DNA of 53,195 nucleotides, from positions 1 through 53,195 of the forward strand of contig JAYSVR010000216.1 in NCBI GenBank assembly GCA_043718445.1. Reading direction: 5' to 3'. Under the pieces are notes generated by a model. That model was not told the origin of the DNA. It saw only the letters and a list, made by a program, of their open reading frames with translations, and searched no databases. Source of the DNA: Acidobacteriota bacterium. GTDB lineage: Bacteria; Acidobacteriota; Blastocatellia; RBC074. Below, piece after piece: positions 1 through 53,195 of this stretch; within the stretch, counting starts at the first letter, position 1, and each line of letters opens with the position of its first letter. A program made the translations under genes and the position numbers.

Positions 1-114
1 AAAGACCGACAGCGACAATGTTGGGAAGTCACTAAGCTTGAAAAGCTGCGTCAACACGGAGACAAAACGAAACTCAACCAATTTCTGGATGAGGTCAAAT
101 GCAATTTCTTATGA
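1..114 (+). CDS. 3' end of an upstream hypothetical gene (partial)
   Basis: Frame 1 is open from base 1 (KDRQRQCWEVTKLEKLRQHGDKTKLNQFLDEVKCNFL) to TGA 112-114, which overlaps ATG 111-113 of the next gene (ATGA coupling). Confidence 0.5.
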   Translation, partial: KDRQRQCWEVTKLEKLRQHGDKTKLNQFLDEVKCNFL

Positions 115-1001
115 ACCTACCAAAAGCTGTAACCATCATGGACGTAAGCCCCCGCGACGGGCTGCAATCAGAAGCAGTCTTCGTACCGACCGAAAAGAAA
201 GTCGCGTTGATCGAGGCGTTGATTGACGCGGGTTTGCGGCGCATTGAAGTGACTTCGTTCGTCTCGCCTAAGTGGGTTCCGCAAATGGCCGATGCCGCCG
301 AAGTCTTGCAAGCCGTCGTAGCCAAACATCCCGACGTGACGTTTGAAGTGTTGCTGCCTAATGAGAAGGGCTACGACCGCGCGATCAACACAGGCTTGGT
401 CAGGCAGGTCGGCTATATCGTAGCCGCTACGGAAACCCTCAACGTCAAGAACGTCAATATGAGCGTCGCCGATTCGATGAAGCAGTTCGCCGTGATTGCG
501 GCGCGCGCTAAAGCCGATGGCATTCGCATGCGCGGAACCATTGGCGTTTCGTTCGTCTGCCCTTATGAAGGCGCGGTTGATCCGGCCAAAGTCATCGCCA
601 TCGCAGATGAATACTTCGCGGCGGGCGCGGATGAAGTCTGCATTGCCGACACCATCGGACGCGCGCTGCCTCATCGCGTTTATGATTTATTCGCCGCCGT
701 GAAAGACAAACACGCTGACAAACCATTGGCCGGGCACTTTCACGATACTTACAAAATGTCCTGTGCGAACGTGTTCGCCGCGTTGCAGGCGGGCGCTGAC
801 ATTTTCGACAGTGCCGTGGGCAATCTCGGAGGCTGCCAGTTTGCCAAAGGCGCGACGGGCAATGTCTCGACCGAGCAACTCGTTTATATGCTCAACGGCA
901 TGGGCATCGTCACCGGCGTAGACCACGCGAAAATCACCGAGGTCGGACGCAACGCGCAACGCCTTATCAGTCCACCACCAACAAACACCATTTCTGCTTA
1001 G
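111..1001 (+). CDS. hmgL: Hydroxymethylglutaryl-CoA lyase (DRE-TIM metallolyase)
   Basis: N-terminal DVSPRDGLQ, metal-binding HFHDT and LGGC..A.GATGNVSTE motifs. Start is 111 (ATGA overlap) or 99. Confidence 0.9.
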   Translation: MNLPKAVTIMDVSPRDGLQSEAVFVPTEKKVALIEALIDAGLRRIEVTSFVSPKWVPQMADAAEVLQAVVAKHPDVTFEVLLPNEKGYDRAINTGLVRQVGYIVAATETLNVKNVNMSVADSMKQFAVIAARAKADGIRMRGTIGVSFVCPYEGAVDPAKVIAIADEYFAAGADEVCIADTIGRALPHRVYDLFAAVKDKHADKPLAGHFHDTYKMSCANVFAALQAGADIFDSAVGNLGGCQFAKGATGNVSTEQLVYMLNGMGIVTGVDHAKITEVGRNAQRLISPPPTNTISA

Positions 1002-1005
1002 ACCT

Positions 1006-2535
1006 ATGAACAAACGCATTTTTACTCTCTTGCTGGTTGGTTTGGTTGCTTGTGCCAACGCGCAACCAAACGCATTGCAACTGCCGCGCATCGCCAACGC
1101 CAAGCCGCGCAATATCGTTTTCATCCTCACGGACGATCATCGTTATGATGCGATGGGTTTCTTGAAAGGCCAGTCGTTTCTGCAAACGCCGAACCTCGAT
1201 GCGATGGCGCGCAACGGCGTACACATGAAAAACGCTTTTGTGACGACGGCGTTGTGTTCGCCTTCGCGCGCTTCGATTCTGACGGGCTTATATGCACATC
1301 AGCACGGCGTGGTAGACAACAACAATCCCGTTTCGCAAAAGCTGATTTTCGTTTCGCAATACTTGCAAAAGGCTGGTTACGAAACGGCGATGATCGGCAA
1401 GTGGCACATGGGCGGTGAGTTTGATGATCCGCAACGCGGCTTCGATCACTGGGTGAGTTTCAAAGGGCAAGGCACTTATTTGCCGAACAAGAATGGCTTT
1501 AACGTAGACGGCAAGAAGGTTCCGCAAAAGGGTTACATCACCGATGAATTGACGGACTATGCAGTCAATTGGATGAAGACGCGCAAGGGCGACAAACCGT
1601 TCATGCTTTATCTATCGCACAAAGGCGTACACGCCGATTTCGTACCGGCTGAAAGATACAAAGACAGCTTCAAAAACGAGTCGTTCGTCACGCCGCGCAG
1701 CTTCGATCCGGTGAATGTGAAAGACGCGCCGATGTGGGTGCGCAACCAGCGCAATAGTTGGCACGGCGTAGACTTCCCTTATCACTCAGAACTCGACATC
1801 GCGGCTTATTACAAGCTGTATGCGGAAACGCTGCGCGGCGTTGACGACAGCGTAGGCCGCGTGATGGCGTGGCTTAAAGAGTCGGGCAAGCTCGATTCGA
1901 CGCTGGTGATTTATATGGGCGACAACGGCTTCGCGTTTGGCGAACACGGCTTGATAGACAAACGCACGGCGTATGAAGAATCAATGCGCGTGCCGATGAT
2001 TGTGCAATGCCCTGAGCTATTCAAAGGCGGCACTTCGTCAGAAGCCGTCGTCGCCAACATTGACATCACGCCGACGATGCTTGAAGCCGCAGGCGTAAAG
2101 GCTCCGGTTGGATTAGCAGGCAAGAGTTTCATCACCGTCGCACAAGGCAAAAACGTACCGTGGCGCGATGGTTTGCTATATGAGTATTACTGGGAGCGCA
2201 ACTTCCCGCAGACGCCGACGATGCACGCCTTGCGCGGCAGCCGTTACAAATACATTCACGTGCATGGGTTGTGGGATGTGGATGAGCTTTATGATTTGCA
2301 AAACGATCCGCTCGAAACGACCAATCTGATTTTTAGCGAAGCCCATCAGGCCACCGTCAAACAGATGAATGAGCAGTTGTTTGCTGAATTAAAGAAAAGC
2401 GAAGGCATGTATATTCCGCTCTATGCTGATCGCGGCGGCGTCAATCGCTTGCGACGTAAAGACGGCGCGACGAATGCGACTTTTCCGCCGCAGTTGATTC
2501 GTGACAAAGGCGTGACGAATCCCGAACACAAATGA
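1006..2535 (+). CDS. Exported Cys-type sulfatase (N-acetylglucosamine-6-sulfatase-like)
   Basis: Signal peptide, PRNIVFILTDD, formylglycine motif CSPSRASILTG, GKWH, GDNG, DKR, and ELYDL..DP.E..NL. Confidence 0.92.
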   Translation: MNKRIFTLLLVGLVACANAQPNALQLPRIANAKPRNIVFILTDDHRYDAMGFLKGQSFLQTPNLDAMARNGVHMKNAFVTTALCSPSRASILTGLYAHQHGVVDNNNPVSQKLIFVSQYLQKAGYETAMIGKWHMGGEFDDPQRGFDHWVSFKGQGTYLPNKNGFNVDGKKVPQKGYITDELTDYAVNWMKTRKGDKPFMLYLSHKGVHADFVPAERYKDSFKNESFVTPRSFDPVNVKDAPMWVRNQRNSWHGVDFPYHSELDIAAYYKLYAETLRGVDDSVGRVMAWLKESGKLDSTLVIYMGDNGFAFGEHGLIDKRTAYEESMRVPMIVQCPELFKGGTSSEAVVANIDITPTMLEAAGVKAPVGLAGKSFITVAQGKNVPWRDGLLYEYYWERNFPQTPTMHALRGSRYKYIHVHGLWDVDELYDLQNDPLETTNLIFSEAHQATVKQMNEQLFAELKKSEGMYIPLYADRGGVNRLRRKDGATNATFPPQLIRDKGVTNPEHK

Positions 2536-2673
2536 GGGAGCGCGGTCGTCCCGACCGCATAAAACAAAAGCCGCCCAGCGTTCATTTTCCCAACTTCTCG
2601 CAATGCGAGAGATTGAAAAAAGGAGCGCTGGGCGGCTTCTTTATTTTGCGGTCGGGACGACCGCGTTCCCTCA
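2533..2673. repeat. REPIN-like 141-bp imperfect palindrome between convergent genes; probable bidirectional terminator
   Basis: Arms tgagggagcgcggtcgtcccgaccgca and tgcggtcgggacgaccgcgttccctca, with inner arms aagccgcccagcg / cgctgggcggctt. Each outer arm holds its own hairpin (gcggtcg-tcc-cgaccgc). Confidence 0.85.
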
Positions 2674-3534
2674 GGCGCGCATTTTCTTATACGTCGCCAA
2701 ACACTTCTCAGCCGTTTCAAGCGAACCGAAACGGCTGCCTTCCTGTTCCATCAAATAAAACTCCGCGCCGCCTTTGGCTTCGGCGGCGGCGAATATTTTC
2801 TGCCACGGTGTTTCGCCTTCGCCGAACAGCACGCGATAACCCTTCTCGTCTTTGGCTTCGCCTTTCGCCCAGTCTTTCAAATGCAACGAACGTATGCGTC
2901 CCGGATTGGCGTTGATCCACGTGACGCAATCAGCGCCCGCTTCAACCGCCGTGCCGATGTCGAATTGCAGCGTTACATCTTTTGGCGTATTCGCGGCCAA
3001 CACTTCAATCGGACGCTTGCCTTCGAGCGGCGTAAATTCAACCTGATGATTGTGGAAGCCCGCGCGCATGTTCAACGGCTTTAATTTCTCAGCCGCCATC
3101 GTGAGTTTGTCGGCTACGCCCTTCCAACCGTCCAGCCCTTGCACGCGGCCTGCGCTCGCCATCACCAGCGTTTTTGAACCGATGATCTGATTGAGTTCGA
3201 TAGCCTTCGGCAAATTCTCTGGCGTGAACACGTTCGCGCCGTTGTGCGTAGACAGGCATTTGATTTTCAACTCATCCAACAGCTTGCGCACCTCTTTGGC
3301 GTAATCTGTCGTCCATTGCGTATAAGGCGAATAGAACTCGACGACTTCGTAACCAAGTTTGGCTACGGCACGCACCGTACCCATCAGGTCTTTCTGCAAT
3401 TCATCGCGTACGGCGTAAAGTTCGATGCCGATGGGCACACGCTTTTTCGGAGCCGCTGGCAAAGCCAGTGCAACCGAAGCAGAAGCAGTCAAAGAAAAAA
3501 AAGAGCGGCGTGAAAGAGAGTTGAAAGTTGTCAT
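2671..3534 (-). CDS. Tat-exported sugar phosphate isomerase/epimerase family protein (xylose isomerase-like TIM barrel)
   Basis: SRRSFF Tat motif; GFHNHQVEF, QFDIG, HLKD and MEQE metal-site motifs. Confidence 0.88.
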   Translation of the reverse strand: MTTFNSLSRRSFFSLTASASVALALPAAPKKRVPIGIELYAVRDELQKDLMGTVRAVAKLGYEVVEFYSPYTQWTTDYAKEVRKLLDELKIKCLSTHNGANVFTPENLPKAIELNQIIGSKTLVMASAGRVQGLDGWKGVADKLTMAAEKLKPLNMRAGFHNHQVEFTPLEGKRPIEVLAANTPKDVTLQFDIGTAVEAGADCVTWINANPGRIRSLHLKDWAKGEAKDEKGYRVLFGEGETPWQKIFAAAEAKGGAEFYLMEQEGSRFGSLETAEKCLATYKKMRA

Positions 3535-3572
3535 AAGGTTTTTTGAAACTGTGCAGGTAAAAGAATCCGCAG

Positions 3573-3866
3573 CTATACAAGCTGTAATTCGCCCATCGGT
3601 TCAGTCACTTGACGACTCGCCTCGATTTCGAACTCGGCTAGTATATTGCGGCAATAAGGGTAACGTTCGGTGATCGCTTGCAACGCTATCGTAAATTCAA
3701 TCGTGCGATCTTCTGCATCGGCGATCAGTTGCGGTAATTCCTCTGCCGCATCCAAAAGGCCAACGACTTTCGACATCTGGTTTTCTTTGGAAGCCAGAAA
3801 ACGCGCCCGCACGATGATTTGTTGTAATGCCCAAAGCGCACGGTTGTGCTTGTCAGGTTGAATCAT
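3573..3866 (-). CDS. Small helical hypothetical protein, possible immunity/antitoxin partner of the upstream ParB-like gene
   Basis: ATG 3866 preceded by AAGGAG; 97 aa; starts 10 nt after the upstream stop. The function is inferred only. Confidence 0.65.
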   Translation of the reverse strand: MIQPDKHNRALWALQQIIVRARFLASKENQMSKVVGLLDAAEELPQLIADAEDRTIEFTIALQAITERYPYCRNILAEFEIEASRQVTEPMGELQLV

Positions 3867-3876
3867 AAAAACTCCT

Positions 3877-4197
3877 TCAATTGTTTTCGCCCGTTGGGTC
3901 AAGCGAAATGTCCTGAATTGTTCGCCCTTCTTTCCCAGGGGTAATGAGAATGGGCGGTACAGGTGTTCCCGCTTTCACCTGATCGAACGTTTTCATAAAT
4001 CGTTCCCAGTCCTTGAGCGAGCTGATGTCTATACTACGCTTGGTCGTCACTCTTAGTGAAGTTAGCAATACCTCGCGTTGCACAATGAGGTTGCCGTCGT
4101 CGTCAATGATTTCAGCCGGAATAGCGTCTTTGCCCACTAACTCAAAAGACTTTGCCCGCCGCACCCCATCAATAATTTCGAAGGTATCTTCACCCAT
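3877..4197 (-). CDS. ParB/Sulfiredoxin-like domain protein, apparently circularly permuted
   Basis: FEIIDGVRRAKS...G...IPAEII lies at the N-terminus and G.PVPPILIT at the C-terminus, the reverse of the canonical order. Confidence 0.6.
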   Translation of the reverse strand: MGEDTFEIIDGVRRAKSFELVGKDAIPAEIIDDDGNLIVQREVLLTSLRVTTKRSIDISSLKDWERFMKTFDQVKAGTPVPPILITPGKEGRTIQDISLDPTGENN

Positions 4198-4200
4198 GGC

Positions 4201-4719
4201 TTAATTCATTTTGTCGTGGCAATAAGTGCAATCAGTGCTGGCCTTGTTGGCCTGATGGCAATTCATGCAACTCGCCATATTGATCTCTTTGGTTTTATAC
4301 ATCTGTTCAAGCTCTTTCACTTCGCCGTGGCAAGTCGCGCACGTTGCGCCCCCCGGAGTCCCTGAAGTCAGATGTGCGCGATGGCTGAAAAAAACATACG
4401 AAGGAATTTCATAAACGCGCCGCCACTTGATCTCGCGTTTATCTTTGGCATACGCCGCAAGTTTTTGAATTTCCGGCGCATCGGCCTTCACGTCTTCGTG
4501 ACATTGCATGCACAACGTTGCCGTAGCCAATCCCATATTCTCGCCGGGTTCAGGATTCTTGTGACACGTAGCGCATTTCAAATTTTGCGCGCCCGCGTGC
4601 AGCTTGTGGCTAAACGCAATCGGTTGCACCGGCCCCGGCAAGGGCTTTTGCTCTGATTGCGCAAGTACAGCCAATACGCAAAACGCTAACACGCAACTGA
4701 ATTGAATCGTTCGCCTCAC
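4201..4719 (-). CDS. Pentaheme cytochrome c3-family protein (ActA-like)
   Basis: Signal peptide; five CxxCH motifs (CATCH, CMQCH, CATCH, CMNCH, CTYCH); [10 protein letters not shown] and FFSHRAH; GTG start overlaps the GMC stop. Confidence 0.9.
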
Positions 4720-6284
4720 ACTTCTCCTTTTTTCACCAACTCAGCCAGATGCTCACTCGCGCGCAGCGCCAGCGCCATAATCGTCAACGTAGGGTTTTGC
4801 GCGCCGCCTGAAACAAAACTGCTGCCATCCATCACGAATAGATTCTTGATGTCGTGCGATTGATTCCATTGGTTCAACACACTCGTTTTCGGATTATCGC
4901 CCATTCGACAAGTACCAAGTTCGTGCATGCTGCGACCGGGGTTATTCATGACTTCGTTGCGATGCAACACTTCGCAGCCGCTATCAAGCAACAACTGGCT
5001 CACCGTATCAACCGCGTCCTTCGCCATATTGAATTCGTTGTCGGTGTATTTAACGTTGAAGTTCAACACGGGAATACCCCACGCATCCGTGACTTTCGGG
5101 TCGAGTTTGACGTGATTTTCAAAGCGCGCGAGCGTCTCTCCCATAATCGTCGTACCAATACCTGCGTTGCGATGATTGTTGACCGCGTCTTCAAGTTCAG
5201 CGCCCCACAACGGAAAGTATTTCGCATCCGGCGACTGTCCGGGATTCACATCGCAAGCGTAACCGCGCAGGAAGTTTTTCTCTTTCGTTTTCAGATTGCG
5301 GAACCTGACGATTACGCCAGAACCGCTGAAGCCGCGCGACGGCTTGCCGCCTTTCACTTCGGGAATCACGCCGTAAACGCCACTCGGAATGTAAAACTGA
5401 TCGTGCCAATAATGCCCCAGCACGCCGCTCGAATTAGCGATATTTGAATTCAACAGAATGCGCGTGCTTTCTAAACACGAAGCGCCCAACACTACGGCTT
5501 TGGCTTTGGCGTGCAACTCGCGCCCCGATTGACGATCAAAAAAACTGACACCGTTCGCTTTACCGGTTGCCTTATCAACCGTGACGGCGCGCACCACAGC
5601 ATTCGGTACGATGGTCAGATTGCCGGTCGCTTGCGCCGTGGGCAATAACAAATTGGCCGAACTCGCAAACTGTCCATCGCCTAAGGCGCGCCGAATTTTC
5701 GTGATGCGCATGCCGCGCGTCGCGCCGGTTTTATTCATTCGTTCGATCACTGCGCCATCAGGCGAAGCGTCTTCGACAAATTGTCCGTCGGGCAATTGCG
5801 GCAAGCCTTCTTTGCGGCCTGATACGCGGAAGATGGTTTCTATGCGGTCGTAAAAAGGCGCAAGCTCCGCATAACTAATAGGCCAGTTGTCGCCATATCC
5901 ATCGTGGTCTTTCGCTTTGAATTCGTAATCGCTCAGGCGATAAGACATTCGTCCCCAGAAATTCGACTTGCCGCCGATCATGCGAATGCGTCCCCAACTG
6001 TAGGGAATTTTCGTGCTGTAAGTGTAAGGCACTTGATCGTGGTCTACCCATTGATGAGCGTTGAACTCGGTCGCTTGATAAATGTTCGGCAACTTACCCG
6101 GTTTGCCCAAGCCGCGATAAGGCAATTCATAAACCGGCTTGAGCGTGCGCTGGCGATTGAAATCAACCAGCGGCCCGGCTTCAAGCACTAAACAACTCGC
6201 GCCTTTTTGCGTCAGTGCATAAGCCGCCGTTCCGCCTGCCGCGCCTGAACCAACTATAAGTACGTCGTATTCTGTGTTTGTCAT
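4716..6284 (-). CDS. GMC family FAD oxidoreductase (large subunit)
   Basis: [15 protein letters not shown]-binding motif, GGKSNFWG, C-terminal HELGTCRMG and [11 protein letters not shown]. No signal peptide. Confidence 0.92.
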
Positions 6285-6293
6285 TGTTGTGAG

Positions 6294-6359
6294 AGTGGCT
6301 AGTTGTTAGTGGCTAGTGGCTAGTTCAATGTCATCCATACTAGCCATTAGCCGCTAATC
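6294..6359. repeat. Inverted heptamer tandem repeat (agtggct)n / (tagccac-like)n
   Basis: agtggct-agttgtt-agtggct-agtggct-agt followed by inverted ctagcca-ttagccg-ctaatc; the right arm overlaps the TAG stop at 6354-6356. Confidence 0.65.
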
Positions 6360-6947
6360 AATTGGATACCAATACTGCCCTGTGCCGCCGCCGCGTCGCC
6401 CGGCTGCGCCTGCCGTGGCGTAAGCGCGCGAGTTGATTGTCGCCGTTCGCACATCAGCTTTGGCTTCGCGCAGGAAGCGCGCGAACGCATCAGTCGGCGG
6501 AACATAAGTCCACGCTTCACGCAACGGCGCAAGCAAGCTGCTGGCTTGCGTAGCGTCGAGTTCCGCAAACGGCTTTTTGAATTGACGCTGCGCGTTCGCG
6601 TTTAACGTGTCGAGTCCGGTGCGATAAAGCTGCTGTCGTTCGATGGGTGACTTGCTGATGAGGAAGTCGAGAAACGCAGGCGCGTCGGTTTCGAGCGCGC
6701 CGGGCATGCCATTCAACGCGGGCATCAGGATGTCACACAGCTTCGACAACGCTACAAATTGCGCCGCCGTGAAAAAGCGCGGCGTCGTTGCTCCCGCCAC
6801 GTCGAGCGAAGCAATCTCGAGTTTAACCGCTTCAGCTTGCGGCGCGGGTTGTTGCTCAACCACGACCGCGTGAAATGATTCGGCTCCGGCAGGAAAAGCC
6901 GCCGCCGGAGTCATTGCCAACGTTTGAATAAAGTTTCTTCGTTTCAT
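6354..6947 (-). CDS. Gluconate 2-dehydrogenase subunit 3 family protein (Tat carrier subunit)
   Basis: MKRRNFI Tat signal; FFT..QF..L..LCD.LMP...PGA....P.FLD and F.ELD..Q..LL pattern; directly upstream of the GMC gene. Confidence 0.85.
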
Positions 6948-6965
6948 AGCTCAGTAGACATATCG

Positions 6966-7198
6966 CGGCGGAAAACAATGAATAATTTGCATTGATGCTC
7001 CCACGATTAACCCGAACCACTTGATTACCAGCATTATCCCTTATCCATTTTCAATTATTGGCAGGGACAAACCTGAAGCAAGATGGCCTTTGCCAATAGT
7101 TGAAAATGGATAAGGGATAATGCTTCTTGCCCAATAGCCTCTGATAGCTGGGGGGTCAGCAGTAGACTTAAATGCAAATTCGATAACATTTTCTGCCG
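6966..7198. repeat. Nested AT-rich inverted-repeat element
   Basis: Inner arms 7030-7063 and 7091-7124 match at 33 of 34 nt and show 7-nt periodicity. Outer arms cggcggaaaa..aatttgcatt / aatgcaaatt..ttttctgccg. Confidence 0.8.
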
Positions 7199-7210
7199 GA
7201 GCAACTCTGG

Positions 7211-8809
7211 TTATTTTTTCTGGAGAATTTGATCAAGCAGGTAATATCTCCCCCAGGAGGCATCTACTTCTGACCGCGTATTCACGTCAATAATCAAACG
7301 CGACCCAGTGTTGAACTGATGCCAAATAGGCAATCCTTTGCCGTTCGGATTACCGGTTTTGATGAAGTTGGCAAAGTATTCCTGCATCACTGCTGATACT
7401 TTGTAATCTTCCGGTGTCCAGGCATAGACCTTATTCGAGTCTAGATTGCCCATCGCATATTCGATTTCCGCAGAATGCACGGCTCCACGAGCAGGCGGTC
7501 GCTGAGGTTGCTGCCCGCGAATCATGCCACCGGCTAATCCAGGTTGGGCATCTCCCATTTCTGGTCGCATAGCAGGACGCGGTCGCTCATAGCGATAGTA
7601 ATAGGTCTTCCCACCGCTACGGCTTGTAATCGTTGCCCACTTCCACGTGCTGTAACTGATGAACCTGTCGCTGGCTAACTCTTGTCCAGCATTCATTACT
7701 TCGGTTTCATCTTTAGCAGGATATTCTTTGAATACCGCCTCGGCCTGATCCCCATAAAGCCTTTCCAATGCTTTACGGTAATTCTCAACCGTTGGCTTTT
7801 CACGGCCCAGAATACCGAAATAACCTGACTCCTCCGAGTTCACTCCAGCTAAGTGCGGAACACGAGCGTGTTCTCCTTTCTCATAAATTCGAACCGGAGA
7901 TTCAGGGAAAAAATATCCATCCACTGTCGGCGAGAAACGCGGCAAGCCCGGCTTGGCGGTCGCCTCGAGCAATTCGTTTTCGGGCAGAGCGCGCAAGGCC
8001 GCCAACGATTCTTTACCAATCGCCGCGCCGAACTTCACGCCGTTCTGTTCGCCTTCAACCAGCGGCACCGCCGACAACGCGCCCATAATCGAACCGCTTT
8101 CGCCAATCGCTCCCGCAATCAAACCTTTCGACAAGGGCGAAGCCATCTGCGCGCTCACCGCAATCGAACCCGCCGACTCGCCCGCAATCGTGACGCGTTT
8201 CGGATCGCCGCCAAACGCCGCGATGTTTTGTTGTACCCACTTGAGCGCCGCGTGTTGATCGAACAACGCATAATTGCCCGACGCTTTGTTCGGCGATTCT
8301 TTCGTCAGCTCGGGATGCGCCATAAAACCGAATACGCTCAAGCGATAATTCACCGTGATGGCGACGATGCCTTTGCGCGCCATGCTCTCGCCGTCATAAC
8401 GCGGCTCTGAGCCGTCGCCCGCCATAAAGCCGCCGCCGAAAAAATAAACCAGCACAGGCAGTTTTTCGCGGCCCGATTTCGCAGGCGTCCAGACGTTGAG
8501 ATAAAGGCAATCTTCGCTCATCCCGTTCGCGCGAAAGTTCATGTCGCCGAAAAGATTGCGTTGCATACAACGCGCGCCGAACTTGTCTGCTTTGCGAATG
8601 CCTTCCCAATTTTTCACCGCTTGCGGCGGCTTCCAGCGCAAATCACCTACGGGCGGAGCGCCGAACGGAATACCTTTGAAACTGCGCACGCCATTGTCTG
8701 GTGCGCCTTCGAGCGTGCCGTTGGCAATTTTGACGCGATCTTGCGCAATGGTTGAACAAGCCAGTGCCAGCGTGAATACAACAGAAAACAGTAGCTTATG
8801 TTTTGTCAT
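7211..8809 (-). CDS. Secreted type B carboxylesterase (para-nitrobenzyl esterase-like)
   Basis: Signal peptide; SEDCLYLNVWTP, GGGF, nucleophile GESAG, and GAVHSAEI. Confidence 0.92.
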   Translation of the reverse strand: MTKHKLLFSVVFTLALACSTIAQDRVKIANGTLEGAPDNGVRSFKGIPFGAPPVGDLRWKPPQAVKNWEGIRKADKFGARCMQRNLFGDMNFRANGMSEDCLYLNVWTPAKSGREKLPVLVYFFGGGFMAGDGSEPRYDGESMARKGIVAITVNYRLSVFGFMAHPELTKESPNKASGNYALFDQHAALKWVQQNIAAFGGDPKRVTIAGESAGSIAVSAQMASPLSKGLIAGAIGESGSIMGALSAVPLVEGEQNGVKFGAAIGKESLAALRALPENELLEATAKPGLPRFSPTVDGYFFPESPVRIYEKGEHARVPHLAGVNSEESGYFGILGREKPTVENYRKALERLYGDQAEAVFKEYPAKDETEVMNAGQELASDRFISYSTWKWATITSRSGGKTYYYRYERPRPAMRPEMGDAQPGLAGGMIRGQQPQRPPARGAVHSAEIEYAMGNLDSNKVYAWTPEDYKVSAVMQEYFANFIKTGNPNGKGLPIWHQFNTGSRLIIDVNTRSEVDASWGRYYLLDQILQKK

Positions 8810-8844
8810 AAAAAATATTCTCAACGTGATGCCAAAGTTTTTTT

Positions 8845-8942
8845 GAGAATACGGAACAGGCGGAAATAACGGAACAAACGGAATTTTTCATTAGCGTTGT
8901 ATTTTCCGTATGTTCCGTTATTTCCGTCTGTTCCATATTCTC
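8845..8942. repeat. Palindrome built from 9-mer tandem units (acggaa-NNN)
   Basis: gagaatacggaacaggcggaaataacggaacaaacggaa ... ttccgtatgttccgttatttccgtctgttccatattctc. Confidence 0.85.
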
Positions 8943-8958
8943 GTTTTCACTATCTCAA

Positions 8959-10017
8959 TTAAGCCAATGCGTTCTTGCAAAACTCGACGCACTTGGCGAC
9001 TTCTTTGACCGCGTCGGAACCTTCCGGCACGGGATATTCCAACTCGATGCTTGCCGGGAAGGTGTATTTCTCTTTCTTCATCATCTGCAAAATTTCCTTG
9101 ATTTGCGTATCGCCCTGCCCCCACGGCATGTTCGGCCCCTGATTGGTCTTGCGATCTTTCAGGTGCAGGTTCGTGATGCGGTTGTGATATTTCTTGATGA
9201 ACTCAGCCGGAGAGAATCCATTGCCCGCCGTGAAATGGCCTACGTCAATGTTGCAGCCGTTGTATGCCGAATGCGCCATCGCCGTTTCCCAGCTAGAAGG
9301 TTTCGCAAACGCTTCATCGCTCGTCATATTCGAATGCCCGTGGTAGCCCAACATGATTTTGTGTTTCGCGGCGAATTCGCCCAGCCGTTTGGTCTGGCTC
9401 AACGGCGGTTCGCAAGTGATGCCTTTGCAGCCCATCGCTCTGGCGACGTTAAAACAATAATCAATTTCTTCGTCAGGCATGTTGGCATTCAAGTTGAACT
9501 TCACGATGTGAATCATCACGCCCGCGTCTTTGTACTGTTTCGCCAGTGCCTGGTATTTTTCCATCGGCACCGACAACCGCCACTTGCGCATGTCTTCAAC
9601 GCGCTTTTGCATCGCGGCTTGCTGCTCAGGCGACATCGGCGGTCTTCCACCAACACTTGGGGCACCAGCAGGCGGCGGCATTCCTCCACTTGGGGCACCG
9701 GGGCCACCAGCAGGCGGCATTCCTCCGGGCGGACGACCGGGCGGCGGGCCACCTGGGCCGCGACCTTGCGCAGGCGCTCCGGCATAAGCCTCGACCGGCT
9801 CTGATTGCATCTCGACGCTATTGACGCCGAGTTGCAAAAGGTATTTCAGCAAATCATCGGCGCTCGAAGGCATACTGCGAAAGCTATACGGCGCAATGAC
9901 ACCGATTTGTACGCCGCCGAATTTCGAATTGGGTTTCGCTTGCGGCAGCGTAACCAATCCGCTGGCAGGCAGCGCGGTTAGTGCGAGTTTGTTAAATTCT
10001 CTGCGAGTGAAGTTCAT
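8959..10017 (-). CDS. Tat-exported sugar phosphate isomerase/epimerase family TIM-barrel protein with a Pro/Gly-rich insert
   Basis: TRREF Tat motif; YHGH, DVGHF, HLKDR and IELEY motifs. Confidence 0.85.
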   Translation of the reverse strand: MNFTRREFNKLALTALPASGLVTLPQAKPNSKFGGVQIGVIAPYSFRSMPSSADDLLKYLLQLGVNSVEMQSEPVEAYAGAPAQGRGPGGPPPGRPPGGMPPAGGPGAPSGGMPPPAGAPSVGGRPPMSPEQQAAMQKRVEDMRKWRLSVPMEKYQALAKQYKDAGVMIHIVKFNLNANMPDEEIDYCFNVARAMGCKGITCEPPLSQTKRLGEFAAKHKIMLGYHGHSNMTSDEAFAKPSSWETAMAHSAYNGCNIDVGHFTAGNGFSPAEFIKKYHNRITNLHLKDRKTNQGPNMPWGQGDTQIKEILQMMKKEKYTFPASIELEYPVPEGSDAVKEVAKCVEFCKNALA

Positions 10018-10028
10018 AAAAATCCTCT

Positions 10029-11720
10029 CTATTTATTGGTACTCAAATTGTTATTTGCGCCAGATGTCTTACCTGCCAGCGTCAGCGCATAAAGCGTATC
10101 GCCTGTGCCGACAATCAAGTATTGCTTGCCGTCCAGCATCCACGTCGAAGGCCCGTTGCTCACTCCGCTCGTCAATCGTTGATGCCAAATCGGATTGCCT
10201 TTCGCCGGATCGAACGCGACCAGTTCGCCCGAATCGCCTACGAACAGCAGATTGCCTGCGGTCGTCAAGACGCCGCCGCTCATCCCACCACCACCGCCGC
10301 CGGGGCCGCCGCTTGTTGGGTGTACGTGCTTCCATTTCACCGCGCCCGTACGCACGTCCATCGCAAACAGCGCCGAACTCGTATCGAAGTTGCCGCCGCT
10401 GCCTCCGCCGTAACCCTGCGGTTTCGGCGACGTGTCGTAAAGATAAGCCAAGCCGTAAGCTTGCGTACCGAAGAAATAAAACAATTCGGTCAACGGGCTG
10501 TAACTCGGCGCTTGCCAATTGGTCGCGCCCATCGCAGGCATATCAATCATCGTACCGTCAACCGTTGGTTCCTTTGCCGGATTCGGAATCGGTTGTCCTT
10601 TCGCGTCCAAGCCCATTGCCCAATTGCCGGTGCCGGTGAATGGCTTCGAGACGAGGTTCTTGCCCGTGACACGATCAAGCACGAAAAACCATCCGGCACG
10701 CGCAGCCTGCGCCAACAGCTTGCGCGGCTGTCCGTTGATGGTGGCGTCAAACAAGACGGGAGTTTCTACGTTATCCCAATCGTGCGTATCGTGCGGCGAA
10801 GCCTGAAAATACCAGACCAGTTTGCCCGTGTCGGGATTGAGCGCCACGATGCACGCCGTCCATAAATTCGCGCCTTTGCGGCTTTGTCCGGCAAACACAG
10901 GGTTCGCGTTGCCCGTGCCCCAATAGATCAAATTCAAATCAGGATCGTAAGTGCCGGGCATCCACGTCATGCCGCCGCCGTGATGCATTGAGTCCAAATC
11001 AGGCCACGTTTCTGAACCCGGGTCGCCCATCTTTTCAGGTGTCGTATACCAACGCCATTGCAACTCGCCGGTCTCAGGGTCGCGCGCTTCGAGATAGCCG
11101 CGCACGTCCATCGCGTCGCCGCCTACGCCAATGATGACGTGGTTCTTGACGATCAGCGGAGCCATCGTCGTGAAGTATTGCTGTTTCTCATCGGCAATCT
11201 TTTTGCGCCAGCGTTCTTTGCCGTCTTTCGCGTTGAGCGAAATAAACCAGCCGTCGGGGCTTTCAAAATAGAGCCAGTCTTTATACATACCTACGCCGCG
11301 TTGACCGACAAGATGGCCGCCTTCATCTTTGAATTCGTATTGCCAAAGATGTTCGCCCGTACGCGCGTTGACGGCGAAAATGTAATCAGGAATCGTGAAA
11401 TACAAAATGCCGTTGTGTAACAGCGGCGTAGATTTGATGGTCGGATCACCTACGCCACGTTGCGGGCCGACGCCTTTGATGCGGTACATCCACTCGATTT
11501 TGAGCAGGTCAATGTTGCTCGCGTTGATCTGTTTGAGTTCACTGAAACGCCGTCCCGAATAGTCGCCGTTGTAAGTCGGCCACGTTTCGGGCAGCGGCTG
11601 AAAGAGTTTGATCGTGTTAGGGTCAAGCCCCTGCGCGTAGCCCAGTACGTTGAACGTTGTCGCAATGAATGAGAGCGTCAGAATAAGTCGAAGCGTTTTC
11701 ATTTCCCAATGTCTTGTCAT
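10029..11720 (-). CDS. PQQ-dehydrogenase-like quinoprotein (acido-empty-quinoprotein group A-like)
   Basis: WPTYNGDYSGRRFS.L.QIN, W..GTYDP.LNLIYWGTGN, WYFQ.SPHDTHDWD and GATNW..PSY motifs; no vicinal Cys-Cys. Alternative start at 11702. Confidence 0.85.
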   Translation of the reverse strand: MTRHWEMKTLRLILTLSFIATTFNVLGYAQGLDPNTIKLFQPLPETWPTYNGDYSGRRFSELKQINASNIDLLKIEWMYRIKGVGPQRGVGDPTIKSTPLLHNGILYFTIPDYIFAVNARTGEHLWQYEFKDEGGHLVGQRGVGMYKDWLYFESPDGWFISLNAKDGKERWRKKIADEKQQYFTTMAPLIVKNHVIIGVGGDAMDVRGYLEARDPETGELQWRWYTTPEKMGDPGSETWPDLDSMHHGGGMTWMPGTYDPDLNLIYWGTGNANPVFAGQSRKGANLWTACIVALNPDTGKLVWYFQASPHDTHDWDNVETPVLFDATINGQPRKLLAQAARAGWFFVLDRVTGKNLVSKPFTGTGNWAMGLDAKGQPIPNPAKEPTVDGTMIDMPAMGATNWQAPSYSPLTELFYFFGTQAYGLAYLYDTSPKPQGYGGGSGGNFDTSSALFAMDVRTGAVKWKHVHPTSGGPGGGGGGMSGGVLTTAGNLLFVGDSGELVAFDPAKGNPIWHQRLTSGVSNGPSTWMLDGKQYLIVGTGDTLYALTLAGKTSGANNNLSTNK

Positions 11721-12544
11721 TTCAAAGTCACCAAGTATGCAGTCATGTTGTTGATGTCAGCGTCGCTATATTTGGGCAACAACGCGCGATGCCCAGTCAG
11801 TTTGTCTTCGATTTCAATCTTGACCGCATGACGCTGGAAGTAATGGTAATTGCCCTGCGCATCAGTCAGCGAAAGTTCAAAATCGTTGTTGGTCTTGACA
11901 CGGCCTTCGATAACTTTGCCATCGGCGGTCGTGACTTTCGCTTTGGCCGGGCCGGGCGTCGTCGGCCACAAGAAACGATTTTTCAACGTTGCAATTTGCG
12001 GAAACTTCATCGCCATTTTGGCTAAGTCGCCTGTGACTGAATGACAGCTTGTGCAATTGGTCGCAAAGAATGCTTCGCCTTTTTTGGCATCGCCCGTCAC
12101 TTGATTGCGCAAGTTGCCATACGTCGAACCATAAGTGCCGCGATTGGCCGCGAGTTCGATTTGCAACTGCAAAAATTGTGCAACGTTAAAGACCTCATCC
12201 TGCGACAGCTTCGGAAACGGCGGCATGCCTGGGCGGCCTTCTTTGAGTACGGCGACGAGTTTTTCACCTTTGTAATCAGCTACCACCATCGGCATGCGCG
12301 TCAGGCCCGGAGCCTGTGCGCCGCGCGCGTCTTTGCCGTGGCAGCCTGAACAGTTTTGCGCATAAATCGGCTCGCCTTTTTTGGCGGCTTCGGGATTGGG
12401 CGCGGGGCCGAGTCCGAGAAACTCGCGGATGTTGCGGCGACCTCCGCCGCTCGGTTCCTGTGCGGTTGGGTTGTTGGTGTAACTCAGCAGCAATCCAAGC
12501 AGCGCGAAGGTTATACAAATACGAATTTTGTTTTGGTATGACAT
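11717..12544 (-). CDS. Diheme c-type cytochrome, partner of the quinoprotein
   Basis: Signal peptide; CSGCH and CTSCH; GMPPF axial Met region; stop overlaps the quinoprotein start. Confidence 0.88.
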   Translation of the reverse strand: MSYQNKIRICITFALLGLLLSYTNNPTAQEPSGGGRRNIREFLGLGPAPNPEAAKKGEPIYAQNCSGCHGKDARGAQAPGLTRMPMVVADYKGEKLVAVLKEGRPGMPPFPKLSQDEVFNVAQFLQLQIELAANRGTYGSTYGNLRNQVTGDAKKGEAFFATNCTSCHSVTGDLAKMAMKFPQIATLKNRFLWPTTPGPAKAKVTTADGKVIEGRVKTNNDFELSLTDAQGNYHYFQRHAVKIEIEDKLTGHRALLPKYSDADINNMTAYLVTLK

Positions 12545-12554
12545 TTTGATTTTC

Positions 12555-12581
12555 AGGCGGTACGTATAGCCCTTACCGCCT
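12555..12581. other. Short intergenic stem-loop
   Basis: aggcggta / taccgcct arms; no clear U-tract. Confidence 0.4.
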
Positions 12582-12589
12582 CATACAGT

Positions 12590-14212
12590 TCAATGCTCTA
12601 TCGAATGACCAAACGCATAAATCGTCCCGTCATACGTCGTCAGATAAAGTTGCCCCGCGCCACCCGACAACGCATTACCGCGCGCGAACGAAGTGATTGT
12701 CGTACCGCTTGACCAAACCTCTTTGCCCGTCGCGCCATCAAGCGCATACAACACCGCGCGACCTGAACGTGCTGCTGTGACCTTGCTGTCCTGGGTTTTG
12801 AATTCGCCGCTTGAAGTGGCAAAGACGACGCCATTGATCACCGTCGGCGTAAGCGGCGCGACCAGATTGCGCGAAGCCCAACCGGCGATGAGCTTGCCGT
12901 CTTCGCCAATTTTATAAGCGAGAATTGCGCCTTGCGTGGCCGCGCCGCTAAAGCCTGCTGGCAACGCACCCGTATGCGCCACGAGAATCCAGCGCGTGCC
13001 ACCGGCATCCACATAAGAAGCCAATGAACCCGGCGCAGCGCCTTTCACCGTCGCGGGCGAGACGCTCAACGCCGTCGTCAGATTCGCCGCGTCTAACAGA
13101 TGAATCGCGCCATCAATCGCGGCAGCGGCAATCAACGTTTTGCCCTGGTGATGAAACACAACCGGCGTAGAAGCAAAAATGCGGCTGGCCTGATAAACGC
13201 TTTTGGTCTGCAAAGTCTTCGCATCAATCGCAACGATAGACATCGCCCGAGACATCACCCCCGCTTCATTGGTGGCGACATAAATCGTACCGTCAGGGCC
13301 GAAAGCCGCCCCGGCTGAACCAGCCACATTGCCCTGCCACGTCGAAACTATTTGCGTATTGAAATCTAGCGACCACACGCCGTTCGGCACTGCGCCGCAA
13401 CCATTCGTCGTCACGGCATAAGCCATGCCGTCAACGATAATCAGCCCGTGGGCATTGGCTCCTGCCGGCAGAAAGCGAACGGGTGGATGAAAGTCAGCGC
13501 CATTTGATAAATGCATCGCGTGCATCAGGCCGTCGCTCGCCAGCGCATAAATCACATTCGCGCCACCGCCGAAAACCCCGCCCATCGGTGGCGTCTTCGG
13601 CCCTGGCTTCTCACTCGCCGGTGCGCTGGGCGGCGGAGAAAACCCCGGCCCGCGCACTTCGCTCAACGTCGTCGCGCCCGCACCCGGTTCACCGACCGTA
13701 CTCACGGCGGGCGTGCTGCGACCGCCGCCGAATCCGCCGCCGCGCGGAGCAGAAATCGCAGACACAGTGGGACGCACGACGCTCGTCGTCATGCCGCCCG
13801 GACAAGCCAACGTCGCAGGCGCAACCGCAGGCCCAGTAGGCGCACCAGCCTTTAATTTCCTTTCCCACTCCATCCGTCCCAAGTCAGTGTCAATCGTGAA
13901 AAGGTTGTCGCCGCTGCCCGCCACAAAGCCGAGCATGCGAAAGCCGCGATAACCAATCAGCAATTCCAGCGTCGCGGGCGAACTCAGATTGTTCAGTTGG
14001 TTGGGTTGGTTTTTGAGTTTCAGCTTCCACAAAAATTTGAGGTTGCCGGGTTGTGCGACGAAATCTTTATTGATGACCGGGTCAGTCCTGACCGTTGCCG
14101 TACGCTGTGCGTCGGCGTTCTCGGTCATCCAGTCATTGGTGCTGCGAAATTGCGCTGAAGCCGACATCACGCATACGCCACAACAAAGTATTGCCGCCAA
14201 TATGGTTTTCAT
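12590..14212 (-). CDS. PQQ-binding-like beta-propeller protein (paralog 2)
   Basis: True start MKTILAA at 14212 (TAATG overlap, GGAGG RBS); signal peptide; LYALDGATGKEVWSSG propeller motif. Confidence 0.8.
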   Translation of the reverse strand: MKTILAAILCCGVCVMSASAQFRSTNDWMTENADAQRTATVRTDPVINKDFVAQPGNLKFLWKLKLKNQPNQLNNLSSPATLELLIGYRGFRMLGFVAGSGDNLFTIDTDLGRMEWERKLKAGAPTGPAVAPATLACPGGMTTSVVRPTVSAISAPRGGGFGGGRSTPAVSTVGEPGAGATTLSEVRGPGFSPPPSAPASEKPGPKTPPMGGVFGGGANVIYALASDGLMHAMHLSNGADFHPPVRFLPAGANAHGLIIVDGMAYAVTTNGCGAVPNGVWSLDFNTQIVSTWQGNVAGSAGAAFGPDGTIYVATNEAGVMSRAMSIVAIDAKTLQTKSVYQASRIFASTPVVFHHQGKTLIAAAAIDGAIHLLDAANLTTALSVSPATVKGAAPGSLASYVDAGGTRWILVAHTGALPAGFSGAATQGAILAYKIGEDGKLIAGWASRNLVAPLTPTVINGVVFATSSGEFKTQDSKVTAARSGRAVLYALDGATGKEVWSSGTTITSFARGNALSGGAGQLYLTTYDGTIYAFGHSIEH

Positions 14213-15861
14213 TATTTGCCTCCTTTGGTCGCCGCCGTTTGCCCCGATGAAGAAGACGAAGAAGATGAATTCATCAGTCCGAAACAATACTGATAGCCGT
14301 CGAACGTGCTGAGATAGACGCGGCCATTGGCGATAGAGAGCCCGCTCCAATGATTCCACGAAGCAATCGCGTCGCCGCTGTTCCAAAGCTCCTTACCGGT
14401 TTGCGCGTCAAGCGCATAAAGCACCGCGCGCGTCGAATGCTTAATGCGTTGCTCGGCGCTGTTATATTCGAGGCCGATGTCATAAGCCGCCTGATCGGTG
14501 TCTTCGCCGCTGCCATAAGCAAACACGACGCCGTTCGCAATCACCGGCGGTTCGGCGCGATCCATGTCGCGCGAAATCCATGCAGGAACCAGCGTCGGCT
14601 TGCCTGCTTTCTCAGTCACTTTGAAAGCCACGACCGCGCCTTTTTTCACTACGCCGTTTTCTAGCGGCGCGACAAACTTGGAATGCTTAGGCCCCCAAAA
14701 AGGCGACAACACCCAGCGCGTACCGCGTGCGTCTTCCCACGTCGCCAGCGAACCCCACACGCCCGCCGAAGCGAAATTCACTTCTTCGTTGCAATACAAA
14801 GGCGTGCGGTGCAACGGCGTGCGATGGTCGTCGCCGCCAATCGAATCGGTGTCCATCAAATACATCACGCATTCCTTGCCCGCATCCACCATCAACTCTT
14901 TGCCTTTATATTTGAAGATCGCGCAACTCACCTGCATATCAAGATCGCGCTTCCACAACCACGCGGCATTCGACGGGCCGTAATAATCAACCAGCTTCGC
15001 GGCTTTCGTGACGGGGTCAGGTGCGACGCCGATGATGCCGTTGCCATAAACGCCGTTTTCAGGGTTCCACGGGCCATCGCCCGTGCCGGTATACATCACG
15101 CCTTTGGAATCAATCGCGCCGCCGGTGCGTCCCCACATGCCGCCGCCTGCCGGGCCCCAAGCACCTACCTTATCAGTCGCCAAATCGTAAAGATAAACCA
15201 TGTTCGGATTACCGCCGCAGCCCTGCGCCGTATGCACATAAATCACGTTGTTGAATAAATTCAGCGCGTAAGGCTTGCCGTTGGGCGGCATGAATTTCGC
15301 GGGCGGCGCAATCTCTTTGCCGGTGGCGAGGTCAACGCGGCGCAAGCGTCCGTCCCACGAAGCGGCATAAACAACGTATTCGCCCTCGGCCTTGCGGCTG
15401 ATGATCGGCGTCGCCGTGATGCCGCCCGGACACAAAATGTAACTGCCGCCGCTCGGCTTCCAGTTGCTATCGAAATGCAACTTCCACAGTTGCGCGCCCG
15501 TCTCGACATCGAGCGCATAAAGGTTGTCGCTCACGCCCGTCACCAGCACGATCTGTTTCAATCCGCTGGCCGTTTTCACCTTCGGCGCAATCAACACCGG
15601 CAACAGGTTGTGCATCTGGCGCGCTTCGTTGTCGAGCTTGGTTTTCCAGAGCAACTTCATGTTTTTGACACTGCCAGGCGAAAGCAGCGTTTCATGTTTT
15701 TGCCAGCCGGTGCGCTCTACGTCACCGCCATCCATCAGCCATTCAGCCAGCCTTTCACGAGGCTTTCCGCCTTGCGCTTGCGGTGGCGATGTCAATTGAA
15801 TGAAAGAGACCAGCATTGCCAGCATGCCAGTCATCATCGTAAGCAAGATTCGTCTTCTCAT
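14212..15861 (-). CDS. PQQ-binding-like beta-propeller protein (paralog 1)
   Basis: ATG 15861 with GGAG RBS; signal peptide; [13 protein letters not shown] and [13 protein letters not shown] motifs; GGGMWG and TGDG. Confidence 0.82.
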
Positions 15862-15930
15862 ACGAAAGCTCCGGTTTAGTTTTTGGTTCAACTTGCGGGT
15901 AGGTGTTACGCGCTTGCTTTGAAAGAGGGC

Positions 15931-15962
15931 TTTAGCGGGCTTGCGGTAACAAGCCCGCTAAA
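15931..15962. other. Perfect 13-bp intergenic stem-loop
   Basis: tttagcgggcttg-cggtaa-caagcccgctaaa. No U-tract on the coding (minus) strand, so more likely an mRNA stability/processing element. Confidence 0.6.
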
Positions 15963-15994
15963 TTCAGGCGCACTTGAGTAGTGGTGAAAACGAA

Positions 15995-17713
15995 TTAGGC
16001 CGCCGTGATTGAACGGCGCGCTTCGCCATCGGGATCGTTTTTCACGACACATTGATTGTCGAACATCATCGTCGCGCCTTTGTTCGCCGTGAACGCAGGC
16101 CACTTGGGTAAGCCCGCGTGATTCGGGTCGCCCTTGCGCGCAAAGGCAATCCAGGCTTCGCTCATCTTCGCGGCGAGCGCGCGTGCTTCGGCTCCACCGC
16201 CGGTCATGTTTACGCAACGATCAATGTTGTCGAAACAGAACGCCAATTCAGAACAATGAAACGCACGCGGACGCCCGTCCAGCACCGGCGTTTGCCACGT
16301 GAACTGATAAAGGTAAGCGGGCGCTGCGCCTTGTGCAGCTTTCAGTCCCGCTTGCACCACTGCGTTGTGTTGCGTAGGAACCGTGCCAATCAACGAGAAC
16401 AGATCGAATGGTTTCGCCGTCGGATTGGCTTTGCGATAAGCAGCAACGATTGATTCGGCGCGTTCGCCGTAACCTTCTTTGACGCGCGCCAGCAACTCGG
16501 CTTCGGTCAGCGCATTGACGTTGGGGTTGTTGATGCCCGACGTGAATTCGTTGAGCGTCGAACCGATCAACATCGGCACGTTCGCCGAAATCGCAGGCGC
16601 AGCCGGATCGAATGGATGTTGCGGCAAAATCTTTCCATCCACCGTCGGTCCCCAACCAGCGCGATCAGTGCGACGTTGAAAGACGCGCAAGCCGCCACCA
16701 CCCGCTCCACTGACTTTGCGCATCGCCGCCGCGCCCGCCGCAATGATCGCTTGCACGGGCAGCTTATGCAGTTGATCGAGATGGTTAGCGTTCAATTTCA
16801 ACTCATCCATAAAAGCCGCCGCTACTTTCAACGAAGTCTCAGGTTGAACCATGCGCAAGCCCGAACCGCTTTGCACGATGGCTTTGTGAAACAGCCCTTT
16901 CGCGGCAGGCATCGCCATCAACGAACTGACTTTTCCGCCACCGCCCGATTGCCCGAAGATCGTCACGTTCGACGCATCGCCGCCAAAATTCGCTACGTTG
17001 TCGCGCACCCATTCGAGCGCCGCAACTAAATCAAGATTGCCCACGTTCGACGACGCGGCGTATTTCGCTCCGCCGACTTCGGCGAGATTCAGATAGCCCA
17101 ACACGCCGAGCCGATGATTGAGCGATACGACGACGACATCGCCGCGACGGCTCAGATTCTCGCCGTCATACGAACCAAGCTCCTGCCCCGAACCCGACTG
17201 AAAGCCTCCACCATGCAACCACACCATCACGGGACGTTTCTTGTTGTCGTTTATCGCGGGCGTCCAAACATTGACGCGCAAACAGTCTTCGCCTGCGATG
17301 CCATCGTCCCAACTAAACAGCCACGCTTCTTCGTCATTGGCCCAACCGGTGCGCGCGACTTGCGGACTCACCTGCCCGTATTGCATCGAACTGCGCACGC
17401 CCGCCCACGGCTTGGCCTTTTGCGGCGGCATAAAACGCGCTTCGCCACCGATGGGCGCAGCGTAAGGCATGCCTTTGTAAGTGAAAATTCCATTGCGCAC
17501 GTAACCCATCACTTTGCCTGCGGTCGTTTCGACTACGGCCTTGCCACCGCCTGCGGCAATCGTAGTGGGCGTGCAGCCATTCGTTGATACTGCTTTTGTT
17601 TTCGTTTCGGCAAATACGCCGACGGGAACTAATGCGCTACCTGCCAGGCCACTTCCTGCCAGAGATGCTGCGCCTTGCAATAAAGTTCTTCTTCCGAGTC
17701 TTTTGGTCATCAC
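15995..17713 (-). CDS. Tat-exported type B carboxylesterase/lipase
   Basis: GRRTLL Tat motif; EDCLRVNVWTP, HGGGF, GQSGG nucleophile, and AFHCSEL. Confidence 0.92.
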   Translation of the reverse strand: MMTKRLGRRTLLQGAASLAGSGLAGSALVPVGVFAETKTKAVSTNGCTPTTIAAGGGKAVVETTAGKVMGYVRNGIFTYKGMPYAAPIGGEARFMPPQKAKPWAGVRSSMQYGQVSPQVARTGWANDEEAWLFSWDDGIAGEDCLRVNVWTPAINDNKKRPVMVWLHGGGFQSGSGQELGSYDGENLSRRGDVVVVSLNHRLGVLGYLNLAEVGGAKYAASSNVGNLDLVAALEWVRDNVANFGGDASNVTIFGQSGGGGKVSSLMAMPAAKGLFHKAIVQSGSGLRMVQPETSLKVAAAFMDELKLNANHLDQLHKLPVQAIIAAGAAAMRKVSGAGGGGLRVFQRRTDRAGWGPTVDGKILPQHPFDPAAPAISANVPMLIGSTLNEFTSGINNPNVNALTEAELLARVKEGYGERAESIVAAYRKANPTAKPFDLFSLIGTVPTQHNAVVQAGLKAAQGAAPAYLYQFTWQTPVLDGRPRAFHCSELAFCFDNIDRCVNMTGGGAEARALAAKMSEAWIAFARKGDPNHAGLPKWPAFTANKGATMMFDNQCVVKNDPDGEARRSITAA

Positions 17714-17726
17714 TACCTCACATTGG

Positions 17727-17763
17727 AAAAAAGGCCGGACTCTTCGTGAAAAGAATCCGGCCT
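17727..17763 (-). terminator. Intrinsic terminator-like hairpin after TonB-dependent receptor 1
   Basis: aggccggactctt / aagaatccggcct stem; the adjacent A6 run reads as a U-tract on the minus strand. Confidence 0.65.
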
Positions 17764-17784
17764 GTTGTTTCAGTCAGCCGTCGC

Positions 17785-20700
17785 TTAGAAAGCGAAGCGC
17801 AACGACCATTGCAAGTTACGTGGCAGGCGCACAGAACTGACTGCACCAAAACCATTTCGATTGCCGGACTCAGACGCGAGATTAGTCGGCGTCCGCGTTG
17901 CATTGTTATTAAGAGTCAAATTATTGAAGACACCGTCGAACTGCGTATGGTTCAGTGCATTGAAGGCATCAAGCCGCGCTTCAAAGCGGAAACGCTCCTT
18001 CACCCGGAACTCCTTCGAGAGTGCAGCGTCCCAACTGTTGATCGGAGCAAATCGCAGGAAGTTGCGGCCTGAATCATAAACCTGACTCACTCCATTGGGA
18101 GCCGCAATTGCTGACACATCAAACTGCCGATAAGGATCGCTGCTGTTGCCACTGCCAGGATTGCGTAGCAATGCAGCGCGGAAACCCTCTACGCCTTGAG
18201 TCCCTGTCAAACCGTAGCCGGTAAGATCAGGAATCGTCACACCGACGTTATACGGAGCTCCAGTTTGGTAGCGATAAATGCCTGACAATTGCCAGCCATT
18301 CAGCACATAACCGAGGCTGGCGTTTTGCGTAGCTTTCGGCAAATCGTAAACCCAGTTGATGTTGAAATTGTGCGTACGGTCAAAGTCCAACAAGCCATAA
18401 TTCGCACGCCGGTTGTCCTGATTATGGGGTGAACCAAACGATCCAAGACCTGGCCGGTCGTTGCTTTGCGTGCCCAGCACTTTGCTCCAAGTGTAGTTCA
18501 CACCAACTAACAAGCCTTTTGTATAACGGCGCTGCAACGAAGTTTGCAACGAGTGATAATTTGAACTTGCTGCCGGTTCGTGCAGCGAAATAGTTCCGAA
18601 GCCTGCATAAGGCCGCAGGAAATCAACTGGAAGTGCTGTCGCGCCGGGAATCGCGTTGGCAGGTTGCGTCGGGTCTTGATTCGCCGCCGCAAAACCGGCC
18701 CCATAAGCAGGAGCGTTTATGTTGCGCAAATGAATCTGATGCTGTGCCGAAGTACCGACATAAGAAACGTCCAGCACTGAGTCTAAAGGCAGTTTGTATT
18801 GAACGCCCAAATTGTAAGCATAGCTGGTCGGAACTTTGCCCTGGCGATCAAATCCAACCAGGTTGGGCGGCGCTAGCAACACCTGACCGGAATTGAGTTG
18901 TTGCATCAACCCAAATGTCAGAGTTGGTGCAAGCGTCGTCGGCGGATTTTGCACGAGGTCAAATACCGTATTGCCTTGTGCGCGATCATAAAACACGCCG
19001 CCGCCGCCACGAATCACCAATGATTGATTACCGCGCAGGTCATAGGCAAAACCGAAACGCGGCGCGAAATGAATGCCACGGTTACGATAGACTCCTTTTT
19101 CCAGCCCAGCCCCAGCCTGAAGTACGCCGTTCGTAATCGAACCAGTTCCAGTCACTAGGCGACCTATAAAGAGATTGGCTAGCGTGTTAGCAGCCGTTGG
19201 GACAAAGCCGCTTACCAACAGGCGCGGATCAACGGCACGGCGATTGTTTCCGGTGCAAGGATTGGTATTGCCAATACAAACGGGGCGGAACAACAAAGGA
19301 GCGTTGCTGGGGTTATATCGTTCCGGCAAGAAGTTGCCGGTTTGCAGGTCTTCGTCGAATTGCGGCTGAATCCAGTAAAACCGCATACCGTAATCTAACG
19401 TCAGCCGACTCGTAGCCTTCCAGTTATCCTGCGCATAAAACTCGACATTGTTATAACGGTATTTGCCAATAATATAGGCCGAAGCCTGATTGAAGGTGTT
19501 GTAAACGCCCACCGCAGCATTGGCAAAACCAAACTGTGTGTCAAAGGGGTTTTGCACATTGTTGGTGAAGGTGTAATCGCCATTGGCAGCGGCAAAGCTG
19601 CTCTGTGGTTTGAAGCTGTTCTGCCAAAAACCACCGAACTTGAAGTTGTGCGAACCGGCGATCTTCGACAAATTCACTGCCCAGTCACGGGTGGTGTTAA
19701 AGTTATAGAACGGCGCATTGTTGGAGCCAAGATTTGGAGCATTTGAGATACGTCCACCGCCGAATTGGAAGCGTGGTGGCGCATCAATCTGCACAGCGTT
19801 GGGAAAAAGTACCGGAATGCCGGTTAACCCCAAGCCAGCACGATTGAATTTCGGATTGGCCGGCAGAATATCAATGAAATTGTGGCTCTGTCCGAAGGTC
19901 ACTTCCAGCACCGTGGTGGGATTGATGGAACCCGTTACCGTGCTTGAAATGCTATACCGGTCGTTAGCGAAGATCGCCGAATAGTCAGGGAGGTTGCTCG
20001 CCAAAACGAACGAACCATACGGCTCGAGCAAACTGCGCTTGTTAAAGAGATATTTGCCAGTCGCTCGCCAGTTATCGTTTATCACCCAATCGCCTCGATA
20101 AAGGTCTTGACGCTCGGGCCGATTGGCTGGTTCTTGTGTTTCATAGTTGTAGCCAATTGTTCCAGTCTGATTCGGCAACGGATAGAGTTTTAGGATATTC
20201 AACCCGGTTCCATACAAGCGATTGGCAGGAATTCTGCCCACCACATTGCCATCCTTGAAACAACCGCTGGTGTCAGCCGCACTACACGGCAAGTTCAAAG
20301 TGTAATCCCGAATAAAAGGGAATAGGTTTCCTGCGTTGTCCCGCGTTTGCGAAAAATCGCCCGCCCGCTCAAGTGCCGTCGGAACCGTCACGCGACTGGG
20401 GGTAGTTGGCGGAATGCGGCGCTTTTGATGTTCCTGGCTAAAGAAGAAGAAGAACTTGTTTTTTTCTTTGTTAAATTTGCCGGGGATATAAACCGGACCG
20501 CCAATCGTGTAGCCAATGTCACGTTGATCGAGACGCGGTTTGTTGACGATGTTGATGATTGGCCCCGTGCGCAGCGTATTGCGGTTGTTAAGCCAGGTGT
20601 TCGCGTTCATTCCGTCGTGGCGGCGGAAGGTGTAAAACGAACCGTGAAAATCTTTCGTACCACCTTTCGTGACCGCGCTGATTTGCGCGCCCGCCGAACG

Positions 20701-21390
20701 ACCGAATTCCGCTTGGTAGTTGGAGGTCAAAACTTTGAATTCAGCAATGGCGTCGAGGTTTACCGCAATCATCGTACCGTTATTGCCAGTGTCCACAACG
20801 GCCACACCATCAAGCTGCAAGTTGTTGGCGCTGGTGCGCAAACCATTGGCTGCAATGTTTTGTATGCCCTCGCCGCTACCTACGGCGGTGTTAAAAACTA
20901 CGCCCGTGGCAATGGAAGCTAAGTTAACGAAGCTGCGTCCGTTCACGGCGATGTTCTGCACGATCTCGCCTTGCACGCCGTAAGACCGTTCGGCACTTTC
21001 AGACTGAACCAGCGTCGCTTCGGCAGTGACCGTTACGGTTTCATTGGCTTGGCCGACTTCTAGTTTGAGGTCGCCCAAAGCCTGCCTGTCATTGGCTACT
21101 AGCAAAATGCCGGTGCGTTCCTGTTTCTTAAAGCCGCTGGCTTCGATTGTGAGCGTATAGGTCGAAGGCGAGAGCGTCGGAAACACGAAACGCCCTTCAG
21201 CATCTGATGTGGCGGTTTGCGAGAAATTACGCGCCGCGTCTTTCAATACGACCGTAGCGTTAGCCACTGACGCCCCGTTAGGGTCAGTGACGTTGCCGGA
21301 AATCGAACCGCTGGTCGTTTGCGCGATGGCGCTCAAAGCCAAAGCAAGCGTCAGCATCAACAGGCAACTAAGTTTCATGAACTTGTGCAT
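17785..21390 (-). CDS. TonB-dependent receptor 1 (Oar-like, carboxypeptidase regulatory-like N-domain)
   Basis: Start MHKFMK at 21390 with GGAG RBS; GSISGNVTDPNGA N-domain; AEFKVLTSNYQAEFGRSAGA plug; C-terminal PRNLQWSLRFAF. Confidence 0.92.
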   Translation of the reverse strand: MHKFMKLSCLLMLTLALALSAIAQTTSGSISGNVTDPNGASVANATVVLKDAARNFSQTATSDAEGRFVFPTLSPSTYTLTIEASGFKKQERTGILLVANDRQALGDLKLEVGQANETVTVTAEATLVQSESAERSYGVQGEIVQNIAVNGRSFVNLASIATGVVFNTAVGSGEGIQNIAANGLRTSANNLQLDGVAVVDTGNNGTMIAVNLDAIAEFKVLTSNYQAEFGRSAGAQISAVTKGGTKDFHGSFYTFRRHDGMNANTWLNNRNTLRTGPIINIVNKPRLDQRDIGYTIGGPVYIPGKFNKEKNKFFFFFSQEHQKRRIPPTTPSRVTVPTALERAGDFSQTRDNAGNLFPFIRDYTLNLPCSAADTSGCFKDGNVVGRIPANRLYGTGLNILKLYPLPNQTGTIGYNYETQEPANRPERQDLYRGDWVINDNWRATGKYLFNKRSLLEPYGSFVLASNLPDYSAIFANDRYSISSTVTGSINPTTVLEVTFGQSHNFIDILPANPKFNRAGLGLTGIPVLFPNAVQIDAPPRFQFGGGRISNAPNLGSNNAPFYNFNTTRDWAVNLSKIAGSHNFKFGGFWQNSFKPQSSFAAANGDYTFTNNVQNPFDTQFGFANAAVGVYNTFNQASAYIIGKYRYNNVEFYAQDNWKATSRLTLDYGMRFYWIQPQFDEDLQTGNFLPERYNPSNAPLLFRPVCIGNTNPCTGNNRRAVDPRLLVSGFVPTAANTLANLFIGRLVTGTGSITNGVLQAGAGLEKGVYRNRGIHFAPRFGFAYDLRGNQSLVIRGGGGVFYDRAQGNTVFDLVQNPPTTLAPTLTFGLMQQLNSGQVLLAPPNLVGFDRQGKVPTSYAYNLGVQYKLPLDSVLDVSYVGTSAQHQIHLRNINAPAYGAGFAAANQDPTQPANAIPGATALPVDFLRPYAGFGTISLHEPAASSNYHSLQTSLQRRYTKGLLVGVNYTWSKVLGTQSNDRPGLGSFGSPHNQDNRRANYGLLDFDRTHNFNINWVYDLPKATQNASLGYVLNGWQLSGIYRYQTGAPYNVGVTIPDLTGYGLTGTQGVEGFRAALLRNPGSGNSSDPYRQFDVSAIAAPNGVSQVYDSGRNFLRFAPINSWDAALSKEFRVKERFRFEARLDAFNALNHTQFDGVFNNLTLNNNATRTPTNLASESGNRNGFGAVSSVRLPRNLQWSLRFAF

Positions 21391-21629
21391 TTGATTTACT
21401 CCAATGGATAAAGGACGCGCGTCACGGTCTTTATGACAACGCAACGCGGTCTGCCAGTGTCACAGCAACCGTTAAGATCAAGCTATCCGCCTGTCGGCTG
21501 CTCCGGTTGGCTCGAACGTGTGTCGAGCTTCGTCTATTTCATCCAGCAATTTGGTATCAGTAAGATTGGTGAGTCAGTAAGTGATTCGACGTCGGAGAAT
21601 CGTGGTGCATCCGTCGTGAATGTGGGCGC

Positions 21630-21657
21630 AGTCTACACCGATTTGCTGGTCGTGCAA
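21630..21657 (-). promoter_or_regulatory. Possible sigma70-type promoter for receptor 1
   Basis: Minus strand TTGCAC-N16-TAGACT, about 240 nt upstream of the start codon. Confidence 0.3.
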
Positions 21658-21724
21658 ATACAAACTATTGGCCGGGCTGAGAATTTTTCCAAACTGGCAT
21701 AACAGTTTTTTATCAACTCATTCG

Positions 21725-22804
21725 TCAGCGCGCAGTTATTCGGCTACGCCACGCGGGATATTCTTTTTTCAGTAAGTCAGCCGCACGATTTGAATACCAG
21801 CCGTAACCCGTGCGGCGTTCGTGTTCGATCTCAGCCACGCTGTATTTGATGACGCTGTCGCGTCCGCTAAAGATCGGACGGTTCGTGCCAATCTCGTAAA
21901 AACGTGCCCACAGTGGCCCGGCGTTCGGGTCGGCTTCGATCACGCGGTCGTGGCCTTTTTCTAAATCAGCGCCGCGCTGGTCGTGATACTTAAACCCTTT
22001 GATCTGCGTTTCTTTTAACCAGTTGATAGCCGCTTCAATCGCCGCCACGACGCGCGCGTCAGGTTGCTCAAGGCTCATCAGAAAACGCACGATGCTGACG
22101 GTTTCGCTGCCACTGAGCGAAGGATGTTCATAAGCGCGCGCCTTCGCCGGAGCCAACGTCAGTTCATCGTGTTGCGCGCACCACGCCGTGAGCTTGTCCG
22201 CGACGACGATCTGCGTTTTCAGCATGCACTCAATGCCTTTGGTGACGGCTTGCGCAGCGCGTTGTCGCCGCGTTTCGTCAACGAACGCATAAGCCGAAGC
22301 CTTGCGTTCAATCTCGCGCAACAAGGTCAACACATTCGCCATCGCATCGTCGTTAAAAGTGATGTGCGAGTAATAGCCTTTGACCAACGGGAAGAATTGC
22401 GGCCATCCGCCATTGTCATATTGCGCCGCGAGCAGGTAATCCAGGCCTTTCGAAAACGAGGCTTTGAATCGCGCCTCTCGTGTCGCGTTGAAGACCTTCG
22501 CCAGATAACGCAATTGCGTATAGGTTCCGCCGTTATCAATCGTGGCTCCATCGGTTTCTTGTGCGAGCTTCGCGGCTTCGGCCTGACTCAACACAACTGA
22601 CATATCAGTATTTTTCGGCCAGCCGCCGCTAGGGCGTTGCCAGCGCAACACATTGTCGGCGATGCGCACTGCTTCACCGCTCGCGTACCATTCCGGCTTT
22701 TGATTCAGCGCGTGGTTCCAGCGAACGGGGGCTTGCGCCAACGCCATGAATGACAATAACACTGCAATTATCCCGCCGCTAAAAATGCTTTTCATACTTT
22801 TCAT
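21725..22804 (-). CDS. pelA: Pectate lyase, PelA/Pel-15E type (PL10)
   Basis: Signal peptide; Q..SGGWPKN, TIDN, GGWPQF.P, ITFNDDAM, AWCAQHD, ARAYE and WARFYE motifs. Confidence 0.9.
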   Translation of the reverse strand: MKSMKSIFSGGIIAVLLSFMALAQAPVRWNHALNQKPEWYASGEAVRIADNVLRWQRPSGGWPKNTDMSVVLSQAEAAKLAQETDGATIDNGGTYTQLRYLAKVFNATREARFKASFSKGLDYLLAAQYDNGGWPQFFPLVKGYYSHITFNDDAMANVLTLLREIERKASAYAFVDETRRQRAAQAVTKGIECMLKTQIVVADKLTAWCAQHDELTLAPAKARAYEHPSLSGSETVSIVRFLMSLEQPDARVVAAIEAAINWLKETQIKGFKYHDQRGADLEKGHDRVIEADPNAGPLWARFYEIGTNRPIFSGRDSVIKYSVAEIEHERRTGYGWYSNRAADLLKKEYPAWRSRITAR

Positions 22805-22810
22805 AAACAC

Positions 22811-22851
22811 AAAGCCGGCGGCATCCGCTTGATGGTCGGATACCCCCGGCT
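22811..22851 (-). terminator. Stem-loop after TonB-dependent receptor 2
   Basis: agccggcggcatccg / cggatacccccggct imperfect stem with a short U-tail on the minus strand. Confidence 0.45.
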
Positions 22852-22880
22852 CTGTTTCGTAAGTCCGGCTTTGGTTTCGG

Positions 22881-25800
22881 TTAGAACCGCAGCTTCAACA
22901 CGAACTCAATCTGACGCGGGTCATACGAATTTTGCGTGAACGCACCCCACGTATTCACGACGTCCTGCAACTGTCCGAGCTTCAAATTCAACGCTGGATT
23001 CGCTGTGATCGTCGCCGGAATCACCGTGCCGCCGAACGAGGTTTGTACGCCTGGTCGGAAGGTCGTGTGATTAAAAATGTTCGTCGTTTGCGCGGCCAGT
23101 TCAAGGTTGAACCGTTCGCCAATCTTGAACGTTTTTTCGAGCGACATATTCGTGTTCCATGCGCCGTTGGCGCGCAGGTCGTTGAAAGTCGCCGCCGATG
23201 TGCCATACCAGAACAGGTCGGGGATGGCGACGCCGTTCGGGCCAGTCGCTATACGTCCTTGAAAAGCATCAATGTTGTATTTCAAGAAGCAACGATTGCA
23301 CGGCGTAATCACCCGCCCGCTGGGCAACGTGACTTGCGTCGTGCCGTTATACCAACGTTGCAACGCCTTCGGCACTTCAATATCCACACCCGGAATGCGG
23401 TCAGGCAAACCGTTGATCGAATTCGTGCCGCCGTTCGAGATCGGTGCGACGAATCCGCTTGAGGCGTTAAACGAACCGCCTACGCGCCAGCCGCCGATGA
23501 CTTTATTGGCTATACCGCTCTTGAGATTGAGCAGCTTGCCGTTGCCGATCGGCAGTTCATAAACGTAAGACGCGACGAAACGGTGCGGAATATCGTTCGT
23601 CGAAATCTTGCGATTCGTGCGCCACGATTCTGGGCGAATGTTGCTGAAACCGTTCGTGCTGCCGCCATCCGAAAAGTTCTGATTGTTCGCCGCGTTATAG
23701 CTGCTGAACTCAATCAGCTTCGACCAGGTGTAATGCGCGTTGAATTGCAGCCCCTTGCTGAATTGCCGCGTAACTTGCAATTGCAAGCCGTGGTAATCCG
23801 ATTCGCCGACGGTGTAATGAATGGCGTTGCCCTGATGCGGGTAAGGCAGGAAGGTTTCGATGCGCGGAATCGTGCGGTTGCGGATGTTGCCCGCGCCGAA
23901 TGGAATCAGTGGCCCGGTCGCAGCTTGCGGACTGTTCGGATCGCACGTTTGCAAGGTTTGAAACGGATTGCAGATGTTTTGCGTCGAAGGATTGACCGTG
24001 CCATTGCTGGCGACATATTGATTGCGCCAGCCTTGCAAAACCGCCGGGTCAACAAATTGCGAGTTGTTGACGTTGATGAAAGTCACCTGCAAACGACTGC
24101 CGTGCGAACCGATATAACCGACCGACGTAACCCAATCGTTGCCGAATTTCTTTTCAGCAATCAGGTTCCACTGTTGCACGATGCCGTTGCGATAATTTTG
24201 CGGGAAGCGCCGCACGAGTCCGCCATAGATACCCGGATTCTTTTCGTCCGCGCCAATCGGCAACACAATCGGACTCACCGCCAACGAATTGAATGGGCCA
24301 ATCAACGTGCCAACGGGATTGGTTCCGTAAGGCGTCGTCGCATTGCCTGAGTTAAGCGAACTCGTCGCCGTCGCGGGCGAAAACGGCCCCGCGCCATAAA
24401 AACCCGGCCCGTCGTTGTAACCAGTGTTGGAAGGAATGTAAGTCAGCCCGTAACCACCGCGCAGCACCATCTCATTGCGCAACTGCCAGGCAAAGCCCAA
24501 ACGCGGGCCATAGTTATTCCATTCGGTCGGCCACATATTGCGGCGGTCTACGTTGACGCCAGGGAAGACGATCTTGCCGGTCGTGCCGAACGGATTTTTT
24601 AGATCGAGGTCGAGCGCGCTGATGCGATTAAATCGTTCAGTCGGACCGGGTTGCACGTCCCACCGCAAACCTAAATTCACCGTCAGCTTGTCAGTCACTT
24701 TCCAATCGTTTTGGGTATAGAGCGCCTGATATTTTTGCGCCAACGCCAATTGCACTGCGAAGCCTGAACGCTCTTCCATAAAGCCCGCGCCTAACGCAAT
24801 CGAAGCCGGGCCATAACCACCGAACGACGCATCCGGCACGGTCAAGCCCGCTGTCGAGCCGCTGGCATTGATGTTTTGCCGCGTGTATTCAGCCCCGGTT
24901 TGCACCTGAAACGGATCGTGCGGGTCAGTGTAATTCGACAGCAACACTCGATAGGTTCCGCCGAACTTGTGCGTCCAGCGACCGCGCGTCCACGTCATAC
25001 TCGCGTTGGCGTCGGTGTTGGTTTGGCGTTCGCGTTTGTGCAGGAATTGTCCGTCATGCAACGGGCTCAAGTTGCCGCCCGGTGCGAATGAAGGCGGCGC
25101 ACCGAGAATCACGCTCAACGCCTGAATCTCTTTCGGAATACCGAATACGCCATAATCGAAGTTGTCGAACACATCCACTTCGTTGTCACTTTGAATGCGG
25201 TTCACACCAATGCGCGCGTCAATGATGATGTTGGACGAAACCGACCACGTGTCGCCAATCGAAATATAAGGGTTCTTGTCGGGTTGCTGATTGCCCGCCA
25301 TTTCGTTGCGGCTATAAAACTGATTGTCTGGCCCCCACGAACGCGGCGTCACGATGCGGCCTAACTGAATGCCGCCCGTGCCATAAAAATTATGTTTGCC
25401 CCAATTCCAGTCTACGCGCGAGTTGACGTTGTTTTTGCCGAACTGTTGTTTGCCGCGATAGAAAAAATTGTTGCGGTTATAGACATCTTCGGGCGTGCGG
25501 TTTGCCAGTGGATAAGCTTTTAAAAACGCCAGGCCTTGCGCGTTCAAACGATTCGCGGGCAAAGCCGTCGTTCGCACTAAACCTGTGGCATCGGTGAGGG
25601 TCGGAAATTGCGCGCGCAAATAAGCCGAAGACGTGCCGATGCGGGTAGCACTAAACGGATCGAAAATCTTGATCGGCGTGGCGCGTCCGCTGACATTGAC
25701 GAGTGTCTGACTGAAATCGCCCCCGCGCTCTGCCGCCGTCGGTACGGTTTTCAAAAAGTCGTAGTTGCGGTTGAACTCAAGCCCCTCGTAACTGGCAAAG

Positions 25801-26738
25801 AAAAACGCGCGGTCACGAATGACGCGTCCGCCAAAGGTGCCGCCATAAGTGTGCGACTTGAACGGTCCGCGCGCGACGTTGCGCGCGTTGTCAGAAAAGT
25901 TATTCGCGTTGAGCGCCTCGTTGCGCACGCGCCAGAAACTCGAACCGTGCCAGTCGTTGCTGCCGCCTTTGGTCGTAAAAATAATCACGCCTTGCGCGCG
26001 GCCATATTCCGCCGTGTAGTTATTGACGATGGTCTTGACCTCTTGCAACGATTCCTGATTCGGCAGCACGGCGGCTTCGTTCCAAGCCGAGCCTTGCACG
26101 CTGACGCCATCAAGAATGATGTCGTTCGAGAACGCCGAACCACCGTTGATGCTGATCGCCGAAGCCTGACGGCGTCCGTCAATGCCGATGCCGAAGCTAA
26201 AAGTGTTTTGCGTATTGTTAAATGCGCCGCGCGGAATCACCCCGGCTTGCAGCGTCGCATAAGCAAACGGGTTGTGCGTGATGTTGGGCAACACTTGCAC
26301 GAGGCGTTCGTTGATTTGCCCGCCGACAGTCGCGCTCGCGGTTTGCAACGCCGCCGCATCCGCCGTCACTGTCACGGTGTCGCTCGCACCGCCCGCTTGC
26401 AGCTTGATTTCGATCTGTACGCTTTGCGCCGTCGAAACCACGATGCCGGTTTGCGTGTATTTGGAAAAACCCGAACCCGCTTTTTCGACTTTGACCGAAT
26501 AGGTGCCCGGCGCGAGATAAGGCACGGTGAAACTGCCGGATGCATCAGACGTTGCATTCACTGCAATGTTAGTTTCCTGACTGACGACGCTGACTGACGC
26601 GCCCGGCACGACTGCGCCGGTCGAATCAGTCACTACACCAGTGATCGCGCCAGACTTGATTTGTCCGAACGCCGTCACAGCACATAGCAGGCACAGCGCC
26701 AGACTGACGCAATACTTTGCGAAAGGTTTCATAAACAT
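22881..26738 (-). CDS. TonB-dependent receptor 2 (Oar-like)
   Basis: Start MFMKPF at 26738 with AAGGAG RBS; GAITGVVTDSTGAVVPGA N-domain; AEYGRAQG plug; C-terminal PRQIEFVLKLRF. Confidence 0.92.
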   Translation of the reverse strand: MFMKPFAKYCVSLALCLLCAVTAFGQIKSGAITGVVTDSTGAVVPGASVSVVSQETNIAVNATSDASGSFTVPYLAPGTYSVKVEKAGSGFSKYTQTGIVVSTAQSVQIEIKLQAGGASDTVTVTADAAALQTASATVGGQINERLVQVLPNITHNPFAYATLQAGVIPRGAFNNTQNTFSFGIGIDGRRQASAISINGGSAFSNDIILDGVSVQGSAWNEAAVLPNQESLQEVKTIVNNYTAEYGRAQGVIIFTTKGGSNDWHGSSFWRVRNEALNANNFSDNARNVARGPFKSHTYGGTFGGRVIRDRAFFFASYEGLEFNRNYDFLKTVPTAAERGGDFSQTLVNVSGRATPIKIFDPFSATRIGTSSAYLRAQFPTLTDATGLVRTTALPANRLNAQGLAFLKAYPLANRTPEDVYNRNNFFYRGKQQFGKNNVNSRVDWNWGKHNFYGTGGIQLGRIVTPRSWGPDNQFYSRNEMAGNQQPDKNPYISIGDTWSVSSNIIIDARIGVNRIQSDNEVDVFDNFDYGVFGIPKEIQALSVILGAPPSFAPGGNLSPLHDGQFLHKRERQTNTDANASMTWTRGRWTHKFGGTYRVLLSNYTDPHDPFQVQTGAEYTRQNINASGSTAGLTVPDASFGGYGPASIALGAGFMEERSGFAVQLALAQKYQALYTQNDWKVTDKLTVNLGLRWDVQPGPTERFNRISALDLDLKNPFGTTGKIVFPGVNVDRRNMWPTEWNNYGPRLGFAWQLRNEMVLRGGYGLTYIPSNTGYNDGPGFYGAGPFSPATATSSLNSGNATTPYGTNPVGTLIGPFNSLAVSPIVLPIGADEKNPGIYGGLVRRFPQNYRNGIVQQWNLIAEKKFGNDWVTSVGYIGSHGSRLQVTFINVNNSQFVDPAVLQGWRNQYVASNGTVNPSTQNICNPFQTLQTCDPNSPQAATGPLIPFGAGNIRNRTIPRIETFLPYPHQGNAIHYTVGESDYHGLQLQVTRQFSKGLQFNAHYTWSKLIEFSSYNAANNQNFSDGGSTNGFSNIRPESWRTNRKISTNDIPHRFVASYVYELPIGNGKLLNLKSGIANKVIGGWRVGGSFNASSGFVAPISNGGTNSINGLPDRIPGVDIEVPKALQRWYNGTTQVTLPSGRVITPCNRCFLKYNIDAFQGRIATGPNGVAIPDLFWYGTSAATFNDLRANGAWNTNMSLEKTFKIGERFNLELAAQTTNIFNHTTFRPGVQTSFGGTVIPATITANPALNLKLGQLQDVVNTWGAFTQNSYDPRQIEFVLKLRF

Positions 26739-26930
26739 AACTTCAGACTCCTTGTAATTTCGGATGGCTAAACAGTCGTCACCGCGACGTATGCGACAAC
26801 GGACTTCGTTCAGATTGATTTTTTCCAGCAAAGCTAATTCGTCGGTTGATCCTGAGAGATGCAAGGTCAGGATCGTAATTGGTATGACAGATAGTAAGGG
26901 CAAACGATTGATCTGTAAATTTCACGCCGC

Positions 26931-27215
26931 CTAACGGCTCACTGGTTGCACAGCAACTCCCAATCGTTGCGCCAGCCAATCCGCGACTTGGTTTTTGTAT
27001 TCGGGCGCGAAACTTTCCCAGCGCGCCATGCCGTGCGTGCCGTCGGGAATCGTAATCAAATCGCACGCGACTCCCGCCGCTTTGAGCTTCGATTGAAAGA
27101 GCGGCGACCACGAATACAACACGCTCATATCGCCCGTGCCGTGTACCAGCAAAAACGGCGGCAAGCCCGGCTTTGATGTGATTTATGGACGAGGCCTCAC
27201 GCAATAACTGTAATG
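26931..27215 (-). pseudogene. 5'-truncated, frameshifted alpha/beta-hydrolase (esterase) remnant
   Basis: LLREASSINHIK in one frame continues as PGLPPFLLVHGTGD...THGM in another (one extra A near 27172-27174). Catalytic Asp/His region is present but there is no GxSxG and no start. Confidence 0.8.
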
Positions 27216-27254
27216 TCAGTGGTCAAATAGAGGTTCTTTATTTCAAAGCCAAGT

Positions 27255-27336
27255 GACCGCGAATGACGCGGATTGGCGCGGATGAAGATCCGAACTCTAA
27301 CCGCGAGAATCCGCTGCATCCGCGTCATCTGCGGTC
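27255..27336. repeat. Palindrome of ~9-mer units (cgcggatNN)
   Basis: gaccgcgaatgacgcggattggcgcggat ... atccgctgcatccgcgtcatctgcggtc. Confidence 0.8.
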
Positions 27337-27382
27337 GCAAGGTATTGGTTTTCAAATCATCCGCCTTACGCGCAATCTTGAG

Positions 27383-28900
27383 TTATTTTCCCGCGCTTTT
27401 CACGTTAAGAATTACGCGCCGATAAGCGGTCAGCGCAGGCGTTCCGTTGTCAGTCACAGCGAGAATGATGTGAGCGATGCCCGCAGGACAAGCCCGGTTC
27501 ATCGGCAACCATTGCGGACGGCACGCCGCCGTCGGCGTAACAGTGGCTTTTGAAGAATTGCCTTGCGCAATCGTTACCGCAGCCATGTTCGTGTTTCTGC
27601 CGACATTGCCCGCTTCTTCATAGTGAAACCATTGGTAAGTGAGCTTGTCACCGTCAGGGTCTTTGCTGGTGCTGGCGTTGAGCGTGATGGCTTTACCGGC
27701 TTCCGCCTCCAGCGTAATCACTTCAGTGCCGCTGTTACCGTTCACCACGAGTTGCGGGCTGTGGTTGGCCTGGTTGAAAGGCTTGATCGTCCAATCCATG
27801 CGCGCGGCGAATTCGTGTTGAAACGCCGTGCGCCAACGCCAAATCGTAGCTTGATCAGAAATATATGTTTTGCCATCTGTGCCCCTGACAGCGTCGCGCG
27901 AATTGACACGCGGGAACGCATCGCCACCTTGCGTCCACAGCGGGCGCGTTTCGCCATAAGCCTGCCGCCAGATATAGCGTCCGCCCCAGCCGCCCCAACT
28001 CGCGTGGCGAAAGCTGTTCAAACCATTGTTGGTGAGAAACAGATAGGCGGGCGTATCGCCTTCCATAATAAAAGCGAACTTCGGATAGAGCTTGCCCAGC
28101 GGGCCTTTCGCGCGGATGTTGGTTTCGAGCCATTCGTTCGTCACTGTCGTGCTGTCTGCGCCTTGTCCGTTTTGGTAATAGACATCGCCGCTGATGCCAG
28201 TCCACGTCGCCTGACCGTATTCGCCACCGTCGGGACTGCTGGGTTTGCCGATGTAATGCAGATTAGGAAACTCGCGGCGAATCCACGGCCCTGCGTCGTC
28301 TTGATCTGAAATCGTATAAACGCGCAACTTGGCAATCAGCTTCTCAACCTCAGCCGCCGACCGCGTCGCGCGCAAATGAATCAAGGCTTGCGCAAACGTA
28401 TTCGCCCCGCCCCAAATCGAAACCCACAACGGACGAGCATCACTTTTATCAAGCGCGCGAATGATCGCTTCTGCTCCGCCAGACATTTTGCCTGCGCCCG
28501 TCGCAGCCATGCCGTAATCCGGCTGGCCTGAAACCACCAACGCATCAAGCGCGGCGGCTTCAGGCCAACCCGTCGCGTGCTTGAGCAGGTTGGCACGCAC
28601 TTCGCCATAAGCCGCGACGATCTTTTTCATCACATCGGGCTGGACTTTGTTTTTCTGCCACGTCGAAGTCGTCGCCACCAACACTTCAAAATCAATTTCG
28701 TTGGCATAAAGCAACAGCCGCACGAACGACATTTGATCGTCAGGTTCGTTGCCCATGTCGGTCAGCACAACGACGCGCGGCTTGCCGACGAAATCGTCTA
28801 CGGGATGGGGTGATAGGACTTGACCGTTGGCAGTTCCAGCGAAAGCTAGTGCCACCCAAACCAGCAAAGAACATATTTTCGGCAATCGAATACTCATCAT
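27383..28900 (-). CDS. DUF1593 / nucleoside-hydrolase-like secreted protein (Sde182-like) with C-terminal Ig-like domain
   Basis: PRVVVLTDMGNEPDDQMSFVRLLLY, WGG.NT, ISDQDD, EGDTP, GGWGGRY, FAARMDW and DPDGD motifs. Confidence 0.88.
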   Translation of the reverse strand: MMSIRLPKICSLLVWVALAFAGTANGQVLSPHPVDDFVGKPRVVVLTDMGNEPDDQMSFVRLLLYANEIDFEVLVATTSTWQKNKVQPDVMKKIVAAYGEVRANLLKHATGWPEAAALDALVVSGQPDYGMAATGAGKMSGGAEAIIRALDKSDARPLWVSIWGGANTFAQALIHLRATRSAAEVEKLIAKLRVYTISDQDDAGPWIRREFPNLHYIGKPSSPDGGEYGQATWTGISGDVYYQNGQGADSTTVTNEWLETNIRAKGPLGKLYPKFAFIMEGDTPAYLFLTNNGLNSFRHASWGGWGGRYIWRQAYGETRPLWTQGGDAFPRVNSRDAVRGTDGKTYISDQATIWRWRTAFQHEFAARMDWTIKPFNQANHSPQLVVNGNSGTEVITLEAEAGKAITLNASTSKDPDGDKLTYQWFHYEEAGNVGRNTNMAAVTIAQGNSSKATVTPTAACRPQWLPMNRACPAGIAHIILAVTDNGTPALTAYRRVILNVKSAGK

Positions 28901-28980
28901 AGATTCGCCCCCACAACCATCATCTTTTTTCAGATAGCGTAAGTGTGATTTAGTATGTCTGTGAAAAAGGAGTTACCTCT

Positions 28981-29211
28981 ATGTTGGAAACCATCACTTT
29001 AGAAGAAGCGCAAATCAGCTTGCCTGCATTGATCGAGCGTTTGCTGCCTGGCGCTGAAATTATCATTACGCAAAATCAGCAGCCCGTTGCCCGCTTGAAC
29101 GCAGCCAACACCGCATTGCCAACGCCGCAATTCGGAAGCTGCCGTGGCGCATTGACCGTCATCAGCGAAGACGACGAACACTTAACCGACTTTCAGGAAT
29201 ATCTGACGTGA
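28981..29211 (+). CDS. Type II antitoxin (Phd/YefM-like with DUF2281-like tail)
   Basis: TITLEEAQ..L..LI...G.EIIIT....PVARL, then FGS.RG...DF.EY; stop overlaps the PIN toxin start. Confidence 0.8.
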   Translation: MLETITLEEAQISLPALIERLLPGAEIIITQNQQPVARLNAANTALPTPQFGSCRGALTVISEDDEHLTDFQEYLT

Positions 29212-29594
29212 ATTTGTTGTTAGACACCCACGCGCTGCTTTGGTTCGTGTTAGGCGATAAACAGTTGAGTCTCGCAGCACGACAACTTATCGAAAATTCA
29301 GCCAGCTTCAAATTCGTCAGCCCGACGAGTTACTGGGAAATTGCCATCAAGATCAGCATTGGCAAGTACGCCTTAAACGAACCTTACGAAACCTTTTTCG
29401 ACCGGGCCATCCGCCAAAACGGCTTTCAGATTTTGCCCATCGAACCGCGCCACACCGTCGCGCTCACCACCTTGCCATACCATCACCGTGACCCGTTTGA
29501 CCGCCTGATGATTGCTCAAGCAATGATCGAACGCCTGACGATAGTGAGCGCCGATACCGCCCTGAATGCCTATCCAATCCAAAGGCTTTGGTAA
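29208..29594 (+). CDS. vapC: VapC-family PIN-domain toxin
   Basis: LLLDTHALLW, S.WEIAIK.S.GK, HHRDPFDR.MIAQA and VSAD motifs. Confidence 0.92.
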   Translation: MNLLLDTHALLWFVLGDKQLSLAARQLIENSASFKFVSPTSYWEIAIKISIGKYALNEPYETFFDRAIRQNGFQILPIEPRHTVALTTLPYHHRDPFDRLMIAQAMIERLTIVSADTALNAYPIQRLW

Positions 29595-29603
29595 CACATC
29601 GCA

Positions 29604-30989
29604 TTACTTGAAGTACCGACTAGCAAACGTCAAAAACGTAGGCCAGTTCGGCCCCGGCGTATGCCCCGCAGTGTGTTGGCGAAAAGCTACGTCGCCATCG
29701 AGGAAGGTTTCGATGGGCGGAAATTCCATCGTCGTCATCGGTTTTTTACCGAGCAATTTATAAACCGGCCCGGCGTGTGCGCCCGCGAGGAACATGCCTT
29801 TGGCGTCTACCCAGCCATCGCCATTGACTGCGCCGGAGCTGATAAACACAGGACGTGGCGCGCAGAGCGCAACGAGTTCGTGCGCGTCTATTGGCAAATC
29901 ATTCGCGGTCAGCGGCCCGGCGTATTTCATATAGTTCCCCGCCATCCAGTGGTATTCACTCGGTGCGGCGACGTTCTCGACCATCTCGCCGTAATTGTTG
30001 CGGCGATGAATTTTCGCTCCGCCCGCGCCCGACGAACTCACGAACGCCACGGCCAGGCGCGGCTCGTAAGCCATTGCCACCAGCGTAGCTTTGCCATAAC
30101 GCGAATGCCCCTCGAGCGCGACCATCTTTGCGTTCACGGCTTTGTCGGTCTCGAAATAATCAATCGCACGGCTCGCGCCCCAAGCCCAGGCGCGCAACGC
30201 GCCCCAGTCATCCACCTTGCGCGGCTGGCCTTTATTGACAAGGCCGATGATGCCTTGCGTGAGTCCTGCGCCATTGTCGGCTTGAATGCTCGCGGGCACG
30301 AGCGTCGCGTAAGCCCAGCCTTTTTCTAATACCAATTGTTGCCAAGGTGGAGGTACTCCCACTGGATCACCAAGCCGTGGCGTATTTAGATTTGCCGGAC
30401 GATTGGGCAATGGTCCGAAGCTCAACTCTATCACAACCGGCGCGGCTTTAGCGTTAGCAAGCGTCGTCAGCGTCAAGCGAATGCCTACGGTGACTTGCGG
30501 ATAAGACGAATTGTCTACGTGGCCGATGAGTTGTTTGGTGACGACGGCGTGGCCGAACCTCTCTTCATTCGTCGTGCTGGTCACTTCCCAATTCACTTTG
30601 GGCGTGAGCTTAGGCGCGCGGCCATACATCTCGCGGTCAAAGTCTTCGACAATCTCAGCGCGACGTTGATTCCACCATTGCTTCGCCGAAGTCACTGGCT
30701 TGCCGTTTTTGAGTTTGAGCGGATCAGGCAACGGCGAATGCGGCAACACTTTCGCTTCGTCATAATTCGCCGCATTCGGCGCTTGCGGATTGCTGCCGCT
30801 CGCGCCTTGCCGCAAGGCCTTGATGCCGAGCAAGTCCATCATTCGTTGATGATCGGCCTTAGTCGCCGCCTGTTGTGCAGCCATTTGCGCTTGTTGTTCG
30901 GGCGTCAGTTGGCGCTGGGGTTGTTGCGCGACGACCGCACACGCGAACACTGACAAAACAGTCAGGGTAAAGTTGAAGAATAGTTTCAT
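29604..30989 (-). CDS. CE15-like glucuronoyl/acetylxylan esterase
   Basis: Signal peptide; WGALRAWAWGASRAIDY, GHSRYGK nucleophile, SSGAGG and LP.DAHEL.AL.APRP. Confidence 0.85.
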   Translation of the reverse strand: MKLFFNFTLTVLSVFACAVVAQQPQRQLTPEQQAQMAAQQAATKADHQRMMDLLGIKALRQGASGSNPQAPNAANYDEAKVLPHSPLPDPLKLKNGKPVTSAKQWWNQRRAEIVEDFDREMYGRAPKLTPKVNWEVTSTTNEERFGHAVVTKQLIGHVDNSSYPQVTVGIRLTLTTLANAKAAPVVIELSFGPLPNRPANLNTPRLGDPVGVPPPWQQLVLEKGWAYATLVPASIQADNGAGLTQGIIGLVNKGQPRKVDDWGALRAWAWGASRAIDYFETDKAVNAKMVALEGHSRYGKATLVAMAYEPRLAVAFVSSSGAGGAKIHRRNNYGEMVENVAAPSEYHWMAGNYMKYAGPLTANDLPIDAHELVALCAPRPVFISSGAVNGDGWVDAKGMFLAGAHAGPVYKLLGKKPMTTMEFPPIETFLDGDVAFRQHTAGHTPGPNWPTFLTFASRYFK

Positions 30990-31053
30990 GGTTCGAATCC
31001 TTGATTGCTTCTGACGAATATCTTGCAGCAGCGGGCGCGTGAACGTGATGGCC

Positions 31054-31181
31054 TTTTCAACGCAGAGTTGCGCGGAGGTTCCGCAGAGTTACCGCAGAGA
31101 AGAAAGAGAGTAGATAAAATCTCTTCTCCGAATTCCTCTGCGGCGACTCTGCGGAACCTCCGCGCAACTCTGCGTTGAGAA
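31054..31181. repeat. Palindrome of 10-11-mer units (cgcagagNNN)
   Basis: tcaacgcagagttgcgcggaggttccgcagagttaccgcagag ... ctctgcggcgactctgcggaacctccgcgcaactctgcgttga. Confidence 0.88.
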
Positions 31182-31202
31182 TGACTTACGGAGCCTTACG
31201 AT

Positions 31203-31595
31203 TTACTTCGCGCGTTTCGCTGTGAAATCCACGGGCGGAGGCGCTTGACCGCCGGGCCCTTCGCCTTCAAACGAACGGGTGAATTTGATTTCATCGCCCG
31301 CCAGCTTGCCTTTATAAGCCATGGTGAATTTGTTGCCATTGAATTCGCGCACGACTTTGAACGCTACGTCATCGCCCTTGATCGTGCCGTCAGAAATCGC
31401 GGCATCGCCGCGCGGACTTGTGACCGTACCCGTCAATTTGTCACCTTCCGCTTTTAGGTTGATGACGGTTTCCTGCATCGCGCCGTCGCGTCCGGGAATT
31501 TGTCCTACCCATTTGCCGTCAACGCCAGCGGCCAGGGCGACCGCCCACAGCGCGAATAAAAGTCCGGTTGCTAAACCAATAGTTCTAAGTTTCAT
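31203..31595 (-). CDS. Secreted small beta-rich hypothetical protein
   Basis: AAGGA RBS; signal peptide; VDGKW..., LK.EG.KLTG.V, DG.I.GD.V.F and Y.GKL.GDEI.F patterns. Confidence 0.8.
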   Translation of the reverse strand: MKLRTIGLATGLLFALWAVALAAGVDGKWVGQIPGRDGAMQETVINLKAEGDKLTGTVTSPRGDAAISDGTIKGDDVAFKVVREFNGNKFTMAYKGKLAGDEIKFTRSFEGEGPGGQAPPPVDFTAKRAK

Positions 31596-31782
31596 AGTTA
31601 ATTTTCCTTGTTGGGTTGTTAGGTAAGCGTGGTGGTCAGTGAATGCAATTCGTCAGGCATTTCAAGCGCCGTTTGCCAATCCATAAACATTTTGTTGAAC
31701 GAATAGCCGCGCTTTGCCCTTTGACACTGTAAGGACGCCGTCGCGCTGCGCACGGTTTCAAGGGTATTCAGTTGCGTCATCA

Positions 31783-34281
31783 TCAATCAGCAAAAGTGAA
31801 TTCGTTGAGATTGAGCAACACGCGGCAAAAATTCGACAAGCCATGCGTGCGCGCAAAGGCTACGTATTTTTCAAGTTCGCTCTTTGACGGCGCACGACTC
31901 AACGCCAGCCAGTGCGCACGTTTGATTTGTGCGGCGAGGTCATTCGGCTTTTCACGTTCCAACCGCGCGGCGAAGTGCTCGGCTTGCGTGACCATAAAAC
32001 CGTTGTTGAGCAAGGCCAGCGCCTGCAAAGGCGAAAGGCTTTCGTTGCGTTTGTCTACGCGCATCGAAGGGTCAGCGCAATCAAGCGCCGTCATCCACGG
32101 CTGCGTTTGCGAACGCACAATGAACCGATAAATCGAACGCCGCCACGTGTGCGCGTCATTCGGGTCAGCCAAACCGTATTCGTAATGCGGCGAATGCTCA
32201 GGCCGTTCGATGACGAAATCCTGCCAACCCGCGCCGCCCATCTTCAGATCGAGTTTGCCGCTGACGGTCAGTACGGCATCGCGCACGGCTTCGGCTTCGA
32301 GCTTGCGGCGATTCTGTCGCCAGAGCAGCGAGTTGTCGGTTGTCGGTTGTCGGTTGTCGGCTATTGGCTGACTGGTTTGCCGATAGGTCGCGCTCATAAC
32401 GATGAGTTTGTGCAAGCGTTTGAGCGAACCGCCGCTGTCACGGAAATCCGCCGCGAGCCAGTCGAGCAATTCAGGATGCGAAGGCCGTGCGCCATTCAAG
32501 CCGAAATCATTGGGCGTCGTGACCAGCCCTGCGCCGAAATGATATTGCCAGACGCGGTTGACGATGCTGCGCCACGTCAGCGGATTGTCGGGATGCGTGA
32601 GCCAACGCGCTAAGGCTGCGCGGCGCTCGGCTTCGGGCGCGTCTTGGGGAATCGCAAAACGCGCCGGTTGAAACGACAACAGCGAGAGCGCGCCTGCACT
32701 GACTTCCTGCTTCGGCGTAGTCACTTGCCCGCGTGCCAACAGGTGAATCGGACGCGGCTTGCCGTTGTTGGCTCCCGTGCCGACAAACGTCCCCGTGCCG
32801 TAATGCACCGTGCCCGCATAAACGACTTCAGGTTTGGGAAAGGCGGCGAGTTGTTGATTGAGTTGCGCGAGTTCGATCACATAAGCATCGCGTTCGGCGC
32901 GTGTCTCCGGCTTCATTGCCGCGTCTACCAATTGCGTGCGCGACGTTCTGAGTTGCGCGACTGCGGCGGCGTTGTCAGGTTGCTGGGCGGCTTCAGCAAT
33001 TTGCTTATCGAGTTTCGTGATGGTTTCGCCCGCTTCTTTGGCGGCGTCGCGTTCGATGACGCGCTTACGTTCGGCGAGGTCGCGCTGGCGTCCGTCAAGT
33101 TGATTGAAACGCGCCGTCATCGCCGGATCATTCACGAAATACTTTTTATCGGCGCGATCAAGCGCTGCGAAGACAGCCTGTAACGAGTAATAGTCTTCCT
33201 GCGAAATCGGATCGAACTTGTGATGATGGCATTGCGCGCAATGCACGGTGACGCTGGCAAACGTGCCAATCGTATTCGCCACCATATCGTCGCGGTCCAG
33301 GTGGCGCGCGATCTTGCCGTCAATTTTCGTCTCAGGCAGTTCAGCGTGTCCGATGAAATCCCACGGCCCGGCGGCGATGAATCCCAACGCCTCATTGCCG
33401 TCGCGCGTGCCGGGATACAACACGTCGCCCGCAATTTGTTCTTCGACAAAACGCTTATAAGGTTTGTCTTCGTTAAACGCGCGAATCACATAATCACGAT
33501 AGGGCCACGCATTCAGTCGCGGCTTGTCTTTGTCATAGCCGTGCGTGTCGCCGTAATGAACTACGTCAAGCCAGTGGCGCGCCCAGCGTTCGCCATAACG
33601 CGGCGAGGCCAGTAATTCGTCTACGAGCTTTTCGTATGCATTGGCTGAACGATCATTCATGAATTGCTGCACGCGTTCAGGCGAAGGAGGCAATCCAATC
33701 AAGTCGAAAGACAAACGGCGAATCAGCGTGCGACGGTCGGCTGGCGGCGACATCGTTAAGCCTTTGGCCCAAAGTTTATCGGCGATAAAAGCATCTATCG
33801 GAGTGCGGAGTGCGGAGTGCGGAGTGCGGAGTTTCGGAACCGCGGGTTTCTGTATTGGTTGCCACGCCCAATGCGGTGTCTCGCTGTCTTTCCGTTTTTG
33901 TGTCTCTGCTTCTTTGTCGCCCGCTTCGATCCACCTTTTGATAAGAGCGATTTGCGCGGCATTCAACCGCTCGCCCGTCGGAGGCATTTGCTCACCCTCA
34001 ACAGCCGTGATGCGTTGATATAAGCGGCTCGCTGGCGCATTGCCTTTGACGATTATAGATGAACTCAACACAAACGATTTTGCGTCGAGTCGCAATCCGC
34101 CGCTTGGTTTTTGTGCATTGTGACAAGCCAGGCAATGGGCTGCGAATAAAGGCTGAATGTCGCGCTCAAAAGAAACGGTTGAGGGTTGTTGTGCGTTCGC
34201 GTTCCATTTGGTCGCAACTAACAGTAAGACAGCGAAGCTCGCTGCCAACAAGAATACAGATTTGAAGCCTGTTCTTTTCAT
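31783..34281 (-). CDS. Planctomycete cytochrome C / DUF1549 (PSCyt2) / DUF1553 (PSD1) protein
   Basis: F.RDIQP.F..HCLACH; HWAWQP; PIDAFI; YGERWARHWLD; CAQCHHHKFDP; VNRVWQYHFG.G; PSHPELLDWLA; RRKLEAE.VRD; C-terminal LLNLNEF. Confidence 0.92.
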   Translation of the reverse strand: MKRTGFKSVFLLAASFAVLLLVATKWNANAQQPSTVSFERDIQPLFAAHCLACHNAQKPSGGLRLDAKSFVLSSSIIVKGNAPASRLYQRITAVEGEQMPPTGERLNAAQIALIKRWIEAGDKEAETQKRKDSETPHWAWQPIQKPAVPKLRTPHSALRTPIDAFIADKLWAKGLTMSPPADRRTLIRRLSFDLIGLPPSPERVQQFMNDRSANAYEKLVDELLASPRYGERWARHWLDVVHYGDTHGYDKDKPRLNAWPYRDYVIRAFNEDKPYKRFVEEQIAGDVLYPGTRDGNEALGFIAAGPWDFIGHAELPETKIDGKIARHLDRDDMVANTIGTFASVTVHCAQCHHHKFDPISQEDYYSLQAVFAALDRADKKYFVNDPAMTARFNQLDGRQRDLAERKRVIERDAAKEAGETITKLDKQIAEAAQQPDNAAAVAQLRTSRTQLVDAAMKPETRAERDAYVIELAQLNQQLAAFPKPEVVYAGTVHYGTGTFVGTGANNGKPRPIHLLARGQVTTPKQEVSAGALSLLSFQPARFAIPQDAPEAERRAALARWLTHPDNPLTWRSIVNRVWQYHFGAGLVTTPNDFGLNGARPSHPELLDWLAADFRDSGGSLKRLHKLIVMSATYRQTSQPIADNRQPTTDNSLLWRQNRRKLEAEAVRDAVLTVSGKLDLKMGGAGWQDFVIERPEHSPHYEYGLADPNDAHTWRRSIYRFIVRSQTQPWMTALDCADPSMRVDKRNESLSPLQALALLNNGFMVTQAEHFAARLEREKPNDLAAQIKRAHWLALSRAPSKSELEKYVAFARTHGLSNFCRVLLNLNEFTFAD
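32332..32375. repeat. In-frame heptamer array inside CDS, (gttgtcg)4 plus degenerate units
   Basis: Encodes the SQPIADNRQPTTDN linker on the minus strand. Confidence 0.85.
33799..33832. repeat. In-frame heptamer array inside CDS, (cggagtg) x ~5
   Basis: Encodes LRTPHSALRTP on the minus strand. Confidence 0.9.
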
Positions 34282-34294
34282 CTCTCCAATGCGG

Positions 34295-35179
34295 TTAGCT
34301 GCCGAAGCGAAACAGCTTTATCGCATTCAAGCCTAAAACATTTGCCTGCTCTGCTTCTTTCAAATGAGACAAATAACCGCGCACTTTTTCCCGCGCGGCG
34401 CGATAGCTTTCCACCGTAGCCGTTGGCCCAAAGCCTCCGCCGTAAATCATCCGGTCTGCGCCATAAGCATCACTGAGTTGTTTGATCGTTGCCGAAATGT
34501 CGCGGTGCGGATATTCGCTCGGCGCGGGAATCGCGGCGAGTTTCATAATCACATTGGGCAGCTTTGCCCAACTAACAACGGTTGCGTGTTCTTCGGGCGT
34601 ACCCTGAAACGGACGACCGAGGTGGTCAATGATGACTTTCGTTGAAGCAAACTCTTTGATCAACGGCGTGAAGTTCGCCGCGTAACGCGGTTCGAGATGA
34701 ATCTGAACCATCAAGCCCAGATCGCTGGCTTGCTTCCACAGCGCGCGCAATTCGGGTTTGCCGAACGGCGGCAAGCGATCAGGCGCGTAAGCATGCACCC
34801 GCACGGCTGACACGCCGCCGCGTTTCGCCAACGCAGGCAGTTGTTTCATGGATTCAGGTTGATCGGCGAAAACGAGGCAGGTTCCCTTCAAGCGGCCTTT
34901 GCCTAGATCAAGGCAATAGTCGAGGTAGCGATGATCGTCTTGATAAGGTTCGGGATGAACTACAACCGCGTGCTTAACGCCTGCGCCATCCATCAACGCT
35001 AACAACATTTCGGGCGTAGAAGGCGGAGCCGGTTGATAAGGGCCGCGCGAATGATAGGGAAAGCGTTTGTCTTGTGTTCCGGCAAAGCAATGCAGGTGCG
35101 TGTCTACGATGGGGTTGGCTCCGTAAGGCGCAAGCGCAGCCATTGAGAGCGTTTGAATAAATTCTCTTCGGGTTGTCAT
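34295..35179 (-). CDS. Tat-exported amidohydrolase_2 family protein (lactonase-like)
   Basis: Start MTTRREF (ATGA overlap); IVDTHLHCF and IIDHLGRP motifs. Confidence 0.85.
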   Translation of the reverse strand: MTTRREFIQTLSMAALAPYGANPIVDTHLHCFAGTQDKRFPYHSRGPYQPAPPSTPEMLLALMDGAGVKHAVVVHPEPYQDDHRYLDYCLDLGKGRLKGTCLVFADQPESMKQLPALAKRGGVSAVRVHAYAPDRLPPFGKPELRALWKQASDLGLMVQIHLEPRYAANFTPLIKEFASTKVIIDHLGRPFQGTPEEHATVVSWAKLPNVIMKLAAIPAPSEYPHRDISATIKQLSDAYGADRMIYGGGFGPTATVESYRAAREKVRGYLSHLKEAEQANVLGLNAIKLFRFGS

Positions 35180-36498
35180 TTGGTTTTCTCGCTGATGCAA
35201 AACAATTGATTTTGACTGCGCAGATACAACTCGCCCGCAACGATAACGGGGGAAGCGATGAAAAATTGATCGTCGAGTTGATTGCTGCCGATAACTTCGA
35301 ACTGTTCACCCATTTTGACGATAGTGACGGCTCCGCTTTCGCTGGCGAGATAGAGCTTGCCATCCGCCGCCGTCGGCGAAGCCTTGTAATTGTCAGGCGT
35401 AGGCAAACGTTTCTGATGGTAATAAGGCACGCCCGTCGTCGCGTTGAAACAACTCAGCATGCCGCTATCGGTCAGCGCGTAAAACTTCCCGTCGTGCAAC
35501 ACCGGCGAAGGCGTATAAGACAAGCCGCGCGTATGGCTCCACGCAATGGCGTCGCTGCCCGTGAGGTCGCCTTCGCGCCCCAGCTTGATCGCCATCAGTT
35601 TCGGATCGCGGTGTCCGGTCATCGCCAACACGAGATCGTTATGCAACAAGGGGACAGGAATCGCATTCAAGCCCAAGCCCGCACATTCCCAAATGAGTTT
35701 GCCGTTCGCTAAGTCATAAGCGCGAACCTTTTTCGAACCGTTCGTGATGATCTGTGTGCGGCCTTTGACTTCGGCAAACAGCGGCATTGCCCATGTGCTG
35801 ATTTCGTCACGCGACGCGCGCCACGCTTCTTTGCCCGTGCGTTTGTCGAGCGCGACGACGAATGAATTACTTTCTTGATCGTGCGTGAGAATCAGCCAGT
35901 CGCCGTGCAAGCCCGGTGCTCCGCCTTCGCCGAACTGGTTGCGCATCGTCATCTTTACGTTAAGGTCTTTTTGCCAAATCAGCTTGCCGTCGAAGTCATA
36001 ACAAAAAGTCCCGCGCGAGCCGAACCACGCATAAACATACTTGCCGTCAGTCGCGGGCGAAGCCGAAGCGAAGCTGCCATAGCGTTGGTGATAGCCCTCG
36101 TGCGGCGCTGCGATTTTGGCGGTGCGCTCCCACAGCGTCTTGCCCGTCAGCCGATCAAGGCAGAGCAGCATGAATTTGTTTTCTTCGCCCGCGCCAAAAC
36201 CACCTTGCGGATTGGGCGCAGGCGTCAAGCCTTCTTTGTTGGCTTTGCCCGTTGGCACTGCCGTCGTCACAAAAATCTTGTCGCCCCAAATAATCGGCGT
36301 CGAATAGCCGCGTCCGGGAATCGTGATTTTCCATTTGATGTTTTGGGTGTCGCTCCACTTGGTTGGAGCCGTGCCGCGCGCTACGCCAGTGTTGAAGGGG
36401 CCGCGCCATTGGGGCCAGTGGTCGGCGTTCTCGGCGCTAAAAACAGCGGGCAGTGAAAGCAGCAAAAGCGAGCAAGCAAAAGCGAATAGTTTTTTCAT
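35176..36498 (-). CDS. PQQ-binding-like beta-propeller protein (BamB-like repeats)
   Basis: Signal peptide; WPQWRGP, G.STPI.WGD, ALDKRTGKEAW and ASP....LYLRS motifs. Confidence 0.88.
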   Translation of the reverse strand: MKKLFAFACSLLLLSLPAVFSAENADHWPQWRGPFNTGVARGTAPTKWSDTQNIKWKITIPGRGYSTPIIWGDKIFVTTAVPTGKANKEGLTPAPNPQGGFGAGEENKFMLLCLDRLTGKTLWERTAKIAAPHEGYHQRYGSFASASPATDGKYVYAWFGSRGTFCYDFDGKLIWQKDLNVKMTMRNQFGEGGAPGLHGDWLILTHDQESNSFVVALDKRTGKEAWRASRDEISTWAMPLFAEVKGRTQIITNGSKKVRAYDLANGKLIWECAGLGLNAIPVPLLHNDLVLAMTGHRDPKLMAIKLGREGDLTGSDAIAWSHTRGLSYTPSPVLHDGKFYALTDSGMLSCFNATTGVPYYHQKRLPTPDNYKASPTAADGKLYLASESGAVTIVKMGEQFEVIGSNQLDDQFFIASPVIVAGELYLRSQNQLFCISEKTK

Positions 36499-36533
36499 AG
36501 TTCAACCTGATGAATCATTAAGCGCGGCGCAAG

Positions 36534-36733
36534 GCAGTAAGGGGAGCGTGAGCGCAATGAGATCAAGGCAAGCTATTTGCAAAAAGGGCTTTCGCCACAA
36601 AAACGCACAGAAGACACAAAAGGAAACTCCATTGTCAGAAATCTTTTTTGTGGCCTTTGTGCTTTTTTGTGGCGAAAAAATCTCCTGCAACTTCCTTGCC
36701 TTAATCTCAGGTCGCTCACGCTCCTCGTACTGC
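36534..36733. repeat. Nested composite palindrome (REP-like outer arms enclosing a ~9-10-mer palindrome)
   Basis: Outer arms gcagtaaggggagcgtgagcgcaatgagatcaaggcaag / cttgccttaatctcaggtcgctcacgctcctcgtactgc. Inner 36590-36677 tttcgccacaaaaacgcacagaagacacaaaa / ttttgtggcctttgtgcttttttgtggcgaaa. Confidence 0.85.
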
Positions 36734-39700
36734 TTACCACAACAATTTCAAAGCAAACTGAATCTGCCGTGGCGAGTTTGCCTGTCCGGTGATTTGCCCA
36801 AACGTCGTCGAAGTCACGCTCGTGTTCGGCGAGCCAAACCTTGGCGTATTAAACGCATTCAGCGCCTCGACGCGAAATTGCACTTTCATCTTTTCGATAG
36901 CCTGGAATTCTTTGAACACCGAAAGGTCGAAAGCGCGCAGCGCGTCGTTGCGCAAGTTTACCGTAGCCCCTGCGTTGCCGAACGTGAAAGCCGCCGGTTG
37001 GGTATAAACGCTCGTGTCGAAATATTTCGCCAAGCGTTCGTCAACCTTGCCGCTTAGACGCGGGTCATTACCATTCGTATTCGGCCTGGTCAGCGGATTG
37101 AACAAGCCCGCCGTATTATTCGCCGTGATGCTCAACGGCGTACCCGATTGAAACGTAGTGATGCCGTTGAATTGCCAGCCGCCGATCATTGTGTTGACCA
37201 CACTGTGAACGCCGCTGCCAAAACGCCGTCCTTTGCCGAAAGGCAACTCATAGAGATAGCTGACGACAAAACGATGCGCGATGTCTATGTCAGCCAGCGA
37301 GCGGCTTTGCCGAATGTTATAGCTATCCTGATGGTTCAAGCTCTCTTCGATGTTCTTGCCCCAAGTGTAATTGCCGTCAATCATCAGTCCTTTCGCCAGC
37401 CGTTTGCCGAACGTCACTTGCAAGGCGTGGTAGTTCGACGAGTTGCCGCTTGAGTACAACGGAATGATGCTGGTGAATTGCGGATAAGGCCGCAACAACT
37501 GGCCGCGCGCAATCGTCCGCGAAGTGAAAAAGCCGCCCGTACCCAAACCGAAAAACGGATTCGGCACGGCTTGGTTCAACGCTGAACCGAGCGCGAGATG
37601 TTTCGGATCAAGTTGATTTAAATCCAAACCGCCTTCGCCGTTGCGCGAAAGTTGCAAGCCGCGCGTGCCGACATACGCGACTTCCAGATTCACTTGCCAG
37701 GGCAGCGTGCGTTGAACGTTGACGTTCCATTGTTGCGCCCACGGCGTCACGGTGTCTTGCAACACCGATTGCAGGTTGGCTCCGGCTTGGGTCAATAAAC
37801 CGTCAGCCGCGCCTGGCAAGCCGCGAAAGCCGTTCGGATAAGGATTGCGCAACAAATTGACCGGCGTAATGCCGTCGGTCGTCGTTAACCACGGATATTC
37901 GGTGCGGAAGCCGAACGGCCCAACCGTACCCTGCGCCCCCTGGTTCGACGGGCCGAATATGTGCGCATAGCCCGCGCGAATCACCGTCTTGTCATTGAAC
38001 TGATATGCCAGTCCCAAACGCGGCGCGAGGTTGTTGGTGTCTTTGAAATATTGATGGCGCGGGTTGCCATTGACGCCGACGAAAGCTACGCCGCCTTTCA
38101 AGTTGGGGAATTCCGTCTGCCGCGAAGCGAGCGGCGAAACCGCGTTCGGGTCGAAATAATTCATGCGGTTATAACGTTCGGTGCGCGGCGCGTCGTAGTC
38201 ATATCGCAAGCCCAGGTTGAGCGTCAGCTTGCTCGTGATACGCCAATCGTCTTGCACATACCCTGCATAATAAAAACTTTGCGACGCGACGTTCTTCCAG
38301 CCCTGAATCAGCACGTTACCTGTGCCACCCGTGCCGAGCAAAAACGAGGCGAATCCATAACCAGCCGAACTACTCGCCGTATTCGGATTCGGCCCTTGCG
38401 TCATGCCGGCGTTGAAATTGAACTGCCCGGCATTACGCGCTTCCCACACGTTGACGCGAATCAACCGCACTTCGCCGCCATACTTCCAATTGTGTTTGCC
38501 TTGCGAGCGCGTGAGTGTGGCGATAAACGGATAGCTCATAAACGCATTGAAACGATGATCGTTGCCGCCCAAACTGGTTTGTCCGGCGACGCCGACGGCA
38601 GGAAACATCTGACGATCAACTACGCCATCAATCGCGGTAGACAAGCCCAAACTCGAAGGTTTGAAACCCAAACCCTGATTCGAGAATACGAACAACGTAC
38701 GCGCAAAGCCGAGGCGTCCGGTAAAAACCGTCGAAGGCGAAAGCGTGTGCGTATATTCGGCAACAAAGTTACGCGCGCGGTTTTCCTGAATCACGCGGCC
38801 TTCGGCAATCGTGAGGTTTTCAGCGAAAGCCTTGAGCGGCACATCGTTGGTATAACGATGCGAATAGCGCGCAAAGAAGGTTTGCGTCTCAGAGATGCGG
38901 TGATCAATGCGACCATCGAAATTGTCTAGATTGATTTGCGTCGAACCCGAAGCGAGATAGTTATTCGCGCCCGTGCCCGCATCGCCCGGCTGATTCGGGA
39001 GCGGATAAAATTTCATGATGTTCAGCGCTACTGGGTCAAACATTGATACCGGAATCTTGTTTTCCGCAAACTGATCGCGGACGAAGGCCGTGCCGCTCGC
39101 GCGCGTCGTGAACGGATTGAAGACGCGAATCAATGCGCCCGCCTGATTGAATGTTTTAGAGAAATCGCCAGCGCGCTGTTCGACCGTCGGCACCGTGCGC
39201 AACGAACGCGCAAAGCTGCGCGCGCGCAAGCCTTCATACGAACCCATGAAAAATGTTTTGTCTTTGCGAATCGGTCCAGTCGCGTGTCCGCCGAACTGGC
39301 TGCGTTTGAAACTGCCGAGCGGACGACCCGCGCGATTCTCAAACCAGTTGTTCGCGTCGAAAACCGAATTGCGCAAGAACTCATACGCCGAACCGTGCAA
39401 TTGATTCGTACCCGATTTGAAAACTACGTTAAGCACGCTGCCCAGACTGCGACCGAACTCAGCCGGATAAGTCGCGCCCATCACTTTGAATTCCTGAATC
39501 GCGTCAACCGACGGAAAAACCGAAATGCCGGTGAAGCCGTTGACCGTCGGGAACGAAGCCGTCACGCCGTCAATGACTGTATCCATCATCGTCGGACGCG
39601 CGCCGTTCACCGAATAATTCATCTGGTTGTAATTGTTGCCGATGCCACCCGACACGCCCGGCGTCAGGTAAATCAGCGAATAGACGTTGCGCGAGTTGAG

Positions 39701-40144
39701 CGGCAATTCGAGGATGCGTTTGTTGTCTACGACCTTGCCCAGCGCCGAAGTCGTAGTTTCGAGCAAAGGTTGTTGCGAATTGATTTCGACGGTTTCGCTG
39801 ACCGCGCCGACTTCGAGTGCGAAATCCGCAGTCAGGGTTTGTTGCACCTGCAACGTGATGTCGTTGCGGACGGCGCGACGAAAGCCGGTGGCTTTGGCTT
39901 CGAGGCGATAAAGCCCGACAGTCAAAGGCGGCGACGTGTAATAGCCGCTGCCATTCGTCGTCACCGTGAAACTCTGATTGGTTTGCACTTGCGTGATGAT
40001 GATTTCGGCGTTGGCGATAACTTCGCCATTGGCGTTTTTGACGGTGCCGACAAAGGCTCCGGTGAACGATTGCGCTAAGGCGACGTAGCTCATAAAAGCC
40101 AACGCGGCGCAAAGCGATAAAACGAAATGGTGGCGGTGCTTCAT
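36734..40144 (-). CDS. TonB-dependent receptor 3 (Oar-like)
   Basis: Start MKHRHHF at 40144 with GGAGG RBS; LELPLNSRN and DAIQEFKV...PAEFGRS plug motifs; C-terminal [12 protein letters not shown]. Confidence 0.92.
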
Positions 40145-40266
40145 CGAAAACCTCCGGTGATGGTTCCTTGGGAGAACGAATTGTTGTTGTGTCGTAAAGG
40201 TAGTTGTAACGCTGGAAAAATTGCAGCCGAAGTATGCGCCACTCAACTGCGATTCGTCCATACCGC

Positions 40267-40458
40267 CACTTAAGTGAAGCCTGTGCAAATGAAACAATAA
40301 CTTGGGTCGGCGCAGCTTGTGGAGTGCGGCGGCTTTGACGCCGCTTTCCCAAGTCTCCGCGTTGGGCGCGCTCAGGACGGTGTGTGAAAGCGGCGTCAAA
40401 GCCGCGGCGCTTCACAGGCTTCGCCTTTCTCGAATTACGCACAGGCTTCAATTAAGTG
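40267..40458. mobile_element. MITE-like element with 20-bp terminal inverted repeats enclosing a REP-like pair
   Basis: TIRs cacttaagtgaagcctgtgc / gcacaggcttcaattaagtg (19 of 20 match). Internal gcggctttgacgccgcttt / aaagcggcgtcaaagccgc pair. No transposase in the window. Confidence 0.6.
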
Positions 40459-40538
40459 ATTTGATTGCCTGATTTGAGGCATCTGGCTTATTGTGTGCCG
40501 CCTTCAAAAAACGCATTACCATTTCAAAGGAGACCTCG

Positions 40539-41711
40539 ATGAAACATTGCACAATGAGACATTGGCTTTACGCCGTGTTGAGCGGGCTGTTGCTGACCCT
40601 CAACATCCAAGCAACCGAGACCAGCAAAGCCGTCGTCATTTATGACGACAAGGCAACTGACGTGAGCGCAGCCAAGCTGCCCACCGCCAAGCCGAATGAT
40701 TTATGGATCACGTTGGCGGATCTGAAAGCGGCGACCGGATTCGTCAACAAGCCGCAAGGCGTTTGCCGCGAAGAGCTTTGCTTCCCGCTGCCGAAAAAAC
40801 AGCGCGCCGCGTTTTTGCAAACCCAGAGCAAAACGACGTGGTTCAATTTGACGGAGTTCGCGCGCTTGCTCAAACAGCCCGTAGCGCACGACGACGCACT
40901 CGCTACCTGGTATTTCGGACAACGCTCAGAAGTGCAAAACAGCTTCACGCAAAATTTCAAAGCGCCGAATTTCACCTTGCCTGATAAGAACGGCAAGCTG
41001 CATTCGCTGTCAGATTTTCGCGGCAAGAAAGTGCTGATCGTGACGTGGGCTTCGTGGTGAGGTTGCCGTGCTGACCTGCCAGGCTGGCAGACCATTTATA
41101 GCGAACTCAAAAATCAAAACTTCGAAATCATCTCGGTCGCCGAAGACACCGGCGGACTCAAAGCCGCACTGCCGTGGATCGAAGCGGGCAAGGCTGATTA
41201 CACGGTGCTGGTTGACAAGCAACATGTGGTGACGCGCCTTTACGACATGCTTAACGTCCCGACCGCCGTTTGGATCAATGAACAAGGCCGCATCGTGCGT
41301 CCCAACGAAGTCGCTTATTCCAACAACAAAGGGATAGGCATCACCAAAGTTGACACCGAACCGTGGATCAACGGCTTGCGCGATTGGGTCAAGCTCGGCG
41401 ACAAAAGTGCGTTTGCGATGAGCGAAGCCGAGTTGCGAGAACGCTTGAAACCGCAAAATCCTGATTGGGCATTGGCTTCGGCTGAATTCGGTTTGGCCGA
41501 ATATCTTTATCAAACTGATAAAGGCGAAGCTGCGATTCCGCATTACAAAGAAGCGCAACGTCTGAACCCCGAAAGCTGGAATTTCAAGCGGCAGGCGTGG
41601 GCCTTGTCGAGCGCCAAAGACAAATACGGCACATCGTTTAACGACGAAGTGAAGAAGCTGAACGGCAAGCCTTATTACGAACCGCATCGGTTGCCGCCGG
41701 TCAAAAAATAA
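40539..41711 (+). CDS. Selenocysteine-containing thioredoxin-fold (ResA/TlpA-like WAxxUGC) protein with signal peptide, 390 aa
   Basis: ORFs 40491-41060 and 41205-41711 share a frame. Reading through TGA 41058-41060 gives TWASW-U-GCRADLPGWQTIYSELKNQNFEIISVAED with no further stop. AAGGAG RBS before ATG 40539. Confidence 0.9.
41061..41093 (+). promoter_or_regulatory. Bacterial SECIS-like hairpin
   Basis: Stem ctgcca (41076-81) / tggcag (41085-90) with a G-containing loop GGC starting 21 nt after the UGA; lower pairing ggt/acc is possible. Confidence 0.7.
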
Positions 41712-41734
41712 CCAGTAGCAAAACACTCAACGCC

Positions 41735-41776
41735 AAGGGGCAAAGCATCAACGAGTGCTTTGTCCCTTTCGTTTTT
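41735..41776 (+). terminator. Intrinsic terminator after the selenoprotein gene
   Basis: aaggggcaaagca / tgctttgtccctt stem followed by tcgttttt. Confidence 0.65.
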
Positions 41777-41881
41777 ATTCCCACGCTTTGGTTGAGAATC
41801 GCTTGCACGGTTCGCGCACCGGTCGCTTAAAATGCCTGCGCCTTCGGTGAATGAATTTTTCTTTTTGCGGATAACCAAATC

Positions 41882-44563
41882 ATGACAACTCGATTCAAAC
41901 TAATAGCTGTGTTGACGGCTGCCTTGAGCGGCTGGTGGGCGTTGCATCCGCACACCCCAAACGCGAGCAGTGCGATGGTTCCGCGCGCTTTTCTCGAAGC
42001 CAATTGCTTCGCCTGTCACAACAGCACCAACAAAAAAGCCGGGATCGATCTGACCGCGCTCAAAGACGATTACGCCGACGCGGCGACCTTCGCCACGTGG
42101 GTGAAAGTACATGACCGCGTGTATGAAAACGAAATGCCGCCCAAGCAAGCTCCGCAACCCGACCAGTCAGAACGCGCAGCCTTTCTCAAACAACTCGCGC
42201 AACCAATGATCGCCGCTGACGCCGCGCGCATCCGTCGCGAAGGCCGCGCAGTGTGGCGACGCATGAATCGCTATGAATATGAAAACACCTTGCGCGATTT
42301 GCTCGACGCGCCGTGGTTGCAAGTCAAAGAGATGTTGCCCGAAGACGGTGAAGCCAATCGTTTCAACAAGTCCGGCACGGCGCTCGGCGTCTCGCACGTA
42401 CAAATCAGTCGCTATCTGACGGCGGCGGAATACGCTTTGCGCGAAGTCATCGTGCGTTCAGAAAAACAGCCTGAAGCAATCACCAAACGTTATTACGCCC
42501 GCGAACAGCGCGCTTTCACCGGCCACGTAGAGTTTTCGCAATTCAACACCGCGTCTGAACGCGCTACGTTCCCGCTGCTTGGCAATTCCGCCGATGTCGC
42601 CGTGCTGAAAAAAGAATCACCGATGACCGTCGGCGATAAAGACCCCGCCAAACGCGAACTCGAAAGCATGGGCGTCGTAGCCAGTTCTTATGAACCGCTC
42701 GAAATTCGTTTCAATCAATTCAAAGCCAAAGTGCCAGGCCGTTACAAGCTGCGTTTGAGCGCGCATTCGTTCTGGGCGGGGCCGCAAGCAGGCGAGAAAT
42801 GGTGGCATCCCAGCCGCGATGTCGCTTCAGCCGGTCGCACCCGCGAACCGATTACGCTGTATGCTGAAATCCCGCCGCGCCAGATGCGCTATCTCACCAA
42901 CGTAGACGTGTCGCCCGAACCTTCGGTGCAGGAAGTCGAAGTCTGGTTGCTGAAAGACGAAACGATTCGGCCTGACGCCGTGCGGCTGTTTCGCTCGCGC
43001 CCGCCCAACTGGCGCAATCCGCTGGCCGAGAAAGATGGTCAGCCCGGCGTAGCCTTTCGCTGGCTCGAAGTCGTCGGGCCGATTCACGATCAATGGCCTG
43101 CTAAAGGCCATCGTTTGCTGTTTGGCGAGTTGCCGATTCATTGCAAAGACGCGCTGGCGGGACAGACGTTGCTCGACATCGAAGACGAAGAAACCGCCGT
43201 TGAGCAAGCCGCCCAACGCGCGAAAAATCCCAATCAAAAGCTGACGAAAATTTGTGGCGTGAAATCAAACAACCCACACGCCGATGCTGAAAAGCTATTG
43301 CGCAATTTTTTGCAACGCGCTTATCGCAACCCGCTCGCGCCCGTCATCGAAGAAGACACGCAACGCTTTCTGAAAATTTTTGACGCCGCGCACAAAACCA
43401 GCGGCAGCTTTTCTGAAGCAATGATTACGGCCTATTCCGCCGTGCTGTGTTCGCCCGCGTTCACGACGCTCGAAGAAAAACCCGGACGACTGGACGATCA
43501 CGCGCTGGCTGCGCGCTTGACCTATTTCCTCTGGAATTCAGCACCTGATGCAACCTTGCGCGAACTCGCGCAGCAAGGCGCATTGCGCAAGCCTGTCGTG
43601 TTGCGCACGCAAGTTGATCGCATGCTCAACGATGCCAAGTCGCAACGCTTTGTGAACGCGTTTCTGGATTATTGGCTTGATCTGCGCAAGGTGAATATCA
43701 CTTCGCCGGATGAGTTGCTTTACGCTGATTATTATCTTGATGACCATCTGGTCGAATCTGCCACGCTTGAGACGCGCCAGTTTTTTGCCGAACTCGTGCG
43801 CGGCGATTTGCCTGCGCGCAACGTGATCGCTTCTGATTTTGTCACGATTAACGAAAGGCTCGCGGCGCATTACGGCTTGCCGAATGTGCAAGGCTCACAG
43901 ATTCGCCGCGTTGCGTTGCCGCCCGATTCCATACGCGGCGGATTGCTCACGCAAGCCAGCGTACTCAAAGTCACCGCGAACGGCACGACCACTTCGCCCG
44001 TCGTGCGCGGCGCATGGATGATGGAACGCATCCTCGGCAAACCCGTACCGCCGCCGCCCGCTGGAGTAGCCGCTGTCGAACCGGATGTGCGCGGCGCTAC
44101 GACGATGCGACAGCAACTCGACCAACATCGTAATAACCCAAGCTGCAATGTCTGCCACGCGAAAATTGATCCGGCGGGTTTTGCGCTCGAAAACTTCGAC
44201 GTCTTCGGCGGCTGGCGCGACAAATACCGCGCATTGGCCGAAGGCGAAAAAGCCCAAGGCGTTGGCAAGAACGGACAAAAATTTGCCTTTCGTTATATTC
44301 AACCCGTAGACGCTTCAGGCTCGCTGCCTGATGGTCAGAAGTTTCAAGACGTGCGTGAGTTGAAACGCCTATTGCTCAAAGACGAACGGCAGATTGCGCG
44401 CAACCTGACCACGCAACTCATCGTCTTTGCGACCGGCGCGAGCGTGCAATTCAGCGACCGTCCGAAAGTCGAAGCTCTGCTTGATCGCGCTGCGAGCAAA
44501 GGCTATGGCGTGAAATCACTGATTCAGCTTATTATCGAAAGCGAGTTGTTTCGGAATAAGTAA
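41882..44563 (+). CDS. DUF1592/DUF1588/DUF1587/DUF1585/DUF1595 planctomycete-type cytochrome protein
   Basis: N-terminal CFACH; [16 protein letters not shown]; [14 protein letters not shown]; [25 protein letters not shown]; [17 protein letters not shown]. Confidence 0.92.
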
Positions 44564-44579
44564 CCGGCAGGAAAAGTTT

Positions 44580-45179
44580 ATGAGTTACAGCGAATTCACG
44601 ATGGATGACCTGAAGACGAAATTTCATTTGAATTTCGTCCAGGATGAAGCCCTTTTTCCGGTTGTGCCTGAATATCCAATTTCTGCCGAACTGAGAAAGT
44701 ACCTCGTCACTTACGTTCCGTTGGCACTGGCGATAGACACCGAAAAAGCTCGGTCGGAATATATCGTGGCTCAGATTTTGGGTGAGTTAAAGATGAGCCA
44801 TCACGACGACATCAGCCTCTTTTCCGGTATTGAGTTCAATGTGGATAAGGAGCTAGGTTTGGTGGGAAGGTGCGACTACATCATTTCAAGGTCTGGCGAT
44901 CAATATTCGCTCTCAGCACCCATTGTCGTGATGGTAGAAGCCAAGAACGACAATATAAAAAGCGGCATCGCTCAATGCGGTGCGGAAATGCTGGCAGCAC
45001 AGAAATTCAATCAGCAAAAAAAGAATGAAGTGAGTTCTGTGTACGGTTGTGTCTCAACGGGAACCAACTGGAAGTTTCTGAAACTCAACGGAACCGATCT
45101 TTATATTGATGTCGTCGAGTATTACATTGATGCGCCGGAAAAAATCATGGGCATCCTTGCCAGTGTGATGGCGAGTTGA
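44580..45179 (+). CDS. PD-(D/E)XK restriction-endonuclease-like hypothetical protein
   Basis: TEKARSE, G.CDY, VEAK, QC.AEM.AA and YG.V.TG..W.FL pattern (HsdR-N-like fold by motif resemblance). Confidence 0.65.
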   Translation: MSYSEFTMDDLKTKFHLNFVQDEALFPVVPEYPISAELRKYLVTYVPLALAIDTEKARSEYIVAQILGELKMSHHDDISLFSGIEFNVDKELGLVGRCDYIISRSGDQYSLSAPIVVMVEAKNDNIKSGIAQCGAEMLAAQKFNQQKKNEVSSVYGCVSTGTNWKFLKLNGTDLYIDVVEYYIDAPEKIMGILASVMAS

Positions 45180-45204
45180 GACGGCTGCTCATTAACTCAA
45201 TCCG

Positions 45205-46254
45205 ATGAAATTCACCATCGCAAAATTTGTAGTAAGCGCATTGCTCATCACGGCTTGTTTGCTCAGCGTCGTGCCAGCACAGCAAACTGCCACGCAAAAA
45301 TATCTGATTTCAGTCGAGCGCATTTGGGAGCGCGCCCAGCACAATGCGTTCACTGATTTGGTCGAATTCAACGGCAAGCTCTATTGCACCTTTCGCGAAG
45401 GCTCGGCGCATGTGCCCGGCAAAGAAGGCGTGAATGGCACGATTCGTGTGATCGTTTCGGACGATGGGCAAAACTGGCGTTCGGTCGCGTTGCTGGCCGA
45501 AGCGACCTACGATTTGCGCGATCCGAAATTGTCGGTTACGCCCGATGGCCGCTTGATGGTGGTGGCGGGCGGGTCGTATTACGAAGGCGAATCGCGGCTG
45601 CATACCAAGATGTGGGTGACCTTTTCTGACAAGCTCGGCAAATCGTTTGGGCGTGTGCAACCGATGATCTTTGACGAAAAGGCGGCAGCAGTAGCGGGCT
45701 GGCTCTGGCGCGTGACGTGGCATCGCGGCATTGGTTACGGCGTAATGTATAACAGCGCGCCAGACCGCAACGACGCGCTGCTTTTGTCTACGCGGGATGG
45801 CGTGCATTTCCAAACGGTCACGCGGTTTGATTTGCAAGGAGCGCCCAACGAAACCGTGCTGCGCTTTTTGCCAAATGGCAATATGGTCGCGTGGGTGCGA
45901 CGCGACCGCGAATCGCAAAACGGCTTCATCGGCGTCAGCCGCGCGCCTTACACAGAATGGCAATGGAAAGAGCAACCCCGACGCGTCGGCGGGCCAGAAT
46001 TCATCGTCATGCCCAACGGCCAATTGATCGGCGCGGCGCGTTTATATTTGCCCGAAGGGAAAACGCGCACCGCTGTTGTCTCGCTCACGACCGATGGCAA
46101 GCTCGAACCGCTGTTGATGCTGCCCAGCGCCGGAGACAGCAGCTACGCGGGCATGGTCTTGCGCGGCGACAAATTGCTGTTGTCGTATTACGCGAGCCAC
46201 GAAGGCAAGACTTCGATTTATCTGGCTACGCTGAACGCCAAGGCGTTGCAATAG
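45205..46254 (+). CDS. Secreted sialidase/BNR (Asp-box) beta-propeller protein
   Basis: Signal peptide; HNAFTDL, FREG..H, Asp-box SDDGQNW, DLRDPKL, and GDSSY.G. Confidence 0.8.
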   Translation: MKFTIAKFVVSALLITACLLSVVPAQQTATQKYLISVERIWERAQHNAFTDLVEFNGKLYCTFREGSAHVPGKEGVNGTIRVIVSDDGQNWRSVALLAEATYDLRDPKLSVTPDGRLMVVAGGSYYEGESRLHTKMWVTFSDKLGKSFGRVQPMIFDEKAAAVAGWLWRVTWHRGIGYGVMYNSAPDRNDALLLSTRDGVHFQTVTRFDLQGAPNETVLRFLPNGNMVAWVRRDRESQNGFIGVSRAPYTEWQWKEQPRRVGGPEFIVMPNGQLIGAARLYLPEGKTRTAVVSLTTDGKLEPLLMLPSAGDSSYAGMVLRGDKLLLSYYASHEGKTSIYLATLNAKALQ

Positions 46255-46333
46255 TGAGTTATAGGTAAAGAACAAATCTAAGGTATAACGAATAAGTTGA
46301 TAAGTAGTTAAAAATTTCATCGCAGAGGGGAAA

Positions 46334-48130
46334 ATGACTGATATTTGTAAATTTACATCCGTTACATTTCGAAATTATAAAGCACTCAAGCAATACTCTG
46401 TTTCGCTTGACGCCTTTAATGTACTTGTTGGCCCAAACAATTCAGGGAAGTCAACAATCATTAGCGCATTTCGCATTCTTGCAGAAGGTATTAAAAAAGC
46501 AAAATCAAAAAAACCTGAATTCGTAAACCTGATCACTGAAGAATCTTGGGGCTATCGATTATCGCTAGCAGAGTTGCCAATTGCTACAGAAAATATATTT
46601 ACGAATTACGATGACTCCCAACAAGCACTAATAGAGTTTCGACTATCTAATGGCAATAAACTCAGCTTAGTGTTCCCTGAGCAAAATGTTTGTTACTTAA
46701 TATGTAGATCAAATGGTCGAACTGTGAAGTCACCGTCTGACTTTGAACGAGACTATAATGTTAGCGTCGGGTTTGTTCCAGTTTTGGGGCCTGTTGAGCA
46801 TAACGAGCCATTGTACCAAAAAGAAGCTGCAAGATTGGCTTTATTGACACACAGAGCATCAAGGAATTTTAGAAACATTTGGTACCACTATCCTGAGGGA
46901 TTTAATGAGTTTCGTGATTTAATCTCTTCGACTTGGCCCGGGATGGATATTGAACCGCCCACTATTGATCAAACTTCTGATAAGCCTATTCTGCATATGT
47001 TCTGCCCTGAGGAACGATTTCCAAGAGAGATATACTGGGGAGGATTTGGATTTCAAGTCTGGTGTCAGATGCTAACCTATATTGTTAGAGCCAAAAATGA
47101 CTCTATTCTTATCATTGATGAACCAGACATTTACCTACACTCTGATATTCAGAGGCAGCTTGTTAGCATATTAAAGTCTCTCGGCCCCGACATTGTTATT
47201 GCAACTCATTCAACTGAAATTATTTCTGAAGCTGACCCTGGAGATTTACTAATAATAAATAAAAAATCAAGATCTGCAAAAAGGATAAGCGACCTGAGTC
47301 AGCTACAGGCAGTTTTTGGCTTACTTGGGTCAAATCTAAATCCAATTTTGACGCAACTAGCAAAGTCAAAACGTGCAATTTTTGTTGAAGGGAAGGACTT
47401 TCAAATTCTATCTACTTTTGCGCGTATTATGGGGAAGCAATTTGTTGCGAACCGCTCTGATTTTGCGGTAATTCCCACTGACGGATTTAATCCACAAAAA
47501 ATCATTGATTTTTCAAACGGAATGGAGTTGACGCTTGGTGTGCCAATTATGAAGGGCGTAATTCTTGACAGAGACTATAGATCAAATGATGAAATTAAAG
47601 AAATTCATAAAAAACTAAAACAGACCGCTACATTTTCCCATATACACACTAGAAAAGAGCTTGAAAATTATTTATCAGTTCCAAGCACTTTGGACCGCGC
47701 CATAAATAAAAAAATTCTTGAATACAATAAAAGAAATGGGACGCAAATAAAGTTCAGTGAGACGTCAGAACTCATACTTACTTCATTAACTACTCCGCTT
47801 AAAAGCAAAATCAGCGGTCAGTATCTTTCGAAAGGTGCAATCTATGAAAAGCAGAAGGAGCCTGGCCTGGATCAGGCAACCATTACACAAATACTGCTTG
47901 ATAGATTTGAGGAGGCTTGGAGTGATATTGAAAGACGGCTTGAAATAATTCCAGGTAAAGATGTGTTATCCGCACTAAATACATATATTCAGGGACATTA
48001 TAAAGTTACACTCTCGCCAACATTTATAATTAAAGAAATGAGATATACAGAGATCCCGAATGAAATGATTGAGTTAATAGAGAAAATAGAAGCGTTTCGC
48101 CTACAATCGGCTACAAACAGCGATGAATGA
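46334..48130 (+). CDS. OLD-like ATP-dependent nuclease (ABC-type ATPase + TOPRIM), low GC
   Basis: Walker A GPNNSGKS, Walker B LIIDEPD, H-loop IATHS, TOPRIM FVEGKD and LDRD, and ELENY. One 60-nt spot count gave about 28% GC. Confidence 0.8.
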   Translation: MTDICKFTSVTFRNYKALKQYSVSLDAFNVLVGPNNSGKSTIISAFRILAEGIKKAKSKKPEFVNLITEESWGYRLSLAELPIATENIFTNYDDSQQALIEFRLSNGNKLSLVFPEQNVCYLICRSNGRTVKSPSDFERDYNVSVGFVPVLGPVEHNEPLYQKEAARLALLTHRASRNFRNIWYHYPEGFNEFRDLISSTWPGMDIEPPTIDQTSDKPILHMFCPEERFPREIYWGGFGFQVWCQMLTYIVRAKNDSILIIDEPDIYLHSDIQRQLVSILKSLGPDIVIATHSTEIISEADPGDLLIINKKSRSAKRISDLSQLQAVFGLLGSNLNPILTQLAKSKRAIFVEGKDFQILSTFARIMGKQFVANRSDFAVIPTDGFNPQKIIDFSNGMELTLGVPIMKGVILDRDYRSNDEIKEIHKKLKQTATFSHIHTRKELENYLSVPSTLDRAINKKILEYNKRNGTQIKFSETSELILTSLTTPLKSKISGQYLSKGAIYEKQKEPGLDQATITQILLDRFEEAWSDIERRLEIIPGKDVLSALNTYIQGHYKVTLSPTFIIKEMRYTEIPNEMIELIEKIEAFRLQSATNSDE

Positions 48131-48213
48131 CTTAAATATTTAAGTAGCTCGTATTATGTACACTTCTGAGCTTCAACCAAATTTACTCCGGTAAACATCA
48201 GGAAATTTAATTT

Positions 48214-48301
48214 ATGAAAGCACTCAACATTTCAACCCAAACTGAGCTTTCTCGCCGCAGCTTTTTTGCGCAAAGCCGGTGTCGCGTTCAGCTTGCCGTT
48301 G
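48214..48301 (+). pseudogene. Frameshifted, diverged copy of the first 29 codons of the DUF1552 gene
   Basis: Aligns to 49885-49971 with 69 of 87 identities (manual count) plus one extra T. Reads [29 protein letters not shown] versus [29 protein letters not shown]. Confidence 0.85.
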
Positions 48302-48342
48302 AGCAAGGTTAATCCGGTAAATTAAATATAAGGGAGATTCCC

Positions 48343-49362
48343 ATGCTGCCCCATCTCATCAACTACAGTCCAATTCGCACCCTCATACTTTTGGCCCTCG
48401 TCTGCGGCATGATTGCTATAGGCGTCGTCCAAGCTCAGAAAGCAAAAGGCAGCCGCACTGTCTATCTGCTTACCCGCGACGGCAAGGTGTTGGTGGGTAG
48501 ACTTTCCACAGGCGGCTTCACGGTGAACGAAAGCCCCTCCCGCTCCGTGGGGGTTGAGACAGTGCTTTCGATCAATCTTGGGCAAGAGGCAAGCCCGTAT
48601 GAAGCAGCGCGCATCACCGCCGATCTGGCCGCCGTTCAGGGCACCGACCGGCAGGCGCGTGACGCAGCGGTGGCGGAGTTGACCGACATCGGGCTGCCAG
48701 CATTCACGCCTGTACTCAACGCCTACAAAGATCGTGACCTGCGCGAGCCGGACGCGCTCTATCGCCTCTTCGCTCGCTTGATGCCCGGCTATGCTGACGC
48801 GTCAGATCGCTCGCTTGATCTGATTCGGCTGAAAAATGGCGACGCCTTGCGCGGTAGGCTGGGAATATCATCGCTCACGATTCAGCCGACGGGCGGGGCG
48901 GCGATGAAGGTTTCGCTCGCTGAGCTTCGTTCGCTGGCGATACGGCAGAACGTGATCGAGAAAACTTTTGACGTGCATGCGCTCAGGCACTGCACCCAGA
49001 TCGAATTCCTCGACACCGGCGTCATCATTGGCCCCAACTCGCGCGTCGAAGCGACCGCCGCCGGATATGTGCGCCTCTCCTTCGCCATTGATGGCTGGGC
49101 CGCTGATCCCGATGGAATCAAAGTACCGGGGCCGAATTACAAGACGAATCTGGTGGATGGCTTTCCCTTTGGCGCACTGGTCGGCAAGGTCGGCGTCGCC
49201 GCGCCGCGCTTCATCGTAGGGCGTCGGCTGGACAAAACCGGTTTGGGTGAAGGCCGCCTTTATCTCGCCGTCAACGACAACGGACATTGGCAAAACAACA
49301 TCGGCAGCTTTCGCGTGAAGCTGCGCGTGAGAGATGCTTATGACGTGGGCGATCCGCAGTAG
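48343..49362 (+). CDS. Exported hypothetical protein with C-terminal LecA/PA-IL-like beta-sandwich
   Basis: GGGAG RBS; signal peptide; DTGV......V...A.G, GALVGKVG....F.VG and GRLYLAVND.....N.GSFRV pattern. Confidence 0.6.
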   Translation: MLPHLINYSPIRTLILLALVCGMIAIGVVQAQKAKGSRTVYLLTRDGKVLVGRLSTGGFTVNESPSRSVGVETVLSINLGQEASPYEAARITADLAAVQGTDRQARDAAVAELTDIGLPAFTPVLNAYKDRDLREPDALYRLFARLMPGYADASDRSLDLIRLKNGDALRGRLGISSLTIQPTGGAAMKVSLAELRSLAIRQNVIEKTFDVHALRHCTQIEFLDTGVIIGPNSRVEATAAGYVRLSFAIDGWAADPDGIKVPGPNYKTNLVDGFPFGALVGKVGVAAPRFIVGRRLDKTGLGEGRLYLAVNDNGHWQNNIGSFRVKLRVRDAYDVGDPQ

Positions 49363-49388
49363 GTCAAAGAGCTTCTTGACTAACGCTT

Positions 49389-49613
49389 ATGAGTACGAAA
49401 CAGCAATTTGTCATTTGCATTAAAAACGAAGACTATCCAGCTTCGTTACAGTTATGGAAAGTTTATCGCGTGTTACCTGACGAAAAGGGCGCACGACATA
49501 ACGTGATTCGCGTCGTTGATGAATCGGGCGGAGATTATCTTTTTTCGGCGAGTTACTTCGTTCCGGTGAGGTTACCGTTGGCAGTGAAATCAGCGATTCT
49601 TGCAACGGCGTAG
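49389..49613 (+). CDS. Small conserved hypothetical protein (SH3-like, antitoxin-like)
   Basis: FVICIKN..YPASL...KVY.VL.D......IRVVDESG.DYLF...YF; 74 aa. Confidence 0.7.
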   Translation: MSTKQQFVICIKNEDYPASLQLWKVYRVLPDEKGARHNVIRVVDESGGDYLFSASYFVPVRLPLAVKSAILATA

Positions 49614-49621
49614 AGGTAAAG

Positions 49622-49861
49622 ATGAACAAGATCAAGTTATTTGATGTCGTCGCTTTGACGGAAGACCTGCCGAAATACAAGTTGCGGCGTGGCGAAATCG
49701 GCGCGGTCGTCGAAGTTCATCCAACCGGCAGCTATGAAGTCGAGTTTGTTTCACAAGATGGACACACTTACGCTTTGATCGCAGCCAAGAAAGAGCAACT
49801 CATCGCGCTAAGACAGAAACCACTGCATACGACCCGCAAATTAGTTCCTGCGGCATTGTGA
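49622..49861 (+). CDS. DUF4926 domain protein
   Basis: [14 protein letters not shown]...L.RGEIG.VVEV.....YEVEF....G.TYA; GAGG RBS. Confidence 0.85.
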
Positions 49862-49884
49862 TTAACAGAAAGAGGATTCACCAC

Positions 49885-51201
49885 ATGAAGACCATTCACA
49901 TCTCAACTCAAACCGCCCTCTCTCGCCGCAGCTTCTTGCGCGGAACCGGTGTCGCGCTCGGCTTGCCGTTGCTCGACGCGATGCTGCCTGCGTTTGCGCG
50001 CGCCGACAGCAAAGCCCAAGTGCCGCGCCGCTTCCTGGCGATTTGCAACAACCTCGGCGTGCTGCCGTCGAAGTTTTTTCCGGCGGCGGATTCCAAAGGC
50101 TTCGGCTATCAACTTTCGCCTTACCTCGAAGAATTGCGCGCGCATCGCAATGAATTCACGGTCTTCAGCGGCGTTTGGCATCCTGACGTAGACGCGGGGC
50201 ATCCGGCAGACAATTGCTTTTTGACTGCCGCGCCGCACCCCAGCAGCGGAGGCTTTCGCAATACGATCTCACTCGATCAATTCGCGGCGGAACACATCGG
50301 CAATCAAACGCGCTTTCCTTCGCTCACGCTCGGCGTCAATATTCAGCAAGGTCAGCACAGCCTTTCGTGGACGAGCGGCGGCGTGTTGATTCCGTCAGAA
50401 GAAAAACCTTCCGAAATTTTCAAACGCATGTTCGTCACCGGCACGCCCGCTGAAGTCGAGGCGCAAATGCGCCGTCTGGCGTTGGGGCAAAGCGTGATGG
50501 ATTCGGTCGCCCAACAAACAACTCGGCTGCAAAAAAATATCGGCCCACGCGACCGCGAACGGTTGGATCAATACATGACTGGTGTGCGCGATCTTGAAAA
50601 ACGTTTGGGGCAAGCCGCCGAATGGGAGCAGAAACCCAAACCCGTCGTCAGCGCGCAATGTCCGACAGACACCGCTGCGCCGCGTGATTATTTTGAAAAG
50701 GTGAGATTGATGTATGACCTTGCCGCGCTGGCGTTTGAAACCGACTCGACACGGATCGTCGCGTTGATGCTCGACAGCGTGAATTCGCCCGCGATTACGA
50801 TTGGCGACGAGACAATGGCGGATAGTTATCACGCGATTTCGCATCACGGCAGGAAGCCTGAAAAATTGCGGCAGCACGAAATCGCCGACCGCATGCAAAT
50901 GAAGGCGCTCGATAAACTGTTCACCGATTTGAAAGCGCGCAAAGAAGGCAATGACACGCTGATGGATCGCACGATGGTGTTATACGGCACGAACATGGGT
51001 GACGCGAATACGCATGTGACGACGAACCTGCCGACGTTGTTTGCGGGCGGCGGATTCAAGCACGGACAGCATCTGGGCTTTGACCGCGAACGCAATTACC
51101 CACTGCCGAATCTGTTTGTGAATGTATTGCAACGGTTGGGCATCGAAGCTGATAAGTTTGCGACCAGCACCGGTACGATGCGCGGGCTTGAGGTGGCGTA
51201 A
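49885..51201 (+). CDS. DUF1552 (HXXSHH) domain Tat-exported protein
   Basis: [19 protein letters not shown]; ISLDQ.AA; LAF.TD.TR; YHAISHH; H...NLP...AGG. ATG 49885 with GAGGA RBS. Confidence 0.92.
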
Positions 51202-51207
51202 AGCCTC

Positions 51208-51341
51208 AGAAAAATCAAAAGGTAAAAGGCAAAAGGCGAAAGGCAAAAATTCATTCGGAAGGCTGTGGCGCTTTATGAATAGAAAAAGATAAAGCGCCGA
51301 ACTTTTGATTTTTGCCTTTTGCCTTTTGCCTTTTGATTTCT
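51208..51341. repeat. Inverted heptamer arrays (caaaagg)n / (ccttttg)n with an inner hairpin
   Basis: aatcaaaaggtaaaaggcaaaaggcgaaaggcaaaaat ... atttttgccttttgccttttgccttttgattt; inner ggcgctttat / ataaagcgcc. Confidence 0.88.
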
Positions 51342-51347
51342 TAAACC

Positions 51348-52592
51348 ATGAATAAACCTACTTCCACTTCTTACGCGCGCACCGCGTGGCTCGTTGTAAT
51401 CCTGCTCATTCCGGTCGCGCTGTTGAATTATCTCGACCGGCAAATGATGGCGGCGATGAAGTCCTCGATGATGGGCGACATTCCTGACATCAGCACCAAA
51501 GCAAATTGGGGCTTTGTGCTCGGTTCGTTCAAATGGGTCTATGCGATTTTGAGCCCGGTAGGCGGTTATATGGCTGATCGCTTGAGCCGTCGCCATGTGA
51601 TTTGTTTGAGCTTGTTTGTCTGGTCGGCGGTTACGTGGGCGACGGGGCACGTCGGCAGCTATAACGAACTCGTAGCCGCGCGCGCGCTGATGGGCGTGAG
51701 CGAAGCCTTTTATATTCCGGCAGCTTTGGCGTTGATTACCGATTATCACCTGGGAGCTACGCGGTCGCGCGCAGTGGGCTTTCATCAGATGGGTATTTAT
51801 ATCGGTACGATTCTCGGCGGCTTTTCGGGCTACGTCGCTGACAGTCCGGCGTATGGCTGGCGCTGGATGTTTTCGTTGTGCGGCATCGTGGGAATTGTTT
51901 ACGCGCTTCCGTTGTTTGCGTTCTTGCGCAATGCGCCGCGTAGCGCCGATGCGCAGCCACAACCTTCGCCGATAAAAGCCGGGCGCGAGTTATTCACCAA
52001 CATCGGCTTCATCTTGCTCGTGTTGTATTTCACGCTGCCTGCGTTGGCGGGTTGGGTCGTGCGCGATTGGATGCCCGACATTTTGAAAGAGCAATTCGGA
52101 CTCGGACAGGGCAAGGCGGGCGTGTCGGCGGTGCTGTTTGTTCAAATCGCTTCGTTGGTTGGCGTACTCATCGGCGGCTGGCTGGCAGATCGTTGGATGC
52201 AGCGCAACATTCGCGGACGCATCTGGGTCAGCGCGCTCGGCATGACGTTTTTTCTGCCCGCGCTGTTTGGCGTGGGCAATGCCTCGACGTTGTTGATGGC
52301 CGTGTGTTTTTTGATGTTGTTCGGTTTGGGCTGGGGCTTTTTCGATTGCAACAACATGCCAATCCTTTGTCAACTTGTGCGGCCTGAGTTGCGGGCGACG
52401 GGTTACGGCCTGATGAATCTGGTGAGCATCAGTTGCGGTGGATTGGCTGATTGGGGTTTTGGCGCGTTGCGCGACCGACACGTTCCGCTGAATGTGATCT
52501 TCGGCGTATTCGCAGGCGTGGCGTTGCTGTCAGTATTCATCGTGTTACTGATCAAGCCGCGCAAAGAGTTGATGACGGTTGCGCCGTCTTAG
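51348..52592 (+). CDS. MFS transporter (anion:cation symporter / hexuronate-like)
   Basis: LNYLDRQ, G.MADR.SRR and R.LMG.SEA...PA motifs; about 12 hydrophobic segments. Confidence 0.9.
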
Positions 52593-53195
52593 CGACTCAC
52601 TAACCGATAGCTCACAAACGCCAACTGCTTGCTGTCGGGCGACCACGAAGGCACGTTCATAGTTCCTTGCCCGCCGAACAATTTCGCCAGCACTTGAATC
52701 TCTCCACCACCAACAGGCATCAGCCTGAGCATTACGTCTTTATTGGCCGGATGTCCGGTCACGTCTTTTTCATACGAGATGAACACCAGCCACTTGCCGT
52801 CGGGCGAAGGATGCGCAAACCAGTTGTTGTAATCGTCTTTGGTGATTTGCGTCTGCTCGCTGCCGTCGGGTTTCATCCGCCAGATTTGCATTAGCCCGGT
52901 ACGCACTGAGTTGAAATAGATGTACTGCCCGTCGTGCGAATACTCCGGCCCATCGTCCAAACCATCCGCCGTAGTCAATCGCCTCTCTTCACCGCCTTCG
53001 ACGGGAATCGCATATACGTCGTAATTGCCATTGCGGTCGGCGCAATAAACCAGCGTTTTGCCGTCAGGCGACCAGCCGTGCCAGTAAGACGGCGCAAGCT
53101 GCGTGATGCGTTTGGGCGTACCGCCGGTAATCGGCAGCGTATAAATTAACGATTGCCGCCGCTCCTGTGATTGATCGCTGATGACGAGTTGCGTG
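52589..53195 (-). CDS. TolB-like PD40/WD40 beta-propeller protein (5' partial)
   Basis: Frame is open to the window end; repeats [24 protein letters not shown] and PSWSPDSK. Confidence 0.88.

Follow-up and report, generated by a model that had tools for sequence, protein, structure and literature searches.

The translation with table 11 of a 53,195-nucleotide stretch of Acidobacteriota DNA (contig JAYSVR010000216.1, hereafter the window) cuts a gene for a thioredoxin-fold protein into two open reading frames, 40491-41060 and 41205-41711, the first of which ends at a TGA codon. The locus therefore raises the question of whether this TGA is a stop or a codon for selenocysteine (Sec), as proposed in the initial annotation, and of what the read-through protein would do.

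Reading through the UGA codon

The elements that bear on decoding are the following.

40526..40532, + strand: Shine-Dalgarno-like AAAGGAG, 6 nt 5' of the ATG, read off the sequence
40539..41711, + strand: complete coding sequence of the predicted selenoprotein (390 codons and a TAA), Sec at codon 174, with a match to NCBIfam NF041054
41058..41060, + strand: predicted Sec codon (UGA, U174), at the site of the nucleophilic N-terminal Cys of CxxC
41064..41066, + strand: TGC for Cys176, the partner of U174 in U-G-C (invariant column C176)
41076..41090, + strand: putative SECIS apical hairpin, stem CUGCC/GGCAG and loop AGGCU, 15 nt past the UGA, from the RNAalifold consensus

The gene starts at the ATG at 40539, ends with the TAA at 41709-41711 and holds a sole in-frame TGA at 41058-41060, so that one frame of 390 codons underlies the split ORF track, as had been suspected. 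The codon is found in the context WASW-TGA-GGT-TGC (41046-41066), and the read-through product of 390 residues contains the string LIVTWASW-U-GCRADLPGWQ. Pfam matches to AhpC-TSA and Redoxin (residues 141-255) run across residue 174. Against three close relatives, dN/dS is 0.049-0.067 after the TGA versus 0.034-0.074 before it, and purifying selection downstream of the TGA is strong in these sequence comparisons.

All 34 orthologous loci, and all 80 further public contig loci, have the W-x3-TGA-x-C arrangement. Related genomes carry 24 loci in 21 of 41 cases, and 18 of 301 genomes in a sample of the phylum carry the locus, with exactly one TGA each. The 73 full-length database homologs all have Cys at the TGA column (WASW-C-x-C), which is the Cys/Sec alignment that had been suggested as a check. 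The Sec and Cys forms are interleaved in a quick tree that needs at least six changes, of which well-supported branches force two, and the Sec clade of the window's protein itself contains two Cys forms; exchange of Sec and Cys in the family is, on these alignments, repeated.

A hairpin with a G-containing loop had been noticed 3' of the UGA, and it is present as CUGCC-AGGCU-GGCAG at 41076-41090. The bSECIS model given in PMC13188914 comprises a loop of 3-9 nt, a stem of 4-16 bp, a G in the first two loop positions, a UGA-to-loop distance of 16-37 nt and a minimum free energy (MFE) of at most -7.5 kcal/mol. The hairpin of the window falls within these constraints with a loop of 5 nt, a stem of 5 bp and a UGA-loop gap of 20 nt; its MFE is -8.6 kcal/mol in 30 nt, -17.6 in 60 nt with the same apex and -7.1 for the bare 15-mer. 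Covariation is observed at two pairs among the orthologous loci, one being CG in 28 and UA in 4, and the next UA in 11, CG in 10 and GC in 2. The first pair is CG in 58, UA in 20, UG in 1 and CA in 1 of the 80 further loci; one loop G is retained in all of these loci and the other in 79, 10 C-to-U wobble changes occur and each core pair is formed in 79-80. The window's own stem has 5 pairs only; its sixth position is a C-A mismatch, and 10 of 33 sequences are unpaired at this position. LPGWQ, the peptide encoded by the hairpin, is found in 31 of 34 loci of the Sec forms versus 17 of 73 Cys forms, and the selD gene of the same genome has a similar CAGGUUCUG apex. The folding check that had been proposed for this region thus yields a divided answer: the geometry and the covariation stand, while the fold energy of 41050-41120 (71 nt) is no better than that of shuffles (z = -1.05; 33 of 200 at least as stable), and the case for the hairpin therefore rests on covariation.

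The complete Sec machinery is found in the window's own genome, contrary to the possibility that selABCD might be lacking. It comprises selA (459.5 bits), selB (349.4 bits, above its cut-off), selD (357.3 bits, of the Sec type and with one in-frame TGA of its own) and a tRNA-Sec (Rfam 67.7 bits; tRNA-SeC with anticodon tca in ARAGORN). Comparison shows the UGA at 41058-41060 as a predicted selenocysteine codon, decoded via the hairpin at 41076-41090 and the genome's own SelA, SelB, SelD and tRNA-Sec.

It is exceedingly improbable that the TGA is a true stop, arising from a nonsense mutation, a pseudogene or an assembly error, with a 173-residue product or nothing as the outcome. Such a stop would agree with the split under table 11 and with the database record, in which 46 of the best 120 matches are C-terminal halves, fragments of ~214 residues that begin with LPGWQ and are named "hypothetical" or "TPR repeat protein". 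It is opposed by the identity of the codon over the 34 and 80 loci, the selection past the TGA, the Cys at this column in 73 homologs, the covarying hairpin and the complete machinery. With respect to assembly error, independent Logan contigs from two runs cover the TGA, and no variant is seen there among 40 of 68 variant rows; of the contig pieces over 41058-41060, X1 and X2 are identical, and X3 and X4 represent a related strain with 8-11 differences. RNA runs containing the stretch were searched for, and none were listed. The hidden selenoprotein proposed at the outset is thus borne out by the machinery, the Cys of the homologs and the SECIS-type hairpin, and 40539-41711 is, as judged from sequence, a genuine selenoprotein gene. 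Standard gene callers cut it in two; likewise, 57 of 149 representatives in a search with the N-domain end at WASW-like strings.

Family membership and domain architecture

The protein matches NCBIfam NF041054 ("ResA-like WAxxUGC motif-containing protein", WAxxUGC_long) with an E value of 2.3e-88, over model positions 7-205 and 233-351 of 354, which span the N-domain, the thioredoxin domain and the C-terminal helices. The family named in the initial annotation therefore exists and is matched over its whole length; the W-A-x-x-U-G-C motif with its in-frame TGA lies at 41046-41066. A six-frame search against the model yields 194.2 and 96.3 bits. The protein shares with NF041054 the motif and the whole-length architecture, including the N-domain and the C-terminal region, but its score of 296.9 bits (with C in place of U) is 3 bits short of the curated cut-off of 300. 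Orthologs exceed this cut-off, with 303.6-311.7 in the same genus and 301-319 in the same family, and the window's protein groups with them in the quick tree. Because its score lies just below the NCBIfam cut-off, the window's copy may go unnamed. By these sequence criteria the protein belongs, as a typical member, to a family that has already been catalogued rather than to a new one, and the data reveal no new kind of system.

No literature was found under the name "WAxxUGC". The family name "Prx-like (UGC-containing)" appears in PMC2398784 (2008), a table of which lists 855 Cys homologs, and Cys homologs are also abundant in our database search. From the motif and the domain, the published UGC families are probably the same family as NF041054. 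The main text of Peng 2016 is without "UGC", and its supplementary tables may list the family. Going by record titles, members are widespread among Acidobacteriota of the Blastocatellia type, and Cys counterparts occur in records named Planctomycetes.

The domains of the product are encoded as follows.

40617..40928, + strand: N-terminal alpha/beta domain, ~residues 27-130, with the invariant beta-hairpin C76-x4-C81
40764-40766 and 40779-40781, + strand: codons of C76 and C81; G, C, C, P invariant in 34/34 loci
40959..41303, + strand: thioredoxin-fold (ResA/TlpA-like) catalytic domain, residues 141-255, from Pfam, Foldseek and PDB profiles
41358..41654, + strand: C-terminal helical region, residues 274-372, from DSSP helices of the model
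41478-41573, + strand: TPR-like helix pair, residues 314-345, Pfam TPR_1 E 0.011, below cut-off

The full-length model has a pLDDT of 89 and a pTM of 0.84. The assignment of the central domain to the thioredoxin fold of the ResA/TlpA type, made earlier from the letters, is confirmed by several comparisons. Pfam scores are 67.9 bits for AhpC-TSA (cut-off 26) and 56.6 bits for Redoxin; the top Foldseek matches are ResA (E 2.5e-11), DsbE and TlpA, and PDB profiles match 3kcm, ResA and TlpA with E values of 1e-17 to 4e-23. The alignment to 3kcm sets WCG-C against WCPPC with a one-residue gap. Comparison thus shows that residue 174 is the site of the nucleophilic first Cys in TlpA, ResA and CcmG, and that U-G-C is one residue shorter than the usual CxxC. 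Besides the four Cys/Sec residues, H229, D179, E248, E257 and V240-P241 are invariant, and V240-P241 occupies what we take to be the place of the cis-Pro loop in thiol-disulfide oxidoreductases.

The N-domain is modelled by AlphaFold2 with a pLDDT of 91.5. Foldseek gives no match to it in the PDB at E<=0.001, and VIA-align ranks the hypothetical protein 5h3k first (Z 6.5) and usher N-domains next (Z 4.4-4.8); no fold is assigned because these values lie within the stated noise of the tool. A DsbD-N-like relay domain was considered for this region and is not shown by these matches. Profile searches with the N-domain return mostly N-terminal halves of the same WAxxUGC family. The C-x4-C spacing is found in 72 of 73 Cys-form homologs, the remaining one having C-x5-C. 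At the C-terminus, TPR_1 scores 15.9 against a cut-off of 27.8, short of membership in the Pfam TPR family, and a single helix pair (profile positions 305-340) matches TPR proteins of consensus design.

The features listed in the initial annotation are all present, namely GVCREELCFP, a hydrophobic N-terminus up to LNIQA and a weak TPR match. However, the UxC spacing, the C-x4-C N-domain and the TPR-like tail, which had been called unusual, are regular in the WAxxUGC family, because the NF041054 model (7-351 of 354) and the relatives carry them; both motifs occur in all relatives examined.

Export and genomic neighbourhood

A signal peptide of the Sec type, for signal peptidase I, is predicted at the N-terminus.

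40539..40613, + strand: predicted signal peptide MKHCTMRHWLYAVLSGLLLTLNIQA, from inspection and a hydropathy scan

After a basic start it has a hydrophobic core, in which hydropathy peaks at 2.31, and then an I-Q-A site. Inspection and the hydropathy scan thus agree with the Sec-type signal peptide proposed earlier, by which the protein would be exported. Most orthologs have hydrophobic N-termini in the same scan; none is seen in 6 of 34 (L036, L051, L053, L054, L055 and L056), and a periplasmic site is therefore not universal for the family. We also note that the comparative data show three export types in the family.

Service to the DUF1592 protein encoded alongside, or to the divergent receptor operon, had also been suggested. 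Synteny was assessed by tblastn of 13 window neighbours against stretches of 12-20 kb from 16 relatives and by all-against-all clustering of 270 ORFs. The neighbours are shared in only 1 of the 16 loci, that of G006, the closest relative, which belongs to the same genus and has a 95% identical protein. Furthermore, a terminator-like element intervenes.

41735..41778, + strand: terminator-like hairpin, 14-bp stem and T-rich tail, separating the selenoprotein gene from the DUF1592 gene (41882)

The terminator scan count of 3 is no higher than the 2.9 of shuffles, so that the length of the stem and its position are the whole basis of this call. Genes for cytochrome c maturation or cytochrome oxidase assembly are not found beside the selenoprotein gene. 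The suggested service to the neighbours is thus not upheld, and the gene probably acts stand-alone, outside the DUF1592 and receptor units. Among the relatives, a DUF1592/DUF1552 pair lies 5 kb off in G199 and a PSCyt2/PSD1 gene lies 4 kb off in G021.

Proposed chemistry and its alternatives

Taken as a whole, the locus very probably encodes a Sec-decoded, exported, periplasmic and stand-alone selenol/thiol-disulfide oxidoreductase of the ResA-like WAxxUGC family, the role of periplasmic oxidoreductase being the most likely one. In the proposed mechanism, Sec174 would attack a substrate disulfide or an oxidised sulfur, and Cys176 would resolve the mixed Se-S bond to give a strained selenenylsulfide. 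The ring of a C-x-C motif, one residue shorter, is expected to be more oxidising than that of CxxC. The selenenylsulfide would be recycled by a partner, for which a CcdA/DsbD-type membrane protein encoded in the genome (DsbD_TM/CcdA match, 111.7 bits) is a candidate. The N-domain and the TPR-like tail would probably hold the substrate or the partner.

It is quite unlikely that C76-x4-C81 provides a second redox or metal(loid) centre cooperating with the U-G-C site. Even the six orthologs without a signal peptide retain both N-domain Cys, in keeping with a functional role, but giant surface proteins carry this hairpin motif as well, in an 84-residue repeat, and that favours a structural disulfide. 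If such a centre were present, the protein would be an exported selenoenzyme complete in itself, with a Se/S relay inside one molecule.

The same selenoprotein might instead reduce peroxides in the manner of Prx or GPx, with Sec174 forming a selenenic acid that Cys176 resolves. Peroxide reduction is unlikely, even with AhpC-TSA as the best Pfam match (67.9 bits), a glutathione peroxidase match (GSHPx, PF00255; residues 145-199) below its gathering score at 23.9 versus 27, and a local A-S-x-U-G string that presumably resembles the GPx active-site string. The published name "Prx-like (UGC-containing)" (PMC2398784) leans in the same direction, but the peroxidatic motif of peroxiredoxins, P-x3-T-x2-C (PMC13188914), is absent, with Ala171 at -3 and Ile167 at -7. 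The relatives of solved structure that come nearest, by sequence as well as by fold, are ResA, TlpA and DsbE rather than peroxiredoxins. The invariance of V240-P241, at the presumed cis-Pro loop site, also speaks for thiol-disulfide chemistry. Binding of a metal or metalloid (e.g. Cu, Hg, As) by the U-G-C site, possibly together with C-x4-C, would make the protein a chaperone or detoxifier, and this is very unlikely. UxC and CxC motifs are known in metal-handling proteins, a UxC Cu/Zn efflux transporter family being listed in PMC13188914, and the four invariant Cys/Sec residues along with H229, D179, E248 and E257 are in keeping with such binding. TlpA-type proteins service copper sites, as in structures 4txo and 4txv, which are mixed disulfides with ScoI and CoxB. 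Nevertheless, metal-resistance or copper genes are not conserved beside the gene in the relatives' loci.

The oxidoreductase proposed here shares with ResA, TlpA and CcmG (DsbE; cd02966) the thioredoxin fold, the W-A-S-W lead-in, the V-P loop and the predicted extracytoplasmic site. It differs from them in having Sec for the first Cys, U-G-C instead of C-x-x-C, and an added N-terminal domain and TPR-like tail. It would thus work like these proteins as a non-canonical member that lacks their C-x-x-C. Two redox residues placed one residue apart, with Gly between them in many cases, also occur in Sep15 (C-x-U) and in MauE (CxC). In eukaryotic Sep15, Sec is the second residue of the C-x-U pair. 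In MauE, a membrane protein without a thioredoxin fold, the CXC motif is reported to be required for disulfide-forming activity (bioRxiv 10.64898/2026.03.05.709764). Neither Sep15 nor MauE is homologous to the added domains of the window's protein. The comparative data as a whole, which comprise the covarying SECIS hairpin, the repeated Sec/Cys exchange, the three export types and the lack of conserved neighbours, narrow the choice of experiments.

The UxxC "Prx-like thiol:disulfide oxidoreductase" selenoproteins (PF00578), in their description in PMC13188914, are likewise exported thioredoxin-fold proteins with Sec first in the active site, but they have UxxC spacing and a single domain of ~200 residues. 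The window's genome encodes a further exported-type UxxC candidate, with the string FYRGYW-TGA-PWC and a hydrophobic N-terminus.

Reading frame and selenocysteine decoding

Translation table 11 cuts the selenoprotein gene into two ORFs (40491-41060 and 41205-41711); as the initial annotation had proposed, these belong to one gene split by an in-frame TGA. The features of the gene are as follows.

40539, + strand: ATG start, six bases downstream of AAAGGAG
41058-41060, + strand: in-frame TGA, the sole one, residue 174
41076-41090, + strand: candidate SECIS hairpin CUGCC-AGGCU-GGCAG, 15 nt downstream of the UGA
41709-41711, + strand: TAA stop, end of the single frame 40539-41711
41735-41778, + strand: hairpin with a 14-bp stem and a T-rich tail, 3' of the stop codon

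The read-through product of 40539-41711 has 390 residues and contains ...KKVLIVTWASW-U-GCRADLPGWQ.... Pfam matches to AhpC-TSA (67.9 bits) and Redoxin (56.6 bits) both cover residues 141-255, so that the TGA lies within the domain. A check for sel genes located the full selenocysteine (Sec) machinery in the genome of the window (G000; 7.7 Mb, 642 contigs, 91.7% complete): selA (459.5 bits), selB (349.4 bits, above the cut-off of 242), selD (357.3 bits) and tRNA-Sec (Rfam 67.7 bits, gathering score 47), the last also reported by ARAGORN as tRNA-SeC with anticodon tca.

Orthologs were found in 21 of 41 related genomes (24 loci, exactly one TGA in each match) and in 18 of 301 genomes sampled evenly across the phylum (one TGA each). 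W-x3-TGA-x-C lies in a single frame in 34/34 ortholog loci read, or 33/33 without L032, a locus from the unpublished genome G008. Scanning a single genome of each species gave 601 pattern matches, 574 of them relatives; the TGA stands at the Sec column in 80/80 loci kept, which partly overlap the 34. When the column was checked against the best 120 protein matches, all 73 full-length homologs (about 345-440 residues) were Cys forms reading WASW-C-x-C, their records including the names Planctomycetia, Pirellulales and Sumerlaeota. Of the remaining 47, all short, 46 start at or beside LPGWQ, which identifies these as gene-caller fragments beginning just past the TGA. In a quick maximum-likelihood tree built from both sets (34 Sec forms, 73 Cys forms), no fewer than 6 changes between Sec and Cys are needed, of which well-supported branches force 2; the Cys forms P0002 and P0003 nest inside the Sec clade of the window with support 99.

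Against three close relatives, dN/dS is 0.049-0.067 past the TGA, as low as ahead of it (0.034-0.074). Contigs of four runs span the TGA, with no variant there among the 40 of 68 variants listed. Conservation of the TGA in orthologs, its pairing with Cys in homologs and the low dN/dS on both sides practically rule out a nonsense mutation, a pseudogene or an assembly error. The machinery, the conserved TGA, the Cys homologs and the SECIS hairpin described below thus bear out, at the level of sequence, the hidden selenoprotein of the initial annotation.

The selD gene of this genome (contig C608, locus L011) is a selenoprotein gene too, with one in-frame TGA (CAG-U-ASKL) and, ~27 nt 3' of the UGA, a 7-bp hairpin, CGCUCAG-GUU-CUGAGCG. 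A second candidate for an exported Trx-fold selenoprotein lies on contig C104 (locus L162, positions 700-2400): its frame of 218 codons has a hydrophobic N-terminus, includes FYRGYW-TGA-PWC (UxxC) and fits the Prx-like UxxC selenoproteins already known. Close orthologs of the window protein (60-85% identical) are carried by MAG records titled Heliomicrobium, Heliobacteriaceae or Clostridia (L085, L089, L108-L110, L122, L134, L138, L153, L161); since the closest relatives of these carry the titles Blastocatellia or Acidobacteriota, the taxonomy in the record titles looks mislabelled.

Candidate SECIS hairpin

The hairpin with a G-containing loop previously noted after the UGA is present and agrees with the bacterial SECIS constraints in section 5 of PMC13188914. 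Its apical loop of 5 nt (A-GGC-U, matching the N1-G-[G/U]-N-N2 pattern) falls within the limit of 3-9 nt, its upper stem of 5 bp within 4-16 bp and the UGA-to-loop distance of 20 nt within 16-37 nt, and the G required within the first two loop positions is in place. The MFE, for which the limit is <= -7.5 kcal/mol, reaches -8.6 kcal/mol in a piece of 30 nt and -17.6 in one of 60 nt, where the apex is unchanged; the bare 15-mer gives -7.1. The folding energy of the TGA region is not distinctive against shuffles (z = -1.05); support for the SECIS comes from sequence comparison, not from folding energy.

The RNAalifold consensus contains the same five pairs as the window hairpin. The first pair is CG in 28 of 33 distinct sequences and UA in 4, with one mismatch, and a sixth pair below the five-pair stem is UA in 11, CG in 10, GC in 2 and unpaired in 10, including the C-A of the window. 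The covariation score of this set is reached by 0/500 shuffles, and pairing is far less frequent in slid registers. In 80 further loci, which are mutually related so that pair counts are not independent events, the first pair is CG in 58, UA in 20, UG in 1 and CA in 1, and the fourth is CG in 70 and UG in 10; the two loop G's are retained in 80/80 and 79/80. LPGWQ, the peptide encoded by the hairpin, occurs in 31/34 Sec forms versus 17/73 Cys forms, as predicted by an RNA constraint confined to Sec forms. The apex of the selD hairpin is similar (CAGGUUCUG).

Family, architecture and predicted targeting

The NCBIfam equivalog model NF041054 ("ResA-like WAxxUGC motif-containing protein", 354 positions) matches the protein with E 2.3e-88 and 296.9 bits against a curated cut-off of 300, in two stretches (positions 7-205 and 233-351). 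Orthologs from the same genus score 303.6-311.7 bits and those from the same family 301-319 bits, and so pass 300. Zhang and Gladyshev (2008; PMC2398784) have an entry "Prx-like (UGC-containing)" with pfam00578, motif UGC, 46 Sec sequences and 855 Cys homologs, commoner in non-marine samples, and a single UXC Prx-like sequence was listed as early as 2005 (PMC1088965). From motif and domain, we infer that these entries and NF041054 are one family; a literature search for the term "WAxxUGC" found no paper. NCBI already curates the family and the selenoproteome literature lists it; the window protein is one of its ordinary members, and relatives share the features initially flagged as unusual.

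An AlphaFold2 model was built from 61 sequences (mean pLDDT 89, pTM 0.84). ResA, DsbE and TlpA are the solved structures closest to the central domain, with E 2.5e-11 and below in Foldseek and E 4e-23 to 2e-17 in profile matching. Alignment of the active site, WAsWCg-Cr, to WATWCPpCR of 3kcm indicates that the C/U-x-C of the family is a CxxC shortened by one residue. Helices make up the C-terminal third, one pair of them TPR-like; for this pair the Pfam match is below cut-off and profile matches are to consensus TPR designs. Residues 27-130 (N-domain) are confidently predicted as an alpha/beta domain (pLDDT 91.5), for which a search against solved structures gave no clear match. Its beta-hairpin G-x-C-x4-C-x-P is invariant in 34/34 loci; the C-x4-C hairpin is present in 72/73 Cys forms, the remaining one having C-x5-C.

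The hairpin motif F-x-I-x-P-D/N-G-x-C-x4-C-T also occurs as a repeat, 7-20 times and 84 residues apart, in giant proteins (811-2822 residues; P0149, P0162, P0200, P0210, P0238) that have domains of the Ig-like, beta-helix, lectin and carbohydrate-binding types as well; these repeats suggest a common disulfide-stapled beta-hairpin module. In P0154, a protein of 296 residues that stops at the place expected for the TGA, a Peptidase_M50 region is linked to the N-domain plus the initial 33 residues of the Redoxin domain; this protein may be a genuine fusion or an artefact of gene calling.

By inspection, the N-terminus MKHCTMRHWLYAVLSGLLLTLNIQA-TE is built like a signal for signal peptidase I, in keeping with the Sec-type signal peptide proposed initially. 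Inspection of the 34 orthologs found a similar hydrophobic N-terminus in most, a lipobox-like ...A-C in five (L058-L062), a twin-arginine-like string RRDFL in one (L057) and no hydrophobic N-terminus in six (L036, L051, L053, L054, L055, L056). U-G-C and C-x4-C are kept by all of them, whatever the predicted targeting (none, twin-arginine-like or lipobox-like).

Possible chemistry and gene neighbourhood

In position, Sec174 matches the exposed nucleophile of TlpA, ResA and CcmG, and Cys176 matches the resolving residue. In the probable cycle, the selenolate would attack a substrate disulfide or other oxidised sulfur, Cys176 would resolve the adduct to an intramolecular selenenylsulfide, and a partner would recycle it. 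Besides a CcdA/DsbD-type membrane protein (111.7 bits), the genome has 15 or more further TlpA-like matches, which would make the selenoprotein a specialised paralog. Because a C-x-C ring is under strain and is a stronger oxidant than CxxC, catalysis could run in the oxidase/isomerase direction; Sec, as better nucleophile and better leaving group, would offset this. Peroxidase chemistry is unlikely, as the protein has no Prx motif and scores under the cut-off of the GPx Pfam model, and binding of a metal or metalloid by the U-G-C protein, for which there is no supporting gene context, is very improbable.

The gene is flanked by the following.

36734-40399, - strand: divergent TonB-dependent-receptor-type gene, on one side
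41882-44563, + strand: PSCyt1/PSD3/PSD5/PSD4/PSCyt3/PSD2 ("DUF1592") gene, on the other side

Among stretches of 12-20 kb from 16 relatives, these neighbours are kept only in G006, a genome of the same genus whose protein is 95% identical; the suggestion that the selenoprotein serves the DUF1592 protein or the receptor operon is therefore not supported. No gene family recurs beside the gene in the 16 stretches except pieces of the gene itself, which we read as a stand-alone gene.

In the window, ~4.8 kb separate the DUF1592-type gene from a DUF1552 (HXXSHH) gene at 49858-51201; in another genome, G199, the two adjoin. The gap (44580-49362) holds four ORFs, three without a Pfam match and the fourth an AAA_21/AAA_15 ATPase (46334-48130), and looks like an inserted defence-type cassette, of which G006 has at least the start.

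Follow-up and report, generated by a model that had tools for sequence, protein, structure and literature searches.

How does a gene pair that is usually adjacent come to be split by six unrelated genes? In the window, by which we mean the whole 53,195-nt stretch of Acidobacteriota DNA analysed here, six ORFs in one orientation occupy 44580-49861 between a DUF1592-type gene and a DUF1552 gene (Table 1). The initial annotation read this 5.3 kb as an integrase-free variable array, whose genes accumulate inside a conserved operon, use its promoter and are exchanged by recombination anchored on the flanking core genes. ORF calling and family scans bear out the six co-oriented genes, and the other parts of that reading are taken up below.

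The split pair and its insert

Table 1 Features of the DUF1592-DUF1552 locus in the window.
Feature	Position	Strand	Length	GC	Evidence
Left core gene, DUF1592-type planctomycete-cytochrome-domain protein	41882..44563	+	893 aa		Pfam
c1, PD-(D/E)xK nuclease-like protein	44580..45179	+	199 aa	0.457	PADLOC PD_DExK 3.8e-49
c2, sialidase-family-like protein	45205..46254	+	349 aa	0.570	NCBI homolog names
c3, stand-alone OLD/GajA-like ABC-ATPase protein	46334..48130	+	598 aa	0.377	Pfam, PADLOC, PDB
S' remnant (DUF1552 5'-end copy)	48196..48301	+			blastn, nhmmer, direct repeats
c4, membrane-anchored or secreted, weakly PA-IL-lectin-like C-terminus	48343..49362	+	339 aa	0.599	
c5, 74-aa protein	49389..49613	+	74 aa	0.45	No family matched
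c6, DUF4926 protein	49622..49861	+	79 aa	0.492	Pfam 2.9e-23
Right core gene, DUF1552 (HXXSHH), twin-arginine-type N-terminus	49885..51201	+			Pfam HXXSHH 1.2e-81

The left core gene carries the Pfam domains PSCyt1, PSD3, PSD5, PSD4 (4.7e-38), PSCyt3 and PSD2, and its orthologs share 68-87% amino acid identity; those of DUF1552 share 77-93%. The longest DUF1552 ORF begins at GTG 49858; alignment with orthologs and the internal remnant described below place the start at ATG 49885, in agreement with the insert end of 49884 given previously. The last ~270 nt of DUF1592 and the first ~140 nt of DUF1552 are the segments found duplicated as remnants, termed E' (in other genomes) and S', respectively.

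Spacers measure, from left to right, 16, 25, 79, 212, 26, 8 and 23 nt, and five of the seven are short, as had been noted. The reported sharp differences in composition between neighbouring genes also hold: GC ranges from 0.38 to 0.60 in a genome of 0.553, none of 3954 genome-wide 1800-nt windows has a GC as low as c3, and just 1.9% of the genome's 600-nt windows have one as low as c1. Scanning of 42 window ORFs returned no match to integrase or transposase families, so the insert lacks them, as first described.

Orthologous loci and their cassettes

We compared 46 orthologous loci from the same family, the window included. In 11 loci, which represent six genera, the core genes lie directly side by side; in 21 they are separated, and contig ends cut the remaining 14. 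Inserts in the occupied loci span 968-7650 nt and differ in content in all 21; the window's six-gene set occurs in none of the other 45 loci. The absence of this gene set from those 45 loci and the adjacency of 11 orthologous pairs support the proposal of a variable array. The premise that the two genes are usually adjacent is confirmed by paralogs as well: Among the 97 paralogous PSD4/DUF1552 pairs of 61 related genomes (two pairs coming from G008, an unpublished genome), 84 have 590-827 nt between domain and gene, and three of the four other pairs in the window's own genome overlap or lie 28 nt apart. Arrays of this type occur in several genera of a single family, which probably belongs to Blastocatellia.

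The arrays appear integrase-free beyond the window, as none of 142 array ORFs from other genomes matched an integrase or transposase family. In bounded arrays, 94 of 106 ORFs are co-oriented with the core genes, and terminator-like sites show no excess in arrays. Given their tight packing and co-orientation, the cassettes are probably read from the operon promoter. That genes accumulate inside this operon is supported by the variable occupancy, although c2 and c4 recur together and the six window genes are thus not all independent arrivals.

Two of the cassettes resemble nucleases or defence proteins. The product of c1 has no Pfam match, and a 91% identical copy lies in genome G098 (locus L067), there followed by an E' remnant. 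The N-terminal ABC-type ATPase domain of c3 matches AAA_21 (2.8e-21) and AAA_15 (8.4e-21) in Pfam, and the PADLOC models Old (4.3e-22), GajA and AriA also match the protein; GajA models align to residues 255-480 and a PDB GajA match (8.6e-9) to residues 248-359. Residues 300-598 give no Pfam Toprim match at any E up to 1, and no GajB helicase gene, as in Gabija, adjoins c3, whose neighbours are c2 and c4. The 80 c3 relatives kept come from many phyla, with 46-70% identity over the best segment, and no neighbouring gene is conserved among them (largest neighbour cluster 2 of 139).

Both c2 and c4 are lineage-native genes with host-like GC, and they occur together in seven loci, the window included. 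The only Pfam match of c2 is a weak one to DUF5122 (E 0.004). Of its 4632 homologs, those with 59-66% identity are from Blastocatellia and bear the NCBI names exo-alpha-sialidase or sialidase family protein; its signal-like N-terminus predicts that the product is secreted. It is also present in L031, L036, L046, L058 and L061. Domain search assigns no family to c4, whose PA-IL lectin match is weak (E 0.055, residues 224-334). It has 416 homologs, and among the best 120 (68-100% identical) all those named are from Blastocatellia or Acidobacteria; it is found in eight other loci. Between c2 and c4 lies an inner slot that is occupied, from genome to genome, by different nuclease-type genes of low GC; here the occupant is c3.

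Copies of c5 with 84-89% identity lie in L060, L062 and L068, in all three ahead of an E' remnant; in L050 an 85% identical copy adjoins a CopG antitoxin gene. A DUF6883-DUF4926 pair is found in L046, L054, L067 and L071; in the window the DUF6883 partner of c6 is missing and its upstream gene is c5. Contigs from another sample (run X3) show different arrangements of the same genes: one has c1, then 23 nt, then an E' remnant consisting of the DUF1592 3' end from 44342, and another joins c2 to c4 (46251 to 48352) without c3.

Remnants of core-gene ends and a proposed mechanism

Searches with nhmmer profiles of the DUF1592 3' end (E) and the DUF1552 5' end (S) returned 18 non-core E' copies in 14 loci and seven S' copies in six loci. 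All 25 remnants are on the core-gene strand, inside arrays and between cassettes. None was found in ~185 kb of DNA flanking the same loci, nor elsewhere in the 7.7-Mb genome besides the paralogous genes and one weak S-like match on contig C625. Such truncated copies of core-gene ends between cassettes are a new observation.

The E' remnants encode the conserved PSD2 (DUF1585) end of DUF1592. On the 3' side, 14 of 18 end no more than 4 nt from the stop codon; the 5' breakpoints of the remnants are scattered from -43 to -271 nt, the longest remnant being at most 272 nt. Five of the 18 breakpoints cluster at -201 to -222, which we attribute to the start of the conserved PSD2 domain limiting detection by alignment; there may be a preferred breakpoint site there. 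The S' remnants begin within about 27 nt of the ATG in six of seven cases and end at profile positions 83-139. No junction motif common to the arrays was found, and no microhomology was identified at the joins. The most E' remnants in one array is three (L067). The window array has no E' remnant and a single scar, S': a frameshifted, truncated copy of DUF1552 that begins at the ATG (48214) and covers the first ~90-100 nt, detected by nhmmer (5.9e-16 and 8.6e-15), by blastn matches to ortholog starts and as direct repeats D1 and D5 (75% and 85% to 49885-49971). The junctions c1/c2, c4/c5 and c5/c6 carry no scar.

Remnants are 71-97% identical to core ends. Several appear to be of foreign origin, being closer to another genome's core end: the S' of L054 is 73.6% identical to its own core end vs 91.2% to another genome's, and the E' of L065 75% vs 84.5%. 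A signature of displacement is seen at the PEMT gene, which begins 1 nt after the DUF1592 stop in L049; in L064 and L068 the same junction sits behind an E', with a new cassette and an intact DUF1592 end upstream. The DUF1552 tree conflicts with genus labels (g1 needs 4 changes for 4 rows, and the starred branches require no fewer than 6 for g15), although these labels are those of metagenome bins and mis-binned contigs could inflate apparent inter-genus transfer. Neither core gene shows a gradient of synonymous identity towards the array, so exchanges are not recent or are too infrequent to homogenise the gene ends.

Because truncated DUF1592 3' ends and DUF1552 5' ends lie between cassettes, recombination anchored on the flanking core genes, as the initial annotation proposed, is supported by physical scars. 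From these comparisons of sequence, we think it likely that these 5.3 kb are one example of a cassette array that recombination builds, without an integrase, inside the conserved pair. DNA from relatives would recombine homologously inside one core gene, a step the scars support, while the other end of the incoming piece would join illegitimately, often in the end segment (~50-270 nt) of a core gene, whether that of the recipient or of the donor. The variable breakpoints suggest that these joins are homology-facilitated illegitimate recombination. The incoming piece would bring an intact gene end and its adjacent cassette, leaving the displaced end as a truncated pseudo-copy (E' or S'), and with repeated rounds cassettes would pile up from either flank. 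Simple double crossovers, with an exchange in each core gene, may swap whole arrays scarlessly, and remnants probably double as secondary homology patches, which would explain the inner c2-c4 slot with its different low-GC gene per genome. Two kinds of cargo would be carried: selfish or defensive modules of foreign composition, such as the PD-DExK protein, the OLD-like ATPase and toxin-antitoxin pieces, and lineage-native secreted or enzymatic accessory genes, such as c2 and c4 here and PEMT, ODP, AraC-GyrI, glyoxalase and xylose-isomerase-like TIM-barrel genes elsewhere. A mechanism of the same type has been proposed for analogous arrays (PMC5361080), and the pattern fits what has been put forward for the Rhs, T6SS and Neisseria systems discussed below.

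Alternative explanations

The recurrence of cassette-remnant units would also fit circles formed by RecA only, in which, after a first remnant has formed, homologous recombination between E0 and E' (or S' and S0) excises the enclosed cassette, which then enters any core end by a single Campbell-type crossover, illegitimate joins being rare. c5 is followed by E' in L060, L062 and L068, DUF6883-DUF4926 by E' in L054, L067 and L071, and S' by a xylose-isomerase-like TIM gene in L050, L054 and L066; every remnant is a direct repeat of a core end, and the lack of any longer than 272 nt fits fast deletion of long repeats. We nevertheless find this explanation unlikely, as the at least 12 distinct cassette-to-E' junction classes would need as many founding illegitimate events, and sequences 71-97% identical over 50-270 nt are a poor RecA substrate. 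No circular or excised form was present in the contigs matched to the window, which are weak evidence on this point. Insertion by a recombinase acting in trans (IntI/attC or Xer/IMEX-like), with E' and S' as attachment sites, is more doubtful still. In integrons each cassette is followed by an attC, an imperfect palindrome of roughly 55-140 nt bearing R''/R' boxes, and an adjacent integron integrase defines an integron, arrays lacking one being CALINs. The genome does encode an intI (contig C583:999-2006; TIGR02249, 421.6 bits vs an NCBIfam cut-off of 265), the arrays are integron-like in being co-oriented, tightly packed and rich in toxin-antitoxin, glyoxalase and Cass2-like genes, and five of the 18 E' breakpoints fall within 21 nt. 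However, the remaining breakpoints spread over 230 nt without a common motif, the five window spacers of 8-26 nt are too short for attC, and the last 270 nt of DUF1592 show no rise in third-codon-position identity. No integron integrase lies in the window, and the 1 kb upstream of the intI on C583 has no attC-like pattern. A search for R''...R' patterns found no attC-like sites attributable to the arrays: pairs occur at 0.12 per kb in arrays (67.7 kb) vs 0.16 per kb in flanks (185 kb), and the one place matched in the window (48222-48304; two matches, one per strand, with 0.9 expected) folds no better than shuffled sequence (z 0.93 and 0.58).

Ordinary operon evolution, with the insert genes as functional partners of the pair that are inherited vertically and differentially lost without any hotspot, would account for the recurrence with host-like GC of c2, c4 and the PEMT-ODP-AraC-glyoxalase and TIM-barrel modules, many of them secreted, and for the 103-107 nt glyoxalase-DUF1552 spacing in 10 of 12 copies from nine bounded loci. 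It is very improbable for the locus as a whole: nothing lies between the genes in 84 of 97 paralogous pairs and 11 orthologous loci, loss alone cannot produce gene-end remnants, a part in what the pair does is implausible for toxin-antitoxin and nuclease genes, and the GC of c3 is matched by no other 1.8-kb window of the genome, its relatives being spread over many phyla without conserved context. It is already contradicted for c1, c3, c5 and c6. The genome is a metagenome bin of 642 contigs, GC jumps sharply between neighbouring genes and contig ends interrupt 14 of the 46 loci within or beside the array, all of which might point to a chimeric contig joining different organisms. Such an artefact of assembly or binning is hardly credible, as a single Logan contig in each of two runs (both possibly the source sample) covers 44431-50065 with zero differences, and comparable arrays occur in G002, a genome in one contig, and on contigs 100-580 kb long.

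Relation to known variable loci

The arrays at this gene pair share traits with several systems. In chromosomal integrons the cassettes are tightly packed in one orientation and look promoterless, toxin-antitoxin, glyoxalase/bleomycin-type and Cass2-like genes are common among them, and new ones enter beside a fixed site. The arrays described here resemble integrons and CALINs in these respects, but have no attC sites found or adjacent intI, are entered at two ends, and have as inter-cassette repeats pieces of coding sequence with variable boundaries. pheS-pheT holds an example of a Neisseria minimal mobile element. These elements (Saunders & Snyder 2002; Snyder et al. 2007), as quoted in PMC3787668, are differing whole-gene cassettes between conserved flanking genes, without mobility genes, exchanged by homologous recombination in the flanks. 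They carry no terminal repeats and move by natural transformation. Content likewise varies here between specific conserved flanks (21 occupied loci all different, 11 empty), no transposase or integrase family matched the array ORFs, and the sole repeats found are the flanking-gene remnants. Exchange by flank recombination may operate here too, the observations that bear on it being scars and tree discordance. In contrast to minimal mobile elements, the arrays hold multiple cassettes (up to about 11 ORFs), lie inside a gene pair otherwise overlapping or about 20 nt apart, contain truncated copies of both flanking gene ends, and belong to a lineage that is not known as naturally transformable.

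C-terminal displacement arrays are described for Rhs, CDI and Vibrio cholerae T6SS effector-immunity loci in PMC5361080, which cites Jackson et al. 2009 and also draws the integron parallel: a module recombines in the conserved upstream region and joins illegitimately downstream, orphaning the old 3' end, and repetition builds strings of orphan 3' ends without an integrase. Orphan 3' fragments also lie downstream of the upstream gene here (18 E' in 14 loci, none in the window itself). Whereas those arrays displace a variable toxin domain with an immunity gene as payload, a conserved non-toxic gene end is displaced here, the payload is any unrelated gene, and the downstream gene shows the mirror image of the process at its 5' end. 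The Pseudomonas aeruginosa core defence hotspots cDHS1 and cDHS2 (PMC10250203) are hypervariable fixed loci between core genes, with GC below the genome's and content discordant with phylogeny, for which flank recombination is suggested as one route; medians are 6-26 kb, they are built largely by transposons, conjugative elements and prophages, and only 29-47% of sites are without a mobile gene. The arrays share with cDHS1 and cDHS2 the fixed position between core genes, the hypervariable content at odds with phylogeny, the GC below the genome's and flank recombination as a suggested route, and differ in their size of 1-7.7 kb, in having no mobility gene in 142 ORFs, in defence being only part of the cargo and in their flank scars. 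If this reading is true, arrays of defence, toxin-antitoxin and accessory genes would be rebuilt by recombination in the flanking genes, without an integrase.

Core genes and cassettes in the window

Nine ORFs, all in one orientation, occupy 41882-52592 of the window, with six cassette ORFs (c1-c6) lying between the DUF1592-type and the DUF1552 core gene (Table). The start of the DUF1552 gene was set to the ATG rather than to the GTG of the longest ORF because of the alignment of orthologs and an internal copy of the start of the gene.

The initial annotation had taken the two core genes to be usually adjacent, and this is borne out by the pairs of the window's own genome and by 61 related genomes. 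Three of the four other DUF1592/DUF1552 pairs in the own genome overlap by 4 nt or lie 28 nt apart. Across the 61 related genomes, the distance from PSD4 to DUF1552 is 590-827 nt in 84 of 97 paralogous pairs (two of the 97 come from the unpublished genome G008); nine of the remaining pairs fall at 900-1500 nt and four exceed 1500 nt, one of which, 21 kb apart, is probably not a true pair. The fourth other pair of the own genome is split by 1.5 kb containing three small ORFs without a Pfam or PADLOC family. Orthologs of this split paralog in other genomes have PSD4-to-DUF1552 distances of 1375-2948 nt.

Features of the window and of related contigs (window positions unless another contig or locus is named; GC of the genome is 0.553)
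Feature	Position	Strand	Description	GC
Left core gene, DUF1592-type	41882-44563	+	PSCyt1, PSD3, PSD5, PSD4, PSCyt3, PSD2 (full planctomycete-type domain set)	
c1			PD-DExK-like (PADLOC, 3.8e-49)	0.457
c2			no significant family	0.570
c3			ABC-ATPase, OLD/GajA/AriA kind	0.377
Inverted repeat around c3	46301-46323 and 48120-48142		23 nt, 74% complementary, AT-rich	
S' remnant	48196/48214-48301		75-85% identity to 49885-49971	
c4			no family; weak PA-IL lectin match, E 0.055	0.599
c5			74 aa, no family	0.45
c6			DUF4926	0.492
Right core gene, DUF1552/HXXSHH	from ATG 49885	+	family match; longest ORF from GTG 49858	
Hairpin	51212-51340		129 nt, near-perfect, AAAGGC-type repeats	
Small ORF and PIN-domain gene	28981-29594		76-aa ORF overlapping PIN-domain gene (2.9e-15)	
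Second cytochrome protein	31783-34281	-	PSCyt1, PSCyt2/DUF1549, PSD1/DUF1553	
Split paralogous pair, insert	G000:C606:17383-18834 (L077 4384-5835)		three small ORFs	
intI homolog	G000:C583:999-2006		TIGR02249, 421.6 bits	
Broken pair, L078	G004:C124:13000-30000		core genes about 11 kb apart	
DUF1592 ortholog, L054 (G083)	oriented 10925-13518		aligns as aa 1-192, 196-791, 785-893	

The gene labels given in the initial annotation hold as leads; a Toprim half, as an OLD nuclease would have, was not confirmed for c3. NCBI records from Blastocatellia give the names exo-alpha-sialidase or sialidase family protein to c2 homologs of 59-66% identity; c4 has 416 homologs, and the named ones among the matches listed are from Blastocatellia and Acidobacteria only. 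The sharp shifts in base composition from gene to gene were borne out by per-gene GC, which spans 0.377-0.599, and the AT-richness of c3 is unmatched by any 1.8-kb window of the genome. Spacers along the array measure 16, 25, 79, 212, 26, 8 and 23 nt in order. Relatives of c3, 46-70% identical over the best segment, occur in many phyla with no common neighbour; c3 behaves like a module of one gene that is widely distributed horizontally. The predicted donor form, with c3 directly 5' of DUF1552, is absent from the 80 kept loci of c3 relatives (one genome per species). The inverted repeat around c3 was judged a chance match and rejected as a meaningful element. Scans for promoters and terminators returned 9 and 20 matches versus 8.0 and 17.6 in shuffled sequence, counts uninformative on co-transcription either way.

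An Rfam scan of 40000-53195 gave sub-threshold miRNA-type matches only, on a hairpin outside the insert. The 129-nt hairpin between the DUF1552 and MFS genes has a DNA fold of -42.5 kcal/mol (z -8.85). The bin containing it (51166-51556) has a summed contig depth of 264-760 in four sediment metagenome runs, versus about 10-60 in neighbouring bins, and the contigs over it continue into many unlike flanks. The hairpin resembles a palindromic element present in a great number of copies. Elsewhere, the overlapping ORF pair at 28981-29594, amid polysaccharide-degradation genes, is likely a toxin-antitoxin pair, and the second planctomycete-type cytochrome protein belongs to the other class. The rest of the window is rich in TonB-dependent receptors, carboxylesterases and PQQ dehydrogenases, and also encodes a sulfatase and a pectate lyase.

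Occupancy and cargo of orthologous loci

Searches of 87 family genomes returned a DUF1552 match at E <= 1e-150 in 50 of them. Stretches were taken around the best DUF1552 matches (46, one without the gene start), which gave 46 scored loci with the window included. The core genes are directly adjacent in 11 loci (L034, L037, L038, L039, L041, L042, L043, L059, L074, L075 and L076; genera g4, g5, g7, g9, g13 and g16), where the computed gaps are -23 to 138 nt, to which about 27 nt should be added as gaps run to the position aligned with 49858. Another 21 loci, from genera g1, g11, g14 and g15, are occupied, with 968-7650 nt between the core genes, and the other 14 could be placed in neither class, with a contig end in or near the array or DUF1592 out of range. 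The six-gene set of the window was found at none of the other scored loci, and the adjacency of the core genes in relatives likewise agrees with the initial annotation, which had proposed insertion into a conserved pair.

As mosaics, the arrays draw on about 20 recurrent cassette families and on singletons. Their cargo comprises toxin-antitoxin modules (BrnT/BrnA, BrnT/CopG, PIN_3 with a 78-aa partner, DUF433/DUF5615, DUF6883/DUF4926 and UPF0175/PDC-S70), nuclease or defence-type genes (PD-DExK, OLD-like ATPase, GmrSD/NsnA-like, HNH and TIR) and accessory genes of host-like GC (c2, c4, PEMT-like, ODP metallo-beta-lactamase fold, AraC-GyrI/Cass2-like, glyoxalase, xylose-isomerase-like TIM barrel and MR/MLE). 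Where both core genes bound the array, 94/106 ORFs share the orientation of the pair, as do 71/80 when the count is limited to families present in at least two loci. Matches to integrase or transposase families numbered zero both among the 142 array ORFs scanned and among the 42 ORFs of the window, so the description of the array as integrase-free stands for these two sets. In G004, a genome of the same genus, the DUF1592 ortholog, a BrnA-like gene and a 272-nt copy of the DUF1592 3' end lie on one strand and DUF1552 is inverted on the same contig, which suggests an inversion with one breakpoint inside the array.

Contigs from metagenome runs give a second view of the locus. In two runs, which may represent the source sample, one contig each matches 44431-50065 without differences, and the array is thus contiguous in those runs. 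Run X3, which belongs to the same study but to a different sample, contains relatives at 90-99% likeness. In one X3 contig, c1 is followed after 23 other nt by the DUF1592 3' end from 44342, a form also present in G098; in another, which lacks c3, 46251 at the end of c2 is linked to 48352 at the start of c4, and other sequence of up to about 1.3 kb may intervene. In run X5, depth over the c3 bins is 0, a value taken from contigs and not reads; with no contig across the gap, this zero was given no weight. None of the runs listed with this DNA is an RNA run.

The DUF1552 tree (44 rows) is at odds with the genus labels of the metagenome bins: its starred branches force at least six changes for g15 and at least four for g11, and the four g1 rows amount to four changes. 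Thirty rows form a supported clade in which all decidable loci are occupied; occupied loci also appear at three other places. L063 (G084, g15) and L070 (G095, g11) carry near-identical DUF1552 genes (tree path about 0.045), reflecting either very recent transfer or mis-binning, and mis-binning of contigs could add to the discordance between tree and genus labels. G095 holds two copies of the DUF1552 ortholog.

Gene-end remnants and the joining of cassettes

A copy of the DUF1552 start, frameshifted and ~90-100 nt long from the ATG, lies in the 212-nt spacer between c3 and c4. We searched all loci, and then the G004 stretch, with two profiles, one of the final 600 nt of DUF1592 and the other of the initial 600 nt of DUF1552. 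Fourteen loci carry additional copies of the DUF1592 3' end (E'; 18 in all, leaving out two matches at contig starts that are probably the gene itself), and six loci carry additional copies of the DUF1552 5' end (S'; 7 in all). All 25 remnants lie inside arrays in core-gene orientation; profile searches found none in the flanks of the same loci, and none elsewhere in the 7.7-Mb genome except paralogous genes and one weak match.

E' and S' mirror each other in shape. The 3' ends of E' fall within 4 nt of the stop codon in 14/18 cases and the 5' ends are scattered from -43 to -271; the 5' ends of S' lie within about 27 nt of the ATG in 6/7 and the 3' ends at profile positions 83-139. Remnants show 71-97% identity to core ends, several being closer to the core end of another genome than to their own. 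L054 holds one E' and two S' remnants; its DUF1592 ortholog aligns in three pieces, which may reflect frameshifts or assembly errors.

In L049 the PEMT cassette starts 1 nt past the stop codon of DUF1592. In L064 and L068 it starts -3 to +1 nt past an E', and another cassette and the intact DUF1592 end lie upstream of that E'. An incoming "gene end plus cassette" that displaced the old gene end would leave this trace. The proposal of recombination anchored on the core genes gains from these loci, as the remnant junctions copy the intact-gene junction. Its likely form is homologous recombination in one core gene with an illegitimate join at the other end of the incoming piece.

The DUF4926-E' junction varies in position (about -219 in L054, about -146 to -169 in L067 and L071), and by our reading there are at least 12 classes of cassette-to-E' junction. 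Joining at a dedicated site is an alternative, and several results speak against it. No shared motif was found at the remnant breakpoints. Five of the 18 breakpoints do cluster between -201 and -222, where the conserved PSD2 domain begins; we take this to be a detection limit, because a diverged remnant would not align upstream of PSD2. Pattern and folding searches for attC/integron sites in the window and 67.7 kb of arrays gave no enrichment and no stable hairpin, and such sites were rejected; the sole attC-pattern match in the window coincides with the S' remnant, and shuffled sequence folds just as well. The own genome does encode an integron integrase homolog, scoring above the NCBIfam cut-off, on a contig that stops 1 kb upstream of intI. 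That 1 kb contains a large inverted repeat and no attC-like pattern, and nothing ties this intI to the array locus. A DNA-level signal of recombination in the core-gene ends was also considered and rejected: third-position identity is 0.56-0.63 in the last 270 nt of DUF1592 and 0.54-0.69 in the first 270 nt of DUF1552, in neither case above the rest of the gene.

c2 and c4 lie 55 nt apart in L061, and elsewhere the slot between them contains c3 and S' (window), a GmrSD/NsnA-like gene and S' (L031), E' and a 283-aa low-GC gene (L036), an HNH gene and a 135-aa gene (L046), or E' and a 381-aa gene with a weak DUF6602 match (L058). The variable genes of this slot each lie right of an E' or left of an S', as they would relative to intact ends, which suggests that remnants may serve as secondary homology patches.

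Relation to known systems and implications

Among the titles and abstracts listed for the two families and their domains, none deals with insertions in the DUF1592/DUF1552 pair. The array locus fits the definition of a minimal mobile element (PMC3787668). It shares the orphan-3'-end signature with Rhs/CDI/T6SS arrays (PMC5361080), but its payload is different, its scars occur at both flanks and it sits within a gene pair. Integrons are set apart by their defining attC sites, of which the pattern and folding searches gave no sign in the arrays. Core defence hotspots of Pseudomonas (PMC10250203) are far larger and mostly carry mobile-element genes, unlike the array locus. Replacement islands, minimal mobile elements and C-terminal displacement are already known, and the array locus extends the concept.

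A bolder reading, which we hold to be rather unlikely, is that the truncated gene-end copies are more than scars and are the functional parts of something like an integron that operates without a recombinase: E' and S' would be portable homology arms for the host's general recombination, capturing, excising and reshuffling neighbouring cassettes between genomes, and the pair their landing platform. If so, the widely duplicated "planctomycete-type" pair would serve as a landing platform dedicated to defence and accessory genes, in Blastocatellia and possibly also in two further groups that have many such pairs, Planctomycetota and Verrucomicrobiota.

The locus offers a clear natural case of cassette arrays built without a dedicated recombinase, from a phylum of soil and sediment that has received little study, with the insertion history kept in the flanking genes as dated scars at both ends. 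In Acidobacteriota, the intervals between DUF1592 and DUF1552 orthologs offer an easy bioinformatic bait with which to look for new single-gene modules of defence and toxin-antitoxin type. That a supposedly tightly coupled pair tolerates kilobases of foreign DNA bears on the function and expression of DUF1592 and DUF1552.
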